The position numbers were made by a program, and so were the translations under genes. A stretch of 64,000 nt of DNA from an uncultured Candidatus Saccharibacteria bacterium (GTDB taxonomy: Bacteria; Patescibacteriota; Minisyncoccia; Phycocordibacterales; UBA9973): NCBI GenBank assembly GCA_964362545.1, contig CAYIEM010000001.1, positions 17,424 to 81,423 on the forward strand, read 5' to 3'. Position 1 is the stretch's first letter; every line of letters begins with the position of its first letter. Under the pieces are notes generated by a model. It had not been told where the DNA came from. It searched no databases and saw only the letters and a list, made by a program, of their open reading frames with translations. Of the stretch, positions 1 through 64,000 are shown in pieces.

Positions 1-528
1 AATGGGACTCAAAGAATACAGGAAGAATTTGCGAAAAAGCTGAGTGATGGTGCCAAACAAATTGGAAAGACCCATTAAAATGGGAGAAAGAAGCATGATT
101 CTAGAAAACAAAATCACTTTGGCCTGCATTACAATATCGAAACCAGGGGTAACGACAGATATCAGATAAGGCATGAAGAGATAAGCGATAGTGGAAATTA
201 ATATCATAGTAATAAAAAAAACAGTAAAGACGTTGTTTAAAAGTTTCCGCGCTTCTTCGGTAACCTGCTCTCTGTTCATCTTTTTCACGATAAAAGGAAT
301 AAGCACCGTGATGGAAGCCAGAGAAGCGATAGAAATAAAAATAAAATCTGGCACCCGGAAAGCGGCGTAATAGGCATCGAGCGAGGATGACGGCCCTATG
401 AAATGTGCGATAAATCTGTCTCGAAAAAGCGCCAAAATCTGGGAAAGAAAAGTGAAAGAACCGAGGAGAAGCGCAGCCTGGTTTATATTCACATATTCCT
501 TACTGAAGATTCTAAAGATTTTCTGCAT
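1..528 (-). CDS. murJ: Lipid II flippase MurJ/MviN, N-terminal part (gene runs off window start)
   Basis: Hand translation of the minus strand from ATG at 526-528 gives MQKIFRIFSKEYVNINQAALLLGSFTFLSQILALFRDRFIAHFIGPSSSLDAYYAAFRVPDFIF..., which matches the conserved MurJ N-terminus (RDxxIAxxFG ... DAYxxAFRIPN). No stop before position 1. Start lies 2 nt downstream of the leuS stop. Confidence 0.7.
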   Translation of the reverse strand, partial: MQKIFRIFSKEYVNINQAALLLGSFTFLSQILALFRDRFIAHFIGPSSSLDAYYAAFRVPDFIFISIASLASITVLIPFIVKKMNREQVTEEARKLLNNVFTVFFITMILISTIAYLFMPYLISVVTPGFDIVMQAKVILFSRIMLLSPILMGLSNLFGTITQLFRKFFLYSLSPI

Positions 529-530
529 TT

Positions 531-3524
531 TTACTCAGATAATATATTGATAAGTCGGTTTTTCACGTAAATCACCTTTTTTATATTTTTGCCGATGTAT
601 TTTAAGACATTCTTGTCGGTCATGGCCTTGGCCTTCACATCATCCTCTCCATCACTATCTTCTATCATAACCTCAGCTCGCCATTTGCCATTTATTTGGA
701 CTACGATTTTGATTTCGTCATCTCTTATCAAACTCTCGTCCCACTTCGGCCACTTTGAAAAATGAACGCTTTTCTTCTCTCCTAAGTCGAACCATAAATA
801 TTCAGCCACATGCGGAGCAAACGGAGTTAATATCTGTAAAAATTTCTTGTAATCTTTCGCGTCTATGTTTTCTGCTTTTTCCATTTCCGTGGCAAGTATC
901 ATCATTGCGGAGATAGCTGTATTGAAACGCATGTTTTCTATGTCCTCTGAAACTTTCTTGATGGTTTTGTGTAGAAGTTTTGGAAGAAGAACAGGCAAAG
1001 GATTTTTAAGAGTCGTGGGTCCCCTGTCCTCATGACTCCGAGGGCGAAGACTCGGAAAATCCTTTGCCTGTTCTTCTTTTACTTTGTGCCTAATCCTCCA
1101 AACCTTTTCCACAAACCTTCTTGAGCCAATGATGCTCTCCGTGCTCCATGCTACCGATTCATCAAAGGGCCCCATAAACATTTCATAAATACGTAAAGTG
1201 TCCGCGCCATAAATCCTGACAATATCGTCCGGATTTATCACGTTGCCCAGAGACTTCGACATCTTTACCCCACCTTCTCCTAAGATCATTCCATGAGAAG
1301 TCCTCTTTTGGTATGGCTCTTTCGTCGGCACCAGCTTCAAATCATATAAAAATTTATGCCAGAAACGTGAATATAAAAGGTGTAGCGTCGTATGCTCCAT
1401 ACCTCCGTTGTACCAATCGACTCCACCTGTGCCACCTTCGCTGTGCTTCGGCGAGCCAAGCCAATATTTCAAATTTTTCTTGCTTGCAAACTCTCTGTTG
1501 TTTCTTGGATCCGTGTACCGTAAGTAGTACCAAGAACTTCCCGCCCAGTTGGGCATTGTATCCGTCTCTCTTTTAGCAGGGCCTTTGCACTTCGGACATT
1601 TGATGTTGACCCATTTCGTAATCGCAGCGAGCGGAGATTCTCCATTGTCTGTAGGTTTATAATTTTTCACTTCCGGCAGTTTTACCGGCAGATCTTTTTC
1701 CGGCACCGGTATCCAACCAGCATTCAACTTGGTAGTCGGAGTACCAAATTTGGTACTCCGACTACCAAGTGAGTCTTTCTTCGCGCAATTCTCGCAAAAA
1801 ATTAAAGGTATCGGCTCACCCCAGTATCTTTGCCTTGAAAAAACCCAGTCGCGGAGCTTGAATTTCGTGACAACTTTCCCACCGACAAACTCGGTGATTT
1901 TTTTCTTAGCTTCTGCAGAATATAGACCGTCAAACCTACCAGAATTTGCTAAAATTCCTTCGCCAGCGTAAATACTTCTCTTCCCCTGGAACGTCTCCCA
2001 GTCGCGAAGAGCAGCTTCGTTCAAAATCTTAGATATCTCTTCGGGAGTAAGCCACCTTGGTTCGTGCTTCTCTTTCTCTTCTTCGGATAGTTCCACACGT
2101 TCTCCGTTCTTCAGCTCAAAATATAGATGAGTAAAATGGACAAAACGATTTTCTTTTTTCAGAATATGATAAAACTTCTCGTGAGAACGACATAGTTCCT
2201 TCACAAGTACTGGGTTTAAATATCCGGTTTCCTCCTTTATTTCCCTGATCGCGGATTGTATGGGATCTTCCCCCGCTTCAATTCCGCCGGTTACAAATGT
2301 AATCCAATTTCCCTTCTTCCAAAACAAGATCAGGTATTTCGCCTCCGACCAATGCTTAACGATTGCATGTATGGCATTTCTCTCGACAAAAGGCAATCCT
2401 TCTTTTGGCCTATCGGTCTCACTAATATAGAACGGCTCAATAACTTCCTTTATCGTCAAATCGTATTTCCTCGCAAACTCATTATCTCTCCCATCATGCG
2501 CGGGAACAGCCATTAATGCACCCGTGCCATAATCTGCCAAAACATAATCGGAAACCCAAACAGATATCTCCTCATTGTTTGCCGGATTGATTGCTTTAAT
2601 TCCTTTCAGCTCCACTCCTGTTTTCTCTTTTTTGTCATCTGTCCTGTCAATCTCTGTTTTTCCCTTCGATTTTTTTACATATTCCGAAACTTCGTTCCAG
2701 TTGGTAATTTGTGATTTTAAATTTCCAACCATAGAATGTTCCGGCGCTAGTACCAAATACGTCGCTCCGAAAAGCGTATCTGCTCGGGTAGTAAAAACTT
2801 TGATTCGCAACTCTTGATCTTTAATTGCAAACTCGATTTCACTCCCTTCAGACTTCCCTATCCAATTCCTCTGCTGAATTTTTATTTTTTCCAAATAATT
2901 AACATCATCCAAGTCCTTATGAAGCCTGTCCGCGTATTTAGTGATCGCCAGCATCCATTGCTCTTTTTCACGCTTTTCCGTATCGCCACCACAACGTTCA
3001 CACTTGCCGTTCACAACTTCTTCGTTTGCGAGCCCTATCTTACAAGAAAGGCACCAATTTATATAAGACCTGGCCTTGTACGCCAATCTTTTTTTAAAAA
3101 ATTGCAAAAAAATCCATTGAGTCCATTTGTAATACTTTGGATCGGTAGTATTTATCTCTCGCGACCAATCAAAAGAAAAACCAAGCGCTTTAAGCTGTCT
3201 TCTGAACGTATCAGTGTTTTTTTTAGTAACGACACTGGGTTTCTTGCCGGTTTTTATAGCATAGTTCTCAGTAGGAAGACCGAAGGCATCCCAGCCGATC
3301 GGATACAATACATTATAACCCTCCATTCGGCGCTTGCGAGAAATGATATCCATGGCAGTGTTGCTCCTGATATGTCCAACATGCATTCCATCGCCAGAAG
3401 GGTACGGAAATTCAATTAGAGAATAAAATTCCTTGCCTTTGCCATTCTTCGCTTGATAAATTTTTTTCTTTTCCCATTCTTTTTGAATATTTTTTTCGAT
3501 TCTAGCGTGATTATATTCTTTCAT
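531..3524 (-). CDS. leuS: Leucyl-tRNA synthetase with an inserted Nudix hydrolase domain
   Basis: 997 aa. HIGH-type motif HVGH, KMSKS, CP1 editing hallmark TTRADTLFGATY and GTGALMAVPAHDGRD, C-terminal anticodon-binding region. Residues ~375-510 form a Nudix fold with the box GGIEAGEDPIQSAIREIKEETGY, inserted between the KYDLTIKEVI and GEGILANSGRFDGL segments. Confidence 0.9.
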   Translation of the reverse strand: MKEYNHARIEKNIQKEWEKKKIYQAKNGKGKEFYSLIEFPYPSGDGMHVGHIRSNTAMDIISRKRRMEGYNVLYPIGWDAFGLPTENYAIKTGKKPSVVTKKNTDTFRRQLKALGFSFDWSREINTTDPKYYKWTQWIFLQFFKKRLAYKARSYINWCLSCKIGLANEEVVNGKCERCGGDTEKREKEQWMLAITKYADRLHKDLDDVNYLEKIKIQQRNWIGKSEGSEIEFAIKDQELRIKVFTTRADTLFGATYLVLAPEHSMVGNLKSQITNWNEVSEYVKKSKGKTEIDRTDDKKEKTGVELKGIKAINPANNEEISVWVSDYVLADYGTGALMAVPAHDGRDNEFARKYDLTIKEVIEPFYISETDRPKEGLPFVERNAIHAIVKHWSEAKYLILFWKKGNWITFVTGGIEAGEDPIQSAIREIKEETGYLNPVLVKELCRSHEKFYHILKKENRFVHFTHLYFELKNGERVELSEEEKEKHEPRWLTPEEISKILNEAALRDWETFQGKRSIYAGEGILANSGRFDGLYSAEAKKKITEFVGGKVVTKFKLRDWVFSRQRYWGEPIPLIFCENCAKKDSLGSRSTKFGTPTTKLNAGWIPVPEKDLPVKLPEVKNYKPTDNGESPLAAITKWVNIKCPKCKGPAKRETDTMPNWAGSSWYYLRYTDPRNNREFASKKNLKYWLGSPKHSEGGTGGVDWYNGGMEHTTLHLLYSRFWHKFLYDLKLVPTKEPYQKRTSHGMILGEGGVKMSKSLGNVINPDDIVRIYGADTLRIYEMFMGPFDESVAWSTESIIGSRRFVEKVWRIRHKVKEEQAKDFPSLRPRSHEDRGPTTLKNPLPVLLPKLLHKTIKKVSEDIENMRFNTAISAMMILATEMEKAENIDAKDYKKFLQILTPFAPHVAEYLWFDLGEKKSVHFSKWPKWDESLIRDDEIKIVVQINGKWRAEVMIEDSDGEDDVKAKAMTDKNVLKYIGKNIKKVIYVKNRLINILSE

Positions 3525-3596
3525 TTTTTTACTTGCCCGTCCGAAGCTTAAGCGAAGGCGGGTGGTCGTAATTTTTCATAAATTAACCTCTTGTTT

Positions 3597-4646
3597 TCAC
3601 ATTGTTGGTTTCGAAAATGGCGGATATAGGTCTTTATCTATTATTCTCTCAAAGCAAGTCCTGCCTGTCTCGTGTTCCCAGGATTCGTTTATCCCGCCAC
3701 CTGGATAAGGATAAGAAGTCGCGATATCCCTTCCGCCGTAATCCATCATTGGTACAACTCCGCCGCCTTTATATTCTATCCATCCTTTCGGTATCGGTAG
3801 AGCAAAAGTCGCGCAAAGCTCAAACTTTAATTTGTCCTTTACCGCATATTCGTAAGTTTTTCCTTTTTCAAATTCTGGATCAATCGGCAGAGAGTATCCT
3901 GTAAGCGGGTTAGCCAAGTCGGACAATTTTTCCGGAAGTTTTTCCTTTAATTGCCAATAATTTATCACTTGATATTGAATGCCCTGCAGATCTCCCACTC
4001 TCCTGTCGTCAAACCTTAGCAACCTTTGCTTCGCAGGACTTCCCATGACTAGAAAACTACAGGAAATAGCCACGACTACGAATGCAATCCCCAATACACC
4101 TAAGATTAGACTGGCTTTAGACGAAACATCTTTCCCTTTAAGCACAAATATATGATAAATACCAATCAAAGCTACAACCGCAAGCACAACTATTACTTTC
4201 AAAATGAATCGCGTGGTCACCTCGCCGGAAACAAAGTACTTTATCAAGGCGACCAAGTCTACCATGGTCACGATGGCAGACAGAAATAATATGATATATA
4301 CTATCCATTTTTTTATAACTTCATCTACGGAACCCATCATTCCTCTGGCAAACTTCCTCCAGAAACGAGAAACAATCAAATAGACAGGGAAAAATATAAT
4401 GAGTGTGGCTAGAGCCATGCGGATACTCTCGTATTCATAGGTGGAGTACCCATACTGATAACTCGCATTTAAAACGTCCGGGAACTTCTTATTTAAGGTC
4501 TCGAAAACTAAGTTAAGGAAAGAAGTGACAGAAGTTATTAATGTTATTAATAATCCTAGAGACAAGAAAAAGAAACCTGCACTCATTCCTCGCCTACCGG
4601 TAGGTAGGTTAGGCTTATCCACTTGCAAATTTTGTTGTGTTTCCAT
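3597..4646 (-). CDS. Hypothetical multi-pass membrane protein with Gly/Pro-rich C-terminal soluble domain
   Basis: 349 aa ORF with at least 5 hydrophobic helices in the N-terminal 200 aa. C-terminal domain (...GGGVVPMMDYGGRDIATSYPYPGGGINESWEHETGRTCF) has no recognised family. Confidence 0.45.
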   Translation of the reverse strand: METQQNLQVDKPNLPTGRRGMSAGFFFLSLGLLITLITSVTSFLNLVFETLNKKFPDVLNASYQYGYSTYEYESIRMALATLIIFFPVYLIVSRFWRKFARGMMGSVDEVIKKWIVYIILFLSAIVTMVDLVALIKYFVSGEVTTRFILKVIVVLAVVALIGIYHIFVLKGKDVSSKASLILGVLGIAFVVVAISCSFLVMGSPAKQRLLRFDDRRVGDLQGIQYQVINYWQLKEKLPEKLSDLANPLTGYSLPIDPEFEKGKTYEYAVKDKLKFELCATFALPIPKGWIEYKGGGVVPMMDYGGRDIATSYPYPGGGINESWEHETGRTCFERIIDKDLYPPFSKPTM

Positions 4647-4683
4647 ATTTTATAGTATATCATATCTCCGTAATATAATTAAT

Positions 4684-5034
4684 ATGAGAAAAAAGTTTGA
4701 GAACTTTTCAAAGAAACTAACTCACTGGATTGGCTCGCCCCAATCTATTATTTTACATACTATTTTTTTTGTGGGAATATTTTTTTTGAGATTTTTTAAT
4801 TTCTCTTCTTCCGATGTTCTTCTGATTTTAACCACAATAGTTTCGCTCGAAGCTATATATCTTTCTATTTTTATACAAATGACTGTAAACAGGCATACAG
4901 AGGAGCTCGAAGAGGTATCCGAAGATGTGGAGGAAATACAAAAAGATGTCGACGAGATTCAGGAAGACGTCGAGGACATAGTAGAAGACATGGAAGAAGA
5001 AGACAGGACGAGGGTCATAGAGGATGCCAGATAG
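4684..5034 (+). CDS. Small 2-TM membrane protein with acidic coiled-coil tail (DUF1003-like)
   Basis: ATG at 4684 (MRKKFENF...) avoids the overlap with the upstream convergent gene. Two hydrophobic helices, then EELEEVSEDVEEIQKDVDEIQEDVEDIVEDMEE. The segment LSIFIQMTVNRHTEE resembles the DUF1003 core. Paralog at 39478-39924. Confidence 0.45.
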   Translation: MRKKFENFSKKLTHWIGSPQSIILHTIFFVGIFFLRFFNFSSSDVLLILTTIVSLEAIYLSIFIQMTVNRHTEELEEVSEDVEEIQKDVDEIQEDVEDIVEDMEEEDRTRVIEDAR

Positions 5035-5944
5035 CAGTGCTCGCTAGCGATATAAAACGATCTTTCGATTTTTCTTTCAGACAAAGTTCTCCTTGTTTTG
5101 TTTCTCCCCCAAAGTCTTTCATCGTCTCCTCTAACGCATATCCTAGGGAGAGTGGAGAAAAATCTACAGCATAAGAAGTCAAAATAACAAAAAGGGGCTT
5201 ATCGCTTAAAACCCTTCGCATACTCGCGAGAAGTTTCGATAAATCTTTTTCTATTTCCCAAGTTTCCCCTTTTGGTCCGCGACCGAATTTAGGCGGATCC
5301 ATGATAACAGCGTCGTATCTGTTTCCCCTTTTCACCTCCCTCTCTAAAAATTTCACAGTGTCATCTAAAATAATCCGAAGTGGCATTTTATCTAATCCAG
5401 TATCTGTATTGAGTTTCTGATTTTGTTTTACCCATTCGAGTGTTTGTTTTGATGCATCCACGTGCGTTACTTCGGCGCCTGCTTTAAGCGCAAACAAACT
5501 AGCCACACCAGTATATCCGAATAAATTTAAAAACTTAATTTTTCTTTTTTGCGGAAGTCCGACTTCCACAAATTTTAACTTCTCTTCAATAAAATCCCAA
5601 TGGCTGGCCTGTTCCGGAAAGAAGCCCAAATGACGAAAAGGTGTGGGAGAAGCTAAAAATTTGATACCCTTATATGACATTCCCCATTTTGAACCAATGT
5701 CAAAGGCTACCTTTGACATTTTCCAACCGGACTTAGCGCCTTCTTTTGAGCTCCAAAATTTGCCATTAGCTTTAGCCCAAGTTTTTTGCACTTCCGGCGT
5801 CAGTGCCTTCGGCCAAACAGCATCTTCGTAAGGCCGCACGAAAATAAAAGGACCGAACCTCTCCAGCTTCTCTCCATCGCCCGTATCTAAAAGTTCATAA
5901 TCTTTCCAATCTTCCGAACAAAAAATTTCTATTTTATTTTTCAT
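5015..5944 (-). CDS. Class I SAM-dependent (rRNA) methyltransferase, RlmI-like (PF10672-type)
   Basis: 309 aa. Rossmann motif FLNLFGYTGVASLFALKAGAEVTHVDAS. N-terminal YELLDTGDGEKLERFG resembles the RlmI-family core. Confidence 0.6.
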   Translation of the reverse strand: MKNKIEIFCSEDWKDYELLDTGDGEKLERFGPFIFVRPYEDAVWPKALTPEVQKTWAKANGKFWSSKEGAKSGWKMSKVAFDIGSKWGMSYKGIKFLASPTPFRHLGFFPEQASHWDFIEEKLKFVEVGLPQKRKIKFLNLFGYTGVASLFALKAGAEVTHVDASKQTLEWVKQNQKLNTDTGLDKMPLRIILDDTVKFLEREVKRGNRYDAVIMDPPKFGRGPKGETWEIEKDLSKLLASMRRVLSDKPLFVILTSYAVDFSPLSLGYALEETMKDFGGETKQGELCLKEKSKDRFISLASTAIWHPL

Positions 5945-5954
5945 ATTTTTAATA

Positions 5955-6944
5955 CTATATCAAAAATTCTACGACATCTCCGTCTTTCACGATGTATTCT
6001 TTTCCCTCTGTTCGCACTTTTCCTTTTGCTCTGGCGTTTGCGTATGACCCGGCATCCAGCAACTCCTGCCAATTTATGACCTCCGCACGAATAAATTTCT
6101 CTTTGAAATCTGTATGTATCGCCATACCGGCTACGGGCGCTGTAGAGCCTATTTTTATAGTCCAGGCTCTAGTTTCATCCTCGCCAGTTGTAAAAAAGGT
6201 CTCAAGGCCAAGTAGAGCATAACTTTGTTTTATCAACTCATCAAATCCTTTTTCGAAAACTGGATCTATTTTTACTGAAAGACCAGGCAACTCTACTTCC
6301 GCGTTTTCACTCGCCTCTGAAATATTCAAGACATAAAGCATGGGTTTTAAGGTAAGTAAGTTCAAAGATTTTATTTTTAATTTTTCTTCTTCATGCAAGT
6401 TCGCTTCAGCAGCCATTTTCCCATCGCTTAAAACTTTCTCTATTTTTTTTAAAATACCTTCTTCGAAAATCGCTTCCTTGTCTCCTTTCTTTAAATCTTT
6501 CCCTAAGTTTATAATTCTTTTTGAAACTATTTCCAAATCGGCCAAGGCAAGCTCCAGATTTATTACTCCGATATCCTGCATCGGATCTACCTTATTCGCT
6601 ACATGGATCACAGAATTATCTTTAAAGACTCTTACAACATGAGCTATCGCATCTACTCCGCGGATGTTGGTAAGAAATTTATTGCCCAAACCCTCTCCCT
6701 TTGATGCTCCAGCTACAAGCCCGGCAATGTCTACGAACTCTATGACCGCGGGGATGGTTTTTGCTGATTTTGAAAAATCGGAAAGTTTTTCCACTCTCTC
6801 GTCTGGCACAGGTACAATACCAACCGACGGGTCAATGGTGCAAAAAGGATAATTTTCCGCCGGCACGCTTTTCTTTGTGAGTGCATTAAAGAGAGTGGAC
6901 TTACCTACATTTGGCAGACCGACGATGCCGATAGATAATGACAT
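5955..6944 (-). CDS. ychF: Ribosome-binding ATPase YchF (Obg-like ATPase)
   Basis: GIVGLPNVGKSTLFNALT P-loop, coiled-coil insert, C-terminal TGS domain (VRTEGKEYIVKDGDVVEFL). Confidence 0.85.
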   Translation of the reverse strand: MSLSIGIVGLPNVGKSTLFNALTKKSVPAENYPFCTIDPSVGIVPVPDERVEKLSDFSKSAKTIPAVIEFVDIAGLVAGASKGEGLGNKFLTNIRGVDAIAHVVRVFKDNSVIHVANKVDPMQDIGVINLELALADLEIVSKRIINLGKDLKKGDKEAIFEEGILKKIEKVLSDGKMAAEANLHEEEKLKIKSLNLLTLKPMLYVLNISEASENAEVELPGLSVKIDPVFEKGFDELIKQSYALLGLETFFTTGEDETRAWTIKIGSTAPVAGMAIHTDFKEKFIRAEVINWQELLDAGSYANARAKGKVRTEGKEYIVKDGDVVEFLI

Positions 6945-6980
6945 ACTTAAAATATAACAGACTTATGGTAAACTAATCAA

Positions 6981-7841
6981 ATGCTTTCGCTTTATGTCGC
7001 CGCTTGGATTGCTTCCATTTCTTCTGGGTTTGAAGCAATTGTTGGTAAAATAATCAGCAAACATAGCGTCTCAAACCCGTGGCTTTTTAATTTCTTCTGG
7101 AGTTTTTTTGTTCTAATTGGAATTACTATATCGGGTTTTTGGTTCGGACTTGGTATTCCAGAAAAATGGACTTACATAATTTTTGGGTCTTTGATGTATG
7201 CTCTCGTCAAAATCTCTTTCACCTTAGCACTTTACAAAATTGATGTTTCAGTAATGGGTCCAATGTTTGCGCTACGTACTGTCATGGCTGTGTTAATCGG
7301 ATCTATTTTCCTCGGTGAAATACTTACGCCATACCAATACTTACTTATAGGAATAGTTTTTCTAGCTGGGATATTTGTCAGTCTAGATGAAAGATTGAAC
7401 TTGAAATCGTTTTTCAATAAGTGGATAGGTGTATTGCTTATTTGTATGCTTTGTCTTGTATTTTTGGCTATGTTTATTAAAAAATCTTCAACCGTAAACG
7501 ATTTTTGGGATACTATTGTTTGGGTCGCTCTCCTGGGTCAGATTTGGCTTCTTTTTACTGTGAAATTTTTCAAAAAAGATTTAATCCTGACCACTCCACA
7601 ACAATACGGCTATATCGGAGTCATGGCTCTCATAGGAACAATTACTAGTATTTTCGCTAACTTTGCATACTCTAAAAATATCAGCTTATCGGCAGTAATA
7701 ATCTCTCTCCCCATTTCTATGGTTTTAGCCTTCCTTCTTTCCAGATTTGTGCCAGAGCTCCTCGAAAAACATACCCTCAGAATTTATGCGATCAGGTTTG
7801 TAGCGGCTGCTGTGATGATAACAGTAGCGTTGAATTTATAG
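6981..7841 (+). CDS. DMT/EamA-like membrane transporter
   Basis: 286 aa, about 10 predicted TM helices, two-repeat architecture typical of EamA/DMT family. Confidence 0.5.
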   Translation: MLSLYVAAWIASISSGFEAIVGKIISKHSVSNPWLFNFFWSFFVLIGITISGFWFGLGIPEKWTYIIFGSLMYALVKISFTLALYKIDVSVMGPMFALRTVMAVLIGSIFLGEILTPYQYLLIGIVFLAGIFVSLDERLNLKSFFNKWIGVLLICMLCLVFLAMFIKKSSTVNDFWDTIVWVALLGQIWLLFTVKFFKKDLILTTPQQYGYIGVMALIGTITSIFANFAYSKNISLSAVIISLPISMVLAFLLSRFVPELLEKHTLRIYAIRFVAAAVMITVALNL

Positions 7842-7856
7842 CTCAAGAATATGAAT

Positions 7857-8072
7857 CTACACTAGTTTTTTCAACTCTTCTTCGTATTTTTTCATCACTT
7901 CCATTCCGGCCGTATCTTGATCCATTCCACTTTTTACTTTTGCTTGTATTTCTTCTGCGATAGTTTTGAAAAGCTCCGGATTTTTCTCCATCATCTTTAT
8001 AAACATATCAATCTGCGCTTCCGGCACACTCTGTTTGGCAAGCATCTTTTTTAATAAATAATTTTTAAACAT
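7857..8072 (-). CDS. Hypothetical small K/E-rich helical protein
   Basis: The ORF track ORF 7857-8201 overlaps the upstream gene. Internal ATG at 8070-8072 (MFKNYLLKK...) gives a non-overlapping 71-aa product. No homology recognised. Confidence 0.3.
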   Translation of the reverse strand: MFKNYLLKKMLAKQSVPEAQIDMFIKMMEKNPELFKTIAEEIQAKVKSGMDQDTAGMEVMKKYEEELKKLV

Positions 8073-8094
8073 AAAACCAGTATAGCATAAATTT

Positions 8095-8937
8095 TTATTC
8101 CAATATCTCAAAATCACTTCCTGGACTTTCTCCTCGGGGTTGTTGCCTGTTGCGGTAACGAATGTAGTATGCTGCGCCTGCACCGATTCCAGTGAGAACA
8201 ATTAGTCCGACAACGCTAGACCATAGATTATTCGCTGTATCCAAATCGTTCTCGATAACCTCTGCTAATAAATTTTCAGCCGGTATCTCCATTTCTTTTT
8301 TTGGCAATTCTTCTATTGGTAAAACTTGCTTTTCTTTTTTGATAGAAACTTGAACATCTTTCTTTGGAGCATCCACAGTTTTGGGTATTTTTATTGAAGC
8401 AGGGCTCGGAGTTGGAGTTTTAATCGGTTCGATAATTTTATTCTCCATCCCTGGAGTAGGCGAAGCGGCAACCCAAAAATTTACTTTTCTTTGTAGAGAT
8501 TTACCATCTCCTTTAGCCCCCAAGGAAGAATTGTAAACATATTGATCAATAATATTTAAATCTTTGTCTTTGAGCGCCAAAGTTTCCCCACTATTGCCTA
8601 ACGAGAAAGTCGAATCGAAGATAGTTCCAGAAAAACTAGGCCAATCTGCCCTAAATTTAACCGGATTAGAAGCAATCACCGCATAGCTCTGCGCCTCGAT
8701 ATTTTGATTTCCCTGAAACAAAATGAGTTTGTGATTCGTGTCCGCTTCAAAAAATCTATAAGATGCTAAGTCCACTGACACATTCCCATTATTGAATATT
8801 TCGATCCACTCTCTACCATCGTCGGTACCTGTCTTTAGATCATACATTACTTCGTTTATCAAGAGTTCGGCCTGCGCTAGATTGAAAGAAAAAAATGCAA
8901 TAAGTCCTAAATGAAATAAAATTGTTTTCCTAAACAT
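8095..8937 (-). CDS. Membrane-anchored lamin-tail-domain (LTD) protein
   Basis: Signal peptide (MFRKTILFHLGLIAFFSFNLAQA), LTD signature LLINEVMYD...GREWIEIFNNGNVSVDLASY...GETLAL, Pro/Thr linker, C-terminal TM helix plus basic tail. Confidence 0.6.
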   Translation of the reverse strand: MFRKTILFHLGLIAFFSFNLAQAELLINEVMYDLKTGTDDGREWIEIFNNGNVSVDLASYRFFEADTNHKLILFQGNQNIEAQSYAVIASNPVKFRADWPSFSGTIFDSTFSLGNSGETLALKDKDLNIIDQYVYNSSLGAKGDGKSLQRKVNFWVAASPTPGMENKIIEPIKTPTPSPASIKIPKTVDAPKKDVQVSIKKEKQVLPIEELPKKEMEIPAENLLAEVIENDLDTANNLWSSVVGLIVLTGIGAGAAYYIRYRNRQQPRGESPGSDFEILE

Positions 8938-8953
8938 ATGCTATAATAATAAC

Positions 8954-9973
8954 ATGAATAAGATAGACTTCTTGGCGATCGGGGACACAGTGATAGACGC
9001 CTTTATTAAGTTGAAAAAAGCCGATATTCTAGGTGAACCGGACAAGCCAGGATACGAGATTGCTCTGCCTTTCGGAGAAAAAGTGGAATATGAGGACGTT
9101 TTCGTGATTCCGGCTGTAGGCAATGCGGCGAACGCGGCTATTGCCGCCGCGCGACTTGGGCTATCAACAGCAATCGTTACAAACCTAGGCGATGACCGCG
9201 AGGGAGAAGATTGCCTGAAAGAATTGAAGCGCAGCATGGTCAACACCGAGTTGGTAAAAATTAACAGCGGCAAGAAAACCAATTATCACTATGTGCTGTG
9301 GTATGGCGCGGAACGCACGATTTTAATCAAACACCAAGATTATGACTATACGATGCCCGACGTGGGTTCGCCTTCCTGGCTTTATTTTAGTTCTGTAAAT
9401 GAGACCGCCTTCCCTTTCCATTATGTAATCGCCGATTATTTAGATTCTCATCCGGAAATAAATTTCACATTTCAACCGGGCAAATTTGAAATTAAGCTCG
9501 GATACGAAAAAATGGAACGCTTTTACCGCCGCGCGAAAATCTTTTTCTGCAACGTAGAAGAGGCAGAAAAAATTTTAGGATTGCAGAGTATAGGCGAGAG
9601 GCACGAGAATCCGACAGAGGGCGTAAAAGATTTACTCGCAAAAATGCATGATCGGGGTCCCGAGATAGTCGTTATTACCGACGGGCCGAAAGGCGCTTAT
9701 GCTTTCGACGGCAAAGAATACCTTTTCATGCCGATTTATCCGGATCCTAAACCGCCCTACTCACGTACCGGGGCGGGTGATGCCTTTGCTTCGACGACCA
9801 CCTCGGCACTTGCCTTAGGTAAAACTCTACCTGACGCCTTGGCTTGGGGAGGCATCAACTCCATGGCTGTGGTACAACAAGTGGGCGCCAACGTCGGCCT
9901 CCTCTCTCGTAAAAAGCTGGAAGAATATCTCAAAAACGCGCCGGAGGGTTATAAACCAAAAAAGTTGACTTAG
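8954..9973 (+). CDS. PfkB-family carbohydrate/nucleoside kinase
   Basis: 339 aa, ribokinase-like fold with anion-hole motif TGAGDAF near C-terminus and N-terminal GDTVID-type motif. Confidence 0.75.
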   Translation: MNKIDFLAIGDTVIDAFIKLKKADILGEPDKPGYEIALPFGEKVEYEDVFVIPAVGNAANAAIAAARLGLSTAIVTNLGDDREGEDCLKELKRSMVNTELVKINSGKKTNYHYVLWYGAERTILIKHQDYDYTMPDVGSPSWLYFSSVNETAFPFHYVIADYLDSHPEINFTFQPGKFEIKLGYEKMERFYRRAKIFFCNVEEAEKILGLQSIGERHENPTEGVKDLLAKMHDRGPEIVVITDGPKGAYAFDGKEYLFMPIYPDPKPPYSRTGAGDAFASTTTSALALGKTLPDALAWGGINSMAVVQQVGANVGLLSRKKLEEYLKNAPEGYKPKKLT

Positions 9974-10034
9974 ATATACTGAGCGTTGTATTATTAAAGA
10001 GTCGAAATATAAGATTTTAAAATAAACAAATTTT

Positions 10035-10205
10035 ATGGCTATAGAATCAACTCCCGAAAGTAAAAAAGACCTGCTGGAGAGAATAAATGTAGAAATACAA
10101 ATGTACGAGGATGAAATAAAGAAGAGAGAAAGTAGAGGAGAAGATGTTTCGCACCTTAGAGTAAGCTTAGAAAGTTTAAGAGAACAGGCTGGAAAACTAA
10201 AATAA
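10035..10205 (+). CDS. Hypothetical 56-aa coiled-coil protein
   Basis: Hand-translated ORF not in track: MAIESTPESKKDLLERINVEIQMYEDEIKKRESRGEDVSHLRVSLESLREQAGKLK*. Followed 30 nt later by an intrinsic terminator. No clear SD. Confidence 0.25.
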   Translation: MAIESTPESKKDLLERINVEIQMYEDEIKKRESRGEDVSHLRVSLESLREQAGKLK

Positions 10206-10234
10206 GAAGACTGCAAAAGAACAACGAAAAAAAA

Positions 10235-10261
10235 CCGGCTAGCTTAGCCGGTTTTTATTTT
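10235..10261. terminator. Bidirectional rho-independent terminator
   Basis: Stem CCGGCTA/TAGCCGG with 3-nt loop, A8 run upstream and TTTTTATTTT downstream. Lies between the convergent small ORF/PfkB unit (+) and the transposase (-). Confidence 0.6.
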
Positions 10262-10339
10262 CAGCACTCTTTTCACCGCCTTTTTGATATCCTTCACCCC
10301 CATGCCGTAATGCTCGATGAGCTCATCCAGCTTGAACTT

Positions 10340-10358
10340 GACAAGGTTAAACCTTGTC
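10340..10358. repeat. REP-like 19-bp palindrome copy 1 (GACAAGGTTAAACCTTGTC)
   Basis: 9-bp stem GACAAGGTT/AACCTTGTC around a single A. Overlaps the 3' end of the transposase gene. Confidence 0.8.
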
Positions 10359-11075
10359 CGCGTTGTTGTCCGCGCTGTCTTCGTTAGCATCCTTAAACTT
10401 CAGCCATTCCTTTACAAAATCTCCAAAATCCAACTTGGAGCTAAAGTATTCTGGAAATTCCGATACGTCAATAATTTTGCTTTCTACCCTACTGACCCCA
10501 GCGAGATCCAAGTAACTGGAATATCTATATTCGCTCAGGTATTTTTCCGATTCATGCAGATTTTTAATTCCATTCTCTTTCCACTCAGGGTCGATTAATT
10601 TAACTGGATTTAAGTTTATATAAGCAAAAAGATATTTCAAATATTCGTCTTTCGTCACATGCTTCGCCTTAAAAGTACCTTGGAAAAGCGAACCATTTCT
10701 GTCGTTCTTCTTGTTGAAATACATCGTGTAAGCTGTTTGCAATTTTTGCATGAACTTACTAACCCCATTGTCTACCCTCTCTTTAATCAATAAATGAAAA
10801 TGGTTTGGCATCAAACAAAATGCGCCTATACTAACCAATGTTTCTTTTCTATCCATTTGAAAAATCTCGGACAAGGTTAAACCTTGTCTTAACTGGTCGC
10901 CAATATCCACCCTTTCGTAACTGTTGCATGAGTAAAGCAGAACCAGAAAACGCGAGTAATCATTCGCGTTTGTAAAAATTTTCCTTTTATCAGTACCTCT
11001 GTTATATAGATGGTAATATTCGCCTATTGAGAATTCCAAGTTTCTTGTCATGCATACATGATAACTAAAAAACAA
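10347..11075 (-). CDS. IS200-like / REP-associated tyrosine transposase (Y1 HUH, COG1943)
   Basis: EYYHLYNRG...DYSRFLVLL...AFCLMPNHFHLLIKE (HUH motif)...MQKLQTAYTMYFNKKNDRNGSLFQGTFKAKHV...YINLNPVK. Start may be the internal MTRNLEF. Confidence 0.75.
   Translation of the reverse strand: MFFSYHVCMTRNLEFSIGEYYHLYNRGTDKRKIFTNANDYSRFLVLLYSCNSYERVDIGDQLRQGLTLSEIFQMDRKETLVSIGAFCLMPNHFHLLIKERVDNGVSKFMQKLQTAYTMYFNKKNDRNGSLFQGTFKAKHVTKDEYLKYLFAYINLNPVKLIDPEWKENGIKNLHESEKYLSEYRYSSYLDLAGVSRVESKIIDVSEFPEYFSSKLDFGDFVKEWLKFKDANEDSADNNADKV
10870..10888. repeat. REP-like palindrome copy 2, inside the transposase coding sequence
   Basis: Exact 19-mer. Encodes RQGLTLS in-frame within the tnp ORF. Confidence 0.8.
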
Positions 11076-11081
11076 GATTTT

Positions 11082-11100
11082 GACAAGGTTAAACCTTGTC
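11082..11100. repeat. REP-like palindrome copy 3
   Basis: Exact 19-mer immediately upstream of the tnp start and abutting the tkt C-terminal-subunit stop. Confidence 0.8.
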
Positions 11101-12099
11101 CGGTTTATTTCGATCGAGGATTTTATGCGCTGCTTTTTGGATGTCCTTCACCCCCATTCCGTAATGCTCGATGAGTTCGTCGGGTGTACCGGACTGGCCG
11201 AATTTGTTTTGCACCCCGATGAATTCCATCGGCACCGGGTAATTTTGCGCGAGCACCTCGGCAACTACGCTCCCCATGCCGCCGGAAACTTGGTGTTCTT
11301 CGACTGTAATAATCGCTTTGCACTCTTTTGCCAAAGCTATGATGGCTTCGTCGTCTGTCGGCACGATTGATGACAGATTCATTACTTTAGTTTTTACACC
11401 TTCCGTCTCCAATTCTTTAGCCGCGAGCATCGCGCGGTGAACAAGCGCGCCGGTGGCGATGATTCCGACATCTGCTATCCCGACATCCGGAATCCAAAAT
11501 ACCCGCGCCTTGCCTATTTCAAAAGGAGTTTCTTCAGTAGTTATGATAGGTGTCTTCTCTCGAGCCAGACGCAGGTATGCCGGCTTTTTGGTTTTAGCGA
11601 GAACAAGCGTCACCTTTTTTGCCTCTATGCTATCGCACGGGCTAAGCACATCCATATTGGGAAGCACTCGCATCAGCGCGATGTCTTCAAGCGCTTGGTG
11701 CGTGCCACCATCAGGACCCACAGAAATACCCGCGTGCGAACCGACTATCACCACCTTTCTGTCGTTGTAAGCAATCGTCGTCCTTATTTGTTCCCAATTG
11801 CGCCCTGGAGAAAACATCGCGTAAGAAGAACAAAAAGGAATTTTACCCATAGCGGCCATCCCCGAAGCCACAGTCACCAAATTCTGCTCCGCCACACCTA
11901 CTTCAATAAATCTCTCCGGAAATTTTTCTTTGAAAAAATGCATTTGCGTAGACTCCGTCAAATCCGCGCAAAGCGCCACCACATTTTTATCCGCCTCTCC
12001 TGCCAACACGAGTCCCTGCCCGAAACCTTTGCGAATAGGCGCCTGTTCGCAGTCTTGATTGAAAATCTTCGGATTTAATTTTAATGCTGGGTTTAACAT
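11089..12099 (-). CDS. tkt: Transketolase, C-terminal (pyrimidine-binding) subunit
   Basis: 336 aa. FGQGLVLAGEADKNVVALCADLTEST...IEVGVAEQNLVTVASGMA, typical split-Tkt subunit B. Confidence 0.85.
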   Translation of the reverse strand: MLNPALKLNPKIFNQDCEQAPIRKGFGQGLVLAGEADKNVVALCADLTESTQMHFFKEKFPERFIEVGVAEQNLVTVASGMAAMGKIPFCSSYAMFSPGRNWEQIRTTIAYNDRKVVIVGSHAGISVGPDGGTHQALEDIALMRVLPNMDVLSPCDSIEAKKVTLVLAKTKKPAYLRLAREKTPIITTEETPFEIGKARVFWIPDVGIADVGIIATGALVHRAMLAAKELETEGVKTKVMNLSSIVPTDDEAIIALAKECKAIITVEEHQVSGGMGSVVAEVLAQNYPVPMEFIGVQNKFGQSGTPDELIEHYGMGVKDIQKAAHKILDRNKPDKV

Positions 12100-12222
12100 G
12101 TTGTTTGTTTAGTTTTTTGAAATATACTTTTCACAGGGGTTTGGCGAGCATCGGCGAGCCAACTTCAGGAATTTTTATGCTTCAAAAATTCCGTACCGGA
12201 GAAAAGTGATATTTCAAAAAAC

Positions 12223-13098
12223 TTACTGATGCTCACTCCTAATTTTACCGCCAAGCGTACGCAACTCTTCTAATGCAATCTTTGCTTCATCTTTGTTTGG
12301 TGTTTTACCATGCCAATGATAATCTCTGTCAAATTCTTTCACTCCTTTACCAGGGATGGTTCTCGCTATCAATACGGACGGTTTTTCAAAAACTGCCTTC
12401 GCTCGCTCTATCGCGCTATTTACCTCTTCAAAGTCATGCCCGTTTACCTCCTGTGCATGCCAGCCAAATGCTTCGTATTTCAAGACCAAGTCGCCAAGAG
12501 GCATTATGTCTTCGGTGTAACCATCTATTTGAATATTGTTTCTATCCACTATCACTATCAGATTATTTAATTTTTCCTTGGACGCCAAAAGAATAGCTTC
12601 CCAGGTGTTCCCTTCATCGTGCTCGCCATCGGAAAGTAGTGCATAAATATATCTCTCGGAATTTCTATCTCTATCGATCCTATCCGCGAGTGCCATGCCT
12701 ACCGCTTGCGAAAGCCCAGCACCTAGCGGTCCAGAGGAAGTTTCAAGCCAAGGCATGTATTCCCTATGTGGATGACCTTGAAGTCTAGTACCAAACTTGC
12801 GCAAAGTCTTCAATTCTTCTATGGGAAAATATCCTGCGTGCGCCATAGTCGCGTATAATACCGGACATATATGCCCGTTTGAAAGCACCAATCTGTCGCG
12901 CTCTTCCCCAATAGGACTTCCTAGCGGATTTTTAGGGTCGTGTTTCAAAACATGAAAATAAAGAAGAGTAAAAATATCAGCCATACCGAGAGGTCCCGCC
13001 GTATGCCCACTCCCGGCTTCTACCAACATCTCAATAATGCTTTCTCTAATGTCGTTAGCTTTTATCTCTAGCTCCTGTATTTTTTCTTGAGTTAACAT
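12223..13098 (-). CDS. tkt: Transketolase, N-terminal (TPP-binding) subunit
   Basis: 291 aa. GSGHTAGPLGMADIF, GHPH, DGEHDEGNTWEA motifs. Confidence 0.85.
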   Translation of the reverse strand: MLTQEKIQELEIKANDIRESIIEMLVEAGSGHTAGPLGMADIFTLLYFHVLKHDPKNPLGSPIGEERDRLVLSNGHICPVLYATMAHAGYFPIEELKTLRKFGTRLQGHPHREYMPWLETSSGPLGAGLSQAVGMALADRIDRDRNSERYIYALLSDGEHDEGNTWEAILLASKEKLNNLIVIVDRNNIQIDGYTEDIMPLGDLVLKYEAFGWHAQEVNGHDFEEVNSAIERAKAVFEKPSVLIARTIPGKGVKEFDRDYHWHGKTPNKDEAKIALEELRTLGGKIRSEHQ

Positions 13099-13163
13099 AT
13101 TAATCTATATTATAACAAAATAAATTTACAAATACCATACTTCTGCTTTACATATTCAATTTG

Positions 13164-13181
13164 CTACAATATACTGTAGTA
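13164..13181. promoter_or_regulatory. 18-bp palindromic motif CTACAATATACTGTAGTA (site 1, upstream of TrpR-like gene)
   Basis: Inverted repeat CTACA-N6-TGTAG (7-bp arms with flanks), in the divergent intergenic region between tktN and the HTH gene. Confidence 0.4.
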
Positions 13182-13218
13182 GATTATTAGTAATAAAATT
13201 AGTTTTTAGATATAATTT

Positions 13219-13638
13219 ATGCCACACGTATCAAGCAAAAAATTAAATCCCAAGCTTTTAGAAGAATTATTTGGAAAACTTCTTGCAGTCTTTGGGCAAG
13301 CACAAAACAAAAGATACTTGAAAGAAGTAACACGGGAGCTGTTCACCCGAACAGAAAAAATTATGCTTGCTAAACGCTTGGCTATTGTTCTTATGCTCGC
13401 GAATAATACTCCACAGCATAGGGTTGTAAATATATTGAAAGTCAGCCCAACTACTGTGGCGAAAACATCTCTCGGAATTGAAATCGGCAAGTACGACGCT
13501 ATTCTAAAAATTTCTAAAAAGGAAAAGACTGATATCGAGAAATTAGTATGGAATATTCTCACCGTCGGAGGAATTATGCCTCCAAAAGTAGGAAGAAAGT
13601 ACTGGAGAAAATATTCAAATAATAATACTACTTCCTAG
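13219..13638 (+). CDS. TrpR/YerC-family HTH DNA-binding protein
   Basis: 139 aa. LFTRTEKIMLAKRLAIVLMLANNTPQHRVVNILKVSPTTVAKTS parallels the TrpR/YerC LTPDExxALxxRxxIxxxLL...S.RxIxxxLGVSxATITRGS helix-turn-helix. Confidence 0.55.
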   Translation: MPHVSSKKLNPKLLEELFGKLLAVFGQAQNKRYLKEVTRELFTRTEKIMLAKRLAIVLMLANNTPQHRVVNILKVSPTTVAKTSLGIEIGKYDAILKISKKEKTDIEKLVWNILTVGGIMPPKVGRKYWRKYSNNNTTS

Positions 13639-13663
13639 CGTCTCACTTAATTAATCACCATCA

Positions 13664-13681
13664 GATTAATTTACTACAATA
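13664..13681. promoter_or_regulatory. 18-bp palindromic motif CTACAATATACTGTAGTA (site 2, downstream of TrpR-like gene)
   Basis: Identical 18-mer exactly 500 bp from site 1. Shared 5' flank AATTTxCTACA. Confidence 0.4.
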
Positions 13682-13731
13682 TACTGTAGTAAAATTCGAT
13701 ACGGTAAGAAAGAGAGAGCATTGTTCTATTT

Positions 13732-14460
13732 TTATAAATTTTTAAACTCTTCTATCTTTTCAATTATATCATCTGCATTAAAAATCGCTGAACCTATAAT
13801 GAGCTTCGTCGCTCCGGCTTCTACTAGTCTGGGCGCCGTCTCTTCATTTACCCCAATATCAACTGCAATGGGTATGTCAACGTATTCTTCTCTGAAACTC
13901 TTAATTTTTTCATAGACCTTTTCATCTAGCTCTATTCCTGCTCCTTGGTATCCTTCCCTGTCGTTGCCCATAAACTGCACGAAATCAACACACGAAACCA
14001 GGGGATAAATCTGTCCTAGGGGGGTGCTAGGATTCATGGCTACACCTATATCTATGGCATCCCGAATATAATTATCCATGCCTTCCAAAAAATTTTTAAA
14101 TTCTTCCAATTTGCCAACAGCCTCTAAATGAAAAACTATTTTCTTCGGACCTAGTTTGGTATAAATATCAAAATTCTCCACCGCATCTGCTACCAGTAAA
14201 TCAATCTCAAAATCGACGTCCTCCCAAAAAGGCATACCCTCCTCTTCGTTTAGAATTTTTCTAAAATGCTCGTCTAGATTGTTTTCCAAAAAAAGCGCAT
14301 CTCTCCTAGAAGGCGAGTTGAATGGCCAGGTTATGGACGGAACAAAAACTCCATCGCATATATCCACTTGAACAACACCCGCTGTCCCACGAACAAGCGC
14401 GACTTTATTCTTCAAATCCTCGTAACTTTTTGTCAGTATTGATGGAATTATTTCTACCAT
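13732..14460 (-). CDS. rpe: Ribulose-phosphate 3-epimerase-like
   Basis: IIPSIL...VDICDGVFVP signature. 242 aa TIM-barrel epimerase. Confidence 0.7.
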   Translation of the reverse strand: MVEIIPSILTKSYEDLKNKVALVRGTAGVVQVDICDGVFVPSITWPFNSPSRRDALFLENNLDEHFRKILNEEEGMPFWEDVDFEIDLLVADAVENFDIYTKLGPKKIVFHLEAVGKLEEFKNFLEGMDNYIRDAIDIGVAMNPSTPLGQIYPLVSCVDFVQFMGNDREGYQGAGIELDEKVYEKIKSFREEYVDIPIAVDIGVNEETAPRLVEAGATKLIIGSAIFNADDIIEKIEEFKNL

Positions 14461-14480
14461 AATTTAAAGAAGCGAAGTTA

Positions 14481-14957
14481 TTATTCTATTTTTATTTTAT
14501 CTATTTTACCTAGACGACGAACATGTCTCTCGTCCCCAGAAAAAGGAGTGTCGAGCCAAAGATTAACTGCGCTCATTATGTTGTCTTCTGTAAAATATCT
14601 GGCACCCAAGGAAAGAATGTTTGAATTGTTGTGCTGCCTTGAACGTATTATGATGTCTGAATCATTGTCTACGACTGGCTTCGCATTACCATAGTCTACG
14701 ACAGCCCTGACATGAGGAAACTTATTGGCGGTAATCGCCTCCCCTTCTCCTGTACCGCCTAAAACAATTCCCCTGACATTTTCTGAATCCTTCGATACCT
14801 CCTCTGCCACAGGAATGACAAAATCTGGATAGTCATCGTGCTCGTTGTATTCGTATGCGCCCTTGTCTATGACCTCATGTCCCTGAAGTTTTAAAGAAGA
14901 TACGATCTTCTCCTTAAATACATAACCAGCGTGATCTGTGCCAATAAAAATTTTCAT
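14481..14957 (-). CDS. rpiB: Ribose-5-phosphate isomerase B
   Basis: MKIFIGTDHAGYVFK... RpiB/LacAB family, 158 aa. Confidence 0.85.
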   Translation of the reverse strand: MKIFIGTDHAGYVFKEKIVSSLKLQGHEVIDKGAYEYNEHDDYPDFVIPVAEEVSKDSENVRGIVLGGTGEGEAITANKFPHVRAVVDYGNAKPVVDNDSDIIIRSRQHNNSNILSLGARYFTEDNIMSAVNLWLDTPFSGDERHVRRLGKIDKIKIE

Positions 14958-14992
14958 AATAATATTATAACACCTTTTACGTAAAACCCAAT

Positions 14993-15652
14993 CTACTGTA
15001 TATTTGTCGCCCTGTGTAAATCCGAAAACAAAGCGACGGTCTTACCGAAATCCTTCTCCGCCACTATAAAAATAAACTCAGTAGAGGTAGACACAAGTTC
15101 TTCTATATTTATGCGGGCGCGGGCAGTAACTGAGAGAAGAGAGAAGAAGATATTGGGCATGCCAAAAACTTCCGGACCGAATGACACACCTATAGCAGCC
15201 AAATTGTGATTTATAATCTTTGGTTTGACCTTAAAATGTTTTAATATTTTATTTTCCAGATTAGACGAACAGATTACCTCTACTTCGGCCGTACCAATGG
15301 TAGTCGTTAGAAAATCCTCACCAGAAACTGAAATGCTTTTGTGCAACGACTCGAGCTCAAAAATCAGCTCGCTTGTTTTTTCGTAGACAAACTCGGAAAG
15401 CGGTAATTTAGTAGAAATATTTTTTATAGCGACATCGTAAATAAGGGGTTTTTCTTTTTTAAACTCTTTCCGAAGACGCGAAAGTGAAACAACTAAGCCA
15501 TTAATAGTTACTTGTTTTTTTGTGAGCTCTTCCACCTTTTTGCGTATGCGATACGCATAACTACTCATATTCATATAACCATTCGTAAGCGCGACGTAGG
15601 CCTCAAACTCCCCTAAAACTATTTCCCGCACTACTCCTTGTATTTTTATCAT
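14993..15652 (-). CDS. Hypothetical protein, possibly tandem ACT-like regulatory domains
   Basis: Start set to MIKIQG (ATG 15650-15652). The track start at 15718 leaves only 27 bp to divergent cysK. No confident family match. Confidence 0.3.
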   Translation of the reverse strand: MIKIQGVVREIVLGEFEAYVALTNGYMNMSSYAYRIRKKVEELTKKQVTINGLVVSLSRLRKEFKKEKPLIYDVAIKNISTKLPLSEFVYEKTSELIFELESLHKSISVSGEDFLTTTIGTAEVEVICSSNLENKILKHFKVKPKIINHNLAAIGVSFGPEVFGMPNIFFSLLSVTARARINIEELVSTSTEFIFIVAEKDFGKTVALFSDLHRATNIQ

Positions 15653-15745
15653 GCTCAATATTCTATCATTTTTAACAAAAAGTTGAAATATCAAGATAAA
15701 TGTTAAAAAACTTGGCATTTAAAGTAAAGAGAGTATCGTAAAGAA

Positions 15746-16663
15746 ATGAGAAAACAAACGAACGATCTACTAGATGCTATCGGAAACACTCCTATGGTAA
15801 AAGTGCCTTTCGATACCAAAGCGAAGATCTTCGCCAAGCTTGAATACTTGAATCCCGGAGGAAGCGTGAAAGACCGTCCCGCCTTATTTATGGTGGAAGA
15901 GGCGGAAAGAAAAGGATTATTAAAACCAGGCGGAACAATTATAGAAGCATCTTCGGGAAACCAAGGGATAGCATTGGCTATGATCGGTGCCGTAAAAGGA
16001 TATAAAGTGATAATAGCAGCTTCCGACAAAGTAAGCGAGGAGAAAATAAAAACTTTGCGTGCATACGGGGCGGAGGTCATGATATGCGACAGCTCTATTC
16101 CCCTACACGACCCAAAGAATTATCACAACGTACCGGAAAATATGGCGAAAAATATTCCGAATTCGTTTGTGCCAAACCAGTACTACAATCTTTCAAATCC
16201 CAAAAGTTATTATTTTTCGCTAGGACCTGAGATATGGAAACAAACCAAAGGCAAGATCACTCATCTATTCGCTCCAGCAGGCACCGGAGGAACAGTCAGC
16301 GGAACCGGAAAATTTTTAAAAGAACAGAATCCGAAAATAAAAATTATTGCTGTTGATGTCAATAATTCTTCCCATTCGACCAAAGGAAATCCGAAGCCAT
16401 ACAAATTGGAAGGCATTGGTATCGACTTTGAGACTCCTGTGCTTGATGAATCAGTAATAGATGAGTTTCTGCCTGTATCCGATGAGCAAAGCTTTACTAT
16501 GTTGAAAAAGATGGCTTCTCAATATGGATTGCTTTTAGGGGGAAGTGGCGGATCTATAGCTTATGCGGTAAAAAATTACGCTAAAAAACTAAAAAAGGGT
16601 GACGTAGCCGTAATGATTCTCAGTGATTCTGGACGAGCATATTTGTCTAAAAATTATTTTTAA
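15746..16663 (+). CDS. cysK: Cysteine synthase / PLP-dependent CysK-CBS family enzyme
   Basis: LLDAIGNTPMVKV, PLP-lysine motif LNPGGSVKDRPA, GGTxSG glycine loop (APAGTGGTVSG). Confidence 0.8.
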   Translation: MRKQTNDLLDAIGNTPMVKVPFDTKAKIFAKLEYLNPGGSVKDRPALFMVEEAERKGLLKPGGTIIEASSGNQGIALAMIGAVKGYKVIIAASDKVSEEKIKTLRAYGAEVMICDSSIPLHDPKNYHNVPENMAKNIPNSFVPNQYYNLSNPKSYYFSLGPEIWKQTKGKITHLFAPAGTGGTVSGTGKFLKEQNPKIKIIAVDVNNSSHSTKGNPKPYKLEGIGIDFETPVLDESVIDEFLPVSDEQSFTMLKKMASQYGLLLGGSGGSIAYAVKNYAKKLKKGDVAVMILSDSGRAYLSKNYF

Positions 16664-16671
16664 AATCTTAA

Positions 16672-18402
16672 ATGAAAAAAATTTTAATAGCAATCGCCCT
16701 ACTTTCCATAAGTCCGTATGCAAACGCGACTGACATTTCTTACACAATTATCGAAAATGTATCGAAAAAAAGTGCTTCAATTGTGGTCAATAATATTATA
16801 AAGAAAACAAATTACTTATGTAATCTTTCCACTTACAAATGCGAAAAAACTAGAGAACAAAATACAGAACGAATAGAAAACCCGCTGAAAAAAATAACCC
16901 TCTCTTTCTTGGAAGACAGGGATGAAAATTTGGCAAAAGCTGAGAAAAAGCAAAAAGATATTAAACCTCCTACTACAATACCTACGCCAAATCCGCAAAA
17001 AAGCTACGGAAAATTCACTATACCCAAAAAAGCAACTCACGTAACAATTTCGCCCGACAATAAGAAAATTGCTTATTTTCTTGAAGAAGGAGACATGGTG
17101 GTGACAGCTAGAAAATTCGTCATCAAACTTGATAACGGTAAAAAAATAGAGTATTCCGGTACAACTAATAATCTTGAATTATTAAGAAACTATGAAGAAC
17201 TTTTTGCATTCACTGAAGATAGTTCTAAACTTGTTTACCTAGATGACCGAGCTGGCTTTGCACAATTATACCTAGTAGATTTTAAACAAAAACCAAAAAA
17301 TCTATCAGGTAGACAAATTATAAAAAAACCATATACCGTCTACGATTTCGCGGTCAAAGAAGAAAAAGTCTACTATATCGCAAACCGACAAGAACCCAAC
17401 AAGTGGGATCTTTATTCTCTCGGACTTAATAATAACAAGTTAAACACCATAAGCGAAGATGTGATGTATACTAACAAACTCACATTCACTGGTGATAATC
17501 TGTTATTCACTGAAAATGAACGAGGTACTGGAGTACTAAAAAGTTTTAATATAAAAGAAAAGAAAATAAAAAATTTTATCGGCATAGAACAGGAAAAGGT
17601 GGAAATAGAAAAAATTATTCGTGAAAATATTTTCACAGAAAATCTAAAAGGTATTCTTTTGAAACCCGATAAAAATACAGATCAAAAGAAAACTATTATT
17701 TGGCTTCACGGCGGACCATATAGACAAGCAAGCCCTTTAAGACACTCATGGGGTAGCTATACAACTTATGATTGGATATTGGATGAAATTGTGTTAGCTG
17801 GTATCACCGTTCTGAAACTTGATTATCCCGGGAGTATGGGTTATGGCAAAGATTATAGTTTAAGCTTGGTAAATAATATCGGCGTAATTGACGTAAAAAA
17901 TGTTGAGGAAGCTATCGCTTATCTGAACAATTTGGGATTAAGAGAAATTTACCTTTTCGGCAATAGTTATGGTGGTTATTTAGCGCTGAAGGGTTTAACA
18001 AAACTCGACTCAAAACTTTCAGGTGCTTTAGCGGTAGCGCCAGTAACCGATTGGCAAAAACTGATAGAAAAAGTACATCCGACTCCATTTGAGGCATATT
18101 TAAGAGGAATTCCGAACGAAAAAAATCAGGATATACACGACCGATCAAGCGTAATCAATAATCTTGAAAAAATAAGCAAACCGATTGTGCTCTTCCACGG
18201 AGAACTTGATAACCAGGTTCCGTTCAGTCAGTCTGAATATTTATTCAAGGAAGCTAAAAGTGTCGGTAAGAACATCCAATACTACTCGATACTTGGAGAG
18301 AAACATGTGATAAGCGGAGTATCGCAAAACGAAGCGATATGTAAAAAAGTTGCTGATTTTATAGGAATTAAGTCAACTGAAAATATTTGTATTATGGAAT
18401 AA
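16672..18402 (+). CDS. Secreted S9-family serine peptidase (prolyl oligopeptidase/dipeptidyl peptidase fold) with N-terminal beta-propeller
   Basis: Signal peptide. C-terminal alpha/beta-hydrolase domain with nucleophile elbow GNSYGGYLA and LHGGPY. Confidence 0.7.
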   Translation: MKKILIAIALLSISPYANATDISYTIIENVSKKSASIVVNNIIKKTNYLCNLSTYKCEKTREQNTERIENPLKKITLSFLEDRDENLAKAEKKQKDIKPPTTIPTPNPQKSYGKFTIPKKATHVTISPDNKKIAYFLEEGDMVVTARKFVIKLDNGKKIEYSGTTNNLELLRNYEELFAFTEDSSKLVYLDDRAGFAQLYLVDFKQKPKNLSGRQIIKKPYTVYDFAVKEEKVYYIANRQEPNKWDLYSLGLNNNKLNTISEDVMYTNKLTFTGDNLLFTENERGTGVLKSFNIKEKKIKNFIGIEQEKVEIEKIIRENIFTENLKGILLKPDKNTDQKKTIIWLHGGPYRQASPLRHSWGSYTTYDWILDEIVLAGITVLKLDYPGSMGYGKDYSLSLVNNIGVIDVKNVEEAIAYLNNLGLREIYLFGNSYGGYLALKGLTKLDSKLSGALAVAPVTDWQKLIEKVHPTPFEAYLRGIPNEKNQDIHDRSSVINNLEKISKPIVLFHGELDNQVPFSQSEYLFKEAKSVGKNIQYYSILGEKHVISGVSQNEAICKKVADFIGIKSTENICIME

Positions 18403-18474
18403 AATGCAAAAAATTATAAATCGATGTTATAATCACTGGTATAAAACATATCGTATACTAAGAAAAAACTAGAA

Positions 18475-19266
18475 ATGAAAGAAGGGCTTAAATTCTACAA
18501 ATATCACGGCGCCGGGAATGATTTTATCATGATAGACAATCGTGGTGAATGTTTTGATGTTAAAGATGTGGAAAAAATAAAGTTTCTCTGCCACAGACGT
18601 TTTGGTATCGGCGCAGATGGAATGCAGATCGTGCAAAATCATCCAGATTATGATTTTGAAATGATATTTGTAAATTCAGACGGGAGTATGGGCTCGATGT
18701 GCGGCAACGGCGGGCGCTGTATTGTTCACTACGCGCACTACGTTCTTAAAATGATCAAAGACCCAAAGCATGTGAAGTTTCTCGCCCCAGACGGAGAACA
18801 TGAAGCAGAAATAAATGAAGAAATAATTAGGCTCAAAATGCGAGATATGGCTAACGTGACAGAGCGCAATGGTTTGCCTTTCGTCTATTGTGGTACTACC
18901 CCGCATAATATAAAGTTCGTGGAAAATCTAGAAAACTTCCCTGTATTTCCTGAAGGTAAAAAGCTAAGATATTCCGACCCGGATGGAGTCAATGCGAATT
19001 ATGTTGAAATAAAAAACGGCGTATTTAACGTTCGAACTTATGAACGTGGTGTGGAAGACGAAACGATGGCCTGCGGCACGGCTGCCACATCCGTAGCTAT
19101 CATTTCGCATAAACTTGGGATTTTGAAAGAAAATATTTGCCACATCAAAATGCCCGGTGGTAATCTCACAGTAGAATTTGAACCTTGCGTTAGGCAAGAC
19201 CTAACGACATACAAAAACATCTGGCTCACCGGTCCGGCCGTGTGCGTGTTTGAGGGAAAAATTTGA
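18475..19266 (+). CDS. dapF: Diaminopimelate epimerase
   Basis: YHGAGNDFIMIDN and MCGNGGRC catalytic Cys motifs. Confidence 0.85.
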   Translation: MKEGLKFYKYHGAGNDFIMIDNRGECFDVKDVEKIKFLCHRRFGIGADGMQIVQNHPDYDFEMIFVNSDGSMGSMCGNGGRCIVHYAHYVLKMIKDPKHVKFLAPDGEHEAEINEEIIRLKMRDMANVTERNGLPFVYCGTTPHNIKFVENLENFPVFPEGKKLRYSDPDGVNANYVEIKNGVFNVRTYERGVEDETMACGTAATSVAIISHKLGILKENICHIKMPGGNLTVEFEPCVRQDLTTYKNIWLTGPAVCVFEGKI

Positions 19267-19277
19267 CTTAGTGTCAA

Positions 19278-19305
19278 CTTAGTACTTCGACTACTAAGTA
19301 CTAAG
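19278..19305. terminator. Hairpin between convergent dapF and gap (CTTAGTACT-N10-AGTACTAAG)
   Basis: 9-bp perfect stem. No flanking U-tract, so terminator function is uncertain. Overlaps the gap stop codon. Confidence 0.3.
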
Positions 19306-20335
19306 TAGTTACATCTTGTCCAGTTTTTATAACATGATCCACGAGTGTGTAGGTATACCCCATCTCGTTGTCGTACCAAGCGAGAACTTTTACCAGATTA
19401 CCACCAACTACTCTGGTCATTTCGAGATCCGCAATAGATGCATGCCTGTCTCCAATAATGTCGGAAGAAACAAGCGGGTCTTCTGTAACATCAAATATTT
19501 CTTCCCAACGCGGATCCCTGGCAGCTTCTTTTAGGATCTCATTCACTTCTTCCCTTGTTGTGTTTCTCTTTGAAATAAAAGTAATGTCCACCATTGAACC
19601 GGTAATCATAGGAACTCGTAGAGAAATGCCGTCAAATAGTTGAGCAAGTTTAGGGAGCGCCTTTGTGACAGCAATGGCTGCGCCAGTAGAAGTGGGAACA
19701 ATGTTATGGCCACCCGCTCTTCCCTCTCTGACGTTATGTTTATTTATACTGTCGACAGTTGGCTGGCTGTTGGTAAGAGCATGAGTAGTATTGAGGAGCG
19801 CCTTCTCTATGCCTATTTTCTCATCAAGAATCGCCATCAACGGACTGCTTGCATTGGTAGTGCAAGAAGCGTTCGAAGTGATACTGCAACCAGCCAACTT
19901 GTCTTCATTTACACCCATGAGTATGGTGGCTCCCTGTAAACCCCCTGCGGGCTCATCTTTCATTGGAGCAGTCACTACCACCTTCTTCGCGCCCGCATCG
20001 AGATGAACCTTCGCGCCTGCATAGGTGACAAATATACCAGTCGCTTCCACAACCACATCTATGTCTAAATCTTTCCAAGGCAATTTAGCAGGATCTTTTT
20101 CTGCTATAAATTTAATTTTCTTGCCGTCTATTATTAAATACCCTTCTTCGTGTTTGATATCATTATGCTTCCATTTTCCATAAGCCGTATCGTATTTAAG
20201 TAGGTATGCCATGTTGGCGACATCGCCAAGATCGTTTATCGCTACTATCTCAATCTCAGACCTATCCCATGCAACTTTTAAGAAAGCTCTGCCTATTCTT
20301 CCGAAACCATTTATAGCAACTCGTGTTTTTTTCAT
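19301..20335 (-). CDS. gap: Glyceraldehyde-3-phosphate dehydrogenase (type I)
   Basis: Start at MKKTRVAINGFGRIGR (ATG verified at 20333-20335). SNASCTTN active-site motif. The 27 codons upstream in the track ORF are hydrophobic junk. Confidence 0.9.
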   Translation of the reverse strand: MKKTRVAINGFGRIGRAFLKVAWDRSEIEIVAINDLGDVANMAYLLKYDTAYGKWKHNDIKHEEGYLIIDGKKIKFIAEKDPAKLPWKDLDIDVVVEATGIFVTYAGAKVHLDAGAKKVVVTAPMKDEPAGGLQGATILMGVNEDKLAGCSITSNASCTTNASSPLMAILDEKIGIEKALLNTTHALTNSQPTVDSINKHNVREGRAGGHNIVPTSTGAAIAVTKALPKLAQLFDGISLRVPMITGSMVDITFISKRNTTREEVNEILKEAARDPRWEEIFDVTEDPLVSSDIIGDRHASIADLEMTRVVGGNLVKVLAWYDNEMGYTYTLVDHVIKTGQDVTT

Positions 20336-20356
20336 ATTTATAATATTATAACAGAG

Positions 20357-23300
20357 ATGACTGAAACACAACAAGAAAAAAAAGTGAACTTCGTACACCT
20401 TCATACCCACAGCCATTATTCCCTTTTAGACGGACTCTCTAAACTTCAGGACTTAGTCAGACTGGCTAAAGAACACAAAATGCCTTCTTTGGCTATCACC
20501 GACCATGGCAATATGTACGGCGCTATTGAATTTTATAAGCTCGCTAAAAAAGAAGGGGTCAAGCCAATCATCGGAGTGGAGGCATATATGACCGCCGGCT
20601 CTCGTAAAGACAGAACCACCGAGGCGGGAGGAAGCAAGCGCTACTACCACCTTACTTTGCTTGCGAAAAATTTAGAGGGATATAAAAATTTAATAAAACT
20701 TGTAACCTTGGCGAACCTCGAAGGATATTACTACAAACCAAGAATGGATAAAGAAATATTGCGAAGGTACAGCGGCGGTATTATAGCGCTGTCAGGATGT
20801 CTTGGAGGTGAACTTTCGCAGAGCGTGTTGAATAACAATGAAGCCAAAGCGGAGAAAATAATAGAAGAATATCAAGAAATTTTTGGCAAAGAAAATTATT
20901 TCATAGAAATACAATGCCATCCATCTGTGGAAAATGATAAGCGAGTACGCGACACATTAGTGGGACTCGCCAAGAAACACGACATTATGATCGTGGCTAC
21001 CCAAGACTCTCACTATCCGTGCGAGGGTGACCATGACGCGCACCATACCTTACTTCAGATAAATACTCAGGGTGACGGAAAGGAAGCTTCAAAGTTTGAA
21101 TTCTCGGATGACGACTTTTCCCTGATCAGTACAGAAAAGGCGCTTGAGGCTTTTAAAGATCATCCAGAAGCAGTCGCCAATACGGAAAAGATCGCCGATA
21201 TGTGCAATCTCGAATTAGAACTCAAAAAATGGGTGTTTCCCGATATCAAAATCGAGGAAGGAAAAACTTACGATGAAAAATTACGCGAGCTTGCTTATGC
21301 CGGTTTCGAAAATTTGCATATAGAAAAAACGCCCGAAATTACAAAGCGCGTGGAGTACGAACTTACAATTATTTTCAATAAAGGCTATTCGCCGTACTTT
21401 TTGGTGGTAAGTGACCTTTTGCGTCATGCCAAGGAAAACGGTATCCTGACCGCGATCAGAGGCTCGGTCGCCGGGTCAATGGTAACCTATCTCATCGGCA
21501 TCACCAACATAAACCCGATAGAATATAAAATACCTTTTGAAAGATTCTTGAATCCATATCGGCCTTCCGCGCCTGATATTGATATGGATTTTGCCGATGA
21601 CAGAAGAGATGAAATGATTGAGTACGTCAAAAGAAAATATGGTGAAGACAAGGTGGCGCAAGTCGGAACCTTCGGTACGATGATGGCACGTGGCTCAGTA
21701 AGAGATGTCTCTCGCGCGTTAGGATACCCTTACACTGTCGGCGACAGGCTGTCGAAAATGATTCCAATGGGTTCACAGGGCATGCCGATGACCATAGAAC
21801 ACGCGATGGAGATTATCCCGGAATTAAAAGACGCCTACAAAAATGAAAAAGATACCAAAAAAATAATCGACTTGGCAAAAAAACTGGAAGGGTGTGTAAG
21901 GCACATTTCAGTACACGCGGCCGGGGTCGTTATTTCTCCAACCCCGCTAACTGATTTCACACCTCTTCAATACGATCCAAAAGGCGAGAAAAAAATAATA
22001 ACTCAATACGATATGTATTCATTAGACCCAGATTATGGCGGGGGTGCAGGACTGTTAAAATTTGATTTTCTGGGTATTAGAAACTTAGCTATTTTGGCAG
22101 ATGCAGTAAATTTAGTTAAAAAATTCTACAATATAGACATAGACCTGGAACATATTCCCCTCGATGATAAAAAAACTTTCGCGTTACTCGCAAGCGGACA
22201 AACGGAGGGACTTTTCCAATTGAATGGCGCCGGCATGACTAGATACTTAAAAGAATTGAAGCCATCGTCTATTCATGACATAAATGCAATGGTCGCTCTA
22301 TATCGCCCGGGACCGATGGAATCAATTCCGGAATATATAAAACGCAAGCATAATCCGAAATTAGTAAAATATTTAGACCCAAGGATGAAAAAATTCTTGA
22401 GCGAATCGTATGGACTCATTGTCTACCAAGACGACCTGCTCTACTGCGTTCTTGAAATGGCAGGATACACATGGGAAGAAGCTGATAAATTCCGCAAGGC
22501 CGTCGGAAAGAAAATACCAGCTGAGATGGCAGCCCAATATAAGAAATTCACTAAAGGAATCGTAGCGAACGGACAAACTCCCGAATTCGCTGAAAAACTC
22601 TGGAAACTCTTCGAACCATTCCAAGCTTATGGTTTCAATAAAGCGCATGCGGCCTCTTACGGCAGAGTCGCTTATCAAACAGCTTATATGAAAGCAAATT
22701 ATCCTGTCGAATATATGGCTGCCATACTCACCGCCGAATCAGGCGACGTTGAAAAAATATCTGAAATAATCAACGAATGTAAAAACATGAATATCCCTGT
22801 CCTTCCTCCGAATATAAACGAAAGCTACGGGGGATTCACCTGCCTGGGAGACAAAGATGAAGCAATAGACACAAATAATAAAAGCAAAAAAATAAGATTC
22901 GGATTTTATACGATAAAAAATCTGGGAACTGATATCGGGGATGCTATCATTGCTGAAAGAAAGAAAAACGGAAAATTTAAATCCATTACGGATTTTCTGG
23001 ATAGAGTCAAGCATAAAAATTTAAACAAAAAATCCATGGAAGCATTGATCAAGTCTGGTAGCATGGATGAATGGGGCGATCGAGGAACCCTTCTTTTTAA
23101 TCTCGAAGAAATGCTTCTGTACAATAAGGAATCGTCGAATAAAAATGAAAATCAAACTTCTCTTTTCGGAGAATTGCCGGATTCGAGTGTTTCCATATTT
23201 CAAATGAAGAATTCCGCGCCGGCCACGGTAGCTGAAAAATTACTTTGGGAAAAAGAACTCTTGGGACTATACATTTCCGGCCATCCGCTAGACCGACTGC

Positions 23301-23605
23301 GCGAAAAATTAGAAAGTCGCGAAATGAATATTAAAAAAATAAAGGAAGAAGTGGGCAATGGCATACCCGTGACCATCGCCGGCATAATAGAGACAGCGAG
23401 AGTTATTATTACCAAAGGTAATGAACAAATGGCATTCCTGAAAATTACCGACCTCACCGGCACGATTGAGGCCGTAGTTTTCCCTAGCATTTTCAAGGAA
23501 TCTAGCGAAATTCTAGTACCTGAAAAATGCATCGCTCTTTCTGGCAAAATCTCCTTGCGCAATGGCGAAAAAAGTATCATAATAGAGGGATTAAAAGAGG
23601 TATAG
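20357..23605 (+). CDS. dnaE: DNA polymerase III alpha subunit
   Basis: 1082 aa. PHP domain HLHTHSHYSLLDG, polymerase core, C-terminal OB fold. Confidence 0.9.
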   Translation: MTETQQEKKVNFVHLHTHSHYSLLDGLSKLQDLVRLAKEHKMPSLAITDHGNMYGAIEFYKLAKKEGVKPIIGVEAYMTAGSRKDRTTEAGGSKRYYHLTLLAKNLEGYKNLIKLVTLANLEGYYYKPRMDKEILRRYSGGIIALSGCLGGELSQSVLNNNEAKAEKIIEEYQEIFGKENYFIEIQCHPSVENDKRVRDTLVGLAKKHDIMIVATQDSHYPCEGDHDAHHTLLQINTQGDGKEASKFEFSDDDFSLISTEKALEAFKDHPEAVANTEKIADMCNLELELKKWVFPDIKIEEGKTYDEKLRELAYAGFENLHIEKTPEITKRVEYELTIIFNKGYSPYFLVVSDLLRHAKENGILTAIRGSVAGSMVTYLIGITNINPIEYKIPFERFLNPYRPSAPDIDMDFADDRRDEMIEYVKRKYGEDKVAQVGTFGTMMARGSVRDVSRALGYPYTVGDRLSKMIPMGSQGMPMTIEHAMEIIPELKDAYKNEKDTKKIIDLAKKLEGCVRHISVHAAGVVISPTPLTDFTPLQYDPKGEKKIITQYDMYSLDPDYGGGAGLLKFDFLGIRNLAILADAVNLVKKFYNIDIDLEHIPLDDKKTFALLASGQTEGLFQLNGAGMTRYLKELKPSSIHDINAMVALYRPGPMESIPEYIKRKHNPKLVKYLDPRMKKFLSESYGLIVYQDDLLYCVLEMAGYTWEEADKFRKAVGKKIPAEMAAQYKKFTKGIVANGQTPEFAEKLWKLFEPFQAYGFNKAHAASYGRVAYQTAYMKANYPVEYMAAILTAESGDVEKISEIINECKNMNIPVLPPNINESYGGFTCLGDKDEAIDTNNKSKKIRFGFYTIKNLGTDIGDAIIAERKKNGKFKSITDFLDRVKHKNLNKKSMEALIKSGSMDEWGDRGTLLFNLEEMLLYNKESSNKNENQTSLFGELPDSSVSIFQMKNSAPATVAEKLLWEKELLGLYISGHPLDRLREKLESREMNIKKIKEEVGNGIPVTIAGIIETARVIITKGNEQMAFLKITDLTGTIEAVVFPSIFKESSEILVPEKCIALSGKISLRNGEKSIIIEGLKEV

Positions 23606-23614
23606 GTTAAAAAT

Positions 23615-23800
23615 ATGAAAGAAGATACCCCAAAAGAAAGAACCCGGAAAGAACTAGCGGAAAGTATACAACGAAAACGTGCATCAGGAGAATCTTTAGA
23701 TCTAGAAGAACAGGCCCTCGTTGAAGACGAACAAGAAGCGGATAGACGCGATTTAAACGACCCTTATCCTAGACACAAAAGAAAAAAGGAGTTTAGTTAA
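23615..23800 (+). CDS. Hypothetical 61-aa charged protein
   Basis: ORF immediately after dnaE with an AGG-rich stretch upstream. 3' end overlaps pth stop by 8 nt. No homology. Confidence 0.25.
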   Translation: MKEDTPKERTRKELAESIQRKRASGESLDLEEQALVEDEQEADRRDLNDPYPRHKRKKEFS

Positions 23801-24320
23801 ACAAACTCATCGCTTTGTCTTTGCCTTCAGTAAAAATAGTTTCTATAGCTTCGGCGACCTTTTTTGAAAGCTTTTTAAGAGTTTCGAGTTCGGGCTTTTT
23901 AAATTCACCCAACAGAAAATTCAGCACCGCTTTCTCCCCTTTTGGCTTTCGCAACTTGCCTCCCGGCGTTTCCGGAGATATACCTATCCTAATGCGCAAG
24001 AACTCTTCGGATTTTAGCGCCTTGATGATAGAACCGAGACCATTGTGTCCACCAGAGGAACGATTGAAAGAAATTTTTGTTTTGCCTAAAGGTAAATCAA
24101 TGTCGTCATAAATAACAACAAAATCTTTCAAATCTTTTTTGGATTTAACGAGTGGGGCGACTGCCTTACCGGAATTATTCATAAAGGTATCGGGGGTGAC
24201 AAATTTGACCTTGACGTTTTTTATCTTATCCTCAATCATACCGACTAAAATACGCCCAGTATTGTGTCTGGTATTTTTATATTCTTCGCCTGGATTGCCC
24301 AATCCCACTACTAGTTTCAT
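23793..24320 (-). CDS. pth: Peptidyl-tRNA hydrolase
   Basis: MKLVVGLGNPGEEYKNTRHNTG signature. Confidence 0.85.
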   Translation of the reverse strand: MKLVVGLGNPGEEYKNTRHNTGRILVGMIEDKIKNVKVKFVTPDTFMNNSGKAVAPLVKSKKDLKDFVVIYDDIDLPLGKTKISFNRSSGGHNGLGSIIKALKSEEFLRIRIGISPETPGGKLRKPKGEKAVLNFLLGEFKKPELETLKKLSKKVAEAIETIFTEGKDKAMSLFN

Positions 24321-24421
24321 TTTTACATCATAGCAAAAATCTGTAATTCTTAATTCTTAATTCTTAATTAGACAATGAGGTAATGCATTGTGTCAATATC
24401 TTTCTATGCTAGAATGTAACG

Positions 24422-25030
24422 ATGGAAGAAGAAATAAAACAAACGGACGGTACTTTAAGTGGAGCTACGGAAAATGTCGAAAAATCTGCCAAGCAGTCCT
24501 TTTGGGAAATTGTGCGTTTTGCGCTCCTGGCTATAGTCATAGTAGTCCCTATAAGGATGTTCATCGCGCAGCCCTTTGTGGTCTCCGGATCTTCTATGGT
24601 ACCAACGTTTGAAGACGGACAATATCTAATAATAGATGAAATATCATACAGACTAAACGACCCACAAAGAGAAGATGTTGTTGTCTTCCGATACCCAAAT
24701 GACACAAAAAAATTCTTCATTAAAAGAATTATTGGGTTGCCTGATGAAATTATTGATATAAAAGGTAGTTCTATTACCGTCACAAACAAAGAACATCCGA
24801 ATGGGCTGAAGCTGGAACAGCCTTATGTCAAAAATACTACAGAAAACAATATACACTTCGAATTAAAAAGTGATGAATATTTTGTGATGGGCGACAACAG
24901 GCCTGCCAGTTCAGATTCCAGATACTGGGGCGCAGTGCCAAGAAAACTTCTAGTTGGAAAGGCCTTTCTAAGACTATTGCCTGTAAACAGAATAAACTTA
25001 TTCCCTGGCAGTTATAAACAAGCAGAATAA
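24422..25030 (+). CDS. lepB: Signal peptidase I
   Basis: GSSMVPTF (catalytic Ser), KRIIGLPD (Lys), GDNRPASSDSRYWG boxes. Confidence 0.85.
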   Translation: MEEEIKQTDGTLSGATENVEKSAKQSFWEIVRFALLAIVIVVPIRMFIAQPFVVSGSSMVPTFEDGQYLIIDEISYRLNDPQREDVVVFRYPNDTKKFFIKRIIGLPDEIIDIKGSSITVTNKEHPNGLKLEQPYVKNTTENNIHFELKSDEYFVMGDNRPASSDSRYWGAVPRKLLVGKAFLRLLPVNRINLFPGSYKQAE

Positions 25031-25034
25031 AAAC

Positions 25035-26339
25035 ATGAAAAAAATAAAACAAAATGCAGCTAAAGTTAAAAACATTTCTTCGCCCAGAGGAATGCGAGAT
25101 TTGATGAACGAAGAATATTACAATTTTCAGGGATTCTTCGAAAAAGCGCAAGAAGTGGCAGTGTATTATGGTTTTAAACCAATTTCAACTCACATACTGG
25201 AAAATGAAGATATCTTTACCTCTAGTATAGGCGAAGGCACAGACATAGTGGACAAAGAAATGTACACATTAAAGACAAAAGGCGGAGACCATTTAGCACT
25301 ATCACCAGAACACACCGCGCCAGTAGTACGAGCCTACATAGAGCACGGAATGCAAAACATGCCCCAACCGGTAATGCTTTATCACTATGGCCCTGTCTTT
25401 AGACATGACAATCCTCAACGCGGACGCTATAGACAATTTTGGCAGTTTGATGCTGATGTGTTGGGAAGTGACAAAAGTATTATGGATGCAATGGTGATAA
25501 AAACTTGCATGAGCATACTCGAAGAAGCTGGTTCCGAAAATCTTTCCGTTGACATTAATTCAATCGGTGATAAGGAATGTAGAAACATTTACGTAAAAGA
25601 GCTCGCAAGTTATTACAGGAAACACATCAATGAATTAGCCCATATAGACCGCGAACGTCTTAAAACCAATCCTCTCCGGATTCTAGATTCGAAAGAAGAA
25701 AAAACACAGGAAATAAACGAGGGTGCACCTGAGGCCATAAGTTTCCTTTGCACTTCTTGCAAAAAACACTTCAAGGAAGTGTTGGAGTATCTGGAAGAGA
25801 TGAACATTGGATATAATATAAATAAAAATCTGGTAAGAGGACTTTCATATTACACCCGCACCGTCTTTGAAATATCAGAACAAGGAGGCGGAGACGACGG
25901 AAAACCTTTGGCGCTTGCGGGAGGCGGACGATACGATTATCTGGCACGTCAAATAGGCGGTAAAAAAGACGTGCCTGCGGTGGGCTTCTCTATCGGAGTA
26001 GACCGAATCATCGCATCTCCTTGGTATAAAAAAATCGCTCCTCGCATATTGAAAAAACCAAAAATTTATTTCATCCAGCTTGGCTCTGAAGCCAAATTAA
26101 AAAGTTTGAATATCATCGAAATCCTCCGCAAAGCGCATGTGCCCATCGCCCAATCGCTCTCCAAAGACAGTCTCGGCTCTCAGTTGGCCATCGCGGAAAA
26201 ACTGGGAGTCCCTTATGCTCTTATTTTCGGCGTGAAGGAAGCGCTGGAAGATTCAGTGATAGTCCGCGACATGTCCAATCGATCTCAGGAAACAGTGAAA
26301 TTGAAAAAACTTTTAGATTACCTGAAGGAAATTAAATAG
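25035..26339 (+). CDS. hisS: Histidyl-tRNA synthetase
   Basis: Class II motifs. LSYYTRTVFE, GGGRYDYLA, C-terminal anticodon-binding domain. Confidence 0.85.
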   Translation: MKKIKQNAAKVKNISSPRGMRDLMNEEYYNFQGFFEKAQEVAVYYGFKPISTHILENEDIFTSSIGEGTDIVDKEMYTLKTKGGDHLALSPEHTAPVVRAYIEHGMQNMPQPVMLYHYGPVFRHDNPQRGRYRQFWQFDADVLGSDKSIMDAMVIKTCMSILEEAGSENLSVDINSIGDKECRNIYVKELASYYRKHINELAHIDRERLKTNPLRILDSKEEKTQEINEGAPEAISFLCTSCKKHFKEVLEYLEEMNIGYNINKNLVRGLSYYTRTVFEISEQGGGDDGKPLALAGGGRYDYLARQIGGKKDVPAVGFSIGVDRIIASPWYKKIAPRILKKPKIYFIQLGSEAKLKSLNIIEILRKAHVPIAQSLSKDSLGSQLAIAEKLGVPYALIFGVKEALEDSVIVRDMSNRSQETVKLKKLLDYLKEIK

Positions 26340-26354
26340 ACGAACAAAACAAGA

Positions 26355-26915
26355 ATGACAAAGATAGTTCAAAAAGAAGATAACATCTTACGTCAGATCG
26401 CCAAAGAGATCCCCGTGAACAAAATAGCGACTCTTGGAACAAGAAGGGTCTTGAAAGAAATGTCCTTAGCGCTCAAAAGCCAGGACGATGGAGTAGCCAT
26501 AGCCGCGCCGCAAGTAGGATACTCCCTGTCTGTTTTTATTGTTTCCGGAAAAATATTTGACAAAGATTTTGTCACTAATCGAAAAGAGAGATTCTCTAGA
26601 GAGAAGGCTGTAGATGACGTTGAGAAAACAGAAGAAAAAACAAAAAATATTGTATTTATAAATCCGAAAATTTCAAAACTATCCAAAGAGAAATATTGGG
26701 TTCCGGAGGGGTGCCTGTCCGTCAGGTGGCTATATGGTAAAACTTATCGATCAAAAAAGGCGACAATCACAGCCTACGATGAAAACGGCAAGAAATTCCA
26801 GCGAGGCGCATCAGAATTACTTGCTCAGATTTTTCAGCACGAGACTGATCATCTAAAAGGGATACTCTTCACCGACCACGCCAAAGATATTAAGGAAGAA
26901 TTACCACAGAAATAA
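26355..26915 (+). CDS. def: Peptide deformylase
   Basis: GxGxAAxQ-like (VAIAAPQVG), EGCLS, HETDHLKG metal-binding motifs. Confidence 0.85.
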   Translation: MTKIVQKEDNILRQIAKEIPVNKIATLGTRRVLKEMSLALKSQDDGVAIAAPQVGYSLSVFIVSGKIFDKDFVTNRKERFSREKAVDDVEKTEEKTKNIVFINPKISKLSKEKYWVPEGCLSVRWLYGKTYRSKKATITAYDENGKKFQRGASELLAQIFQHETDHLKGILFTDHAKDIKEELPQK

Positions 26916-26928
26916 ATACTAAAAAAAT

Positions 26929-27786
26929 ATGCAGTATGGCCAAGATAAAAAACTCAATTTCGCATTCTGGGGTACTCCAGATGTAGCGGCGGAAACCTTA
27001 GAGATTCTGAAAAGAAACGGTTATTTACCGTCTCTTGTTATCACTTCCCCTGATAAACCGCAGGGGCGGAAAATGATAGTTACTCCCACGCCCGTAAAAG
27101 TTTGGGCGATTGAGAATAATGTTCCATATTTGCAACCAGAGAAGTTAGAGCAAGAAGAAATCTGGAGTGTTTTGAGAACTCATAACCCTCTTCTCTTCTT
27201 GGTAGTCGCCTACGGGAAAATAATCCCAGAGAAAATAATCAATTTGCCCAAGTTGGGTTCTATCAATATTCACTATTCTCTGTTACCGAAATATCGCGGA
27301 GCTTCCCCAGTAGAAAGCGCTATCTTAAGTGGCGATGAAGAAACAGGAGTTACTATCCAAAAAATGGAATACAAAATGGACACTGGCCCTGTGGTGGCAG
27401 AAGAAAAAGTGGAAATAGGGCCGGATGAAAAAGCAACAGATTTGCGTAAGCGCTTAATAAAAATAGGAGGAGAACTTTTAGTAAAAACCTTGCCAGACTT
27501 TATGAATGGAAAAGTAACTCCAATACCACAAGACGAGAATCTAGCCACCTACTGCAAAAAAATAAAAAAAGAAGACGGGCTTGTCGACTTGGCGACCGAA
27601 CCGCCAAGCACGCTGTACAACAAATTTCGCGCCTATGCCACTTGGCCCAGAACCTATTTTTTCCAAAACGGCAAACGAATAATCATAACCGACGCTACAT
27701 TAGAAAACGGACAATTTGTAATCAAAAAAGTCTTACCTGAAGGAAAGAAGGAAATAAGCTGGAAAGAGTTTTCCAGACAAGGTTAA
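26929..27786 (+). CDS. fmt: Methionyl-tRNA formyltransferase
   Basis: HYSLLPKYRGASPVESAILSGDEETGVTI formyltransferase motif. Stop codon lies inside the REP-like palindrome. Confidence 0.85.
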   Translation: MQYGQDKKLNFAFWGTPDVAAETLEILKRNGYLPSLVITSPDKPQGRKMIVTPTPVKVWAIENNVPYLQPEKLEQEEIWSVLRTHNPLLFLVVAYGKIIPEKIINLPKLGSINIHYSLLPKYRGASPVESAILSGDEETGVTIQKMEYKMDTGPVVAEEKVEIGPDEKATDLRKRLIKIGGELLVKTLPDFMNGKVTPIPQDENLATYCKKIKKEDGLVDLATEPPSTLYNKFRAYATWPRTYFFQNGKRIIITDATLENGQFVIKKVLPEGKKEISWKEFSRQG

Positions 27787-27798
27787 ACCTTGTCTGGA
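27774..27798. repeat. REP-like palindrome copy 4 (extended 12-bp stem CCAGACAAGGTT-A-AACCTTGTCTGG)
   Basis: Contains the exact 19-mer. Sits between convergent fmt and hpf and encodes the last residues (RQG) and TAA stop of fmt. Confidence 0.8.
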
Positions 27799-28194
27799 TT
27801 AGTATTTCGACGTAAACGGATTCCTTTTGGAAAGCCCTTTCAGCATTTTTTTGACACTGCGCGCCCCACGAACAAACATGGTGTTGCTACGTTCTTTATA
27901 CCTCCTGATTTCCTCATAAAGATTCTCTCTGATTTCATCGATCGCTTGATATAAGTCCTCCTTATCAGAACTAGAATAAAATTCTTTACCATTGATGTTA
28001 ATCAGGCAATCCGAATGAAAAACCGCACCTGACTTGTGGTGGTTAGTGTTTTTACCGAGTTCGAAATTTACCAACACCTCTCCCTCCCCCTCCAGAGTGG
28101 AAAGTAATTTTTCTAGATTGGTAACTTTTTTCAAAACATAATCTTTAATAGCACCTGTAAGTTCAATATTTTTACCCTGTAAATTTATTTTCAT
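27799..28194 (-). CDS. hpf: Ribosome hibernation promoting factor (RaiA/HPF family)
   Basis: 131 aa. MKINLQGKNIELTGAIKDYVLKKV... long-HPF-like C-terminal extension. Confidence 0.8.
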   Translation of the reverse strand: MKINLQGKNIELTGAIKDYVLKKVTNLEKLLSTLEGEGEVLVNFELGKNTNHHKSGAVFHSDCLININGKEFYSSSDKEDLYQAIDEIRENLYEEIRRYKERSNTMFVRGARSVKKMLKGLSKRNPFTSKY

Positions 28195-28229
28195 GTCGTT
28201 ATTATATCATAAAAAATTCTAATAATTAA

Positions 28230-30161
28230 TTAATATTTCAGACTATGCACCAAAGTTTTAAGGAGAATTTCGAGTTCTATAGTGGCAACACCGACGACTC
28301 TGTCTCCCCCGCCGTAGTAAATATAGAGCATTTTCCCTCTTACAACCATCCCGCAGGGAAAAACCACATTGTTCACAATACCCGCTTTTTCATATTGCTC
28401 TTCCGGTTCGAAAATAGGTTCAGTACTCCGAGCAAGCACTATAGCTGGATCTTTTAAATCAAGCAGAACACACCCGACACGATACGTACTGTGGCTCTTC
28501 GACACACCATGGTAAAGTAAAAGCCAGCCATACTTTGTTTTAATGGGCGGAGCAGTTATGCCGACTTTGGCGCTATCCCACGTGTTTGCTCGAGGTCCGA
28601 TAATTCTTATGCATCTTTTCACGCTTTCATGTTTAAAATCAAGCGAGTTTAAATAATCGCCACAAATTTCATCACCTATGCGATGTAGAATAAAATAACC
28701 AGATGGGAATTTTGTGGGAAAAAGACAGGCATCTTTATCTTCAAATCCCGGTGGAGTAATAAGAAATGGTTTTTTCCAATTCCAATTATGAGAAACAAAA
28801 TCTTTTTCTGTGATAGAAGAGACAGCAACTCTCCAAGGTCCAGTGCTGTTGAATGCTGTATAGCATAAATAAATATTACTACCAATCTTGGTTAACCTCG
28901 GGTCTTCACAGCCAGAACTTTGGCCACTATTCTTTTTGCTCTCAAAATCTTCGCGCGGAATATAAACAGGCAACGGAAAACGTTTTATTATGTCACTGCC
29001 ATTTCTTGTGACTGCGTATCCGAACGTGGATGTATTGTCTCCCGACATTGCGCGATATAAAATATGTGTTTTTCCATCGAGCATTATCGCCCCGGGATTG
29101 AAGGTGGCCTGTGATTCCCATTCATTTTCATTTATGGGAACGATAATAGGGTTTTTGGGAGAACGTTTAAAACGAAAACGGTCTTTATATTCGTAATGTA
29201 TACTAAGAACGAGATCCGTCAAGTTAAGCTGAAAAGAGCATGCTGTGGTATCAGCCGCCCCGTAATATACAGTAAGAACGTCCTTCTTGGCTATAGCTCC
29301 AGTTGGAAAAACTACATTAGGAACGTAACCAGAAAGTTCATATGGTTCCTCGGGCACCAGCATCGGTCCTGCAGTTCTGCCGATTATTTTCATAGGATTT
29401 TTTAAATCAAAGAGAACAGCCTCAATACCGAATATTTTGTCGAGATTGTTGGGATTCGGAAAATAATTTTGAATATGGGAATAAACGATCAACCATCCAT
29501 ATTTGGTTTTTATAGGCGGAGCCCCGACCTCTACATGATCATAGGGAGAGCGTTTTAGATCAATAGTGTAATCGTCAATTTTTTCTTCCCATTTACTCCA
29601 AAACGCTGGCAACCATAATTCCTCCATCTTATCAAGAGTGGCAAAAACAAGCTTTGCGGGAGGAGAATCGGTATGGAAAGAAAACATCACCACAATCTTG
29701 CCATTTATTCGTTCCGGAAAAAGAGTCATTGCCTTTGCGTTAAATGGAGTCACTAAATGTCGTTCATGAACTTTTTTTAAGTTACGCGATAGCGCCACAG
29801 CCACCTTTATGCCTTCCGCGTTAAATGGAAATTCTCCAAGCGCAGTATAAAAAGTATAAAAAGTACCTTCAAAGTAAGTGACCCTTGGGTCCTCGCAACC
29901 AAACTTTTCCCATTTTTCTTGAGGAGTGATAAAAGGAGTACGATTTTTAAAATGCACCCCGTCTTTACTTGTACCAATGCCTATGACCGACACTTGGCGA
30001 GGATTTTGTAATATATCCACCGCGGAAATAGCTCTAAAAAGCCCGTAAAAAATACTACCGCGCTTAATGGGACAAAGATTAAAAGTTGCAAACTCTTCCC
30101 AGTAATGATCTATATCTGGAATTAGTATTGGGTTATGTTTAGATCTTCTTACTACATACAT
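28230..30161 (-). CDS. Tandem GH130-like (DUF377) beta-propeller glycoside hydrolase/phosphorylase-family protein
   Basis: 643 aa = two GH130 modules. Each has NP(I/A)I...FNPGAI and GCEDPR motifs (GCEDPRVTYF, GCEDPRLTKI). Confidence 0.6.
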   Translation of the reverse strand: MYVVRRSKHNPILIPDIDHYWEEFATFNLCPIKRGSIFYGLFRAISAVDILQNPRQVSVIGIGTSKDGVHFKNRTPFITPQEKWEKFGCEDPRVTYFEGTFYTFYTALGEFPFNAEGIKVAVALSRNLKKVHERHLVTPFNAKAMTLFPERINGKIVVMFSFHTDSPPAKLVFATLDKMEELWLPAFWSKWEEKIDDYTIDLKRSPYDHVEVGAPPIKTKYGWLIVYSHIQNYFPNPNNLDKIFGIEAVLFDLKNPMKIIGRTAGPMLVPEEPYELSGYVPNVVFPTGAIAKKDVLTVYYGAADTTACSFQLNLTDLVLSIHYEYKDRFRFKRSPKNPIIVPINENEWESQATFNPGAIMLDGKTHILYRAMSGDNTSTFGYAVTRNGSDIIKRFPLPVYIPREDFESKKNSGQSSGCEDPRLTKIGSNIYLCYTAFNSTGPWRVAVSSITEKDFVSHNWNWKKPFLITPPGFEDKDACLFPTKFPSGYFILHRIGDEICGDYLNSLDFKHESVKRCIRIIGPRANTWDSAKVGITAPPIKTKYGWLLLYHGVSKSHSTYRVGCVLLDLKDPAIVLARSTEPIFEPEEQYEKAGIVNNVVFPCGMVVRGKMLYIYYGGGDRVVGVATIELEILLKTLVHSLKY

Positions 30162-30167
30162 ACAAAT

Positions 30168-31397
30168 TTATCCAAACTTTAGTGATTTTTTCTTCTCTAA
30201 TTTGACTGCGCCATTTTTCTTCATACTCTCTATCAAATCATCAAGCACGATAGACGCCACGCCAACATGTTTATCTCCGCCGCCGTAATAAACGAAAAGC
30301 CTGTCGTCTTTAACTATGGCTCCACTTGCGTATATAATTCCCTTTTTCCAATCGTTTTCGTACCACAAATCCGGTTCTAGAATTGGATGTTGTGCTCGAT
30401 ATAAAATTCTCTCAGGATATTTTAAATCAAGTAAAAGCGCGCCCAACTTATAACGATCTCCATCATCCTTGTCCATGGCATGGTAAAGTAGAAGCCACCC
30501 GTCTTTTGTCTTGATCGGTGGTGAGGCGGCACTCCTCGTACGCTTATGCCAAGCCACTATGTGATCTGGCAAAGTCTGTGGGTCTGGAGCACCCGTATCC
30601 CTAGTGGGTGTTTCCCTGTCATCGAGCTCGCTTACGTAGGCAATTTTGACCCTGGTTGGATCACCAACATCTGGATTATGAAAAATTGCAAACTTACCGT
30701 TGATTTTTTCTGGAAATAGAACCCAATTCTTTTGTCTGTCTCCGGGACGAGAAAGATAAGCAAACTTACTCCATAACCATTTCTTATTTAACAAATTACC
30801 TTCCTTTATCGAAGTCACGGCGACGCGCATAGAGTTCCACCCATTGAACATATTGAAAGTCATATGTACATAACCATTCATCAAAACCGCGCGAGGATCC
30901 TCGCATCCACCCCATCCTCCTCCTGATGAATAAAGTACACTATCATATTCTGGTCTGGCTGGAGAAGTGTACGGCCAATGCTTTTTAACTTCTTCGATGT
31001 TCTGTACGAAATACACCGGCCAAAGAAGTCTTTCGTCGAAATTTATACCGTCTTTACTAGAAGCGTATCCAATGCGAGAAATCCCGTCTTCCCCTAGTGC
31101 TCTATAGAATAGATGTACTCGCCCGCCAGAAGAGATGGCAGCGGGATTAAAAACGGCTTGGGACTCCCAAAAATACGGTCTTGGCTCAACTATTGGATTG
31201 CGAAGAGACCTTGTAAGCTTGAGGCCTTTTTCCGATTTAGTTTTCTTAAGAATTTTTATCTTCCTGGGCAGAGTTTTAACTTTTGCTTTTTTTGAGAGTT
31301 TGACAACTTTTTTGCCTTTTTTCAACATCTTAGTTGAAACCCTTCCACTGACTATTTTTTTAATAGTCTTTTTTGTTGTTTTTAATACTTTTTTCAT
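30168..31397 (-). CDS. GH130-like (DUF377) protein with Lys-rich N-terminal tail
   Basis: N-terminal 60 aa are about 40% Lys (KKVLKTTKKTIKKIV...). Then SQAVFNPAAI...GGCEDPRAV GH130 module. Confidence 0.6.
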   Translation of the reverse strand: MKKVLKTTKKTIKKIVSGRVSTKMLKKGKKVVKLSKKAKVKTLPRKIKILKKTKSEKGLKLTRSLRNPIVEPRPYFWESQAVFNPAAISSGGRVHLFYRALGEDGISRIGYASSKDGINFDERLLWPVYFVQNIEEVKKHWPYTSPARPEYDSVLYSSGGGWGGCEDPRAVLMNGYVHMTFNMFNGWNSMRVAVTSIKEGNLLNKKWLWSKFAYLSRPGDRQKNWVLFPEKINGKFAIFHNPDVGDPTRVKIAYVSELDDRETPTRDTGAPDPQTLPDHIVAWHKRTRSAASPPIKTKDGWLLLYHAMDKDDGDRYKLGALLLDLKYPERILYRAQHPILEPDLWYENDWKKGIIYASGAIVKDDRLFVYYGGGDKHVGVASIVLDDLIESMKKNGAVKLEKKKSLKFG

Positions 31398-31501
31398 AAA
31401 AAACTAGCCTTCCTAAACTTACAGAGTATTATATCCCATAGTAAAACTTTTAGAAAGTTCTACTATAGGATTATACTCCTAAATGAAAAGCTAGCCAATA
31501 C

Positions 31502-32005
31502 CTATTTTTTTATCTTTTTCGAGTATTCCCTTAAAAGCTCCGAGGAACTTCTCACTTTGCCCCCACGCCCAATATTAAAGACCATTTCAATACCCAATCT
31601 TTCGCACGTTTCTACATCATAATATAAAGAGGAATTCGGATTTCTGGCGTCTTCTTCATTTCTATCTCCCCCATTTGCAAAGACATGCGGTTTGATTTTA
31701 AACAATTCTTTGCTCACGCTCATATTCTTGGGACCTTTCGGATTTCTAGAATGTCCACTAATAATTACCCCATCTACACAAGCCAAAGCTTCTATAATCT
31801 CTTTGCGTTCGTGATCAGGCATAAAGACATGCTTCCTTTTTTGTCTTTTCCAATTATCATTATTTATGATAACAATTAATTTATCTCCCAATTTTTTAGC
31901 TTCCTGAAACATACGAATATGCCCGATATGAAGCGGGTCAAAACCACCGCTGACTGCCACCACTTTTTTATTTTTCCTGTTTTTGTTCTTCTTAGTAAAT
32001 GACAT
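31502..32005 (-). CDS. Cytidylyltransferase-like (HxGH) nucleotidyltransferase domain protein
   Basis: VVAVSGGFDPLHIGHIRMF HIGH-type motif of the CTP/ATP transferase superfamily (TagD/RfaE-II/PPAT-like). Basic N-terminal tail. Confidence 0.5.
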   Translation of the reverse strand: MSFTKKNKNRKNKKVVAVSGGFDPLHIGHIRMFQEAKKLGDKLIVIINNDNWKRQKRKHVFMPDHERKEIIEALACVDGVIISGHSRNPKGPKNMSVSKELFKIKPHVFANGGDRNEEDARNPNSSLYYDVETCERLGIEMVFNIGRGGKVRSSSELLREYSKKIKK

Positions 32006-32064
32006 TTTTTATTTTTATTTCTTTAATTTGCTAGATTTTCTGCGATAGCAGAATTTCTAGCACT

Positions 32065-33861
32065 TTAATACACTTCCTGTTGATAACATTTCTCACAGTA
32101 AACTATTTCTGGTCTGTCTGGTGCATAACCAGTTTTGAATTTCTCATTGCAAGGATTATCTCCATGCTCATGACTTACTGTGTTTTGATAAACACCAGTA
32201 CTGTCTTTCTCTCCCGCGCACATACAGGACCGTTCGTATAAACCTACCTTTAACCTGTCACTTATTCTGCGCTCGTGCCTACATTCACCGCAAATACGTG
32301 GTATCGACAATTTTTCCTTTTTAAAAAATAAAAATTCATTCTCTAGAATTTTATACGGATTTTTACATTCCTTACATTCTACTACTTCTTTTAAAATATT
32401 ATCGCTGACTTCGTTGATTGAATTTTCAAGCTCTGTTGCCTTTTTTGTCATTTTATAGTTGCCCCGGGACACTTCTATCCACGTATATCCTTTTTTCCTT
32501 GCTTCTGCTTCTGTTAGCGAAAAATGCTGCATCGCGACAGTATTGTTGTAACCGAGTGGAGAAAGTTCGGTAGGAAAAAATTCTCCATATTTATAAGTCA
32601 AACCCTGTGAATCTGTGTAAGGCATTTCATCCATGTGTTTTTTTATTTTGGGCACAAGTTTTTCATACTCTTCTTTAGAATATTGTTTGTTTAAAATACA
32701 ATACTGTTTCTTTTTTAAACCAACACAACCAAAGCAGTCTGAAGAACTAAAAAGGTGCGTACAATATTCATTGTTCCTTGAAGATGGCCAGCAACTGCGC
32801 GAGAATTTATTATTGTAAGAATTGTCTCCGCATTCTAAAGTTTCATAATTCATTTCGGTATGATCCCCCCAATTACAAGAATCATAATTATCTTTGTTGC
32901 CCGGAACTTGCATATATTGGCAATAGCGCATATTTTCGCTTTCTCTGATAAGATAACTGTCGTTTACGTTTTTGCAATTAGTGACATAAGATCCGGAAGA
33001 ATTTAAGTTTTTTAAACCCTGAAGATATTTGAAGGGAAAGGTGTTCCAAAAATTTCTGGCTTTTATTCTGGAGGCTTCAATGCTCAAGGCTGTATCAAGA
33101 TTCATTTTTTTCAATTCTTTAAAATATTCCTCCTTTGCGTATTTTTTATTAAAAATACAATATGAAGAATTGCGCAGATTAGCGCAACCGAAACAATTAT
33201 GACACGAAACACAATCCTTGCAAAACCACAAATCCCTGGAATCTGAAGACATTATTGTGAAATAGCACTGATAACAATTTTCTAACCAAAGACATTCGTA
33301 GCAACGCTCGGAATGTTTTACGTGAGAATTATCGACACAATCTTTACAAGAATCTATCCCGTTTCCATACATACAATCTTCAGAATCATTTGAGTTAACA
33401 ATCAAGTAACTATTCTTTACATAAGAAGCATTGAAAACATATGGACTATTGACAATTCCAATATTATTAAAGTTATATACCGGTACAACTTTATTTAATT
33501 CCTCAATTTGGATTAAAAACGGCTTCGTGAAGTCAATATCCACACTATACTTTATTGCATCAAAGTTGTCTCCGAACCATTCTTCTCTGGTCATTATTTT
33601 CCGACCACTTTCTTTTGGATATGAGGAAAAAATCTCTTTGCCTGTCAAAAAATTGACAACTTTGAAAAGTTTGCGCTCATTTCTCCAAGCCAACCTCCTC
33701 TGCGCCCGGCACAAGGGACAAAAAGTTGGTGGCGGCACCTGCATTTTTTCATAAAAAGAAAAATCATCCGGCTCAATGATGAAGTCTTTTTTACAGTTCT
33801 GGCAGTTTTTTGTTTCGTCTTGCATATCTTTTGCTTTTTGCCCTGTGGTGAATTCTAGCAT
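32065..33861 (-). CDS. Cys-rich repeat protein, paralog A (unknown function)
   Basis: 598 aa, about 50 Cys, no signal peptide. True start probably M13 (MQDETKNCQNC, ATG 33823-33825) by comparison with paralogs. Shares N-terminal CQNCKKxFxIEPDDFxFYxxxxVPPP..CP.CR..RR and C-terminal YxPDRPEI(V/I)YCExCY(Q/K)QEVY with paralogs B and C. Confidence 0.5.
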   Translation of the reverse strand: MLEFTTGQKAKDMQDETKNCQNCKKDFIIEPDDFSFYEKMQVPPPTFCPLCRAQRRLAWRNERKLFKVVNFLTGKEIFSSYPKESGRKIMTREEWFGDNFDAIKYSVDIDFTKPFLIQIEELNKVVPVYNFNNIGIVNSPYVFNASYVKNSYLIVNSNDSEDCMYGNGIDSCKDCVDNSHVKHSERCYECLWLENCYQCYFTIMSSDSRDLWFCKDCVSCHNCFGCANLRNSSYCIFNKKYAKEEYFKELKKMNLDTALSIEASRIKARNFWNTFPFKYLQGLKNLNSSGSYVTNCKNVNDSYLIRESENMRYCQYMQVPGNKDNYDSCNWGDHTEMNYETLECGDNSYNNKFSRSCWPSSRNNEYCTHLFSSSDCFGCVGLKKKQYCILNKQYSKEEYEKLVPKIKKHMDEMPYTDSQGLTYKYGEFFPTELSPLGYNNTVAMQHFSLTEAEARKKGYTWIEVSRGNYKMTKKATELENSINEVSDNILKEVVECKECKNPYKILENEFLFFKKEKLSIPRICGECRHERRISDRLKVGLYERSCMCAGEKDSTGVYQNTVSHEHGDNPCNEKFKTGYAPDRPEIVYCEKCYQQEVY

Positions 33862-33876
33862 ATGCTAGAATTCACC
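33847..33876. promoter_or_regulatory. Perfect 30-bp palindrome GGTGAATTCTAGCATATGCTAGAATTCACC
   Basis: Self-complementary over all 30 nt. Centred on the annotated ATG of paralog A, about 21 nt upstream of the more likely start. Confidence 0.5.
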
Positions 33877-33894
33877 GCGCTTAAATGTCATTCC

Positions 33895-35610
33895 TCAGTA
33901 TACTTCTTGTTTGTAACAACTTTCGCAATACACTATTTCGGGTCGGTCGGGAGAGTAGGAAGTCTCTATTGCTATATCGCATTTGTCACATTTGCGATTA
34001 TAAGTTTGCATTCCATTTAATTGCTTGATACGAGCTCTATCTCGACAAAGCGGGCAATGGCGCGGAATAGGTAAATTAAAACGTTTCAAGAACTGTAATT
34101 CTTTGGGGATTATCTGATAATTCTTCCCACATGCCTCACATTTCAAAATCGCCTTCAAAACATCGTCTGTGACATCTTTAATATGGTCGGGCAATATAAT
34201 GGTAGCATCTAAATATTCTCGTTGGTCAGGATCCCGCCAGGCAAAACCTCTCCCTATGGCCTCTTCTTTAGTGAGCGGAAAGAATTCGTAGGCAGTGGAC
34301 TCATTGTATGGCCAGGGACACAAATCAATTGGTATCTGTCCACCATACTTGTGCTCTAGTCCCCTTCTGTCAATGAAAGGAACTTCCATCATTTGTTTTT
34401 TAATTTTTTCAACCAATGGGAAATATTCTTCTTTGGTATATTGTTTATTAAAAATGCAATATTCGGCCTTTCGCAAACCGACGCAACCAAATAAATATCC
34501 ACATCCATGACAGCCAAAAGTATATTCCGTATCGTGATTGCGATAATTCCAGACGCTGAATTTTACATTGGAAGTATTATACCCCGTCCAAGTCGCCTCA
34601 TAGACCCATTCTGAAGTGGTGCCAAAAGCGGTAAAATCATAACAATTGTGCGCTGGACCCTTCAAAAACAGTTGCGCATATTTCAAATTTTCCGAGTCAG
34701 GAACATAGTACGCGTTATGAACATTCTTTGAATTATAAATATATTCTCCAGAGATGTTGTTGTTATTCCTGCCCAAAGTCGCCCGACGCGGATAATTTAG
34801 TGAAAAAGCATATGCCTGTTTTTTTAGTTTTTGTAAATTTTTTGCAGATCCCAAGTCAAATTCTTTTAATTTTTTAATATACTCTTCTCTTGTAAATTGT
34901 TCATTAAAAATGCAGTAATTTTTATTGCGCAAGCTTGTACAGCCAAAACAATCCCCGCAATTAATCAAATCGCGCGAAAAATAAATGTTTTGACAATTTT
35001 CACAATCCTGCGAGAAAAAAGTCTGGAAACATTTGCGAACATCTACTATCTCATAACAGAGTTCTGGGTCTGCTGAATATGCCACCTCTAGAGAATCTTT
35101 GGTGTTTAAAGCGACATTAGTATACGCAGAATCTTCGCCAGTAATATGTTTAAAACACAGGTAATCATTTTTTTGGAAACTGGCGGCATTGCAATATTCG
35201 CTATTCACCATAGTGCTGTATTCCGTATGAAGCGACGCTTTGGGAACCTCATCCATCAATTCTTTAAATTGTTCAAAAAAGGATCTAGAAAAATCATATT
35301 CCCTGCCGTAACTTTTCGGATCCCATTTGTCACCCCACCAAATATCTTGTTTATATACTTTATACGGTAAATCCGGATGGTAGAACGTGATAATATTCTC
35401 TCCGGTAAAATCACATTTGCGTTTGTATAATATCCTATAACCGTACCAAGCCATTCTGCGAAGCAACCTGCAATGCGGGCACCACACGGGAGGCGGCACT
35501 TTCATCTGCTCATAAAATCCAAAATCGTCTGGTTCAATAATGAAGTTTTTTTTACAGTTTTGACATTGTTTAGTTTCACTTTGTGTATTCATTTTGTCGT
35601 TTTGCAACAT
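33895..35610 (-). CDS. Cys-rich repeat protein, paralog B (unknown function)
   Basis: 571 aa. Likely start M7 (MNTQSETKQCQNC). Internal repeats CxNCxxIYFSRDLINCGDCFGCTSLRNKNYCIFNEQFTREEY and CHGCGYLFGCVGLRKAEYCIFNKQYTKEEY. Confidence 0.5.
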   Translation of the reverse strand: MLQNDKMNTQSETKQCQNCKKNFIIEPDDFGFYEQMKVPPPVWCPHCRLLRRMAWYGYRILYKRKCDFTGENIITFYHPDLPYKVYKQDIWWGDKWDPKSYGREYDFSRSFFEQFKELMDEVPKASLHTEYSTMVNSEYCNAASFQKNDYLCFKHITGEDSAYTNVALNTKDSLEVAYSADPELCYEIVDVRKCFQTFFSQDCENCQNIYFSRDLINCGDCFGCTSLRNKNYCIFNEQFTREEYIKKLKEFDLGSAKNLQKLKKQAYAFSLNYPRRATLGRNNNNISGEYIYNSKNVHNAYYVPDSENLKYAQLFLKGPAHNCYDFTAFGTTSEWVYEATWTGYNTSNVKFSVWNYRNHDTEYTFGCHGCGYLFGCVGLRKAEYCIFNKQYTKEEYFPLVEKIKKQMMEVPFIDRRGLEHKYGGQIPIDLCPWPYNESTAYEFFPLTKEEAIGRGFAWRDPDQREYLDATIILPDHIKDVTDDVLKAILKCEACGKNYQIIPKELQFLKRFNLPIPRHCPLCRDRARIKQLNGMQTYNRKCDKCDIAIETSYSPDRPEIVYCESCYKQEVY

Positions 35611-35635
35611 ATTTGAATATTCTCATTCTATAATT

Positions 35636-35935
35636 CTATAGAATATTAGAATAGTTATTCATAAATTTATAAGAAAAGGGTTCCGCGTATTTTTCTAAAA
35701 CAATTCTCTCGTATTTATCTAGCTTATCAAATCCTAGAATAAAATTCTTAACCACATTCCATTCTTCTCTCCCAGCAGGAATTATATCTCTAAAATTTAA
35801 TATTTTATTTACAATGTCTAATGAACGAATCTGAGCATTTTGCGCGGCCTCTATTTTCCCAGAATCTAAAAAGGAAAACATTCTTCTGATTTCCGGATAT
35901 AAGTTTGCCATATAAAAAAGCGAATCTTTTTTCAT
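35636..35935 (-). CDS. Hypothetical 99-aa protein interposed in Cys-rich paralog cluster
   Basis: Co-directional and tightly spaced. No homology recognised. Confidence 0.4.
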   Translation of the reverse strand: MKKDSLFYMANLYPEIRRMFSFLDSGKIEAAQNAQIRSLDIVNKILNFRDIIPAGREEWNVVKNFILGFDKLDKYERIVLEKYAEPFSYKFMNNYSNIL

Positions 35936-35980
35936 AATTTTCTATTCTAATATTCTATAGAATTATAGAATACTTTCCCC

Positions 35981-36352
35981 TTACTTCTTCAAATCAATAA
36001 ACTTATGAATAATCTCCCTGGCTTTTTTCATTATCTCTTCATTGCCTATATTCCTGGAGCGGTTGCCAAAATTTGGTTTTATGTTAACCATGGAATCGAA
36101 CTCCAAAGCCCCATTCGGATTTTCCTCAAAGCGAATATTGAAACCCCAAATATCTTCAAATTTTGAACCAGTACCCGTCAACAACTCAGAACCCTCGATA
36201 TGATAGTCACCGCCTAAAGCAACTCTGCCAATCTCTATATCGACAGCCCCTTTTATCATAGTTCCATACCAAAAATCCGCCAATCTCTTTACCTCCTCTA
36301 TAAAAATTTTATGGTCTAGAATCGTTATCTTCGTATCCATATTTGTGAGCAT
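35981..36352 (-). CDS. Hypothetical 123-aa protein interposed in Cys-rich paralog cluster
   Basis: Co-directional and tightly spaced. No homology recognised. Confidence 0.4.
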   Translation of the reverse strand: MLTNMDTKITILDHKIFIEEVKRLADFWYGTMIKGAVDIEIGRVALGGDYHIEGSELLTGTGSKFEDIWGFNIRFEENPNGALEFDSMVNIKPNFGNRSRNIGNEEIMKKAREIIHKFIDLKK

Positions 36353-36384
36353 TTTAGCACGATTCTAGCTTGATTGAAAGAATG

Positions 36385-38097
36385 CTAGTACACCTCCTGC
36401 TGATAACACTTTTCGCAATAGATTATTTCTGGACGGTCGGGTGTATAAGAAGTTTTGAATTTATTATCGCATCCTTCTTTCATGCAAGACCTTTCCCAAA
36501 GTTTTAACGGATTTCTTAGTTTCAAACGTTCATAATGCCTGCAGTTTGGACAAAGTCTCGGCAACGGCAAGTTCATTCTCTTGTAAAATTTAAGCTCTTC
36601 AGAAACTATTTTAAATGCCTCGGTACATTGATCTTTGCATTTGCCTCCGTGGCTACAGGCTATGACCTTGCTTATTATGTCGTCTGAAACATCTTTTATA
36701 TTGTCAGGTATATCTTCGTTTTCTATGTCTATTTTATAATTCCTAACCTCTCTATCTTGCCACAGGTATCCCTTCGCTAAAGCCTCTTCCTTAGTCAGCG
36801 GAAAATATTCTTGCGCGATAGTTTCGTTATAAGCAAACGGTGAAAGTTCTGAGGGAAAAAATTCACCGTATTTGTAAACTATTTCTCTCTTGTCTATGTA
36901 AGGCATTTCCTCCATGTGTTTGATAATTTTTGGCAACAATTGTTCATATTCTTCCTTGGTATATTGTTTGTTTAGGATACAATAACTTTTCTTTCGTAAA
37001 CCTTCACAACCGAAGATATTTGAACAATCATGACACTCTTCGTTATAACGAGAGTCGTGATTTGAGTGATTCTTTACACCAAAAGCCGTATTCGAACCAC
37101 TAAAACCATGGGCTATTTCATATAGTAACTCAGCGCCAAAACCTTGAAATGATGTGTCATAACAATCTTTTGATTTATTTCTACAGAAAAAAAGATACTT
37201 CGAATCTTCCACTTGTCGAGAACTGAAAGCATTGTGGGTGTTGCGGGCTTCAAACAAATCGTCTCCAGTAGAATTAACAGATTTATAAACCTGAGCATAG
37301 CGACGAGGTATGGTCAACGCCAAGTCGTATAATCTCTTTCTAATATCAGCATGAGATTTTAAACCGCCTAAGTTGATTTTTTCTATAAATTTTTGATATT
37401 CTTCTTTTGAAAATTGTTGGTTAAAAACATTGTGTTGTTTGTTGCGTAAGCCCACACACCCGAAACAACTTAAACAATTCTTGCAATCTAGAAGATACCA
37501 GCTGTCTACACAATCTTCAGAATAAGAACTGAAAAATAATTTATTGGTCCTGGCGCACTCAAAAAGCTCATAACTAAATTCCAATTTTTCAGAAAACGCC
37601 ACATCCAGAGAGTCTTTGGAATCAAACAATTGATTTGCGAAATAAACTCTTTCGTTATTGATACCTCCAAATACAAGGTAGCATTCCTTCATGTCAAGCC
37701 CATAATTGCAATACTCACTAGAAATGAAATTTGTTTGATACATATTTTCTCTAGGCACTGCAACCTGAAGCGCGCGAAATTGGGTAAAAAATGGTACAGA
37801 AAAATCATGTTCTTTCCCATAACTTAAAGGGTCCCACTTATCGGAAAGCCAACACTCACGACAATAGATGGTATATGGTTTGTCTTTGGAATAAATAGTT
37901 AGAAGATTTTTTTTACACATACCACATTCACGTCTATAAAAAACCCTATTATTACGGAACAACAATCTTCTTTGAAACCTGCAATCCGGGCAAAATGTCG
38001 GTGGAGGCACTTTTATTTTTTGGTAAAAATTAAAATCATCCGGTTCGATAGTAAAATCTTTCTTGCAATTTTGACATACCTTCGTCTCAGAATTCAT
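36385..38097 (-). CDS. Cys-rich repeat protein, paralog C (unknown function)
   Basis: 570 aa. MNSETKVCQNCKKDFTIEPDDFNFYQKIKVPPPTFCPDCRFQRR...CYQQEVY. Same architecture as A and B. Confidence 0.5.
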   Translation of the reverse strand: MNSETKVCQNCKKDFTIEPDDFNFYQKIKVPPPTFCPDCRFQRRLLFRNNRVFYRRECGMCKKNLLTIYSKDKPYTIYCRECWLSDKWDPLSYGKEHDFSVPFFTQFRALQVAVPRENMYQTNFISSEYCNYGLDMKECYLVFGGINNERVYFANQLFDSKDSLDVAFSEKLEFSYELFECARTNKLFFSSYSEDCVDSWYLLDCKNCLSCFGCVGLRNKQHNVFNQQFSKEEYQKFIEKINLGGLKSHADIRKRLYDLALTIPRRYAQVYKSVNSTGDDLFEARNTHNAFSSRQVEDSKYLFFCRNKSKDCYDTSFQGFGAELLYEIAHGFSGSNTAFGVKNHSNHDSRYNEECHDCSNIFGCEGLRKKSYCILNKQYTKEEYEQLLPKIIKHMEEMPYIDKREIVYKYGEFFPSELSPFAYNETIAQEYFPLTKEEALAKGYLWQDREVRNYKIDIENEDIPDNIKDVSDDIISKVIACSHGGKCKDQCTEAFKIVSEELKFYKRMNLPLPRLCPNCRHYERLKLRNPLKLWERSCMKEGCDNKFKTSYTPDRPEIIYCEKCYQQEVY

Positions 38098-38151
38098 CTA
38101 TTTATTATAACAAAACTAGTCAATTTTCCCAGTGTTTGGTACAATTTATTT

Positions 38152-38601
38152 ATGTATATAATATATGCTTTGCTTGGGGCGATCATGGCAAGTTTGGGTA
38201 CCATTTTCGCAAAATTAGGACTTAAGGGAATTGACGCGAACTTACTTACCGCTATTCGCGGCATCGTAATGGCTATCATTGTCTCTATCGCTGCTTTATC
38301 TTTTGGTAAGTTTACTGTAACATCTGTTTCCTCGCTCTCCACGAAACAATGGGTCTTCGTCATTCTTTCGGGACTGGGTGGCGCCTTGTCTTGGATTTTC
38401 TTTTACCAAGCTCTCTCCATAGGTCCGACAGTCGCCGTGACAGTCATAGATAAACTGTCTATCGTCTTTACTGCTATCCTTGCAGTCGTGGTTCTAACAG
38501 AAGGAGTTACTTTGCAAGCAGGAATAGGACTTCTGCTCGTAGTCTTGGGTACGTTACTTGTCGCTATTCCTTGGGAGAAGATACAAAAATTATTTATTTA
38601 A
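38152..38601 (+). CDS. Small EamA-like (4-TM DMT/SMR-like) transporter
   Basis: ATG at 38152 (MYIIYALLGAIMASLGTIFAKLG...). 149 aa, four TM helices. The track's upstream extension overlaps paralog C. Confidence 0.5.
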   Translation: MYIIYALLGAIMASLGTIFAKLGLKGIDANLLTAIRGIVMAIIVSIAALSFGKFTVTSVSSLSTKQWVFVILSGLGGALSWIFFYQALSIGPTVAVTVIDKLSIVFTAILAVVVLTEGVTLQAGIGLLLVVLGTLLVAIPWEKIQKLFI

Positions 38602-38670
38602 GCAAAAACCGGAGAGAAGAAACCACGCGGATTTTTTTGTATTCTGGTGAACCGGGATTTTTGTCCGTTA

Positions 38671-39438
38671 CTAATTTGCCCAAATAACGAAAGTATAAGC
38701 TTTTTCGCCATTGCCAAAATCTCGCTCATACAAAGAGCTTCGCTTGTTTCTATCTTTAGATTCACGAACTTTCTTCCCCCATTCTGCTCTATCATCTAGA
38801 TCAACTGAAACATTCGCAGAAATAATTTTACTGAAAGATGTGTTCACTGTGTCTAAATGCGAATAGATGGATTCGAGTTGGTCATAATCATGTTGGTTTG
38901 GATGTTGGTTGCTTGTAGGGTCGTTGGTGTAATCCATGCATGTACCTAAATTCGCGTTACTAAAATTCTCGTCTTGATGGTCTAGGCCAAATGTATGACC
39001 GATTTCCTGACACATAACCAAGTTTCTCCAAGCGGTAGTGTTATAAGTCGGGGTGTTAAAATAAGTATCGTTGTTTTTGACAGTGCCTTGAGTAATATGA
39101 GAACCTGAAATCCAGATTTGGGCTATCCCCAACCAACCGTTATTGCCATATTTATTATTGCATACCTCCACTCTTCCTTTGGTCGGCCGGCAATTTTTAG
39201 GACTGCTTCGTCCGGCGATGACATTGGTATCAAGCACCGTGGACGCGCTCCAGTCACCGGAAGTCGTGACTAAAATAGAATCCCAAACACCGGATACATT
39301 GTCGCCAAGTTTGAGAGCAAAAGGATTTGCCGTTCGTGCCCAATGATAAGTACCCCAAGAATGATTGGCCTGAACTGTGCCAACAACAACAAACGCTAAT
39401 AGTACAACTATCCCTAAAATTATGCTATATTTTTTCAT
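38671..39438 (-). CDS. Secreted metzincin-like protein with variant QEIGHTFGLDH motif
   Basis: Signal peptide. Motif QExxHxxGxxH where canonical metzincins have HExxHxxGxxH. Downstream Met-turn-like CMDY. Confidence 0.35.
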   Translation of the reverse strand: MKKYSIILGIVVLLAFVVVGTVQANHSWGTYHWARTANPFALKLGDNVSGVWDSILVTTSGDWSASTVLDTNVIAGRSSPKNCRPTKGRVEVCNNKYGNNGWLGIAQIWISGSHITQGTVKNNDTYFNTPTYNTTAWRNLVMCQEIGHTFGLDHQDENFSNANLGTCMDYTNDPTSNQHPNQHDYDQLESIYSHLDTVNTSFSKIISANVSVDLDDRAEWGKKVRESKDRNKRSSLYERDFGNGEKAYTFVIWAN

Positions 39439-39477
39439 ATATCTATACTATACAACAATATTAATAAATTACCAGTA

Positions 39478-39924
39478 CTATTCTTTTCTTTCTAAATCCT
39501 CTTCAATGTCAGTTAAACGATGAGATATTTCTTTTACCTCCTTCTTTATTTCCCCTATCATTCCTGTTTCAGTTTTTATCTCCTCTTCCGTTTTTTCTTC
39601 CAGTCTTTCTTCTCCCCTTATTCCTGAGATTATAGCCTGACTGCCGATGAAATCGAAAACAAACAGCCCGGTGGATAATAGCAGGATCGATCCGATGGCT
39701 ATAGAGAGTGGTCCATCCCACCAGGGTAATGTGCCTAGGTCGATGGTTTCATTCTGCTGGAAAGTAAAAATTACTTCTGTTAAAAAATCAGCCGTGTGCC
39801 AAACGCCTCGCCAAAATATCACAATGCCGACTCCGCCTAGGAACGCGTACAGTATGGGATAGCGGGAAAGCTTCCCCCTGATTTCATCCTCGAGTTTATC
39901 AAAAAATCTATATATGCGCTTCAT
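39478..39924 (-). CDS. Small 2-TM membrane protein with acidic coiled-coil tail (paralog of 4684-5034)
   Basis: Same architecture: two hydrophobic helices, then EERLEEKTEEEIKTE...IEEDLERKE. Confidence 0.4.
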   Translation of the reverse strand: MKRIYRFFDKLEDEIRGKLSRYPILYAFLGGVGIVIFWRGVWHTADFLTEVIFTFQQNETIDLGTLPWWDGPLSIAIGSILLLSTGLFVFDFIGSQAIISGIRGEERLEEKTEEEIKTETGMIGEIKKEVKEISHRLTDIEEDLERKE

Positions 39925-39968
39925 GCTATGTATATATTATAGCAGAAATCCTATTTTGTAGTATTTCT

Positions 39969-41018
39969 TTACTTGCCTTCGCTGGAGTAATCTATGCTAT
40001 CGGTGATAACCAAGTTGCGGTTGCTAAAGTAATAATTGGCAACGAAAATCGCGCCAATAATGGCAAGAGCGATGAGTCCGTTTGTTAAGAGATCAGGATA
40101 CTGATGTTCAATCTTAATGAAAATATTTAAAAGTAAAGCAACCACGATTATCCCAAACATAATAAACAAAACAATATTCGTGGTACTGCGAGGCGAAGCA
40201 AGCATCTTTTGCCAGAAGGTAGGTTCGCTTGGAGTACTATTCGTCTCACTTAGCGTATCGCTCAGTACTTTTTCTTCCGTTTCCACTTCTACTGGTTGTG
40301 CCTCGGGAACCTCTTCTACATCTTCTGTATTGTTCGCAACCTCTACCCCTAGAACATTTATCGGCTCCTCCCTAGGTACACTGACTACCCTACTTACTGG
40401 TTCAACTGGAACAGTTTGGCTTACAGGTCGCTCAATATTTTCTACAATCGGATTAGCGTATACCTGTGCCACAAATATAGCCCTCTCCCCCTTATAAAAT
40501 CCTGTGGCTATCCCTGTTCCTACTTGTGTGTATTGATCTTTCACGATATTTGCTCGGTGAGTAGGGCTATTCATCCATGCATCCGTGACATCTTTCGAAT
40601 CATTAAAATTGACAGCCAGATTTTCTCCAGCATACTGGTATTTGTAACCAACCTTGGAAAGCCAGTACCAAGGAGTTATGCCTTCTGGACTTGTATGGGC
40701 AAAGTAACTTTTCGTAGCCATATCATTTGCCTTAAGTTCTGCGGCCTTGGTAAGCAGAGGGCTAATGGCAAGAGCAGAAAGATTTTGGGATTGTCGTTCT
40801 TCGTTTGCAAGACTAGCCAAAACTGCCGGGAGCACCGCTGCCATACCCCCTGTCATATTTATACGGGCTATAGTCGGTATTAAAAAGGTTATTACCTCTA
40901 AAACAATAACAAGAATAACAATATTGCGAATATTGTTACCGCGCAACACATATGGTCTGTGATCATTGCCTTCGTGCGGAATGAAATGCTTTTTGAACCA
41001 TTGATGCAAGCTTTTCAT
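39969..41018 (-). CDS. CAP/SCP/PR-1 (YkwD-like) domain membrane protein
   Basis: N-terminal TM. CAP motifs AAELKANDMATKSYFAHTSPEG...GENLAVNF...AWMNSPTHRANIV. C-terminal Glu/Val-rich linker and TM segments. Confidence 0.6.
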   Translation of the reverse strand: MKSLHQWFKKHFIPHEGNDHRPYVLRGNNIRNIVILVIVLEVITFLIPTIARINMTGGMAAVLPAVLASLANEERQSQNLSALAISPLLTKAAELKANDMATKSYFAHTSPEGITPWYWLSKVGYKYQYAGENLAVNFNDSKDVTDAWMNSPTHRANIVKDQYTQVGTGIATGFYKGERAIFVAQVYANPIVENIERPVSQTVPVEPVSRVVSVPREEPINVLGVEVANNTEDVEEVPEAQPVEVETEEKVLSDTLSETNSTPSEPTFWQKMLASPRSTTNIVLFIMFGIIVVALLLNIFIKIEHQYPDLLTNGLIALAIIGAIFVANYYFSNRNLVITDSIDYSSEGK

Positions 41019-41256
41019 ATTTTTATATTATACACCAATTTAGATGGAATGTCAATGACTAACTCTCCTAGCCTTTTTCAAAAGCATGAGTCTCTTTATT
41101 TCAAGTCGCTTTTTGGTCTTATGGGAGTGCCTTGATTTTTTCTTTGGACTAAGTGTTGTGCCTCGTTTTGCCATATTATTTTTTTCTTTATTATTAATAA
41201 AATATATCAGACTATTTTAGTATACTTTAAATCTAAGAAATACCATAATCTATTTT

Positions 41257-43191
41257 CTATATGCCTTCTTTATTTCTTTTACTAGTTATGCCGACTAGAG
41301 TCAATATCATCATGATAATGACAACGACAATCACTACAACCACATAGAGATTGTCATTCTTAAGCAACCCAGGTTTATCAGCGCTCGCAGCTTCCGCGAT
41401 ATTGGTGTCTAAGAGAGTCACGGCTTCTGCAGTCTTAGTGAACAGATAAGGGGAACTCTTTGCAATAATATTTCCGGAATTATTAACTGTCGCAGTGTAG
41501 ATGGTATGGTCGCCATTTTCTAATTCTTTGTCTAATATATATTGCCACTCTCCCCTCTCATCAGTTTTAACGGTAACAATTATAGGCGTACTATATATGT
41601 ATAGAGTGACAAAACTATTCGGCAAGGCCTGACCCTTAATGACAACCTTTTTTTCTTCGGTCAACGTCATTTCTTTGACTTTGTATGTCAGAACTGTGAG
41701 CGCGCCAGACTCCACTGGCTCTTCTTTTTCTATCTTCACCAACTCAGTTTTAGCCGGATCAAACCCTAGTAAAACTTTCTCTGAGGCTCCAATATCTTTT
41801 CCTTCGTAGGTGGAAACAGGGGAAGGCGCGACAGGATTTATGTTGTAAACATATATGGAGTCATAATCGGAAATACCATCACTGTTGCTATCTTTGTAGA
41901 GAAGGTCGGCCTCTTGCCTCTTCAGTGGCAGAGACTGATTGCTTACCGCTTCAGATAACAAGTCCAAGGCCTCTGCCACATCCTCCAAATCTGTGTCATT
42001 CGTAGCTGTTTTGGAAATAGTAGTGGATTCGGAAGTGACTAATTCTATATATTTGATTGCTTCATTCATCTCTGTTTCCAATTCCTTGATATCCGTAGGG
42101 GTGACTATTGCTTCAGTAGACAAACTTTCGTCTACATTCTCTAAAAGCTCATCGCGCAAAGCGTTGATTTTAGTTGTATCAGTTTCCTGACTTGAACCTT
42201 CGTTATTTTCAATAATTTTCGTGACACTTTGATTAATTATCTTCTCCAACTCTTCTCTAGAATCATCCACCACATCTTGGTGATCTTCTACAACAATTCC
42301 TAGGTTTTGGATTTTTAGTGAAGAATCATTTATAAGCGGAGTGGGCGCAACGGTTGTTGTAGTTGTTGGGTCAATCCCTGCTGTAGTGCCCTTAGTACCA
42401 CTCGCAAACTCAGTACCTGTAGCACCTTGAAATGACACAATACTATCGTGTGGAGTAGTAACCTTGTGTAAATAAGCATACTCGGAACAGCCAATTTCCG
42501 GATAACAAGCTTTGATGCGATAGTCGTAGGTTCTCCCCGCTACCACAGTATTGTCATAGTAAGAAACAGCGCTTGCGCGTTTTATTTCAGCTAAATTGGA
42601 CCAGCTGGACTCGTCGCTCGACTTCCTGCTTATACTAAATCCGTACACATTGGCAGCTTTGTTTGTCCACTTTAAGGGAATGTATGTTGACGTCGGAGAG
42701 CCATTTAGCGACAAATTCTCTGGAGCAAGTGGAATAGTTTTTGTAGTGGTCAATTGAGTTGATGAAGATGGTTCTGTGCTACTGCCACTCGAAGTCGAGG
42801 AGGTGGTCGTCGTGGTTGTAGTCGTAGGTACTGTCGTAGTCGTGGGTGTATTAGTGGAATCTGTGCCGCTGGTATTTGAAACTGTATCTGTGGTCATGGG
42901 GGTATATGTCGTGGTAGAGCCAGTGTCACCACCACTACTTGAAGTCGTAGTCGTAGAAGTCGTGCGCGTTGTGGTGGAGCCGGTGCCGCTACCACCTGAT
43001 ATCCCTGATGTAGTGGACGTAGAAGTAGTATATGTGCTCGGTGTTGTATTAGTGTTGATACCGCCCAGGCTTGAAGTTGAATCCTCCGCAAGTATAATGC
43101 CCCAAATTACGGATAGGATTATCACAAAAACAACAGCTAAGATAATTTCTTCTATCCTCGTAGATAATAAGTTTGAAGTTCTTTTTTTCAT
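41257..43191 (-). CDS. Thr/Ser-rich cell-surface protein with fibronectin type III domain, N- and C-terminal TM anchors
   Basis: Long poly-T/S low-complexity region. FN3-like segment PLAPENLSLNGSPTSTYIPLKWT...YDYRIKACY. C-terminal hydrophobic helix VVVVIVVVIIMMILTLVGI. Confidence 0.5.
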   Translation of the reverse strand: MKKRTSNLLSTRIEEIILAVVFVIILSVIWGIILAEDSTSSLGGINTNTTPSTYTTSTSTTSGISGGSGTGSTTTRTTSTTTTSSSGGDTGSTTTYTPMTTDTVSNTSGTDSTNTPTTTTVPTTTTTTTTSSTSSGSSTEPSSSTQLTTTKTIPLAPENLSLNGSPTSTYIPLKWTNKAANVYGFSISRKSSDESSWSNLAEIKRASAVSYYDNTVVAGRTYDYRIKACYPEIGCSEYAYLHKVTTPHDSIVSFQGATGTEFASGTKGTTAGIDPTTTTTVAPTPLINDSSLKIQNLGIVVEDHQDVVDDSREELEKIINQSVTKIIENNEGSSQETDTTKINALRDELLENVDESLSTEAIVTPTDIKELETEMNEAIKYIELVTSESTTISKTATNDTDLEDVAEALDLLSEAVSNQSLPLKRQEADLLYKDSNSDGISDYDSIYVYNINPVAPSPVSTYEGKDIGASEKVLLGFDPAKTELVKIEKEEPVESGALTVLTYKVKEMTLTEEKKVVIKGQALPNSFVTLYIYSTPIIVTVKTDERGEWQYILDKELENGDHTIYTATVNNSGNIIAKSSPYLFTKTAEAVTLLDTNIAEAASADKPGLLKNDNLYVVVVIVVVIIMMILTLVGITSKRNKEGI

Positions 43192-43239
43192 TGCAATATA
43201 AGAATTTTAACTCAAATTAATAATAAAATCAATCCGCCA

Positions 43240-44628
43240 TTATGCCAACAACGGAAAAGAAACTATAAAATGAGAGCCGACCCCTTTTATGGATTCTACC
43301 GAGATGTTTCCATTCATTTCTTTTATCATCTTGAATGTTATCCAGAGACCCAGACCCGTCCCCCTTATGTCTTTCGTCTCCTCCGTTCTAATACGATAGA
43401 ATTTTTCGAACAGTCTTGTCTTTTCTTCCTCAGTCATACCCATCCCTGTGTCAATAACCCTTATATATAAACGCTCTTTTTCCTCATATTCTTTTACAAC
43501 AATCTCGCCCTTAATTGTATATTTGACAGCATTACCTATCAGGTTGACCAAAATCTGTTTTAAGCGATCCAAGTCAATATTTATGTATTGGTCCTTCTTC
43601 ATTTTTGATTTATCGAAAGATATTTTGAGTCCTTTTTCTTCGGCAGGTAAAGCAAAAGACGTGACCACTTTCTCAATTGTTTCGTTAGGATTTATTTTTT
43701 CCATTTTGAATATCATTCTCCCCTGGTCTATCCTAGATACATCCAAAATATCTGAAACAAGAAGGTCAAGCTCTTTGGTGGATATATCTATTTTGGATAC
43801 AAAATCTTTAGTCTTAGGGGAAAGCTCCGGAGCTGCGTTAATAAATTCCGCATACCCTCGAATAATGGTAAGCGGTGTTCGGAGTTCATGAGAAGCCATA
43901 GAAACGAAATCATCTTTCAGTTGATCTACTTCTTTTAATTTTTTATATAAATCCATATAGTCAATGATCTTGGAATGTCGGAAAAACAGAAAAAGAATCA
44001 GTAAGGTAACAATGAAAAGTAAAATTCGACTGTTCTTTATACTTCCCTCTATTGCTATGTCGGCCAAAGACAGGGTCTGTGTTGTCATGACAACCCCTAG
44101 AACATTTCCCATATCATCCGTGATAGCTCTAGCAGTTTTAAACAATCGCTCACCATTTTCATTGAGAGGCACGGTCATAGAGTTCTCAGGATCACTAGAG
44201 GCTAGGGTATATAAAAAGGAAGCTTGATAATCCCCTTCATCTATCTCTTCCTTATTGTCTGAAGCTATTATTATAAAAGGAGTAAGCCCCCCTGTTTCCT
44301 TGCTTTGACTAGCTATTGGTTTTCTTACAATTACCCTGAAACTTTTTATCGTTTCATTCGCGCTTATTATTTCTTCTATTTTTTTATTTAAATATTCTGG
44401 ATCTTCTATTTTATCCCCTGCAAAAGAAACGAAGGCGTCTTGGAGTGACCCCACGCGTACATTTATCAAACGCTCCTGCGCGTCATTTGCAATACCTATA
44501 AATCTATCAGCCATGAAGACGAAAGAACCTGTTATGAGCACAGCTACCACTACTGTGTATATGAGTTGAGGGTTGTCTGCTACTTTCTTAATTCCCTTTT
44601 TTAGGTTTGAGGAAAAGAAACTAAACAT
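43240..44628 (-). CDS. Sensor histidine kinase (two TM helices, HisKA + HATPase_c)
   Basis: H-box MASHELRTPLT, N-box IGNAVKYT, G-boxes IDTGMGM and GTGLGLWI. Confidence 0.8.
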   Translation of the reverse strand: MFSFFSSNLKKGIKKVADNPQLIYTVVVAVLITGSFVFMADRFIGIANDAQERLINVRVGSLQDAFVSFAGDKIEDPEYLNKKIEEIISANETIKSFRVIVRKPIASQSKETGGLTPFIIIASDNKEEIDEGDYQASFLYTLASSDPENSMTVPLNENGERLFKTARAITDDMGNVLGVVMTTQTLSLADIAIEGSIKNSRILLFIVTLLILFLFFRHSKIIDYMDLYKKLKEVDQLKDDFVSMASHELRTPLTIIRGYAEFINAAPELSPKTKDFVSKIDISTKELDLLVSDILDVSRIDQGRMIFKMEKINPNETIEKVVTSFALPAEEKGLKISFDKSKMKKDQYINIDLDRLKQILVNLIGNAVKYTIKGEIVVKEYEEKERLYIRVIDTGMGMTEEEKTRLFEKFYRIRTEETKDIRGTGLGLWITFKMIKEMNGNISVESIKGVGSHFIVSFPLLA

Positions 44629-44697
44629 ATTTTAATAATACCACATTGATAGACAAAAAATCCCCTAAAAGGGGATTTTTTGTCTTATTCTTCTATT

Positions 44698-46344
<1,647 letters not shown>

Positions 46345-46683
46345 TTACTTTATAATCGCTAAAATATTTTCTTCCTTCAAAATAAGCAACTTCCTGCCGT
46401 CCATCCTAACCTCATCGTAGCCGTATTTAGAATAAATAACTTTGTCTCCGACTTTTACGCCCACAGGTATAAGCTCTCCGTCGTCATAGCGACCTTTCCC
46501 TACTGCTACGACCCTCCCTTCTTCTCTTTTTTCTTTATCTATGCCTTCGGGAATAAAAATTCCGGAAGAAGTCTTTTTGTGTGTATCACTACTATCTGTC
46601 TCGATGGGTTCAACCAATACCCTGTCACCGAGCGGAGTAATTTTGTTAAAAATTTTACTTTTTGTTTTGTTTTTTTCTTTCAT
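46345..46683 (-). CDS. groS: Co-chaperonin GroES
   Basis: ITPLGDRVLVEP mobile-loop motif, 112 aa with basic N-terminal extension. Confidence 0.9.
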   Translation of the reverse strand: MKEKNKTKSKIFNKITPLGDRVLVEPIETDSSDTHKKTSSGIFIPEGIDKEKREEGRVVAVGKGRYDDGELIPVGVKVGDKVIYSKYGYDEVRMDGRKLLILKEENILAIIK

Positions 46684-46822
46684 TTTTGTTTGTAACCCCG
46701 AAATTATTCAATAAAAACGAGGTAAATTAGGTTTATAATTAAATCATAGAACCACTTCAAACCAATTAAAGCGCTTTTATGATACAGAGCATTCTATAAG
46801 AAAAACTATCGCTTTGCAAGGA

Positions 46823-47341
46823 CTAGTCCAAGATACTATCCCTGGCCTCTTTTAGAATCAACAGGTCTCGTACGTTTATGAACTTTCCTTCATAGTGTTC
46901 CAATTCTCTCTCGCTCTCTAGTGTTTTAATTGCATCATGTATACCCATCCACACTGTCTCAAATCCATCTTCAATCTCATCTGCTTCAAACTGCGATACT
47001 CCTTTCTCCCCGTCGAGATCTGCGGTAAAGCAAAAAGATAACTGGTGTAACGAAAAGTAATTTCTGAATTCCTCGACTATTCCGATTTCCTTTATGTTGA
47101 CAATCTTACAACCAATCTCTTCCGTAACTTCTCGTTTAAGCGTATCTAAGATATCCTCACCCTCTTTTGACCCTCCTCCTGGTAATTTATGATAACCCTT
47201 GTTTTTGATATAAAGTAGGGCAATATTCTTATTCTTGTCTGAAACTACCGCGCGCGAGGCCTTGCGTTCTTGGGTATAGAAAATTGGATCCTTAAGGTCT
47301 GACCCTAGATCTTTATCTTTTATTGTTTTTAGAATTTTCAT
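46823..47341 (-). CDS. Nudix hydrolase
   Basis: Nudix box GGGSKEGEDILDTLKREVTEEIG. Confidence 0.7.
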   Translation of the reverse strand: MKILKTIKDKDLGSDLKDPIFYTQERKASRAVVSDKNKNIALLYIKNKGYHKLPGGGSKEGEDILDTLKREVTEEIGCKIVNIKEIGIVEEFRNYFSLHQLSFCFTADLDGEKGVSQFEADEIEDGFETVWMGIHDAIKTLESERELEHYEGKFINVRDLLILKEARDSILD

Positions 47342-47393
47342 GTTAATTAAACGTTAAAACCAAACATTAAGACAGATATTTTTCGGATAATCT

Positions 47394-47861
47394 TTATTTC
47401 TTTTGCATGTATCCCATTTCTTCAAAAAACTCCTTGCCTCCCGGGATTTGCTCGACTTTCGACAACGCCTCTTTGTTAAACCACTTGGCTTCCACCAGGT
47501 CATCGCTCAGATGCAATTTGATATCATTTGCATTTTGGTCATCAATGTGAACTTCAAACCGATTGAATTCCATTTCGCACCAAACTTTCTCACCAGTGCC
47601 TTCTAGTGTTTTTTCACTGGCGCCTTTGCCAATTATCGGGATCCGAACTTTGGGGTAATTGGTTACATCTAGACCAACTTCTTCTTTTATTTCGCGAATT
47701 AAAGTTTGCTCCATTGTTTCTCCTTCTTTGATTCCCCCACCAGGTATATGCCAAGCATTGGGAAAAACGCCACCTTTGCTCGGGTCTTTCTTTCCCATCA
47801 AAATTTTCCCATCTTTACTGAAAATTATGGCAGAGACTATGGTTCTTTGAATGGTTCTCAT
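47394..47861 (-). CDS. Nudix hydrolase
   Basis: Nudix box GGGIKEGETMEQTLIREIKEEVG. Confidence 0.75.
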   Translation of the reverse strand: MRTIQRTIVSAIIFSKDGKILMGKKDPSKGGVFPNAWHIPGGGIKEGETMEQTLIREIKEEVGLDVTNYPKVRIPIIGKGASEKTLEGTGEKVWCEMEFNRFEVHIDDQNANDIKLHLSDDLVEAKWFNKEALSKVEQIPGGKEFFEEMGYMQKK

Positions 47862-47906
47862 GTGAGAGCTTTACTAGCAAGTACGGCCCTTGCTAGGGGC
47901 ATCCTT

Positions 47907-48269
47907 CTAATTTTTATTTCTGTAAAAATAATAAAGCGCGAGTGGCGCTGCCCAGTTGGCGAAACGTTCTATGAAATCCCATACCGGCAAACCTACCAGC
48001 GGGCGAACGAGAGCAGTCCAAAAGCCCCAAAATGCCATCCATAATAAGAGAGGACGAATCGGTTTCCAAAGCACAAGAATCGCCAATAATATATCGACTG
48101 CTCCCACCACCGTCATGAATATCGTGGCCGTCCCAGTATCTAGTCCGGTCAATTGCTCAGTCCATTTTATCCAATCTGGCTTGCCTAATAAAGCAAAGAC
48201 ACCATGGCCCAAAAACTCACCCGCTACGCCTATCCTCAAAACCCACTCCAACTTTTTTTCATTTGTCAT
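47907..48269 (-). CDS. DoxX-family small membrane protein
   Basis: 120 aa, 3-4 TM helices, DoxX-like N-terminus (LRIGVAGEFLGHGVFALLGKP). Confidence 0.45.
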   Translation of the reverse strand: MTNEKKLEWVLRIGVAGEFLGHGVFALLGKPDWIKWTEQLTGLDTGTATIFMTVVGAVDILLAILVLWKPIRPLLLWMAFWGFWTALVRPLVGLPVWDFIERFANWAAPLALYYFYRNKN

Positions 48270-48329
48270 AAATAAAATTATAAAAATAATTATGCTTTTA
48301 ATAGTTACATAACTATTGTAGCATGGAAA

Positions 48330-49014
48330 TTAAATTAATTCTTTTGCATAACGACAATCAAACACCCCTCCGCGCTGGACTACCAGACTCCTTAACTTAT
48401 CTTTCTGCCTATAGGTCACACCTCCTGCTAGAAAGAAATTTTTAATGTTGAACATTTCAGATAATTTAACTACATTTTGCTCAAAATTATTAGATACCTC
48501 TCTCTCTCCACTCATCATCGTTTAATTCTGAAATCTGCCTGTTTAGTCTTTTTCTAATATTATTTCCTCCACATTCTTGCTCAAACCTTCCTAAGTGTTC
48601 AGAATGGTTGAGTTTCTCTATAACAAAACTGTCTTTCTTTTTTTGAAATTTTGTTCCTCCTATGCCCGTGCCCTAAGCCAAATAAATATATTTTCCATCT
48701 TGCAAATCGTTATATAGTTCACTAAAAGACGCCAGAACAACGTCATTGTCCAAAAAAACAGGGCAGCCATGTCTTTCCATGAGTATTTTGGTAAATTCAA
48801 TATTTATCCACTCTGGCAAATGATTTGAACTAATAAGCACACTTTTATTATCACTTACTGTTCCAGCAATCCCAACAGCAATTGCCTTAAAGACTTTTTC
48901 TTTGCAGTTTTTGTCAAAAATTTCAAAAATCTTTTTTAAATCATCATCCAAATGATGAGATAATGGAAATTTTTCAACAGCAAAAAAATTAGAAACATCG
49001 TTTCTATCTGAATT
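48330..49014 (-). pseudogene. ROK-family sugar kinase (glucokinase-like), interrupted by in-frame TAG and lacking N-terminal ATP-binding segment
   Basis: Fragments KAIAVGIAGTVSDNKSVLISSNHLPEW...GCPVFLDNDVVLASFSE...YIYLA-TAG(48673-48675)-GTGIGG...FFLAGGV are colinear with ROK glucokinase motifs in one frame. Upstream extension hits a stop at 49015-49017 before any DxGGT motif. Confidence 0.5.
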
Positions 49015-49156
49015 TTATCTTACATTAGATACGATTATATTTAAGTTCGAACTTACTATAAGGTAGGAAAAATAATCTTTATAAAAAAAGCTTCAAATTT
49101 TGCTTCACTGGCTAGAGAATGTTAGGACCTGTTTTATAAAAAGACATTAGGATTAC

Positions 49157-49897
49157 CTATTTAATGAAACACTTTTCTTTGCGCTCTTCAGGTGTAAGCC
49201 CTTCATAATATTTCCAAATTGTAGGAGCAAATTCTTGCAGAGCTTTCTTGCATTCTTCTAACATACTATAAGCATGTTGCTCATCCACCCACCCTTGGCC
49301 AAGCATGTGTCTAGTTATTTCACTAACCTCTTTTCCTCCTTTGACAAATCCTTCTGCAGCTCTGGCCATCAATTCAGCTGAGGTCTTCGATTCTTTTATT
49401 GCATCCTCAAGAATTTGGAGTCCTTTAATTAGTTGTTGTTGGTTGGTCTTTGTATCTTTTTCAAAATCAAGCTCAAGATATGCAATTAGCATTCTTGGAA
49501 GAGAAAATCCTGGGAGTTTATTTAATGGTGCTAACCTTTCTTTATAGTTCTTTGGTACTGATTGTTCTTCATATTTAACAGGAGATTCGCCTTCCTTCCT
49601 TTCAACAGTTTCAGAAAATTCTTTAAACATTGCGTCGTTTTTGGAAGCTTCAATCGCGCGACTGATAAAGCCGAACCAAAAATTTACTTCGGCATATCGT
49701 GGCGTCATTTTTTCTGCTCCACCACGTTTACTTGATGGACTAGTTAGCTCGTCGACTACTGGACAACCATTATACCAACCTAAACGTCTCGCTTGCTCTT
49801 GTATGGGCAGTTTGAAAAATTCTTTATAATGCTTATTTATGTGGCCTATAAACGAACCTGTTCCAAATTTTAATTCTTCTAGGATTGGTTCTTTCAT
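49157..49897 (-). CDS. Hypothetical 246-aa soluble protein
   Basis: Intact ORF, no recognised family. Confidence 0.35.
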   Translation of the reverse strand: MKEPILEELKFGTGSFIGHINKHYKEFFKLPIQEQARRLGWYNGCPVVDELTSPSSKRGGAEKMTPRYAEVNFWFGFISRAIEASKNDAMFKEFSETVERKEGESPVKYEEQSVPKNYKERLAPLNKLPGFSLPRMLIAYLELDFEKDTKTNQQQLIKGLQILEDAIKESKTSAELMARAAEGFVKGGKEVSEITRHMLGQGWVDEQHAYSMLEECKKALQEFAPTIWKYYEGLTPEERKEKCFIK

Positions 49898-50112
49898 ATT
49901 TTTATTCTAACACAAGTTCGAACCCGACGAGGGGTATTAAAAATAACTATTATAAAATATGGCTAAAAAATTTGGCTCCATATAATAAACAAATTCAGAA
50001 CCTTAAATTGGGCCAAGATTAAAAGCGAGCTTGATTTTAGCGGGATTTTTAATCTGTTTCCGCAATTATCTTAAATCATGAATTATCCTATTTTGCGTCT
50101 TTTATATTTAAA

Positions 50113-50646
50113 TCATTTCTCTAGCTCCGTATACATCTTTATCCCCTCCAAGATACCAGAAGTGAAATATTTGGTCAGATCTATTCCTTCCAAATCCAAC
50201 CATTGGTAATCGGTGTGCTCGTGGTTTATTTTCACATCGCCTGTCAAATACTCGGCTTCAAAAAATAAATACAGCACATGAATATCTTTTCCTGTACGAG
50301 TCAAAGACGATGGTATAAGATGTCTGCCTGTTGCCACTGGCGATTTTGATTGTATGCGAAACTCGATATCGCCTATCTCTTCAGATATTTCTCTGGAAAT
50401 AATTTCAGAAAAATCTGTTTCGAATTCATCTATGTCGATTCTTCCACCTGGCACATCATAGTAGCCAGCATAGCTTCCATTGTCAACGGCTTTTAACGCG
50501 AGGATGTCTCCTTTGTTATTCTTAAGTAATAATTTAAGCGATATTTGATAAAAATCTCTTTCTTTTTTCATGGATTCAGCGAACCATGGCAGACCCATTA
50601 GGATTAAGTACTTATAATCTAAATCATTATAGGTATATCCTATCAC
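50113..50646 (-). CDS. Divergent Nudix-like hydrolase
   Basis: PGGRIDIDEFETDFSEIISREISEEIG resembles a Nudix box with a 3-residue longer loop. Confidence 0.45.
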   Translation of the reverse strand: MIGYTYNDLDYKYLILMGLPWFAESMKKERDFYQISLKLLLKNNKGDILALKAVDNGSYAGYYDVPGGRIDIDEFETDFSEIISREISEEIGDIEFRIQSKSPVATGRHLIPSSLTRTGKDIHVLYLFFEAEYLTGDVKINHEHTDYQWLDLEGIDLTKYFTSGILEGIKMYTELEK

Positions 50647-51239
50647 TTTTCTCTAGATTTTGTTGAGGCGTGTGAGTTGCGGGCTATAAGTTTTAATATA
50701 AGCCATAATACGGCAGTAATAACACTTGGAATTATTAGCACTCGGTAAACAAAATCCCATATATTATTACAATCGTAGACCGTAACATTCTTATATCGTA
50801 CATCGTCCAGCAATTTTTGGTTCTTCCACTCGTTGAACATCGCTATTTGCTCTTCTTCGTTCAGCATATCTTTTTTTATTCTTAGTTCACCAACAGTAAT
50901 GTTATTGGAATAGCGATCGATAAATTCGGAAAGTTTCATAAGTCTCTTGCAATCATCTCCTGATATGTATTTATTGCCCTCATCCGATCGTCTAGTTTGC
51001 CATTCAAAAGTATCCAAGAAGACTGAACCGCATTTAGTTTCTGGAAATCTGCCTTTGAAAATTCCATGCAAGGAATCGTAACCTGGTTCCCAGCTGTATG
51101 CGCGACCGTAATGATATGCATAATCAACTGGACCGCCACCAATCCATCCGCCTCCTCGATCAAGAGAGTGTTTTACCAAACCCCAGAGCGCAACCATCAA
51201 AAAGACAATTATTAAAATAATTACCTTAGCCTTGTTCAT
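50643..51239 (-). CDS. Hypothetical bitopic membrane protein (N- and C-terminal TM)
   Basis: 198 aa. Overlaps the downstream gene by 4 nt (operon). Confidence 0.35.
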   Translation of the reverse strand: MNKAKVIILIIVFLMVALWGLVKHSLDRGGGWIGGGPVDYAYHYGRAYSWEPGYDSLHGIFKGRFPETKCGSVFLDTFEWQTRRSDEGNKYISGDDCKRLMKLSEFIDRYSNNITVGELRIKKDMLNEEEQIAMFNEWKNQKLLDDVRYKNVTVYDCNNIWDFVYRVLIIPSVITAVLWLILKLIARNSHASTKSREK

Positions 51240-51251
51240 AGTGATATTATA

Positions 51252-52085
51252 CTACGGTTTTAATGCTTTACATTCATTGTTATCTGTTGTCCAAGACTTA
51301 TACACTGGATGAAAAGAACTACACTCAACTTGCGACGCACAATAACTTGAAATTTCTGTCGTTGAAATTTCACTACAAAGAGACTCATCGTGACGTTTTA
51401 TTGCTTGATTTAAAAAACAGATGTCTTCTGTTGTAGAGTATATTCCTCTCTTACACCACTCAGTAGAGGCTTGTTTACTACCCAATCTCTCATAGCTTGA
51501 AATTTCTCTTTCATGATCTTGAAGTTTTTCACTAGCATACCAAACCCCAATGTATGAAATAAAAACAAAAAGAATGGCCATACATAGCGACCAACGTATT
51601 TTAACTCGTTTAAATCCATCTTTAATGAGTACTGGCCAACTCATGGCAAATATAAATACAGGAAGGCTGAAGATAGCAACAAGTACTCCCTGCTCTCCAA
51701 AATCCGAGCAACTCATCATTAAACAAAATTTTGTATTATATCCAATAATAATAATCACCCCCAATATTGGAATCAAAAAAAAGAACACCTTCCAAAAAAT
51801 ACGTCTGCGATCTTTATCATTATAAAAAGACAGAACCGATGCGAGTAAACTTGCTGTAAATGTAATAATGGATGCGTTTTCTAACCAATGTGCGTAAACA
51901 GAATAATCTTGATACGAGATACCTCCGCTAGGAGTAATATATAATTCTTGAAAGAATCCTTTGCCTTCCGTATACATAAAAACGCATATCATGGAAATAC
52001 AAAAAAAGAATATAGAAATTAAAAACCATTGTCTAGGAGATAAAAGGTTACACCAAGCTGATATTTTTGTTTTCCACGATTTCAT
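51252..52085 (-). CDS. Hypothetical polytopic membrane protein with Cys-rich C-terminal tail
   Basis: 277 aa, about 6 TM helices. C-terminal about 90 aa has 10 Cys. Confidence 0.35.
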   Translation of the reverse strand: MKSWKTKISAWCNLLSPRQWFLISIFFFCISMICVFMYTEGKGFFQELYITPSGGISYQDYSVYAHWLENASIITFTASLLASVLSFYNDKDRRRIFWKVFFFLIPILGVIIIIGYNTKFCLMMSCSDFGEQGVLVAIFSLPVFIFAMSWPVLIKDGFKRVKIRWSLCMAILFVFISYIGVWYASEKLQDHEREISSYERLGSKQASTEWCKRGIYSTTEDICFLNQAIKRHDESLCSEISTTEISSYCASQVECSSFHPVYKSWTTDNNECKALKP

Positions 52086-52088
52086 AAA

Positions 52089-53123
52089 TTAGTCGCTCCA
52101 ATCTATACCACCTTCTCTCATTTTTTGCTTAATAAACTTATCGTGCTTTTCTGACTTTTCATCGTCGTTTTTACCTTGAAAGTTAGTGGTTTCCGCTTCT
52201 AGAAATATAGGATAGCGTTTAATGTACTCACTAGGATTATTAAAGTAATCAAGGGCTGTTTTAATCCAATCTGATGGTGTTAAAAAAACTGTGATTAAGT
52301 AATCTACGGCACCGAGTTGTATTCCCTTAGTAATGTTCTCCCTTAGACTCATATTGCTTACAAAAATGACTGGTATGTCTTTAGTTCTCTCATCTGCCTT
52401 TAACAATTCAATAGCTTCATATCCGAATCTGCCTGGCATGACAATATCTAGGAAAATTAGATCTGGCTTGATATTAAAAACTTTCTCCACAAAATCACCA
52501 TTGGCATTTTCTAGCGCATCAACCAAAAAACCAACCTGCCCAAATTTGGTTTTATACATATCTCGTAAAACCTCATCGTCGTCAACAAGAAGAATCTTAC
52601 CTTTTGTTTTCATGTTGTTTTTAGTTTTTAGTTTTTCTCTTAATTCATCTATTTTTTCTGGTCTAATAAAATTAAGACTATTATTACCCTGAGCGATCAT
52701 TAACATATCGGGTTCAAGGTATGTTTTATGAATTTCTCCTTTCTTAAATTTTTTATATAAAGCAATCTGTTCAAGAATATTTTGAAAATTTTCAGGGTAA
52801 ATCACGCTTTCCTCAGGGTTATAATCATCAGAATAAATCGAGTTGGGGTCCTCGACTAGTTCAAGGTCACTAACTCCTAAATTTTCTTTAAAAGCATCTA
52901 TCTTTTTGAATTCCTCATTTTTTATAAGTTCTTCTTGATTTTCTTTTATTAACTTAAATGGGTAACTTATAATCTTGAAAGGCAGTAAAAATAACTTCCG
53001 AATCAGCTCTAAAAAACCAGAAAGAAGTTCTCTGCCTTTTTCTGTAGAGTAAAGTATAGCTAGTAGTATTAAGAAAAGTAGGAGTGTCATTTTTTTATAT
53101 CCCGTGCACCAATACCTCCACAT
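52089..53123 (-). CDS. Membrane-anchored protein with C-terminal CheY-like receiver (REC) domain
   Basis: N-terminal TM. ILLVDDDEVLRD...DLIFLDIVMPGRFGYEAIELLK...IPVIFVSN REC motifs. No output domain. Confidence 0.6.
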   Translation of the reverse strand: MWRYWCTGYKKMTLLLFLILLAILYSTEKGRELLSGFLELIRKLFLLPFKIISYPFKLIKENQEELIKNEEFKKIDAFKENLGVSDLELVEDPNSIYSDDYNPEESVIYPENFQNILEQIALYKKFKKGEIHKTYLEPDMLMIAQGNNSLNFIRPEKIDELREKLKTKNNMKTKGKILLVDDDEVLRDMYKTKFGQVGFLVDALENANGDFVEKVFNIKPDLIFLDIVMPGRFGYEAIELLKADERTKDIPVIFVSNMSLRENITKGIQLGAVDYLITVFLTPSDWIKTALDYFNNPSEYIKRYPIFLEAETTNFQGKNDDEKSEKHDKFIKQKMREGGIDWSD

Positions 53124-53389
53124 ATACCACCGACTAAACCAAGAATAGACATAAGCAAACCTGTTGCAAAAGGATTACCGAATAATTTCGTCAGACCTTC
53201 TGGAACAGTATGAAAAAGTTTAGCAATCAGTTGGAAAGAAGTTAAAATGGCTAGTCCCCAAAAAGCGCTCCAACCCAAATATTCAAAATCACTAATTTTT
53301 GATTGAGATTTGCTGGAGTGTCTATACATCCAAACCGCTACAAACCCAGATAAAATTATTGCGAAATAAGAATATGCTTCAAAATTCAT
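53087..53389 (-). CDS. Hypothetical 100-aa 3-TM membrane protein
   Basis: ORF overlapping the start of the REC gene by 37 nt. Hydrophobic. Confidence 0.3.
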   Translation of the reverse strand: MNFEAYSYFAIILSGFVAVWMYRHSSKSQSKISDFEYLGWSAFWGLAILTSFQLIAKLFHTVPEGLTKLFGNPFATGLLMSILGLVGGICGGIGARDIKK

Positions 53390-53609
53390 ATCTTGATGAT
53401 ACTACTTAAATGCAATTTATTCAATTAAAAAAAATATAGAAAAATAAAACATATATCAAACAAACTATTTTAGATAACAATCACGCTCACGCTCATAGTA
53501 ATGAGTTTGCGCGTAACATATAAACATATTAAGCTAACACGTAATTTATTTTTATTTCAAAAAACGAGTTAGATATTTTATTTAAAAATTTCTTGTATTT
53601 TTGTAAGAC

Positions 53610-53643
53610 AAATGAAGGACCCGAGCTCGGACCCTTCATTTGA
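53610..53643. other. Strong GC-rich hairpin in ORF-free AT-rich region (AAATGAAGG-ac-CCGAG/CTCGG-ac-CCTTCATTT)
   Basis: 9-bp + 5-bp stems with a symmetric 2x2 internal loop. Possible terminator or 3' end of an unannotated RNA. Confidence 0.4.
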
Positions 53644-54525
53644 CATCTATTTTCCTTTCTTATTTTCAGCTTCAGCTTAATGCTCAAGCTATAAATAATT
53701 ATAAGACCCCTAGATTTATAACCAAAGCTATAAATAATAGTAGGCGTTTTAAATAAATTCAAACGAAAAATCTCTGCGTCTGGTTAGCGGATAAGCGTTA
53801 CTGGTTTTCTTTTTCTAGCAGGTAGTTCTACAATCTAGAGATTACTCATCTGTGATTATTCTTTGCAATCACGATGATTTTAGTGCAGTCTAGAAAGGCA
53901 GAAATGAAACTCAGCAAAAACAATAAGATACTCAAATGGTTACCGCTGGAATGGTTACATAATTATGCGTTCCGAGCGTACGGGCAGGTTTTTAGGCCTA
54001 GATTTGGTGGACTGGACAATAGATATTATTCTAAAGCCATTTGTCGAAGTGTGTATTTTTGCAAGCAACCTTTGTAACGGAAATCCCTATTCATTACAAG
54101 ACACCTCCAACTCTTTATATTTTAGACCATGCTCCTTCACTAAATCGTCCAACATGGTCCCTCAACTTGCTTATTCGAACTCCTCTATGTAGCCATTATT
54201 TGCTGTTGAGAGCAGTGATACTGGCATTGTATGAGCCTTCGTATTTCGGCATCAATGGATTCATTACAGATAATCTTCCCAATAGGTGAAGATGGTCGAT
54301 CCATGATATAGCTTAACGAGCGGTTCATTTATAAAACAAAAAATCTCTTCAGGGCGTATCTAGGATAATAGATACATCGTGAAAAGATTCTTTTACAATA
54401 TATCTTTATTCTATAAGCCCTGGTTAGCCGTAACTATTGACTAACAGATACATTATAGCATAATTTCAAGCAGAAAACAAGGAGTTTTACTACACTTTTA
54501 TTACTTAGTTTGTACAACTTTTTGC

Positions 54526-55029
54526 CTATTTAATATAGCCAATTTGGTAGAGAAAATCGGAGGTCTCATCAATTATATCCCTTACGAGAGAAGAGCAGTA
54601 GAAGGTCTTTTTGTAAACGGGTTTTATTTTATTGTAAGCTTTTTTATCAAAAGTTAAGATAAGTGCGTCAAGATCTATCCCAATACAGATAATTAAAAAA
54701 TCAGCTGTGCGTAAGCTCGTGGCAGAACTTCCAGGTTTTAGAATTTTCTTGGCGTGTTTAAAAGCTGATGTTTCTGCAATAGAAAGTATGACAATCTTCT
54801 CTTTGTGTAGAAGTCTCATAATAGCTCCTTCAACTTTTTTATAACTAATACCTTTTCGAATAAGAGTCGCTATTACTTCATATATTGCTATTGGTGGAAT
54901 AATAATTCTTACGTCAATAGATTTTTTTAAAAGTATTCCAAATATATTAACCGCATCCCGATGAAATGCATCGGATGAATCTATAGTGGCAATAATGAAA
55001 CAACTATCTATGACGACGTTTTGTTTCAT
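54526..55029 (-). CDS. PIN-domain (VapC-like) toxin
   Basis: Conserved acidic positions VIDSCF (D), YEV (E), RTADFLI (D), LTFDKK (D) in PIN spacing. 167 aa. Confidence 0.6.
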   Translation of the reverse strand: MKQNVVIDSCFIIATIDSSDAFHRDAVNIFGILLKKSIDVRIIIPPIAIYEVIATLIRKGISYKKVEGAIMRLLHKEKIVILSIAETSAFKHAKKILKPGSSATSLRTADFLIICIGIDLDALILTFDKKAYNKIKPVYKKTFYCSSLVRDIIDETSDFLYQIGYIK

Positions 55030-55207
55030 TTTTATGAGAAGATTTAATTATTATACCTTTTAGTTCTTTTGAAGCATCTCCATATCCCGCCTTAGGTATT
55101 CTTTCTATGGTAACCGTACTGGGTCGTCTGCGAGCTTCTCGAATTGGAATAAATTCTCCTGTCCTAGAGTCTCTTCCAAGTGGAAATGTTTTACTACTCT
55201 TACTCAT
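55004..55207 (-). CDS. Putative antitoxin-like small basic protein upstream of and overlapping the PIN gene
   Basis: 67 aa MSKSSKTFPLGRDSRTGEFIPIREARRRPSTVTIERIPKAGYGD.... Overlaps the PIN start by 26 nt (TA-operon arrangement). Confidence 0.4.
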   Translation of the reverse strand: MSKSSKTFPLGRDSRTGEFIPIREARRRPSTVTIERIPKAGYGDASKELKGIIIKSSHKNETKRRHR

Positions 55208-55291
55208 AAATTTATGATAACATTATTTCTTACAAATAAAAAAGCTCTCCCCAAAAAGAGCCATTTTATCTCGTTCTAGTTTTACTTAGAA

Positions 55292-55438
55292 CTACTTACG
55301 CTTAGTGTCTCCATGTCCTGATTTTGGAACCCTCTCTACCGTTGTAGAGTTGGGGCGCTGTCTAGCTTCTCGGACAGGTATGAACTCACCTGTCCTAGAG
55401 TCTCTTCCAAGTGGAAATGTTTTTGAGTTTTTACTCAT
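55292..55438 (-). CDS. Paralogous copy of the small PIN-associated gene (48 aa)
   Basis: Hand-translated: MSKNSKTFPLGRDSRTGEFIPVREARQRPNSTTVERVPKSGHGDTKRK*. About 70% identical to the first 45 aa of 55004-55207. Not in track (under 60 aa). Confidence 0.35.
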   Translation of the reverse strand: MSKNSKTFPLGRDSRTGEFIPVREARQRPNSTTVERVPKSGHGDTKRK

Positions 55439-55774
55439 AAATATTTAGTTGCTTGAGTTTAAAGTTGATAAGCAGGTGTCAGCTATGGTATACTAAAAGT
55501 CTATTAGGTTCTTAGCATATTGATAATTAGCTTCTCGAATTGACCGACACAGAGTAAATAATTTTGATTTTATATAAGGGGGAATCTCCTAATCCGATTT
55601 AAACACCTGAATACTGTTTTTTGTCTTCCTGATAGGTCTGTATTTCTTTACCAAACAAACAGATATTTTTATAATATCACAAACTTACCACCATGTCCCT
55701 GTGAATAACTTTTTTATTCTTTAATCTGAAAAATCAGACACGACCTCGACTTTTCCTACAGTTAATCTTTATAT

Positions 55775-58700
55775 CTAAACCGTTGGCTTTATCATCTTTT
55801 CAATAAATTTAATTTCATCTTTCGTTAATTTATACTTTTTATATAATTGCTTATCAATTTCTCCTATTGATTGTTTCCAGTCTATATCTGATTTTGAAGT
55901 AAAATCTTGAAGCGGAACAAATTGGTATACATTTTGAAGAACATTCTGAGAAGTTTTTAAAATGCCCACCATGTATCTAAAAAATTTTGTTTTTATGTAA
56001 GATGCAAGAGCGAGGGCTTCAAGTTGTGTATTAAACTGACCAATTGGAATCAATGAATCTGTGCACACAGATTTTGGTCCAGCTAAATATGGTTTACCCA
56101 AGATTGAGACTTCTTTTTTGTCTGTTAATAACCCAGCACCTCCATTACCTTTAGAAATGAAAATTTTCCATTTATCAGCTAAATTAGTGTTTTTAGTAAT
56201 GTATTTTTTTTCGACGTATCTAATTTCTTCATACTTACATCTTAATTTATAGTATTTATCCTTCTTTTTGTTTGTCGATATTTTTTTTGTGTCTTTACCT
56301 AATATACCAAATGCATTTCTACCTTTTGTAATATTTGTTATAGACTTAAAATCATTACTTTTTACTTTGCTTATTATATTGTGACTAAAACTACTACTTA
56401 GAATTATATCAAGACCTTCTTCAAATAAAGGGCGTTTTTTAGTAATAAAATTTTGCTCATCATAAAACTCAGTGAATTCAACATCTCCTCGATATTCTGG
56501 ATTATACAAAAAGTAATTAACACCACCACTGATCTCTACATCTGGAAAAACTTTACTCGAGATTGGAATATTAACAATACTTTGTAAATGATTATTTTCT
56601 TTAAAAAACTCTCTCAGCCTTAAAAACGATTTGTCTTGCGCATCACCAGTAAACCATCGCGACGGAGTAACCAACGATAAATATCTTGGATTAAGGCCAA
56701 TTGACATTTTAATGAAATCTGGAAAAATCTGTCTACTTAAAGATTTATTCTTTGAATTATTACTAATTGTCTGCTGGTATGGTGGGTTTCCCACAATTAC
56801 ATCAAATTTCATATAGTTATTGTTTATTATAACACTTTCATTCTTGATTAGTTCATCTTCTTCAATCAACTCATAAGACGTAATATTTTTTTCGATGTGT
56901 TCGATATTTAATTCTAGCAGAGCATATACTTTTCTTGTAAATTCATAGGCTATCTTAGATGTGGGGATAGAATAAAAATTATTTGCTACATCTTTACCAA
57001 ATTTCTTATATACAGCGTAGATAAATTCACCTCGTTTTGAAGCGATATCAAGTAGTTTTGTAGATTTACTAATTGCTTTTTCTGGTAATGTGCTAATGAT
57101 TTTATCTGCCATAAATTCAGGAGTTACAATTTCAGAATCAGACAAACGACTAAATTTTTTCAGAGCATTACTTGCTCTTTCTACTGGTCTAATGGTTGAA
57201 TCGTTTGCTAATGAATTTATATTGTGAATTTTGTAATCCAACTCACTGAGCACAAATGGATTGATATGTTTTTGAAACAAAGTAAGTATATTTTTACTAA
57301 TTCCTATATTTGAAACAATACGCACATTCTTTTCATCACTTTCAATTGCATGGATTACATCTTGGAGTGATTTGATTCTTGAATCAGTAAGGAGCGCAAA
57401 AAATAATATTTTAGCGTAGTACATCGCAAACTTTTTCTTATAATCTTCTTCTAAACCGTTTTCATCTGCGTCAGATTTTTTATCCAGCTCATTTGTTTGC
57501 GTGTTTTCTTTTACAACTTCTCCGAGGTCAATATCATCGCCTTCACCTTCAGCAGATTTGACTTCTAATCCCTGCCTTGATCCTATCTCATTTTGTCTTT
57601 CAATTTCAGCTTTAATTTCATCTATATTTAATAGAGAAAGATCCACCCCAATTGAGGTTGCCTCATCAATCACACTTCTATTACTTGAGTACTGTCTTAC
57701 TGCATCAATAATATTTGCTGGTTGGATTTCTACGATTTTATTTTTGTTTAAAACAATAATCGGAGATATGGCGAGTTCTCTTCTGATTCTTTCTTCCAAC
57801 TTAGAATTGCCATTCGATTCTATGTTTACATTATAAATTTGAGACTTATGCTCCTGCATTTCAAACATTCTGTTTGGATTAAAATCCACAAGGAGCGTTT
57901 GAGGCTTCATATTATATTTCACCGTGTCACCACCTTGTTCTTTATAAACTCGTACATACTGATTCTGCAGACGGAATATTGCTTGATCATATTCCTGAGG
58001 TGATGATGTATCTTTGAAATACAACATTGTATCCCATTCTGGCACCGTGCTCCCTGTGAGCATTCTGTTCACCGTTAACGTGATTGTTTTTATATCTTTA
58101 TTTTCACACTCTTTAATCTTTAATTGTACCGATTTGATATCTTTATAATTCTTATCACCATTAACACCTGAAATATTTATAATTTTATATTTACCAAGAT
58201 TTTTGAATGTATTCTTTTTAATTAATTCTTCTAACGCGTCACACGATGCTCTGAAAGGCAATACGCAGATAATATGACGACACATGTTACCTTTTTTTAA
58301 TTTATCGTAGTCAAGAAAACTTAATATATTTTCATCTTCTTTTGATCCGTCTATTACCTTTAATAACTCAATTATTTCTTTTTCGTGTTCAAATTTTTTA
58401 TGTAAATTATTTTTTGTATCTTTAGTTATTGATATAGGTTTAAATAATACAGAAAATGTGTAGGTAATACCATTTCTTTTAAATTCCTCCATTTTTTTAC
58501 GTGAGGACTCATTTGGATTAAATGCGAATCGAACCATCTGCGGAAACCCATAATATGGATTATCCCATTCTTTTACTTCGTCTTTATGTAGATTGTCTCT
58601 ATCCCATCTCTCTTGATCTTCTGCAATATTCGAAAACTGATAGAAAGCAATAATGTCTTCATCTGTAAATTCACTATTCATCAAAATCCGATATGGTGTT

Positions 58701-59740
58701 CCAGAGAGATGAAGGCGAACCTTAGCATTAATTGTTTTTATTGTTTTATCTAAATCATCTAAAGTATTATCAGCTAACTTTAGTTCATTTTTCATCTCTT
58801 TTACTGAGAGTGGATATTTCAATACCTTTCCATACTGTTCTGCTCGTGCACCAAAATGAGTTTCATCAATAATCAATAGATCAATTTTATTATCGAATAT
58901 TTCTTTATGTTTTGACTTTATTCCATCACCTTGTAAATCTTGCAATGTTAGAAACAAAACAATTTTTTCTTTTGCTTTCTGCTTATCTTTTACTATTGTT
59001 TTACCTTGCAAAAGATCCTTGCTATCTAGAAAACTATAGCCAGTAAATTTTTTATGACTTTCTACTGTTCTTTTCCATTCTTCTTTCACATCTGCTTTTG
59101 CAGATACAACCAGTACTAGATTTGTTGACATTTCAACCGCACAACACATAGAGGTGAACGATTTACCAAATCGCATCACCGCATACATCAATAAGTTAGT
59201 TCGTCCCTTGGTCAAAGCCTCCTTAAATCTATTTATAGTTGCTTGCTGATTTGGTCTTGGGTCATAATCTTCATCTCTTGCGTATGTATGAAAAACAGGA
59301 ATACGGCTTGTATCAAATTTGTAGTATTGATATTTATTCTCTTTATTCTTATGATTTTTTTTAATGTCTTTAATTGCACCAATCAGATCATTTTTTGAGG
59401 TATTTTTAAAAAATTCCTTAGAATAATATGGAGCTTTCCTAAGACTATCTGGAAGAAGCCGTTCTTTTTGTAGTTCTTTTTCGAGGTAATAATGAACAGC
59501 ATGATCTCTAAAAAAAGTTTGATCATCAACTTTTGCAACCTCATCAAACTTTTTTTCTAAATTAGGAAAATACTTTCTCCACTCACCAAGTCGTGTCTCA
59601 AGTGGACGATAGGTATCACCAATTTTTATATAATTAGGAATTATCTCTGTAGTAAACGCGTAAATCCTTGGTTCAACTCTCCCAATAATAATATGATCGA
59701 GTACGCTTACATCAATTTTGTTTAATTTTTTCATATCCAT
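55775..59740 (-). CDS. Single-chain restriction-modification-like enzyme: T5orf172/GIY-YIG-like N-domain + SF2 helicase + N6-adenine DNA methyltransferase + C-terminal (TRD-like) region
   Basis: 1321 aa. N-terminal IYAFTTEIIPNYIKIGDTYRPLETRLGEW (T5orf172-like). Helicase motifs MRFGKSFT (I), LLIIDETHFGA (II, DExH), LHLSGTPY (III). MTase motif IV VIVGNPPYQQ at about aa 985 with about 330 aa following. Confidence 0.6.
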   Translation of the reverse strand: MDMKKLNKIDVSVLDHIIIGRVEPRIYAFTTEIIPNYIKIGDTYRPLETRLGEWRKYFPNLEKKFDEVAKVDDQTFFRDHAVHYYLEKELQKERLLPDSLRKAPYYSKEFFKNTSKNDLIGAIKDIKKNHKNKENKYQYYKFDTSRIPVFHTYARDEDYDPRPNQQATINRFKEALTKGRTNLLMYAVMRFGKSFTSMCCAVEMSTNLVLVVSAKADVKEEWKRTVESHKKFTGYSFLDSKDLLQGKTIVKDKQKAKEKIVLFLTLQDLQGDGIKSKHKEIFDNKIDLLIIDETHFGARAEQYGKVLKYPLSVKEMKNELKLADNTLDDLDKTIKTINAKVRLHLSGTPYRILMNSEFTDEDIIAFYQFSNIAEDQERWDRDNLHKDEVKEWDNPYYGFPQMVRFAFNPNESSRKKMEEFKRNGITYTFSVLFKPISITKDTKNNLHKKFEHEKEIIELLKVIDGSKEDENILSFLDYDKLKKGNMCRHIICVLPFRASCDALEELIKKNTFKNLGKYKIINISGVNGDKNYKDIKSVQLKIKECENKDIKTITLTVNRMLTGSTVPEWDTMLYFKDTSSPQEYDQAIFRLQNQYVRVYKEQGGDTVKYNMKPQTLLVDFNPNRMFEMQEHKSQIYNVNIESNGNSKLEERIRRELAISPIIVLNKNKIVEIQPANIIDAVRQYSSNRSVIDEATSIGVDLSLLNIDEIKAEIERQNEIGSRQGLEVKSAEGEGDDIDLGEVVKENTQTNELDKKSDADENGLEEDYKKKFAMYYAKILFFALLTDSRIKSLQDVIHAIESDEKNVRIVSNIGISKNILTLFQKHINPFVLSELDYKIHNINSLANDSTIRPVERASNALKKFSRLSDSEIVTPEFMADKIISTLPEKAISKSTKLLDIASKRGEFIYAVYKKFGKDVANNFYSIPTSKIAYEFTRKVYALLELNIEHIEKNITSYELIEEDELIKNESVIINNNYMKFDVIVGNPPYQQTISNNSKNKSLSRQIFPDFIKMSIGLNPRYLSLVTPSRWFTGDAQDKSFLRLREFFKENNHLQSIVNIPISSKVFPDVEISGGVNYFLYNPEYRGDVEFTEFYDEQNFITKKRPLFEEGLDIILSSSFSHNIISKVKSNDFKSITNITKGRNAFGILGKDTKKISTNKKKDKYYKLRCKYEEIRYVEKKYITKNTNLADKWKIFISKGNGGAGLLTDKKEVSILGKPYLAGPKSVCTDSLIPIGQFNTQLEALALASYIKTKFFRYMVGILKTSQNVLQNVYQFVPLQDFTSKSDIDWKQSIGEIDKQLYKKYKLTKDEIKFIEKMIKPTV

Positions 59741-59741
59741 T

Positions 59742-60740
59742 TTAACTCTTAAGAAGTTCTATGAATGTAATCTCTCGACCTTTTTTCCCATTAACTGACC
59801 AATCTTTTATTACACAATATATACCATTATGTTTTTTAATATCATTATTAGTACAACCTAAACATTTTGACTTACTAACAGTTTTTCCTCCAAAAGTGTC
59901 AATAGTTGTACTACTTTCTTCTTTACAAGAATTAGGAATTACACCCTTTAATCCGTCCATTTGCCATACATTCCAAGAGATAATATTTGCGATACTTTTT
60001 ATTGATTTAACTTCTGGATTTTTCCCAAACTTCAAAGCATAATTTTCAATGAAAGTATACAGCATCGCTTCTCGTGCTAGCAATAAACTGTCTCCCTGCC
60101 ATTCATATCCATAGATGCTTTGGTAAGCAATTTGAGCTGCACTAGCCCATTCTTTAAGAGAACTTACATTTTCATTAATAATTCTCAATTTTCGATCTAA
60201 TATTCCAACTCTTTCTTTCACAGGAATAAATTTTCCTGTGGTTGTATCGTATCTACTTGTAATATATGGAGCTTCGCCACAAGCTATTTCTAGACGCATG
60301 TCCTTTACGTAATCTCTCCACGTCTTATTTTTAGGAAAAATTATTTTTTTAAAATTTGTTTTCCATTTCAGACCACTGTCAGATAAATCAGTTTCTTTAT
60401 TAAAGAGATCTTTTCTTTGAAACCAAGCATTGTCAACTTGATTATTTTGAGCATTACATATCCAGGCTGGAGTATAGACCTCTGCCATATTTTTGATTCT
60501 AGTATTTTGAAGAGTTTTATTCTTCAAAACTCTAGGCATTATCACCTTATTATTTTTTCCCGTAATCAAGCCTATCTTAATAAGTGATAGAAATTTATAA
60601 TCATCACCAAGATACTGGTAATTATCAGTGGCCCAAAAAATATTCCTATTTGTTGTTTGGTCACACAACAGGATATTAAGTACTTCTGGATATTTTTTTA
60701 AGATGTCATTTTCGAGGATATCTGTTTCACCCTGTTTCAT
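59742..60740 (-). CDS. Hypothetical 332-aa protein in defence operon
   Basis: Co-directional. 1-nt spacer to the downstream RM gene and 4-nt spacer to the upstream GmrSD-like gene. No recognised motifs. Confidence 0.35.
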   Translation of the reverse strand: MKQGETDILENDILKKYPEVLNILLCDQTTNRNIFWATDNYQYLGDDYKFLSLIKIGLITGKNNKVIMPRVLKNKTLQNTRIKNMAEVYTPAWICNAQNNQVDNAWFQRKDLFNKETDLSDSGLKWKTNFKKIIFPKNKTWRDYVKDMRLEIACGEAPYITSRYDTTTGKFIPVKERVGILDRKLRIINENVSSLKEWASAAQIAYQSIYGYEWQGDSLLLAREAMLYTFIENYALKFGKNPEVKSIKSIANIISWNVWQMDGLKGVIPNSCKEESSTTIDTFGGKTVSKSKCLGCTNNDIKKHNGIYCVIKDWSVNGKKGREITFIELLKS

Positions 60741-60744
60741 ATAT

Positions 60745-63207
60745 TTATTTTAATATATTCTCTAACCATAATATTGCTGCTTCTCCATTGCGTTTATCTA
60801 CCTCATTTAAATCCCTATTGTGTTTGATAGAGTTACGATAATTTTTAAAAGCACGAAAGTGTTGTTCTACTTGACCCTTGCTACCAAAGTATCTACCAAA
60901 TAATTCCCAGTTTGTTAAAATAATTTTTTCGTAATCCATTAAATCAAGAAAAGTTATTCTAACCTCGTCACGCATGTACTCTTCAAGTTTATATGGATGG
61001 CGACGCAAATCATCTTGTATTTTTTTATCTACAACATTCTGAATGTCTGATGGAACATATTCCTCCCAATATGAACCTTCTGTATCTCCTTTAAGTTTTT
61101 CATGCACAAACGAACGAACACGACCCTCAATAATATCTATTGGTTTAGTTGGGTTATTGTCAAAGTGTGCTTCGGACGCAGAACCAATACCAGTCTTAAC
61201 ACGGAACGCTTGTACTATTTTTTCAGCACGATAATCTAGAAACTTTAAAAATTCATTTGAAAGAAGTCCTGACTCTTGCATATTTGGAATAAAGTGATGT
61301 GTAAGTATTTCTGGAAGTTCGGTGTTTGTTTTTTGAAAACCTACAAAATAATCACCTGGTGCTGTGTCTAAAATTCCCACATTTGTAATTGCAGGAATAA
61401 GCATAATATTTACGATACTATCAAATACCTCTTTGTTTGCTGGTTCACTTTGTCGTAAATATGCTTGAGGAAAAACATGATGAAGATTGTGCTTGTAATA
61501 CCCAGTAAAGGCTCCATCAAGAGATATTGATCTTCCATCTGTAAGATTTTTAGGTTCAGCATTAGCATAAAGAGAAAGGACTGTTTTCACGAAAGCATTA
61601 CGTAAATTATATCTCTGCGCTATTAGATTATTCTTTAATGAAGCCCAATCAATAAGGTATGCGAATTGCGGATTTTTGCCGTCTAAAAACTCATCAAAAG
61701 CAGAACAGTCCTCTTCTATTTTTGATTCTACTGTTGAGTCATATCTATTAGATAGTGATGCGCGCCAAAACCATTGTTCTAATGCTGTAATTTCCGAATG
61801 AGATAATTCTTTCTTTTTGTGAAATATGTACGCAAGTGGTACAAGTAATCCATCAAATGGTAAGTAACTAAAATTCTTGATATGAAGTTTAGATTGTATA
61901 AACTCAACAGCAAGCAGAAGAGACTGTATAAGTGTATCCCACTCAGATTCAAGTTTCCTAATACTTGTTCGTTCTAGAATATCACGAGAACGACACTTGC
62001 GGTAATTTAGTATTACAGAGAATGTTTGAAGGATTGTTTCTTCGCGAATAGGTTCAAGAGCAGGATGTTGTTTGTAAAAATCGTCTAGAGCTTCGCGAAG
62101 TTCAAATCCTTCTCCCCAGCAACGTGCAACCATTTTAGCTACAACTGTCAATTTTTTTCCTGTTTCATTTATGCGTGAAAACATTCTTACTACCTGCTTA
62201 ACTCCTTCACTTTGTTCTTCTTCAGAAGAAGTATTTTTATCTATGACATCAATAACGGAAAAACGATAACTGGATAATCTTTCATACAATATAACTAGCA
62301 CTGACCGATATTCTTCTGGATATTTTTGAGCAACTATGTTATATGAAGCGAGACCAAGAAATAATGCACTCAACGGAACAAGAAGATTCTCATGGTCATT
62401 GTCTTCGTTACCTTCTTCGTTATTATTTTTTCGAACAACAAATTTTTTACTACGGACATCAAACAAAAAACGATAATTTTCTCCATCTATGGTGGAACCT
62501 TTTATAGCAGCAAAAAGAGATGTAATACGCTGTTGTCCATCAAGTACATATGAAATCTCAGTTCCAGGGTTAATATCTCCATGGTCAAGTTCTAGACTAC
62601 CAATATTGCGTGTATGTGGAAGCTTACGAATTGTTTTCCAGAAAATAAAACTACCAATAGGGTATCCTCGATAAATACTATCTAATAGAAAACGTATATC
62701 ACTAGGACTCCAAACAAAGGAACGTTGAAATGGAGGTATTTGAATACGACAAGTACTAATACCAGATAATAAATTCTGAAAGGTAATATCGCCTGGTTTA
62801 ACTTCCATAAGAACTTCAGGCTCGTCCTCGATTTCTTCCGAATAATCAGTCTCGTAGTCTTCAGTTTTATTTTCTGAACTCCATTTATAGTATGCTTTTC
62901 CAGAAAGATCAAAAATTTCTTGTGGTGATAAGGTTATATGTTTTTTACCTTCATCTGTGAGAATCCATTTTCCACCTGTTTTTTTTATCCAATCTGCCTT
63001 AGTAAGATTTATTGAATAAAAACGAAAAGTCGTTATCCATCTAAATTGACCAGAATTGTTTAAGCTCTTTTCCCATTCTGTGAAAGTTAGTCTCTCTTCC
63101 ATATATTTAATGAGTTCTTTTGTTGGACACTCTCCTCCTTTTTCTGCAAGGATATTAAGTGCGGTTAAAAGGTATTCACCTATTCTTTTGCTGGTTATTT
63201 TTGCCAT
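60745..63207 (-). CDS. GmrSD-family type IV restriction endonuclease-like protein (Mrr_N wHTH + DUF262 + DUF1524) with HEPN-like C-terminal motif
   Basis: 820 aa. N-terminal Mrr_N-like wHTH (NSGQFRWITTFRFYSINLTKADWI). DUF262 motifs IPPFQRSFVWS and VLDGQQRITSL. DUF1524 His-Me finger LHHVFPQAYL. C-terminal RNSIKHN (Rx4H). Confidence 0.7.
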   Translation of the reverse strand: MAKITSKRIGEYLLTALNILAEKGGECPTKELIKYMEERLTFTEWEKSLNNSGQFRWITTFRFYSINLTKADWIKKTGGKWILTDEGKKHITLSPQEIFDLSGKAYYKWSSENKTEDYETDYSEEIEDEPEVLMEVKPGDITFQNLLSGISTCRIQIPPFQRSFVWSPSDIRFLLDSIYRGYPIGSFIFWKTIRKLPHTRNIGSLELDHGDINPGTEISYVLDGQQRITSLFAAIKGSTIDGENYRFLFDVRSKKFVVRKNNNEEGNEDNDHENLLVPLSALFLGLASYNIVAQKYPEEYRSVLVILYERLSSYRFSVIDVIDKNTSSEEEQSEGVKQVVRMFSRINETGKKLTVVAKMVARCWGEGFELREALDDFYKQHPALEPIREETILQTFSVILNYRKCRSRDILERTSIRKLESEWDTLIQSLLLAVEFIQSKLHIKNFSYLPFDGLLVPLAYIFHKKKELSHSEITALEQWFWRASLSNRYDSTVESKIEEDCSAFDEFLDGKNPQFAYLIDWASLKNNLIAQRYNLRNAFVKTVLSLYANAEPKNLTDGRSISLDGAFTGYYKHNLHHVFPQAYLRQSEPANKEVFDSIVNIMLIPAITNVGILDTAPGDYFVGFQKTNTELPEILTHHFIPNMQESGLLSNEFLKFLDYRAEKIVQAFRVKTGIGSASEAHFDNNPTKPIDIIEGRVRSFVHEKLKGDTEGSYWEEYVPSDIQNVVDKKIQDDLRRHPYKLEEYMRDEVRITFLDLMDYEKIILTNWELFGRYFGSKGQVEQHFRAFKNYRNSIKHNRDLNEVDKRNGEAAILWLENILK

Positions 63208-63272
63208 AATTTAATAAGTAAAAACTTTAAAAATCATAGCATTTTTAGCTTAAATTTTAAAGTGATTTGAGA

Positions 63273-63328
63273 TCAAACAAAAAAGGTGGCATCCTGCGCG
63301 GAATACCACCTTAATTGTTTTTTATTTC
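63273..63328 (-). terminator. Rho-independent terminator (AAGGTGG-N16-CCACCTT with U-tracts on both strands)
   Basis: 7-bp GC-rich stem. On the minus strand it is followed by TTTTTTGTTTG, immediately downstream of the 63327-63569 gene and upstream of the defence operon start. Confidence 0.5.
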
Positions 63329-63569
63329 ATTCCCACTTCCCACTAGAAAACTGATACAAGGAATAATCCGCATCCGCTTCCGTCATATCTTCGAGCTCCA
63401 TAAGTTTCAATTCTCTTTCATCCTCGTCAAGAATATTCTGGTAAATAAGAGCAGTGAGTCTTTCTTTTTGGCTCTTGCTTATCATCGGAGTTTCTTCCAG
63501 GTCATATTTTGGAGGCCAGTAAAATCTTCTTGGACCATCCATATTGGCTGTAATTGTGTTCGTGTTCAT
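63327..63569 (-). CDS. Hypothetical 80-aa acidic protein
   Basis: Intact ORF followed by intrinsic terminator. No homology. Confidence 0.3.
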   Translation of the reverse strand: MNTNTITANMDGPRRFYWPPKYDLEETPMISKSQKERLTALIYQNILDEDERELKLMELEDMTEADADYSLYQFSSGKWE

Positions 63570-63591
63570 ATTTGTTTGATTAAGCTGATAA

Positions 63592-63984
63592 TTATTTCAC
63601 TGGTAAAAGAGAATTGATAAGCTCCGAGCATTCGAATTTAGAAAGATAGGGAGACTTTAGATGGTTCAGATATTCTTCTTTGCTATCATTGTCGCATTGT
63701 TCGTCTATTAACTTGGTTAAGAAGTTGCGCTGTTTGTCCGTAGCTATTTGCGGTAAATCATTTTCTGAATAGAAAGCTTTTTTGTCTCGACCTTCCAAAT
63801 CTTCTTCTTTCTGATTATTCGGCATGATATATAGCGCATCGAGTATCTTTGTTGAACGGACCATTGCATCCACGAGACTGGCATTATAAGCAAAACGGAC
63901 CGTTCTTTCTACAAATTTGTTTAGTCTGTTAAGTACGAAATTGTATTCCATAAGGCGCAGATAAGTCGCATAATGACTGACCAC
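63592..63984 (-). CDS. Hypothetical 130-aa protein
   Basis: Intact ORF co-directional with downstream small gene. No homology. Confidence 0.3.
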   Translation of the reverse strand: MVSHYATYLRLMEYNFVLNRLNKFVERTVRFAYNASLVDAMVRSTKILDALYIMPNNQKEEDLEGRDKKAFYSENDLPQIATDKQRNFLTKLIDEQCDNDSKEEYLNHLKSPYLSKFECSELINSLLPVK

Positions 63985-64000
63985 GAAAAGTTGAAGTCCA

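Follow-up and report, generated by a model that had tools for sequence, protein, structure and literature searches.

Palindromic candidate operator-promoters in a Cys-rich gene cluster of a Patescibacteria genome and their linkage to an ArsR-like regulator family

Genes and palindromes of the Cys-rich cluster

The window, that is the whole 64-kb stretch of DNA that was analysed, harbors a cluster of genes that all lie on one strand in the same direction and include paralogs encoding Cys-rich, zinc-ribbon-type proteins of about 570 aa (paralog A, 32065-33861; paralog B, 33895-35610; paralog C, 36385-38097, all on the minus strand). Between paralogs B and C lie, on the same strand, a 99-aa gene (35636-35935, ATG at 35935), whose product is a conserved four-helix-bundle protein and no DNA binder, and a DUF5674 gene (35981-36352), the 123-aa gene of the first-pass annotation, which likely encodes 119 aa from the second ATG (MDTK, 36340). 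For paralog A the longest ORF starts with the ATG at 33861, and the start 36 nt inside it, at 33825, which had been proposed as the likely one, gives MQDETKNCQNCKK, matching MNSETKVCQNCKK of paralog C. The first ATG of paralog B is at 35610, and the ATG backed by homology is at 35592. Paralog C is preceded by TGTTATAAT, followed by 6 nt and the ATG. A hairpin that the first reading had not mentioned, GCTAGAAATTCTGC-tatc-GCAGAAAATCTAGC with GCTAGAA arms, is located between paralog A and a cytidylyltransferase-like gene (32029-32062, minus strand; -17.6 kcal/mol, z = -6.5 for the RNA fold compared with shuffles), and it has no U-tract. At locus L074 the homologous gene comes after a copy of the composite motif described below.

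The B/A junction holds the perfect 30-nt palindrome GGTGAATTCTAGCATATGCTAGAATTCACC, which was read at exactly 33847-33876 and comprises one ATTCTA-N8-TAGAAT dyad. Direct reading also confirmed that CATATG at its centre coincides with the longest-ORF start of paralog A. On the minus strand the palindrome contains the extended -10-like sequence TGCTAGAAT (33852-33860), which precedes the likely paralog A start by 26 nt, and on the plus strand its mirror copy (33863-33871); the symmetry runs past these -10 boxes (GGTGAA...TTCACC). The gene at 24422 is preceded by an identical TGCTAGAAT, then 6 nt, then ATG. The earlier placement of the palindrome in the 5' leader of paralog A does not hold if TGCTAGAAT is a -10 box, since most of the 30-mer would then lie upstream of the transcription start.

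Two composite sites surround the 99-aa gene. Site 1, at the 99-aa/B junction (35624-35653), reads C-ATTCTA-TA-ATTCTATAGAAT-AT-TAGAAT-A on the plus strand and matches the 30-bp consensus of 127 metagenome sites; its left half supplies the 99-aa gene with its final codons and stop. Site 2 (35943-35972), between DUF5674 and the 99-aa gene, holds a 29-mer identical to site 1 in inverted orientation. Both copies of the 12-mer ATTCTATAGAAT that had been noted at first, one at 35633-35644, where it overlaps the TAG that ends the 99-aa gene, and one at 35952-35963 inside TATTCTATAGAATTATAGAATA, were read directly; each forms the centre of an element of 28-30 bp, Y-ATTCTA-nn-ATTCTATAGAAT-nn-TAGAAT-R. 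It had been missed that a 29-nt perfect inverted repeat (41 nt at 88%; arms 35625-35665 and 35931-35971) containing the two 12-mers flanks the 99-aa gene. The outer TAGAAT of site 2 (35944-35949, minus strand) resembles a -10 box and ends up 8 nt ahead of the 99-aa ATG; that of site 1 (35625-35630, minus strand) precedes the first paralog B ATG by 14 nt and the homology-supported one by 32 nt. The homologue at locus L015 has TAGAAT, then 21 nt and the ATG, with a similar TTGCAAAA leader.

At the C/123-aa junction (36353-36384), where related half-sites had been described, the N8 dyad is not matched and the fold is unremarkable (z = -0.76, with 45 of 200 shuffles equally good). As far as sequence comparison goes, the conserved feature here is the extended -10 TGCTAAAAT of the DUF5674 gene (36351-36359, minus strand), 10 nt upstream of the MDTK ATG, and not a palindrome; in the counterpart from a close relative (L001) TGATAAAAT is followed by 10 nt and ATGGATACA. 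The claim that all four junctions are built on TTCTA-TAGAA-type half-sites stands for the three with the exact N8 dyad and is not supported at the C/123-aa junction.

Perfect palindromes of at least 12 nt occur 22 times in the window, and 22.2 ± 4.9 were expected from Markov-1 simulations, so that AT-rich palindromes as a class are not enriched. No palindrome longer than 24 nt arose in 200 simulations, which makes the 30-mer an outlier. Another outlier is a 44-mer at 1727-1770. The exact 12-mer ATTCTATAGAAT was found only twice in 64 kb, and exact ATTCTA-N8-TAGAAT is present in the window only at the three junctions of the 30-mer and the composite sites. The 30-mer and both copies of ATTCTATAGAAT exceed by far what chance would give, unlike the C/123-aa half-sites.

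The composite element in groundwater metagenomes and its neighboring regulator genes

Metagenome contigs were searched for the composite element with the degenerate pattern ATTCTANNATTCNNTAGAATNNTAGAAT, for which we roughly estimate a chance frequency of about 9e-13 per position, and matches were obtained in at least 120 contigs of groundwater bacteria. Among the matches listed (127 sites), two features left unconstrained by the pattern recurred, the central TATA (91% of sites) and the flanking Y and R (95%); 54 of the 127 are perfect 28-nt palindromes, and 67 carry complementary spacer dinucleotides, compared with 21.8 expected from shuffles. Identical 28-mers were found in 10 unrelated metagenome contexts. 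No matches were found among the viral contigs searched. Most sites among the matches listed are single copies located 5-10 nt upstream of the start codons of unrelated genes, and the distances from motif end to ATG bunch at two places, since of the 51 downstream ORFs left after filtering among these matches, 25 have the ATG at -2 or at 5-12 nt. Genes recurring downstream, again among the matches listed, encode wHTH regulators, DHFR (6), class I tRNA synthetases (3) and DNA polymerase III delta' (3) according to Pfam, as well as five Cys-rich paralogs recognized by sequence. In a close relative (Hainich H52, L001) the motif lies just upstream of a Cys-rich paralog, at 2848-2875.

An ArsR-family winged-helix gene of 88-122 aa adjoins the motif in 31 of 120 contigs among the matches listed, the loci having been chosen by the motif itself. 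Such regulator genes abut a motif copy in 29 of 32 cases and have a copy on both sides in 10 (among the matches listed). Where two copies lie 248-698 nt apart, as in 12 contigs among the matches listed, they enclose a small wHTH gene in 11, and four of five proteins tested passed the Pfam cut-off for HTH_5 (ArsR family). The family comprises 1,616 cluster representatives, named ArsR family or winged helix in their sources; a representative regulator has about 90 aa, is cysteine-free and shows none of the metal-site motifs looked for by eye. Its last nine codons (ILQFVRIIE) contain a copy of the operator-type element. In the closest relative whose regulator locus was read (Hainich H52, L168) the motif flanks the regulator at 2956-2985 and 3243-3272. 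The spacer class goes with the regulator subfamily, and homologous regulators at loci L008 and L009 are flanked by different palindromes; in this pair regulator and site co-vary, to judge from the two loci compared. A tblastn search found no ArsR-like gene in the 64-kb window.

The suggestion of a common operator for one regulator is thus supported for the two composite sites by their conservation in at least 120 contigs and the tight linkage to an ArsR-family gene. It is left without support for the C/123-aa half-sites. The 30-mer shares ATTCTA-N8-TAGAAT, but its relatives at L020 (9537-9572) and L134 (10081-10108) keep GTGAATT and GCATATGC and not TAGAAT. Given what these relatives conserve, the 30-nt palindrome may belong to a separate site family; it probably works as a promoter-operator of broadly similar kind and would serve the ArsR-like regulator or a paralogous one.

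Promoter architecture and a candidate repression mechanism

Among 53 window genes, 18 have TAnnnT ending exactly 6 nt before the ATG, 11 of these with TGn, and Shine-Dalgarno cores are essentially absent. This arrangement suggests that TAGAAT is likely also a -10 box, and with a box about 6 nt from the ATG, transcription would begin at the start codon or immediately ahead of it. Unlike most promoters here, the composite sites have no extended -10 TG, and the spacings from TAGAAT to the start of paralog B (14 or 32 nt) and from TGCTAGAAT to the start of paralog A (26 nt) are beyond the 6-nt norm. That promoters of this lineage amount essentially to an extended -10 box, set about 6 nt ahead of the ATG, bears on gene calling and start-site prediction.

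Since the motif flanks a small ArsR-type regulator gene in other genomes, the two window copies are most likely repressor sites over minimal promoters. We consider it rather probable that the composite palindromes around the 99-aa gene serve as operator-promoters for a conserved autorepressor of ArsR-like type whose gene is located outside the window. The dyad of 28-30 bp consists of four hexamers (ATTCTA-nn-ATTCTA / TAGAAT-nn-TAGAAT), of which TAGAAT would double as a good -10. A small dimeric, presumably signal-sensing ArsR-family winged-helix protein of about 90 aa would bind this dyad, cover the -10 boxes and thereby repress its own gene as well as dispersed targets, namely the Cys-rich paralogs, DUF5674 together with the 99-aa gene, DHFR, class I tRNA synthetases and DNA polymerase III delta'. 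In the present genome the regulator gene would have to lie elsewhere than in the window. The 30-nt palindrome upstream of paralog A combines one ATTCTA-N8-TAGAAT dyad with an extended -10-like TGCTAGAAT per strand. The mechanism, a dimeric repressor on a palindrome over a -10 box, would be an ordinary one.

Gene regulation in Patescibacteria (CPR), which have tiny genomes with few transcription factors and are mostly uncultured, is nearly unexplored. The sharply defined DNA motif in at least 120 contigs, the regulator family with its many representatives and the recurring target set define a concrete regulon that could be tested using a single purified protein of 90 aa and one 30-bp oligonucleotide. 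More speculatively, the element could be a portable promoter-plus-operator cassette in which four mirrored -10 hexamers allow leaderless starts in either direction under one cysteine-free ArsR-like repressor, and in which each new junction copy, such as that between DUF5674 and the 99-aa gene, adds a gene to the regulon. We regard this wider reading as doubtful; if true, the regulon would rank among the few global ones that such reduced genomes possess.

Alternative explanations and comparison with known systems

The palindromes could instead act as RNA, with local hairpins and a long-range duplex of the two copies serving as RNase III/processing, stability or insulation elements in a polycistronic transcript, without a dedicated DNA-binding protein. 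A read-through transcript of 35600-35990 is indeed predicted to pair both copies over about 31 bp in the MFE and centroid structures (z = -3.2), the 30-mer folds into a hairpin of -24 kcal/mol (z = -8.4), and the stable hairpin downstream of paralog A was described above. Spacer dinucleotides are complementary above shuffle level, the palindromic symmetry is equally expected from a hairpin, and the triplet that differs among the window 30-mer, L020 and L134 is mostly compensated. However, each composite site folds locally into a weak hairpin (-9 to -10 kcal/mol, z about -2.7), the spacers of these sites in the window (TA/AT) are non-complementary, and spacer class tracks regulator subfamily. 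RNA action also leaves unexplained the single copies at a fixed short distance upstream of many unrelated start codons, and TAGAAT as a -10 would leave the element untranscribed from its own promoter. Rfam covariance models gave no match at E ≤ 1 in 31500-38500; no site carries a U-tract, none of the palindromes appeared in the intrinsic terminator scan, and the sequence downstream of them is A-rich or mixed. We judge action as RNA unlikely.

A similarly low probability is assigned to symmetric core promoters, that is, back-to-back -10 boxes firing both ways with no specific regulator, whose symmetry would simply follow from the near-symmetry of -10 sequences in a genome rich in A and T. TAGAAT makes a good -10 box and TGCTAGAAT a good extended -10, such boxes occur on either strand of every palindrome, genuine overlapping divergent promoters are present in the window at 8938-8953 and 20338-20351, and -10 symmetry has been described to yield divergent transcription (PMC10268837). 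The bidirectional sigma-70 promoters of Warman and Grainger (PMC10268837) likewise have -10-like hexamers on both strands of a pseudo-symmetric AT-rich element, but their hexamers overlap, whereas here they stand back to back, are duplicated in 8-bp phase and form part of a conserved palindrome that is far longer and goes with a single regulator family. Core promoter function leaves unexplained the four identical hexamers in fixed 8-bp phasing, the Y/R flanks, the central TATA, the symmetry of the 30-mer beyond its -10 boxes and the near-exclusive link to one regulator family (among the matches listed). Moreover, as the cluster genes are all co-directional, the second direction would yield only antisense RNA.

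A small mobile or recombinogenic palindromic repeat, either MITE/REP-like or the inverted repeats of an invertible segment with the 99-aa gene, is very improbable. Site 2 occupies a 45-nt gap where 25 of 31 related genomes have at most 4 nt, the window copies are identical inverted 29-mers, and identical 28-mers recur in unrelated contexts, all of which would suit such a repeat. Against it, the element has a length of just 28-30 bp, keeps a fixed start-codon distance, overlaps conserved coding sequence (the C-termini of the regulator and of the 99-aa gene) and is absent from the viral contigs; no target-site duplications were seen, and no transposase or recombinase was noticed beside the cluster by inspection. 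In L005, the only other assembly of this strain, the segment is oriented in the same way. A MITE/REP-like element was accordingly rejected on the missing duplications, the fixed position relative to start codons and the overlap with coding C-termini. A compositional artefact of AT-rich intergenic DNA is hardly credible, for although the number of palindromes of at least 12 nt matches chance and the C/123-aa junction is no different from shuffles, the 30-mer outdoes all 200 simulations, the exact N8 dyad is limited to this cluster within the window and at least 120 independent contigs keep the element; the artefact is refuted at three of the four sites.

Operation by an ArsR-like repressor can be compared with several known systems. 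In the CIRCE/HrcA system one long inverted repeat, which can fold in mRNA, is kept lineage-wide at the promoters that serve a defined set of genes and the operon of the regulator itself; the likeness lies in the lineage-wide palindromic operator, and sequence, regulator family and gene set differ. The closest solved sequence relative of the motif-flanked regulator is HlyU of Vibrio (phmmer E = 2.5e-5), which is of similar size and of the same wHTH fold family, with only distant sequence similarity. HlyU belongs to the ArsR/SmtB family and, to our knowledge, is not known to sense metals. It is an activator or anti-silencer of virulence genes, unlike the repressor role proposed for the motif-linked regulator, and the likeness described is one of protein sequence.

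The one or two 12-2-12 inverted repeats to which SmtB/ArsR repressors bind are situated close to the transcription start of their target genes or across it (PMC8790569). The operators of smtA-smtB, ziaR-ziaA and AzuR-nmtA resemble the present sites in that a small dimeric winged-helix repressor (here predicted) is involved, that an inverted repeat of about 26-30 bp occurs once or twice near or over the (here putative) promoter, and that the sites lie within or beside the regulated genes (here predicted targets) and the regulator's own gene (here in other genomes). The classical target is a Cys-rich metallothionein (PMC8790569), whereas the Cys-rich proteins here are large and of the zinc-ribbon type. 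The core read from the printed 12-2-12 examples is TGAA-N6-TTCA (PMC8790569), compared with TTCTA/TAGAA hexamers here; further differences are the four hexamers in 8-bp phase with a half-site that would double as -10, the cysteine-free representative regulator without the metal-site motifs looked for by eye, and the housekeeping genes among the predicted targets. An inverted repeat of the ArsR/SmtB type, about 26-30 bp long, is found at both composite sites (35624-35653 and 35943-35972) and at the 30-nt palindrome (33847-33876).

Palindromes of the Cys-rich cluster

The cluster is encoded on the - strand and comprises the Cys-rich paralogs C (36385-38097), B (33895-35610) and A (32065-33861), with a DUF5674 gene (35981-36352, 123 aa, Pfam E = 1.5e-19) and a gene for a 99-aa protein (35636-35935) between C and B. 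The order Cys-rich, DUF5674, 99-aa, Cys-rich was found again in relatives, and a second assembly of the same strain (L005; L numbers label loci of related genomes or metagenome contigs) has junctions identical to those of the window. The 99-aa protein shows 70-83% identity to 191 Patescibacteria proteins from Nomurabacteria/Paceibacteria-type genomes. The Cys-rich paralogs are zinc-ribbon proteins of ~570 aa, and VirD4/TraG-like ATPases (TrwB_AAD_bind), DnaK and DnaJ are encoded beside the cluster in relatives.

The first-pass annotation had described AT-rich palindromes with shared half-sites at four junctions of this cluster, and in a direct sequence check all of its quoted strings were found in place. 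As a class such palindromes are not enriched (22 perfect ones of at least 12 nt in the window vs 22.2 ± 4.9 in Markov-1 simulations); the perfect 30-nt palindrome at the B/A junction (33847-33876, here the 30-mer) is an outlier, since no simulation gave a palindrome longer than 24 nt. ATTCTATAGAAT occurs exactly twice in the window, and the two annotated 12-mers form the centres of a more extended element that had been overlooked. ATTCTATAATTCTATAGAATATTAGAATA is present on the + strand at 35625-35653 and on the - strand at 35943-35971, and these copies bracket the 99-aa gene as an inverted repeat that is perfect over 29 nt (88% over 41 nt). The composite element consists of four hexamers set in 8-bp phase and is itself nearly palindromic, ATTCTA-nn-ATTCTA / TAGAAT-nn-TAGAAT; the exact dyad ATTCTA-N8-TAGAAT occurs in the window only at 33852-33871, 35625-35652 and 35944-35971. 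An artefact of base composition is excluded for three of the four junction sites, but the fourth, between paralog C and the DUF5674 gene (36353-36384), did not rise above shuffles; its proposed half-sites are unsupported, as they form no N8 dyad and fold no better than shuffled sequence (z = -0.76), and the conserved feature of this junction is TGCTAAAAT.

Between paralog A and a cytidylyltransferase-like gene lies the hairpin GCTAGAAATTCTGC-tatc-GCAGAAAATCTAGC (32029-32062), which is strong (-17.6 kcal/mol, z = -6.5), has GCTAGAA-type arms and lacks a U-tract. A terminator reading of the palindromes was rejected, as they have no U-tract and none was listed by a terminator scan, and known RNA families were rejected for want of a match.

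Promoter architecture and copies of the element in other genomes

In 18 of 53 window genes TAnnnT has its end exactly 6 nt ahead of the ATG, and 11 of the 18 have the TGn of an extended -10 (examples from the whole window: 38098-38112, 8938-8953 and 24403-24421). A set of 360 genes from related loci gave the same -10 peak. A Shine-Dalgarno core at the usual spacing was seen once upstream of the 53 genes. From these sequence patterns we infer that most mRNAs of this lineage are leaderless or nearly so and are transcribed from extended -10 promoters, and this position of the -10 at the start codon bears on start-codon calling in such genomes; a literature search on leaderless promoters in Patescibacteria returned nothing relevant. 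Paralog C is preceded by TGTTATAAT, 6 nt and then ATG, and the 16 nt between the divergently oriented genes at 8937 and 8954 (8938-8953) carry overlapping -10 boxes for both. Within the cluster, the 99-aa gene has the -10-like TAGAAT 8 nt upstream of its ATG, and the DUF5674 gene has the -10-like TGCTAAAAT 10 nt upstream of its MDTK start, a feature conserved in L001 (TGATAAAAT, then 10 nt). The -10-like nonamer TGCTAGAAT of the 30-mer is 26 nt upstream of the likely paralog A start; the gene at 24422 is preceded by the same nonamer, with 6 nt between it and the ATG.

For comparison, 42 genomes were retrieved via the 99-aa protein and composite element matches with up to 6 mismatches were collected. 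The element was found again in several of them, with most copies within the same cluster: over the stop codon of the 99-aa gene (L009, L014, L017), upstream of DUF5674 (L011), upstream of a Cys-rich gene (L001/L039), and two genes 3' of the 99-aa gene just upstream of another ORF (L015). The DUF5674 and 99-aa genes are adjacent in nearly all relatives (L001, L003, L006-L047), with a spacing of usually 0-4 nt. This gap is at most 4 nt in 25 of 31 relatives vs 45 nt in the window, where it is occupied by the composite element.

A metagenome scan with ATTCTANNATTCNNTAGAATNNTAGAAT, whose chance frequency is by rough estimate ~9e-13 per position, gave matches in at least 120 contigs. Among the matches listed, which include 127 distinct sites, positions unconstrained by the search pattern read TATA in 91%, 95% have Y and R as flanks, and 54 sites are perfect 28-nt palindromes. 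Filtering left 51 downstream ORFs, 25 of which begin at a distance of -2 or 5-12 nt relative to the end of the motif. Of these 51, 47 were scanned with Pfam, which recognised among them wHTH regulators (7), DHFR (6) and, three times each, class I tRNA synthetases and DNA pol III delta'; TGT and methionine aminopeptidase were among the families seen once. Five downstream ORFs were recognised by sequence as Cys-rich paralogs. In L074, the homologue of the cytidylyltransferase-like gene of the window (31502-32005) directly follows a motif copy. Nothing relevant to the composite motif was found in the literature, and the palindrome system appears to be undescribed.

The linked ArsR-like regulator and the putative operator

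Among the matches listed, 12 contigs have paired motif copies, 248-698 nt apart, and a gene of 88-122 aa lies between the copies in 11 of the 12. Four of five enclosed proteins tested scored above the Pfam cut-off for HTH_5 (ArsR family), and the closest solved relative of this regulator is HlyU (E = 2.5e-5). Again among the matches listed, the regulator gene is found on 31 of 120 contigs, and 29 of 32 such genes adjoin a motif copy, ten having copies on both sides. At E <= 1e-10 the family numbers 1,616 cluster representatives, which their sources label as ArsR family or winged helix. In one subfamily (L048, L050, L071, L113, L150 and, at 3243-3272, L168) the last nine codons, ILQFVRIIE, spell the site as ATT CTA CAA TTC GTT AGA ATT ATA GAA, and these regulators encode a copy of their own presumed operator. 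Since another subfamily has its downstream copy at the stop codon or just past it, the copy in the C-terminal codons is not merely a coding constraint. The closest relative with a regulator locus that was read, the Hainich H52 groundwater organism, has the motif on both flanks of the regulator (L168). A Cys-rich paralog also has the motif a short distance upstream (L001 2848-2875).

The homologous regulators of L008 and L009 are flanked by other palindromes, namely the 14-2-14 arrangement CATACCTACAAACT-cc-AGTTTGTAGGTATG (L008 1635-1664 and 1976-2005) and CATTTTGCAAAATG (L009, about 11049-11064 and 11348-11367, with the regulator directly after a Cys-rich gene). Such differences are what co-evolution of repressor and site would be expected to give, and they suggest that the regulators form a family whose members each have a site of their own. 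In the window, six ArsR-like proteins used as tblastn queries picked up no regulator. Pfam, applied to ten small window ORFs, yielded only a sub-threshold Trp-repressor-like match (13219-13638; PF01371, 25.2 bits vs a cut-off of 27), the sole DNA-binding candidate among the ten. The 99-aa protein was ruled out as the regulator, as AlphaFold confidently predicts a four-helix bundle (pLDDT 90.9) with no HTH; its fold matches are limited to weak ones resembling the chaperone FliS (TM 0.75, E 0.06).

We propose that a dimeric ArsR-like protein would bind the dyad and cover the -10 hexamers of minimal promoters, and that it would repress its own gene together with a dispersed regulon including the window cluster. 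The same general pattern is published for SmtB/ArsR repressors, which regulate their own genes and act at one or two inverted repeats, each ~26 bp long and close to the start site (PMC8790569). The composite system is of an ordinary kind, a repressor on a palindrome over a -10 box. A thiolate metal site as in ArsR/CadC is unlikely because the representative regulator read contains no cysteine. The first-pass description of the palindromes holds for the most part. The common operator for one regulator that it suggested is supported at the two composite sites by the linkage of motif and regulator; the 30-mer may or may not belong to it, and at the junction of paralog C with the DUF5674 gene it has no support. 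A testable regulon is thereby offered in a lineage whose gene regulation is nearly uncharted.

A role at the RNA level is possible because a read-through transcript would pair both copies over ~31 bp; however, this leaves unexplained why many single copies lie upstream of start codons at a fixed distance. In addition, the spacers of the window copies are not complementary. Complementary spacers at 67 of 127 sites (vs 21.8 ± 3.9 expected, among the matches listed) were rejected as proof of a hairpin, since the excess tracks the regulator subfamily and is confounded. A purely symmetric bidirectional promoter (PMC10268837) would account for the hexamers, but not for the long conserved dyad and its link to one regulator family. 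A mobile repeat or inverton has little support, and a phage or mobile origin was rejected, as both palindrome motifs had zero matches in viral contigs.

The 30-mer and other palindromes of the window

The 30-mer is very stable as a hairpin (-24 kcal/mol, z = -8.4) and holds one ATTCTA-N8-TAGAAT dyad; the composite element has two overlapping dyads of this spacing. Two relatives of the 30-mer were found in 1.29 Mb of related DNA. One, at L020 9537-9572, is a 36-nt perfect palindrome, TGTTGTGAATTTTCGCATATGCGAAAATTCACAACA; the other, at L134 10081-10108, directly follows a Cys-rich gene. GTGAATT, GCATATGC and AATTCAC are kept in both; the triplet that forms TAGAAT in the window is variable and mostly compensated. 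Because of this variation the 30-mer is open to three readings: it may be a site of the regulator of the composite sites, with slightly lower probability a site of a paralogous regulator, or, a little less probably again, an RNA or DNA hairpin, each reading well short of even odds. A promoter role is compatible with all three. Positional conservation of this palindrome was rejected, as the junctions of relatives are quite different: a Cys-rich paralog junction in L003 (7020-7049, identical to L007 2814-2843) carries the four-hexamer palindrome CATTAT-ga-CATTAT-ca-ATAATG-tc-ATAATG, and between paralogs there are direct repeats in L018 and a gap of 2 nt in L019; apart from L003/L007, relatives lack a palindrome at this junction.

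Elsewhere in the window, the leucine-tRNA ligase gene (531-3524, TIGR00396 E = 1e-279) contains a 44-nt perfect palindrome, ACTTGGTAGTCGGAGTACCAAATTTGGTACTCCGACTACCAAGT (1727-1770), which encodes LGSRSTKFGTPTTK and exceeds all palindromes in 200 simulations. Near-identical palindromes are present in four other Paceibacteria loci (L019 1236-1277, L021 7822-7863, L024 10774-10815 and L025 10750-10787). A region with no listed ORF of at least 90 aa contains, at 53609-53642, the 34-nt near-palindrome CAAATGAAGGACCCGAG/CTCGGACCCTTCATTTG. Between two - strand genes, a classical bidirectional terminator-like hairpin, AGACAAAAAATCCCCT..AGGGGATTTTTTGTCT, is located at 44651-44685, and the start of the - strand gene at 44698-46326 looks GroEL-like by eye.

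Follow-up and report, generated by a model that had tools for sequence, protein, structure and literature searches.

A widespread, probable two-gene restriction-modification enzyme with a GmrSD-type nuclease gene in front, from an uncultured Candidatus Saccharibacteria bacterium

When a modification-dependent nuclease gene directly precedes restriction-modification (R-M) genes, do the products form one composite machine or two defence functions that merely share a transcript? The question is raised by a locus in a 64,000-nucleotide stretch of DNA (the window) from an uncultured Candidatus Saccharibacteria bacterium. As the original prediction had it, the ORF list contains three tightly spaced, co-directional minus-strand genes encoding 820, 332 and 1321 aa, separated by gaps of 4 nt and then 1 nt; we call their products GmrSD820, mid and big (Table 1). 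The predicted terminator before the operon is likewise seen as a hairpin, and Pfam finds the PIN gene expected in the flank. A promoter candidate lies 26 nt ahead of the first ATG, a call based on a consensus match only, in a region where promoter-like sites are not enriched over shuffles (52 observed, 48 +/- 6 expected). The GmrSD-family nuclease and the helicase-methyltransferase R-M enzyme look like products of one transcription unit. The earlier proposal of type IV-like and R-M activities in a single unit stands to that extent, but not as a dedicated three-component system.

Table 1. Features of the locus and its flanks, in window coordinates
Feature	Position	Strand	Description
820-aa ORF (GmrSD820)	60745..63207	-	GmrSD-family protein: Mrr_N, DUF262 NTPase, linker, DUF1524-like His-Me nuclease, Swt1-like HEPN
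Mrr_N winged helix of GmrSD820	62941..63177	-	aa 11-89; Pfam E 3.1e-9, above gathering score
DUF262 / GmrSD_N NTPase of GmrSD820	62140..62775	-	aa 145-356; Pfam E 4e-28; invariant QR and DGQQR
His-Me (DUF1524-like) nuclease core of GmrSD820	61372..61500	-	H576 H577 x F P ... N600 ... N609
C-terminal HEPN of GmrSD820	60769..61140	-	aa ~690-813; invariant R791-N-x-I-K-H796 (Rx4H)
332-aa ORF (mid)	59742..60740	-	Predicted SAM-binding-type N-terminal half of a gamma N6-adenine methyltransferase
1321-aa ORF (big)	55775..59740	-	Nuclease-helicase-methyltransferase subunit
T5orf172 (GIY-YIG clan) of big	59366..59665	-	Presumed nuclease; aa 26-125; Pfam E 5e-5 / 5.6e-6
SF2 helicase-like ATPase of big	57821..59266	-	aa ~159-640; MRFGKS 189, DETH 292, LSGTP 345, Q.IFR.Q ~586
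Compact second N-terminal methyltransferase half (N-half') of big	56816..57139	-	Motif X IVTPEF aa 871; atypical motif I SKRGEF aa 901
Catalytic NPPY half and target-recognition region of big	55778..56815	-	NPPY aa 985; conserved C-terminal tail PLQDF..SDIDW..LYKKY
Intrinsic-terminator-like hairpin	63283..63312	-	Ends upstream unit; 12-bp stem, 5 G-C pairs, T-run
Sigma-70-like promoter candidate	63233..63261	-	TTTAAA, 17 nt spacer, TATGAT with upstream TG
Terminator-like hairpin	55243..55262	-	After orphan 48-aa ORF; ~510 nt past stop codon of the 1321-aa gene
PIN gene	54526..55029		Pfam

GmrSD820 shares with the BrxU/GmrSD/SspE family (including HEC-05 and PDC-M55C) a DUF262 domain with DGQQR and a predicted His-Me nuclease. 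GmrSD-family type IV enzymes carry out NTP-stimulated cleavage restricted to modified DNA (hmC, glc-hmC, 5mC). The motifs PPFQRS, DGQQR, HHVFPQ and RNSIKH are at aa 158, 223, 576 and 791, and Q161, R162, D223-R227, H576, H577, N600, N609, R791 and H796 are invariant among 48 members of the 820-aa family. Its DUF262 assignment is carried by the GmrSD_N match, by the QR and DGQQR motifs conserved in all 48 homologues, and by alignment to BrxU, the sole PDB sequence match (7p9k, E 5e-13); the protein also matches the PADLOC HEC-05 model. It departs from the family in adding the N-terminal Mrr_N winged helix and the C-terminal Swt1-like HEPN, and in a nuclease motif that opens with H (HHxFP) rather than with the D/E of (D/E)HxxP. 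Pfam does not report DUF1524 in the protein at E<=10, and this call rests on the motif together with a near-full-length match to PADLOC PDC-M55C (aa 134-668). The HEPN_Swt1 match is weak (E 3.5e-4, 21.3 bits, Pfam cut-off 27.5); the same region is matched by PADLOC PDC-M34B (E 3e-15) and contains the Rx4-6H motif of HEPN domains as an invariant R791-N-S-I-K-H796. Among the domains originally assigned to the locus, Pfam recovers Mrr_N, DUF262, T5orf172, helicase and methyltransferase, leaves DUF1524 unreported and places HEPN_Swt1 below its cut-off. A fusion of DUF262, HNH and HEPN has been on record since 2013 (PMC3710099).

The genomic contexts of GmrSD820 homologues bear on whether this protein depends on its neighbours. 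In seven of nine independent contexts the gene is co-directional with an R-M operon and lies no more than about 90 nt from it, the adjoining systems being type I (L088, L101, L103), type II (L087) or split IIG-like (L091). At L100 an R-M neighbour is not visible, and the closest relative outside the groundwater site of the window (87% identity) stands solo between tRNA-synthetase and glycosyltransferase genes. The full three-gene block recurs on other contigs of the same site (L001-L003) and in one diverged relative (L086, 68-72% identity), so that co-occurrence elsewhere is borne out only within one lineage, to which the triple synteny is confined. The position of GmrSD820 next to an R-M operon fits earlier descriptions of GmrSD-like genes: type IV enzymes occur within or attached to modification-based systems, for example BrxU (BREX) and GmrSD-like genes (Hma, type I RM), and in 96.7% of the cases across these three systems the embedded gene has the same orientation (10.1101/2024.01.29.577857). 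The arrangement had been put forward as not a textbook one; comparable cases are thus on record for other defence loci.

Given the 4-nt spacing and the R-M operons that adjoin GmrSD820 in seven of nine contexts, functional coupling that goes further than co-expression is conceivable. GmrSD820 could be a PrrC-like guard that watches the neighbouring R-M enzyme, such that its HEPN RNase and/or His-Me DNase aborts infection when a phage anti-restriction factor disables R-M. PrrC itself occurs almost only inside type I RM loci; three of the seven R-M-adjacent GmrSD820 genes come after hsdMSR or hsdMSR-YgjP (gaps 1-88 nt), the HEPN Rx4H motif is invariant in the family, and the embedding of HEPN proteins in R-M operons is well documented (PMC3710099). 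However, partners drawn from three unrelated R-M types speak against a specific protein-protein interface, the solo relative has no R-M neighbour to watch and none is visible at L100, and the sample comprises nine contexts only; a guard role is unlikely. GmrSD820 is probably an autonomous type IV-like enzyme, its independence from the R-M pair being shown by the solo relative, the varied R-M neighbours of its homologues, the invariant catalytic motifs and BrxU as the sole PDB sequence match.

A different pattern is seen for the other two genes. We sampled 82 mid loci, all found through mid, of which 64 were independent with enough downstream DNA and 63 had enough upstream DNA. An intact helicase-methyltransferase ORF of ~1,320 aa directly follows mid in 60 of the 64, across many phyla and at a spacing of -17 to +134 nt (mostly < 20 nt), with mid as the upstream gene in 82/82 loci of this mid-derived sample. 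A GmrSD-like gene directly precedes mid in 1/63 loci, where it is an unrelated, 602-aa form, and lies within 10 kb in 4/82. Mid is obligately paired with big. The proposed role of mid as a bridge, specificity component or sensor is not supported by these counts: mid appears to be a half-methyltransferase subunit of a two-gene R-M enzyme, not a bridge to GmrSD.

Mid had been described as motif-free, yet the REBASE-derived PADLOC MTase_II model PDLC03390 spans the whole protein (E 9.3e-116), which also carries elements resembling gamma-methyltransferase motif X (EVYTP, aa 87) and motif I (CGEAPY, aa 154), as well as EWQGD (aa 213), WNVWQMDG (aa 256) and a CxxC...H...C element. The catalytic motif IV, [DNS]PP[YFW], is absent from mid by regular expression and from the invariant columns of its family, and the end of the protein coincides with the start of the NPPY strand in fused homologues. 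Mid contains no target-recognition domain (TRD); it has > 7,800 homologues and, at ~60% identity across phyla, is uniformly conserved (mean column identity 69%) with no variable region. By hhalign, mid has no similarity to big. Mid might instead be an independent second methyltransferase, comparable to M.Eco57I beside RM.Eco57I, that methylates the opposite strand or shields the host until big is made; the PADLOC label, the name 'restriction endonuclease subunit M' that some sources give to homologues, and the gamma-methyltransferase-like fold with its motif X-like and motif I-like elements agree with this. But a protein that stops short of NPPY, has no TRD and is conserved in a manner unlike a sequence-specific methyltransferase is highly unlikely to act in that way.

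In Clostridial relatives, ~668-aa proteins combine a mid domain (46-49% identity) with an NPPY/TRD half that is 30-32% identical to big aa 977-1318. In each case the next gene encodes a ~1,070-1,120-aa protein that hhalign aligns colinearly with big aa 7-991, N-half' included (probability 100%, E 1e-74), giving the layout of an M+R pair. PADLOC divides the fused protein into PDLC03390 and PDLC03375, the latter of which matches big at aa 975-1318 (E 3.8e-47). When the fused form is used in place of mid alone, matches lengthen from 168 to 257 aa for LlaBIII and from 187 to 308 aa for PglX, and generic class-I methyltransferases are matched as well; a natural mid-helicase fusion (P0340) also exists. 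Judged from these alignments, the two PADLOC 'MTase_II' models are two halves of one methyltransferase, and the catalytic/specificity module has moved between the subunits of the enzyme. Because Clostridial relatives distribute these modules over an M+R pair, mid and big would form one heteromeric ATP-dependent R-M enzyme. A three-component composite machine, with the middle protein as the specificity, anti-self or sensor element linking type IV and R-M activities, would suit the 4- and 1-nt spacers, the single terminator and promoter-like site upstream and the triple retained in L086, but it is largely refuted by synteny and close to untenable: mid pairs with big without GmrSD, GmrSD820 homologues are solo or beside unrelated R-M types, and the methyltransferase half that is mid is fused to R-M modules in other genomes.

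Big matches PADLOC REase_MTase_IIG PDLC03626 over profile positions 5-1357 of 1359 (1261.8 bits). Pfam places ResIII at aa 159-309 (E 1e-12) and Eco57I at aa 920-1065 (E 2e-19), and both the SF2 helicase motifs and the LK.G..P..LN and NE.F motifs of T5orf172 are conserved in the family. Big already holds its own N-half' beside NPPY, and mid would be a second such half, a point that we counted against our explanation. Since mid and big match REBASE/PADLOC models end to end (RM type IIG and MTase_II), PADLOC or DefenseFinder would already call the pair an R-M system, and the R-M part of the operon is in this sense a named one. The type IIG label denotes a helicase-free, fixed-distance cutter, whereas the big family has a conserved SF2 ATPase, whose motifs make ATP-independent fixed-distance cleavage doubtful.

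Big had also been called type ISP-like. The type ISP enzymes LlaGI and LlaBIII have an SF2 helicase followed by a gamma N6A methyltransferase and TRD, an order also found in big (ResIII, Eco57I, NPPY); the nuclease, however, is of the T5orf172/GIY-YIG clan and not the N-terminal Mrr-family PD-(D/E)xK of type ISP, and there is no sequence-level match to LlaBIII. Whereas type ISP is a single polypeptide, big is accompanied by the half-methyltransferase gene, and modules are exchanged between the two proteins in relatives. Type III (Mod + Res) has the two-gene layout of Clostridial relatives L096-L099, a TRD methyltransferase and then a helicase-nuclease protein. In contrast, here the helicase protein bears the NPPY/TRD module, its nuclease is GIY-YIG-like and N-terminal rather than C-terminal PD-(D/E)xK, and the extra N-terminal methyltransferase half is always present. 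Compared by domain inventory alone, the mid-big pair has the component set of DnmA-YeeB-YeeC, a conserved cluster of an MmeI/Eco57I-kind gamma methyltransferase, SF2 helicase and T5orf172 protein in Bacillus subtilis and Vibrio crassostreae, but that cluster consists of three separate proteins and a half-methyltransferase subunit is not described (PMC9973331). No restriction by the cluster was observed in B. subtilis, which we also counted against our explanation (PMC9973331).

The gene pairings, domain content, module permutation and GmrSD independence demonstrated here fit two defence functions on one probable transcript that work independently, a heteromeric ATP-dependent R-M pair and an autonomous GmrSD-family enzyme, and we consider this reading likely. 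A literature search found no biochemically characterised member of these families, and we infer the enzymatic activities, complex formation and the N-terminal half that completes the catalytic fold. Mid and big would be a single heteromeric enzyme akin to types ISP and III, to which big would supply the GIY-YIG-clan (T5orf172) nuclease, SF2 translocase, compact N-terminal half, NPPY catalytic half and target-recognition region, and mid a second, very conserved N-terminal SAM-binding-type half with no catalytic motif of its own. The complex would recognise an asymmetric site via the C-terminal TRD and methylate adenine as the self mark, and on unmodified DNA its ATP-driven translocation would bring the nuclease into play. 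Because mid is without NPPY and TRD, it could act only with big, and modification would therefore depend on the assembled enzyme. GmrSD820 would attack DNA with phage-type base modifications, which would escape the R-M enzyme, while tolerating the neighbouring enzyme's m6A, and its close placement before the R-M genes would provide co-inheritance and co-expression with no shared mechanism.

Mid-big, with its GmrSD-type nuclease gene in front, is thus best described as a widespread two-gene R-M enzyme, and the split and permuted methyltransferase is the sole unusual point of the locus. It is possible, though we propose it only tentatively, that the 332-aa half docks on the NPPY/TRD half of big to complete the Rossmann fold in trans, with N-half' as an alternative or pseudo-partner. 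If true, a swap between the two N-terminal halves could decide between methylation and translocation with cutting, modification would be coupled to holoenzyme assembly in a manner undescribed for any R-M type, and the split methyltransferase would extend to thousands of systems.

The minus-strand block carries three co-directional genes, for an 820-aa GmrSD-like protein (GmrSD820), a 332-aa protein (mid) and a 1321-aa T5orf172-helicase-methyltransferase protein (big), and the ORF list bears out the 1–4-nt spacers of the original prediction, with gaps of 4 nt and 1 nt in that order. An identical block is present on contigs from the 0.1-µm fraction of Hainich groundwater well H51. Comparison across relatives places mid with big and not with GmrSD820. 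The mid loci, 80 independent ones from a genome scan plus two from contig look-ups, include 64 with 4.2 kb or more of downstream sequence. In 60 of these 64, an intact ORF directly follows mid at a gap of −17 to +134 nt, mostly below 20 nt; it is 1,280–1,337 aa long in most and shorter in three (down to 1,021 aa), while the other loci are truncated or disrupted. Searched with a sensitive HMM built on the 820-aa family, only 4 of all 82 loci have a GmrSD-like gene within 10 kb; in one of them, L042, it lies directly upstream of mid, its 602-aa product shares 28% identity over DUF262 and the gap to mid is 374 nt. In some loci a small HTH_3-type, controller-like gene stands immediately before mid or a GmrSD820 homologue; the window lacks such a gene.

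Coordinates and genomic contexts of the block, its flanks and related loci
Locus	Feature	Coordinates	Strand	Identity to GmrSD820	Remarks
Window	ORF-free stretch, ~1.1 kb	53390-54525			only short overlapping 67-82-aa ORFs, none convincing
Window	antitoxin-like small gene	55004-55207	-		overlaps PIN toxin gene
Window	terminator-like hairpin	55262..55243			after 48-aa orphan copy
Window	orphan 48-aa paralogue (MSKNSKTFPLGRDSRTGEFIPVREARQRP...) of antitoxin-like gene	55292-55438	-		~85 nt upstream
Window	non-coding, ~335 nt	55439-55774			between big stop codon and orphan antitoxin-like ORF
Window	big ORF, 1321 aa	59740..55775	-
Window	mid ORF, 332 aa	60740..59742	-
Window	GmrSD820 ORF, 820 aa	63207..60745	-
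Window	promoter-like site, extended -10	63261..63233			upstream of block
Window	terminator-like hairpin, strong	63312..63283			12-bp stem and T-run; upstream of block
Window / L001	GmrSD820 upstream of mid and big
L005	HTH_3-type gene	9804-10004			overlaps downstream gene
L086	three-gene block as in window			71%
L087	defence cluster	3873-12332		82%	HTH controller, GmrSD820 homologue, EcoRI-like methylase, DUF262/HNH REase, Mokosh-like helicase
L087	HTH_3-type gene	3873-4079			directly precedes GmrSD820 homologue
L088-90	GmrSD after type I hsdM-S-R cluster			68%
L091	third-arrangement R-M region	3292-7997		66%	222-aa, 500-aa, 848-aa proteins (split T5orf172-helicase/MTase system); then GmrSD820 homologue 3 nt downstream, Abi_C protein
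L092/L094	GmrSD solo			87%	tRNA-synthetase and glycosyltransferase genes either side
L100	GmrSD, no R-M visible nearby			63%
L101	hsdM-S-R, YgjP, then GmrSD			49%	1-nt gap
L101	YgjP-like gene	5328-5999
L103	hsdM-S-R, YgjP, then GmrSD			46%	5-nt gap
L103	YgjP-like gene	5267-5995

Mid had been described as lacking recognisable motifs, which does not hold. It matches the PADLOC MTase_II model PDLC03390 end to end (E 9e-116), and its homologues number more than 7,800 at E<=1e-3 among 8,000 candidates scored, are typically ~60% identical and come from Bacteroidota, Saccharibacteria, Sulfurimonas, Limnohabitans and others; clustering at 50% identity divides the family into 1,718 groups, and some members carry the name "restriction endonuclease subunit M". 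Among the invariant elements are motifs X (AEV[FY]TP) and I (LExxCGEAPY), which resemble those of gamma-methyltransferases; next come EWQGD and SWN[VI]WQMDG, which may be motifs II and III, and after these a CxxC...H...C element. The (D/N/S)PP(Y/F/W) motif is absent from mid, as is any variable region. PDB sequence searches with mid, its profile, big, a fused-M profile and a big C-terminal profile returned no methyltransferase, and an NCBIfam search of five proteins gave no match. From its motifs, mid alone is predicted to be not a methyltransferase but half of one.

Big matches PADLOC REase_MTase_IIG PDLC03626 (1261.8 bits), and its homologues fall into two groups with 57–73% and 21–31% identity to the window protein. 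Every one of them has motifs of the T5orf172 type, the helicase set MRFGK, DExH, LSGTP and Q.IFR.Q, motif X together with an atypical motif I (SKxG), MKF..IVGNPPYQ, and a conserved tail at the C-terminus. Nuclease-domain swapping at the N-terminus of the ~25%-identity homologues was ruled out, the T5orf172-type motifs being conserved throughout the alignment.

The modules of the two proteins are rearranged among relatives. Many mid-family members are 650–717 aa long, with the mid domain followed directly by MKFDFVIGNPPYQ, a target-recognition domain (TRD) and a C-terminal tail shared with big. In the Clostridia-type loci L096–L099, a ~668-aa protein (M) is followed by a ~1,070–1,120-aa ResIII protein, the genes being adjacent in L097–L099 and separated by a 43-aa ORF in L096. 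By BLAST, M corresponds to mid (46–49% identity) plus big aa 977–1318 (30–32% identity), and PADLOC divides it into PDLC03390 and PDLC03375. By hhalign, the ResIII protein aligns colinearly with aa 7–991 of big (probability 100%, E 1e-74), a stretch that comprises the T5orf172 domain, the helicase, a linker and a compact N-terminal methyltransferase half (N-half', FTP...MKSGLY...) and ends just before NPPY; this full-length alignment carries the link between N-half' and the Clostridial proteins, because the N-half' profile alone scores them very weakly (7.9 and 2.0 bits). In the homologue P0340, mid is fused to the helicase protein in a single polypeptide. Both mid-containing arrangements hold four modules, namely mid, T5orf172-helicase, N-half' and one catalytic NPPY/TRD half, the last joined in one arrangement to mid and in the other to the helicase protein, with two N-terminal halves (mid and N-half') per catalytic half. 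Since the NPPY/TRD module moves between them across relatives, there is strong comparative evidence that mid and big would form one enzyme. The mid and big families show no similarity by hhalign, so mid and N-half' cannot be shown to be paralogous. In a third arrangement (L091), N-half' and NPPY/TRD form the 500-aa protein and T5orf172-helicase the 848-aa protein; the 222-aa protein has a weak methyltransferase N-terminal match (PDLC03313, mad2, MmeI_Mtase weak) and could take the functional place of mid. Literature searches on T5orf172 with Eco57I and on a split methyltransferase with a helicase found nothing, and as far as they show, the split, permuted methyltransferase is an undescribed element.

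Together, mid and big are thus predicted to be an ATP-dependent R-M enzyme with a GIY-YIG-clan nuclease and a layout related to type ISP and type III. In the complex, the C-terminal TRD would recognise an asymmetric site and an adenine would be methylated with SAM; on unmodified DNA the complex would hydrolyse ATP, translocate and cut with the T5orf172 domain, possibly by collision as in type ISP enzymes (PMC3553950). Having neither a catalytic motif nor a TRD, mid would act only within the complex. DnmA-YeeB-YeeC, a putatively related cluster, is inactive in B. subtilis and protective in Vibrio (PMC9973331).

GmrSD820 matches Mrr_N and GmrSD_N in Pfam, PDC-M55C (aa 134–668, E 1e-49), HEC-05 and, at its C-terminus, PDC-M34B in PADLOC, and BrxU (7p9k) as its sole PDB sequence match. 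Across 48 full-length homologues (43–91% identity), Q161/R162, D223-G-Q-Q-R227, H576/H577/F579, N600, N609 and R791/N792/K795/H796 are invariant. Pfam reports no DUF1524 match and the nuclease motif starts HH, not (D/E)H, so the His-Me nuclease call rests on motifs. The protein is best read as a GmrSD-type NTPase and His-Me nuclease with an extra winged helix; its C-terminal 140 aa, a sub-threshold HEPN_Swt1 match, are probably an active RNase. A DUF262, HNH and Swt1-like HEPN fusion is listed by Anantharaman et al. 2013 (PMC3710099). In GmrSD820, the Mrr_N winged helix and DUF262 would provide DNA binding; the protein would use NTP, its His-Me domain cleaving DNA with phage-type cytosine modifications, and the HEPN domain may add RNA cleavage. 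That this domain guards the R-M enzyme in the manner of PrrC seems improbable across the nine contexts sampled. The protein coexists with four kinds of m6A-forming enzymes and therefore should tolerate m6A.

A metagenome scan with the single GmrSD820 sequence returned 4 close loci, and nine independent neighbourhoods were sampled in all. In seven, a co-directional R-M operon lies within ~90 nt of the GmrSD820 family gene. Three unrelated types are represented among these operons, and the nearest relative outside the groundwater site stands alone, a pattern that fits co-inheritance and co-expression of complementary defences rather than a shared machine, with GmrSD820 as an autonomous add-on inclined to R-M operons. 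According to Payne et al. (bioRxiv 10.1101/2024.01.29.577857), GmrSD-like proteins are often encoded inside Hma, BREX and type I RM loci and share their orientation in 96.7% of cases; the PDC models, which match GmrSD820, were built by these authors from such genes. BrxU in BREX is a tested precedent for such placement. Elsewhere, the L087 operon holds two different DUF262 nucleases, one of them matching PADLOC REase_II PDLC03418, and its Mokosh-like (MkoA/MkoC) helicase carries DUF559/MTES_1575. In the two distant lineages L101 and L103, a YgjP-like (M48-type metallopeptidase-like) gene lies between hsdR and the GmrSD820 homologue, which suggests a conserved hsdMSR-YgjP-GmrSD cassette.

The original prediction of a composite system is therefore retained as to a probably co-transcribed type IV plus R-M unit and abandoned as to a three-part machine bridged by mid, which goes with big in 60/64 loci. 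Its components are already catalogued in PADLOC, PDLC03390 and PDLC03626 matching the R-M genes and PDC-M55C and HEC-05 matching GmrSD820. What the block encodes is an R-M enzyme accompanied by a type IV "add-on" rather than a novel composite machine.

The block has the lowest G+C in the window (0.29–0.35); over 52001–64000 the range is 0.29–0.36, with the minimum over the R-M genes, against ~0.34–0.48 in the first 50 kb, consistent with horizontal acquisition. No integrase was seen, and the block lacks flanking long repeats, direct or inverted, that would mark the borders of a mobile element. Consensus promoter and terminator matches are no more frequent in this region than in shuffled sequence, which leaves those calls suggestive only. 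With no terminator directly behind big, transcription may run on into the toxin-antitoxin genes. The antitoxin-like gene and its 48-aa orphan share a 135-nt repeat (73% identical) and have no Pfam, PADLOC or NCBIfam match. Over the whole window, Rfam and tRNA scans found nothing, nor did Rfam at E<=1 over 53300–55800, an interval that takes in the ORF-free stretch; this stretch may be the remnant of a gene or encode an RNA of a new kind.

GmrSD820 homologues are named from Patescibacteria, Kaiserbacteria, Giovannonibacteria, Elusimicrobiota and Nanoarchaeota, which together with the well H51 contigs makes an ultra-small groundwater bacterium the probable host. The Mrr_N-DUF262-His-Me-HEPN family appears to be a main type IV-like defence of ultra-small groundwater bacteria and archaea, usually attached, it appears, to whichever R-M system is present. 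A type IV add-on beside an R-M enzyme is a layout now known from BREX/BrxU and type I RM loci. The widespread "orphan M" annotation, which covers >7,800 homologues under the labels MTase_II or "subunit M", would denote half a methyltransferase, with consequences for the counting and matching of R-M systems and methylomes. With the same four modules in at least three gene arrangements, these systems offer a natural test bed for helicase-coupled R-M assembly and host safety.

Follow-up and report, generated by a model that had tools for sequence, protein, structure and literature searches.

Type ISP restriction-modification (RM) enzymes are defined by the order of nuclease, translocase, gamma-class methyltransferase and target-recognition domain (TRD) in one chain (PMC3874165). 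The DnmA(YeeA)-YeeB-YeeC system consists of an MmeI-like methylase, an SF2 helicase and a T5orf172/GIY-YIG protein, which are encoded by three genes (PMC2731913, PMC9973331). An altered phage sensitivity in Vibrio due to this system is cited in PMC9973331. The same paper saw no defence or restriction by dnmA-yeeB-yeeC of B. subtilis and proposed that these genes are an inactive relic. T5orf172 proteins can act as nucleases, as is the case for ICP1 Odn (PMC8263062), and the account of a domesticated endonuclease of the PLE satellite presents the T5orf172 domain as a non-cutting DNA binder (PMC8096241). Helicase-containing relatives with GIY-YIG nucleases are mentioned by Morgan 2009 (PMC2731913) and Sisakova 2012 (PMC3553950). 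The searchable literature contains general remarks only, and no biochemical characterisation of a fused T5orf172-helicase-methylase family was found in it.

The large protein

The window is a 64,000 nt stretch of DNA from an uncultured Candidatus Saccharibacteria bacterium. The large gene is a single unbroken reading frame with an ATG start (Table 1). From the N- to the C-terminus, the encoded protein has a T5orf172/GIY-YIG-type domain, an SF2 ATPase, a linker, a gamma-class N6-adenine methyltransferase, a variable TRD and a conserved tail. This order, with an N-terminal module, an SF2 ATPase, a gamma methyltransferase and a C-terminal region, had been read from the sequence in a first-pass annotation. 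Pfam and the motifs agree with it, and all strings quoted there are found in the reading frame. Thousands of homologues were found, with more than 100 full-length ones at 61–75% identity, so the reading frame is not a chance finding; these numbers put its status as a real gene far beyond chance. PADLOC model PDLC03626 (REase_MTase_IIG) covers residues 5–1318 with a score of 1261.8 bits. No NCBIfam model matches the large protein or its 332 aa partner, and the Pfam scan of the large protein shows no PD-(D/E)xK or Mrr family and no MmeI_* family at E ≤ 0.1.

Table 1. Coordinates of the two genes and of the regions of the large protein
Feature	Position in window	Strand	Basis
Large subunit, 1321 aa	55775..59740	-	ORF; Pfam T5orf172, ResIII and Eco57I; PADLOC PDLC03626 over the full length
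T5orf172/GIY-YIG-type domain, residues ~18–135	59336..59689	-	Candidate catalytic Y27, R50, E109
SF2 helicase-like ATPase, residues ~159–650	57791..59266	-	Pfam ResIII and motifs
Linker or coupler, residues ~651–860	57161..57790	-	Conservation profile; alignment with P0414
Conserved methyltransferase part, residues 861–1000	56741..57160	-	Pfam Eco57I and invariant columns
Variable region (C-terminal methylase subdomain and TRD), residues 1001–1260	55961..56740	-	Identity drop
Conserved C-terminal tail, residues 1261–1321	55778..55960	-	Family conservation
Small subunit p332, 332 aa, half-methyltransferase	59742..60740	-	Motifs; PADLOC MTase_II

The N-terminal domain matches Pfam T5orf172 (PF10544, curated cut-off 20 bits) at residues 26–125. 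The score is 24.1 bits (E 5e-5) with the whole protein and 27.2 bits (E 5.6e-6) with the isolated N-terminus. A homologue search with the 160 aa N-terminus gave mostly contig-end fragments, which served for the alignment but were of no help in identifying other architectures, and the Pfam match is above cut-off also in 20 of 37 N-terminal homologues. Residues 17–54 read IIIGRVEPRIYAFTTEIIPNYIKIGDTYRPLETRLGEW. The AF2 model of the domain is confident and predicts a GIY-YIG-type alpha/beta fold; its best BFVD matches are viral T5orf172 proteins. Y27 (first strand), R50 (first helix) and E109 (ahead of the last core strand) do not vary in the family or in relatives of about 25% identity, and by analogy are candidates for catalytic roles. 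Other residues conserved in the family are Y37, K39, G41, D79 and H83. The first-pass annotation had assigned the N-terminus to a T5orf172/GIY-YIG-like and not a Mrr/PD-(D/E)xK fold, and the Pfam score, the structural neighbours and the conserved Tyr, Arg and Glu sustain this assignment.

The ATPase is the best-conserved region of the protein, with a mean identity of 77%. Pfam ResIII (PF04851) is found at residues 159–309 (E 1.4e-12). The motifs are RFGKSFT at 190–196 (Walker A GKS, 192–194), IIDETH at 290–295 (DETH, 292–295), LSGTPY at 345–350 (SGTP, 346–349) and TGSTVPEWD...QAIFRLQN at 562–593, which represents helicase motifs V and VI. Across 24 homologues, no changes are seen in GKS, DETH, SGTP or TGSTVPEWD...QAIFR. 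The linker that follows has no family match in Pfam; it contains an acidic stretch of low conservation at approximately 725–770, and aligns with the corresponding region of a p332-helicase fusion protein (P0414).

The Pfam Eco57I methylase family (PF07669, cut-off 25.3 bits) matches residues 920–1065 with 70.6 bits. Motif X is EIVTP (870–874), motif I is LLDIASKRGEF (896–906, with DIASKRGEF starting at 898), and motif IV is the NPPY (985–988) of GNPPY at 984–988. The motif order X, I, IV with the TRD downstream is that of the gamma class. NPPY had been predicted at about residue 985, and motif I is indeed present upstream of it, but as a non-canonical variant. A Lys replaces the first Gly of GxG in a pattern, (S/T)KxGx(F/Y), that is found family-wide and recurs in distant relatives; strand beta2 (FYSIPTS) has no motif II acidic residue, also a family-wide variant. 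EIVTP, DIASKRGEF and NPPY are all invariant in the alignment of 24 sequences.

In 117 full-length homologues, strong variability is confined to residues ~1001–1260. The mean identity to the query is approximately 40–41%, compared with 63–77% in other regions, and pairs with an identity above 85% in the body fall to 26% here. This variability fits a target-recognition domain, in line with the TRD-like C-terminal region of the first-pass annotation. The tail has the pattern PLQDFTSKSDIDW...YKKYKLT..EI.FIE and is also kept in stand-alone or fused C-halves, e.g., in P0363 and in gp277 of phage PTm1.

The partner gene and its relatives

A small partner gene, p332, was missed by the first-pass annotation. 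Its stop codon is 1 nt ahead of the start of the large gene. Of 80 related loci, 78 have a p332 gene directly upstream of the large gene, and the remaining two have no flank. The distance between the two genes was measured at 75 loci and ranges from -20 to +21 nt at 74 of them. Together with the fusions described below, this speaks against the "single-polypeptide" enzyme that had been proposed.

The p332 protein has near-canonical SAM-binding motifs (X, EVYTP; I, LEIACGEAPY; II, YGYE), and (D/N/S)PP(Y/F/W) is not present anywhere in its sequence. It has a Cys/His cluster at C272, C293, C296 and H304 and is uniformly conserved, without a variable region. PADLOC MTase_II (PDLC03390) matches residues 7–319 with 384.4 bits, and the NCBI name is "restriction endonuclease subunit M". 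The structure model predicts a methylase-like fold that is structurally closest to LlaBIII, and a sequence search against all PDB chains gave no match. An hhalign comparison of p332 with the large protein gave nothing significant; p332 thus did not arise by a recent duplication of the internal N-half.

The family is found in at least 436 species genomes, with Cecembia rubra DSM 28057, Myroides indicus DSM 28213 and Chryseobacterium takakiae DSM 26898 among the sequenced carriers. Relatives occur on plasmids and in phages as well, and NCBI already names relatives "GIY-YIG nuclease family protein". The division into genes differs among them. In some relatives (P0363/L088) p332 is fused to the NPPY/TRD half and adjoins a separate T5orf172-helicase gene, i.e., a Mod-like gene (p332 domain, NPPY and TRD) is followed by a Res-like gene (helicase and nuclease). 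In P0414, p332 is fused to the helicase-methylase body. Distant relatives on plasmids of Rhizobium, Lactiplantibacillus and Lactococcus are accompanied by analogous small half-methylase partners. The Tenacibaculum phages PTm1 and PTm5 have a p332 homologue and the methylase part only, with no nuclease and no helicase. In the jumbo phage PTm1, gp279 corresponds to PDLC03390 (the SAM-binding half) and gp277 to PDLC03375 (the catalytic/recognition half). This gene set is what one would expect of a methylase that gives protection from a host system of this kind. Upstream of gp277 the PTm1 sequence has a frameshift. The two different PADLOC "MTase_II" models each describe one half of the same methylase, and methylase counts are therefore inflated. 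The first-pass annotation had considered the architecture a new variant; with a PADLOC model that spans the protein (about 1262 bits), the number of species genomes and the mentions in 2009 and 2012, it is already catalogued and widespread.

Comparison with known systems

The chain order is shared with the Type ISP enzymes LlaGI and LlaBIII, i.e., an N-terminal nuclease, an SF2 ATPase, a gamma N6-adenine methyltransferase and a C-terminal TRD, and asymmetric sites and ATP use are expected for both. However, the Type ISP nuclease is a Mrr PD-(D/E)xK domain, whereas the domain here is of the T5orf172/GIY-YIG type. Type ISP enzymes translocate with ATP and require two head-to-head sites for cleavage. 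The methylase also differs, in that it belongs to an Eco57I/TaqI-like family with a Lys-containing motif I, and Type ISP is one polypeptide while a conserved 332 aa half-methylase partner is present here. All PDB chains, LlaBIII (4XQK) among them, were searched by phmmer and profile hmmsearch, and no RM enzyme was matched at E ≤ 1 to 10 by the complete protein, its family profile, or the helicase or methylase/TRD part on its own. There is thus no sequence-level link to Type ISP, MmeI, BREX PglX or HsdR. On these sequence comparisons the large-protein family is a lineage separate from Type ISP, with a convergent domain order, and the suggested nuclease swap in a LlaGI/LlaBIII-type enzyme is not borne out.

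DnmA-YeeB-YeeC has the same three activities, with a T5orf172-type nuclease beside a helicase and an adenine methylase/TRD, and the same association with defence islands. It differs in having three genes in place of the fused nuclease-helicase-methylase/TRD and an MmeI-family methylase, for which the large protein has no Pfam match; the half-methylase subunit is an extra component here. Similarity to Type III systems (Mod and Res, e.g., EcoP15I) is seen in the Mod-like and Res-like genes of L088, in the expected ATP-dependent communication and in more than one methylase-type module per complex. But the Type III nuclease is a C-terminal PD-(D/E)xK domain and not an N-terminal GIY-YIG-type domain, the methylase motif order is beta and not gamma, and the motor and the catalytic/TRD half form one fused protein in the window.

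Type IIG/IIL enzymes (Eco57I, MmeI) likewise have nuclease and methylase/TRD in one chain, an Eco57I-type core and a specificity set by the TRD. They contain no ATPase and have PD-(D/E)xK nucleases, in contrast to the SF2 ATPase and T5orf172 domain found here. The conserved ATPase argues against a functional Type IIG enzyme, which is ATP-independent and cleaves at a fixed distance. The PADLOC "Type IIG" label here reflects only that R and M are fused in one chain, and it conceals the ATPase of the family. M.AquI and M.EcoHK31I (alpha/beta) are naturally split DNA methyltransferases, both of them C5-cytosine enzymes. The similarity lies in separate genes for the SAM-binding half and for the catalytic/recognition half, which here correspond to PDLC03390 and PDLC03375. 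The methylase here is, however, a gamma-class adenine methylase, and in the window its catalytic half is tethered to the nuclease-helicase with an internal N-half retained.

Proposed function and alternatives

Taken together, the sequence data suggest that the locus is probably a two-gene, ATP-dependent RM module. This is supported by the domains and motifs, the nuclease activity known for a T5orf172 protein (ICP1 Odn), the TRD diversification, the conservation of the partner, the fusions, the phage gene set, the defence island and the effect of DnmA-YeeB-YeeC on phage sensitivity in Vibrio. Counted against it are the large subunit's own (non-canonical) motifs X and I, present beside those of the partner, a helicase motif VI (QAIFRLQN) without the second Arg, the existence of T5orf172 domains that bind DNA without cutting, and the lack of defence by the B. 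subtilis analogue. In the proposed mechanism, the TRD and methylase would read a short, probably asymmetric site, and host DNA would be methylated. On unmodified foreign DNA the ATPase would drive the enzyme along the DNA, and the T5orf172 nuclease would nick or cut at a distance from the site. The overall scheme would resemble that of the Type ISP, Type I and Type III enzymes, and the details of translocation and collision are by analogy only. The p332 protein would belong to the modification function, where it would most likely bind SAM and complete or gate the NPPY/TRD half.

A possible but doubtful reading is that of a naturally split adenine methyltransferase that acts as a switch, with p332 as the real SAM-binding half and the NPPY/TRD half tethered to the nuclease-motor. 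The internal N-half beside NPPY/TRD may be a degenerate copy (no GxG, no motif II acid), and its exchange with the free half may decide between methylation and translocation with cutting. Phages such as Tenacibaculum PTm1 may then overcome the system with the two methylase halves alone. A DNA-binding or regulatory role for the T5orf172 domain, without nuclease activity, is unlikely; the locus would then be a BREX-like block without cutting or only a translocating or epigenetic methyltransferase. T5orf172 was originally taken for a DNA-binding domain, domesticated versions that do not cut are known, and the B. subtilis system gave no restriction. Yet no variation is seen superfamily-wide in the GIY-YIG-type Tyr, Arg and Glu, relatives are named as nucleases by NCBI, the nuclease and the helicase are precisely what the phage copy lacks, and the neighbour survey found no BREX or other accessory genes conserved near the family loci.

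Still less probable is a self-sufficient, single-polypeptide Type ISP enzyme that descends from the LlaGI/LlaBIII lineage and has T5orf172 in place of Mrr. The published domain order (PMC3874165) and the structural proximity of the p332 model to LlaBIII would agree with it, but LlaBIII was not matched in sequence by any of the queries, Pfam shows no Mrr or PD-(D/E)xK match, the partner gene is conserved, and relatives are known as separate Mod-like and Res-like genes. The MTase_II and "subunit M" labels and the methylase-like fold might suggest that p332 is an ordinary, independent second methyltransferase for the other strand, like M.Eco57I, with the large protein as a stand-alone RM enzyme. 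This is very improbable: p332 has no (D/N/S)PP(Y/F/W) motif, its uniform conservation leaves no variable region that could follow the TRD changes in the large subunit, and its homologues make complete enzymes only when joined to the NPPY/TRD half. An inactive relic can be given equally little weight; the RM cassette would then be in decay, and chance or the adjacent toxin-antitoxin genes would account for its retention. The same idea was proposed for B. subtilis, and the cassette is within a low-GC island; but both reading frames are intact, all catalytic-type motifs are invariant across 24 to 118 homologues from several phyla, the gene pair is kept in nearly all loci, and the TRD diversifies as in active systems.

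To our knowledge, all translocating RM enzymes characterised so far (Type I, ISP and III) cut with a PD-(D/E)xK nuclease. A tested GIY-YIG/T5orf172 example of an RM module such as the one proposed would widen the nuclease repertoire of motor-driven RM enzymes, and would show if a nuclease of the nicking type is compatible with a DNA motor. The half-methylase partner and its phage-borne copy may further point to a coupling of modification and restriction and to counter-defence.

Besides p332, the only conserved neighbour in the 80 loci is an ORF of 91–116 aa, which is found downstream in 15 of 80; the window does not contain it. A GmrSD-type gene was considered as a third component and rejected, as a homologue is found in only 2 of 80 loci, downstream. 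This gene and a PIN toxin-antitoxin pair are neighbours of the large gene and p332 within the same low-GC defence island, and are separate tenants of it.

The large subunit

The first-pass annotation described the large gene as a Type ISP-like (LlaGI/LlaBIII-type), single-polypeptide restriction-modification (RM) enzyme with a T5orf172 nuclease domain, and all of the sequence strings it quoted are present in the reading frame (see table). Its observation is confirmed; its interpretation is supported in part.

The assignment of the N-terminal domain to T5orf172, not to an Mrr-like fold, is correct. The Pfam match is above the gathering score, the isolated N-terminus scores 27.2 bits, and no PD-(D/E)xK or Mrr family matches the large protein in Pfam at E ≤ 0.1. 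An alignment of 37 N-terminal homologues (39–67% identity) shows invariant or near-invariant positions at G20, R21, Y27 (in the IYAF strand), Y37, K39, G41, D42 and T43 (in the YxKxGDT strand), R45, R50, E53, W54, R78, D79, H83, R94, S107, E109 and F110. Y27, K39, G41, R50, D79 and E109 are identical in Rhizobium, Lactiplantibacillus and Lactococcus plasmid relatives with about 25% overall identity. The AlphaFold2 model made from this alignment is confident (mean pLDDT 85) and opens with two strands and a helix, GIY-YIG-like; its best Foldseek matches among predicted viral structures are T5orf172 proteins (E 2.6e-4 and above, probability 1.0). A catalytic role of the domain is likely. T5orf172 proteins can be active nucleases, e.g., Odn of phage ICP1 (PMC8263062).

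The ATPase motifs GKS, DETH, SGTP and TGSTVPEWD...QAIFR are invariant among homologues. Motif X (EIVTP) and motif I precede NPPY, the latter motif being the variant LLDIASKRGEF, with Lys instead of the first Gly. The beta2 strand, FYSIPTS, is without the usual acidic residue, and both peculiarities are common to distant relatives. Neither of the findings that the first-pass annotation gave as refuting it, an Mrr-like N-terminus or a missing motif I, is therefore seen. Comparison of 117 full-length homologues shows that residues 1–1000 are well conserved, with mean identities to the query of 65% (nuclease region), 77% (ATPase region), 63% (linker) and 70% (methylase core); the C-terminal tail has 66%. 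The variable region has 40–41%, and can have as little as 26% in homologue pairs whose bodies share more than 85% identity, which is the signature expected of a target-recognition domain (TRD) undergoing exchange.

Features of the RM locus and other genes in the window (nucleotide positions, or residues of the large protein)
Feature	Position	Strand	Description
Leucyl-tRNA synthetase	531–3524	-	997 aa
PIN-domain toxin	54526–55029	-	
ORF overlapping PIN toxin	55004–55207	-	67 aa
Second, shorter copy of 67-aa ORF	55292–55438	-	shared MSKxSKTFPLGRDSRTGEFIPxREARxRP
Large subunit	55775–59740	-	1321 aa, single unbroken frame
T5orf172 (PF10544)	residues 26–125		Pfam 24.1 bits (gathering score 20), E 5e-5
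ResIII	residues 159–309		Pfam E 1.4e-12
Eco57I methylase	residues 920–1065		Pfam 70.6 bits
Variable region	residues 1001–1260		
C-terminal tail	last 60 residues		
Partner (p332)	59742–60740	-	332-aa ORF directly upstream of large gene
GmrSD-type protein	60745–63207	-	820 aa; Mrr_N, GmrSD_N (DUF262), C-terminal HEPN-like region; PADLOC PDC-M55C and PDC-M34B

A conserved partner gene

The stop codon of p332, a gene overlooked in the first-pass annotation, is 1 nt from the ATG of the large gene. Relatives of the large gene occur in at least 436 species, as determined by a genome-collection scan. A p332 homologue (44–65% identity) is directly upstream in 78 of 80 retrieved loci, the remaining two being without upstream flank. 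The two genes are separated by -20 to +21 nt in 74 of 75 measured loci; a stop codon is always present and the frames differ. This arrangement suggests that p332 is an obligate partner, and the proposal of a single-polypeptide system is not upheld. Neither the GmrSD-type gene further upstream nor any other neighbour was found to be conserved with the pair in these loci. A 91–116-aa ORF is directly downstream on the same strand in 15 of the 80 loci (L050 and 14 others) and is absent from the window.

p332 has no match in Pfam or NCBIfam; it is labeled MTase_II by PADLOC (PDLC03390, 384 bits), and its homologues are named "restriction endonuclease subunit M" by NCBI. Structure comparison of the AlphaFold2 model (pLDDT 80, pTM 0.81) places it closest to LlaBIII (9.5), followed by Type I HsdM subunits (7.4–7.9), PglX (7.0), DrdV (6.5) and MmeI (5.9). 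The protein has motifs X (EVYTP), I (LEIACGEAPY, near-canonical) and II (YGYE), but a (D/N/S)PP(Y/F/W) motif is absent throughout its sequence. It aligns motif by motif with 215–236-aa "N-6 DNA methylase" proteins found beside the plasmid relatives (profile comparison, E 2.6e-5 and 8.4e-5), which carry GEVFTP, FLEPACGSGNF and YG(V/I)E. p332 is therefore half of a gamma-class methylase, the N-terminal, SAM-binding part, and is predicted to be incomplete as an enzyme. Its conservation is uniform, without a variable region, and a Cys/His cluster (C272, C293, C296, H304) is at the C-terminal end. The point of most interest is outside the coordinates given in the first-pass annotation: a SAM-binding half-methylase subunit that is probably obligate, and the coexistence of two N-halves, in p332 and in the large subunit, with one catalytic half.

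Fusion states, plasmid layouts and phage copies

An exhaustive profile search for the partner family gives 2281 representative proteins; many have about 330 aa and others are fusions. In P0363 (669 aa; PADLOC PDLC03390 plus PDLC03375) the partner domain is joined directly to MKFD..GNPPY, the TRD and the C-terminal tail as in the window protein, aligning to residues 977–1318 (E 2e-39); a 1120-aa T5orf172-helicase gene follows immediately, a Mod/Res-like layout. In P0414 the partner domain takes the N-terminal place of T5orf172, ahead of a homologous body of helicase, linker and methylase (E 8e-34), and P0400 consists of partner domain, linker and a complete Eco57I-type methylase. Plasmid pRphaN671a of Rhizobium phaseoli encodes, in this order, a half-methylase, a methylase-TRD protein and a T5orf172-helicase annotated as "GIY-YIG nuclease family protein". 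The fused large protein precedes the half-methylase in an L. plantarum plasmid and follows it in a Lactococcus plasmid. The Tenacibaculum jumbo phages PTm1 and PTm5 encode a partner homologue (gp279, 62% identity) and gp277, which starts exactly at MKFDIIVGNPPY and has 41% identity to residues 929–1319; neither phage has the nuclease or helicase. Taken together, the fusions, plasmid layouts and phage halves indicate that the partner works with the methylase/TRD half, and show the whole gene set to be a single modular family whose members differ in how their parts are fused.

The internal N-half can still be read upstream of gp277, though in a frame other than that of gp277; in PTm1 it shares 65% identity with the window protein, and the shift, near residue 929, may come from an error in sequencing, from decay or from programmed frameshifting. 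An HTH gene lies between the gp277 C-half and gp279 in PTm1 (L089, 3001–5791). Other phage relatives cover residues 22–1317 or 24–1041 at 26–28% identity (MK250019.1 and MK250029.1, both Prevotella Lak megaphages, PV036449.1 and MT835565.1), so phages also carry versions with nuclease and helicase parts. In Enterococcus faecium plasmids (L087, 36 records), a 282-aa "restriction endonuclease" is followed by a 1412-aa helicase-Eco57I protein and a DUF262 protein; possibly these plasmids carry another branch of the superfamily, one whose nuclease is of another kind and encoded apart.

Relation to known systems

In domain order the large subunit agrees with how Type ISP enzymes have been defined in print (PMC3874165), and that part of the comparison with LlaGI and LlaBIII stands. 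However, the nuclease is not Mrr-like, the system is not one gene, and no similarity to LlaBIII or other solved RM enzymes is detected by sequence (single sequence, profile or by domain). The large subunit is predicted to work like an ATP-dependent RM enzyme and is of a separate lineage from Type ISP.

It is not the new variant that the first-pass annotation suggested. PADLOC already has a model of the whole large protein, a three-gene version of the same parts (DnmA/YeeA-YeeB-YeeC) was noted by Morgan et al. 2009 (PMC2731913), helicase-containing relatives with GIY-YIG nucleases are mentioned in Sisakova et al. 2012 (PMC3553950), and T5orf172 is among the RM nucleases listed by Iyer et al. 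2016. Literature searches found no paper characterising the fused family or the half-methylase partner. The family is widespread and catalogued, the large gene is one of its ordinary members, and the novelty of the gene is therefore modest.

Genomic setting

The window, from groundwater metagenome contigs, is chromosomal (LeuRS, DnaE and GroEL are present). The RM pair is in a low-GC stretch (30–36% vs 39–42% elsewhere in the window), flanked by the GmrSD-type Type IV enzyme on one side and a PIN toxin-antitoxin pair on the other; this stretch is a defence island. The low GC values occur within 48000–64000, consistent with a horizontally acquired island. The end of the GmrSD-type gene is 4 nt upstream of the partner gene, so that a Type IV-like enzyme is packed against the pair. 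The two small ORFs by the PIN toxin have the look of a duplication of an antitoxin-like gene, in which one of the copies has no toxin. Elsewhere in the window, the leucyl-tRNA synthetase has an internal NUDIX-domain match (residues 404–500, E 4e-14), an unusual insertion.
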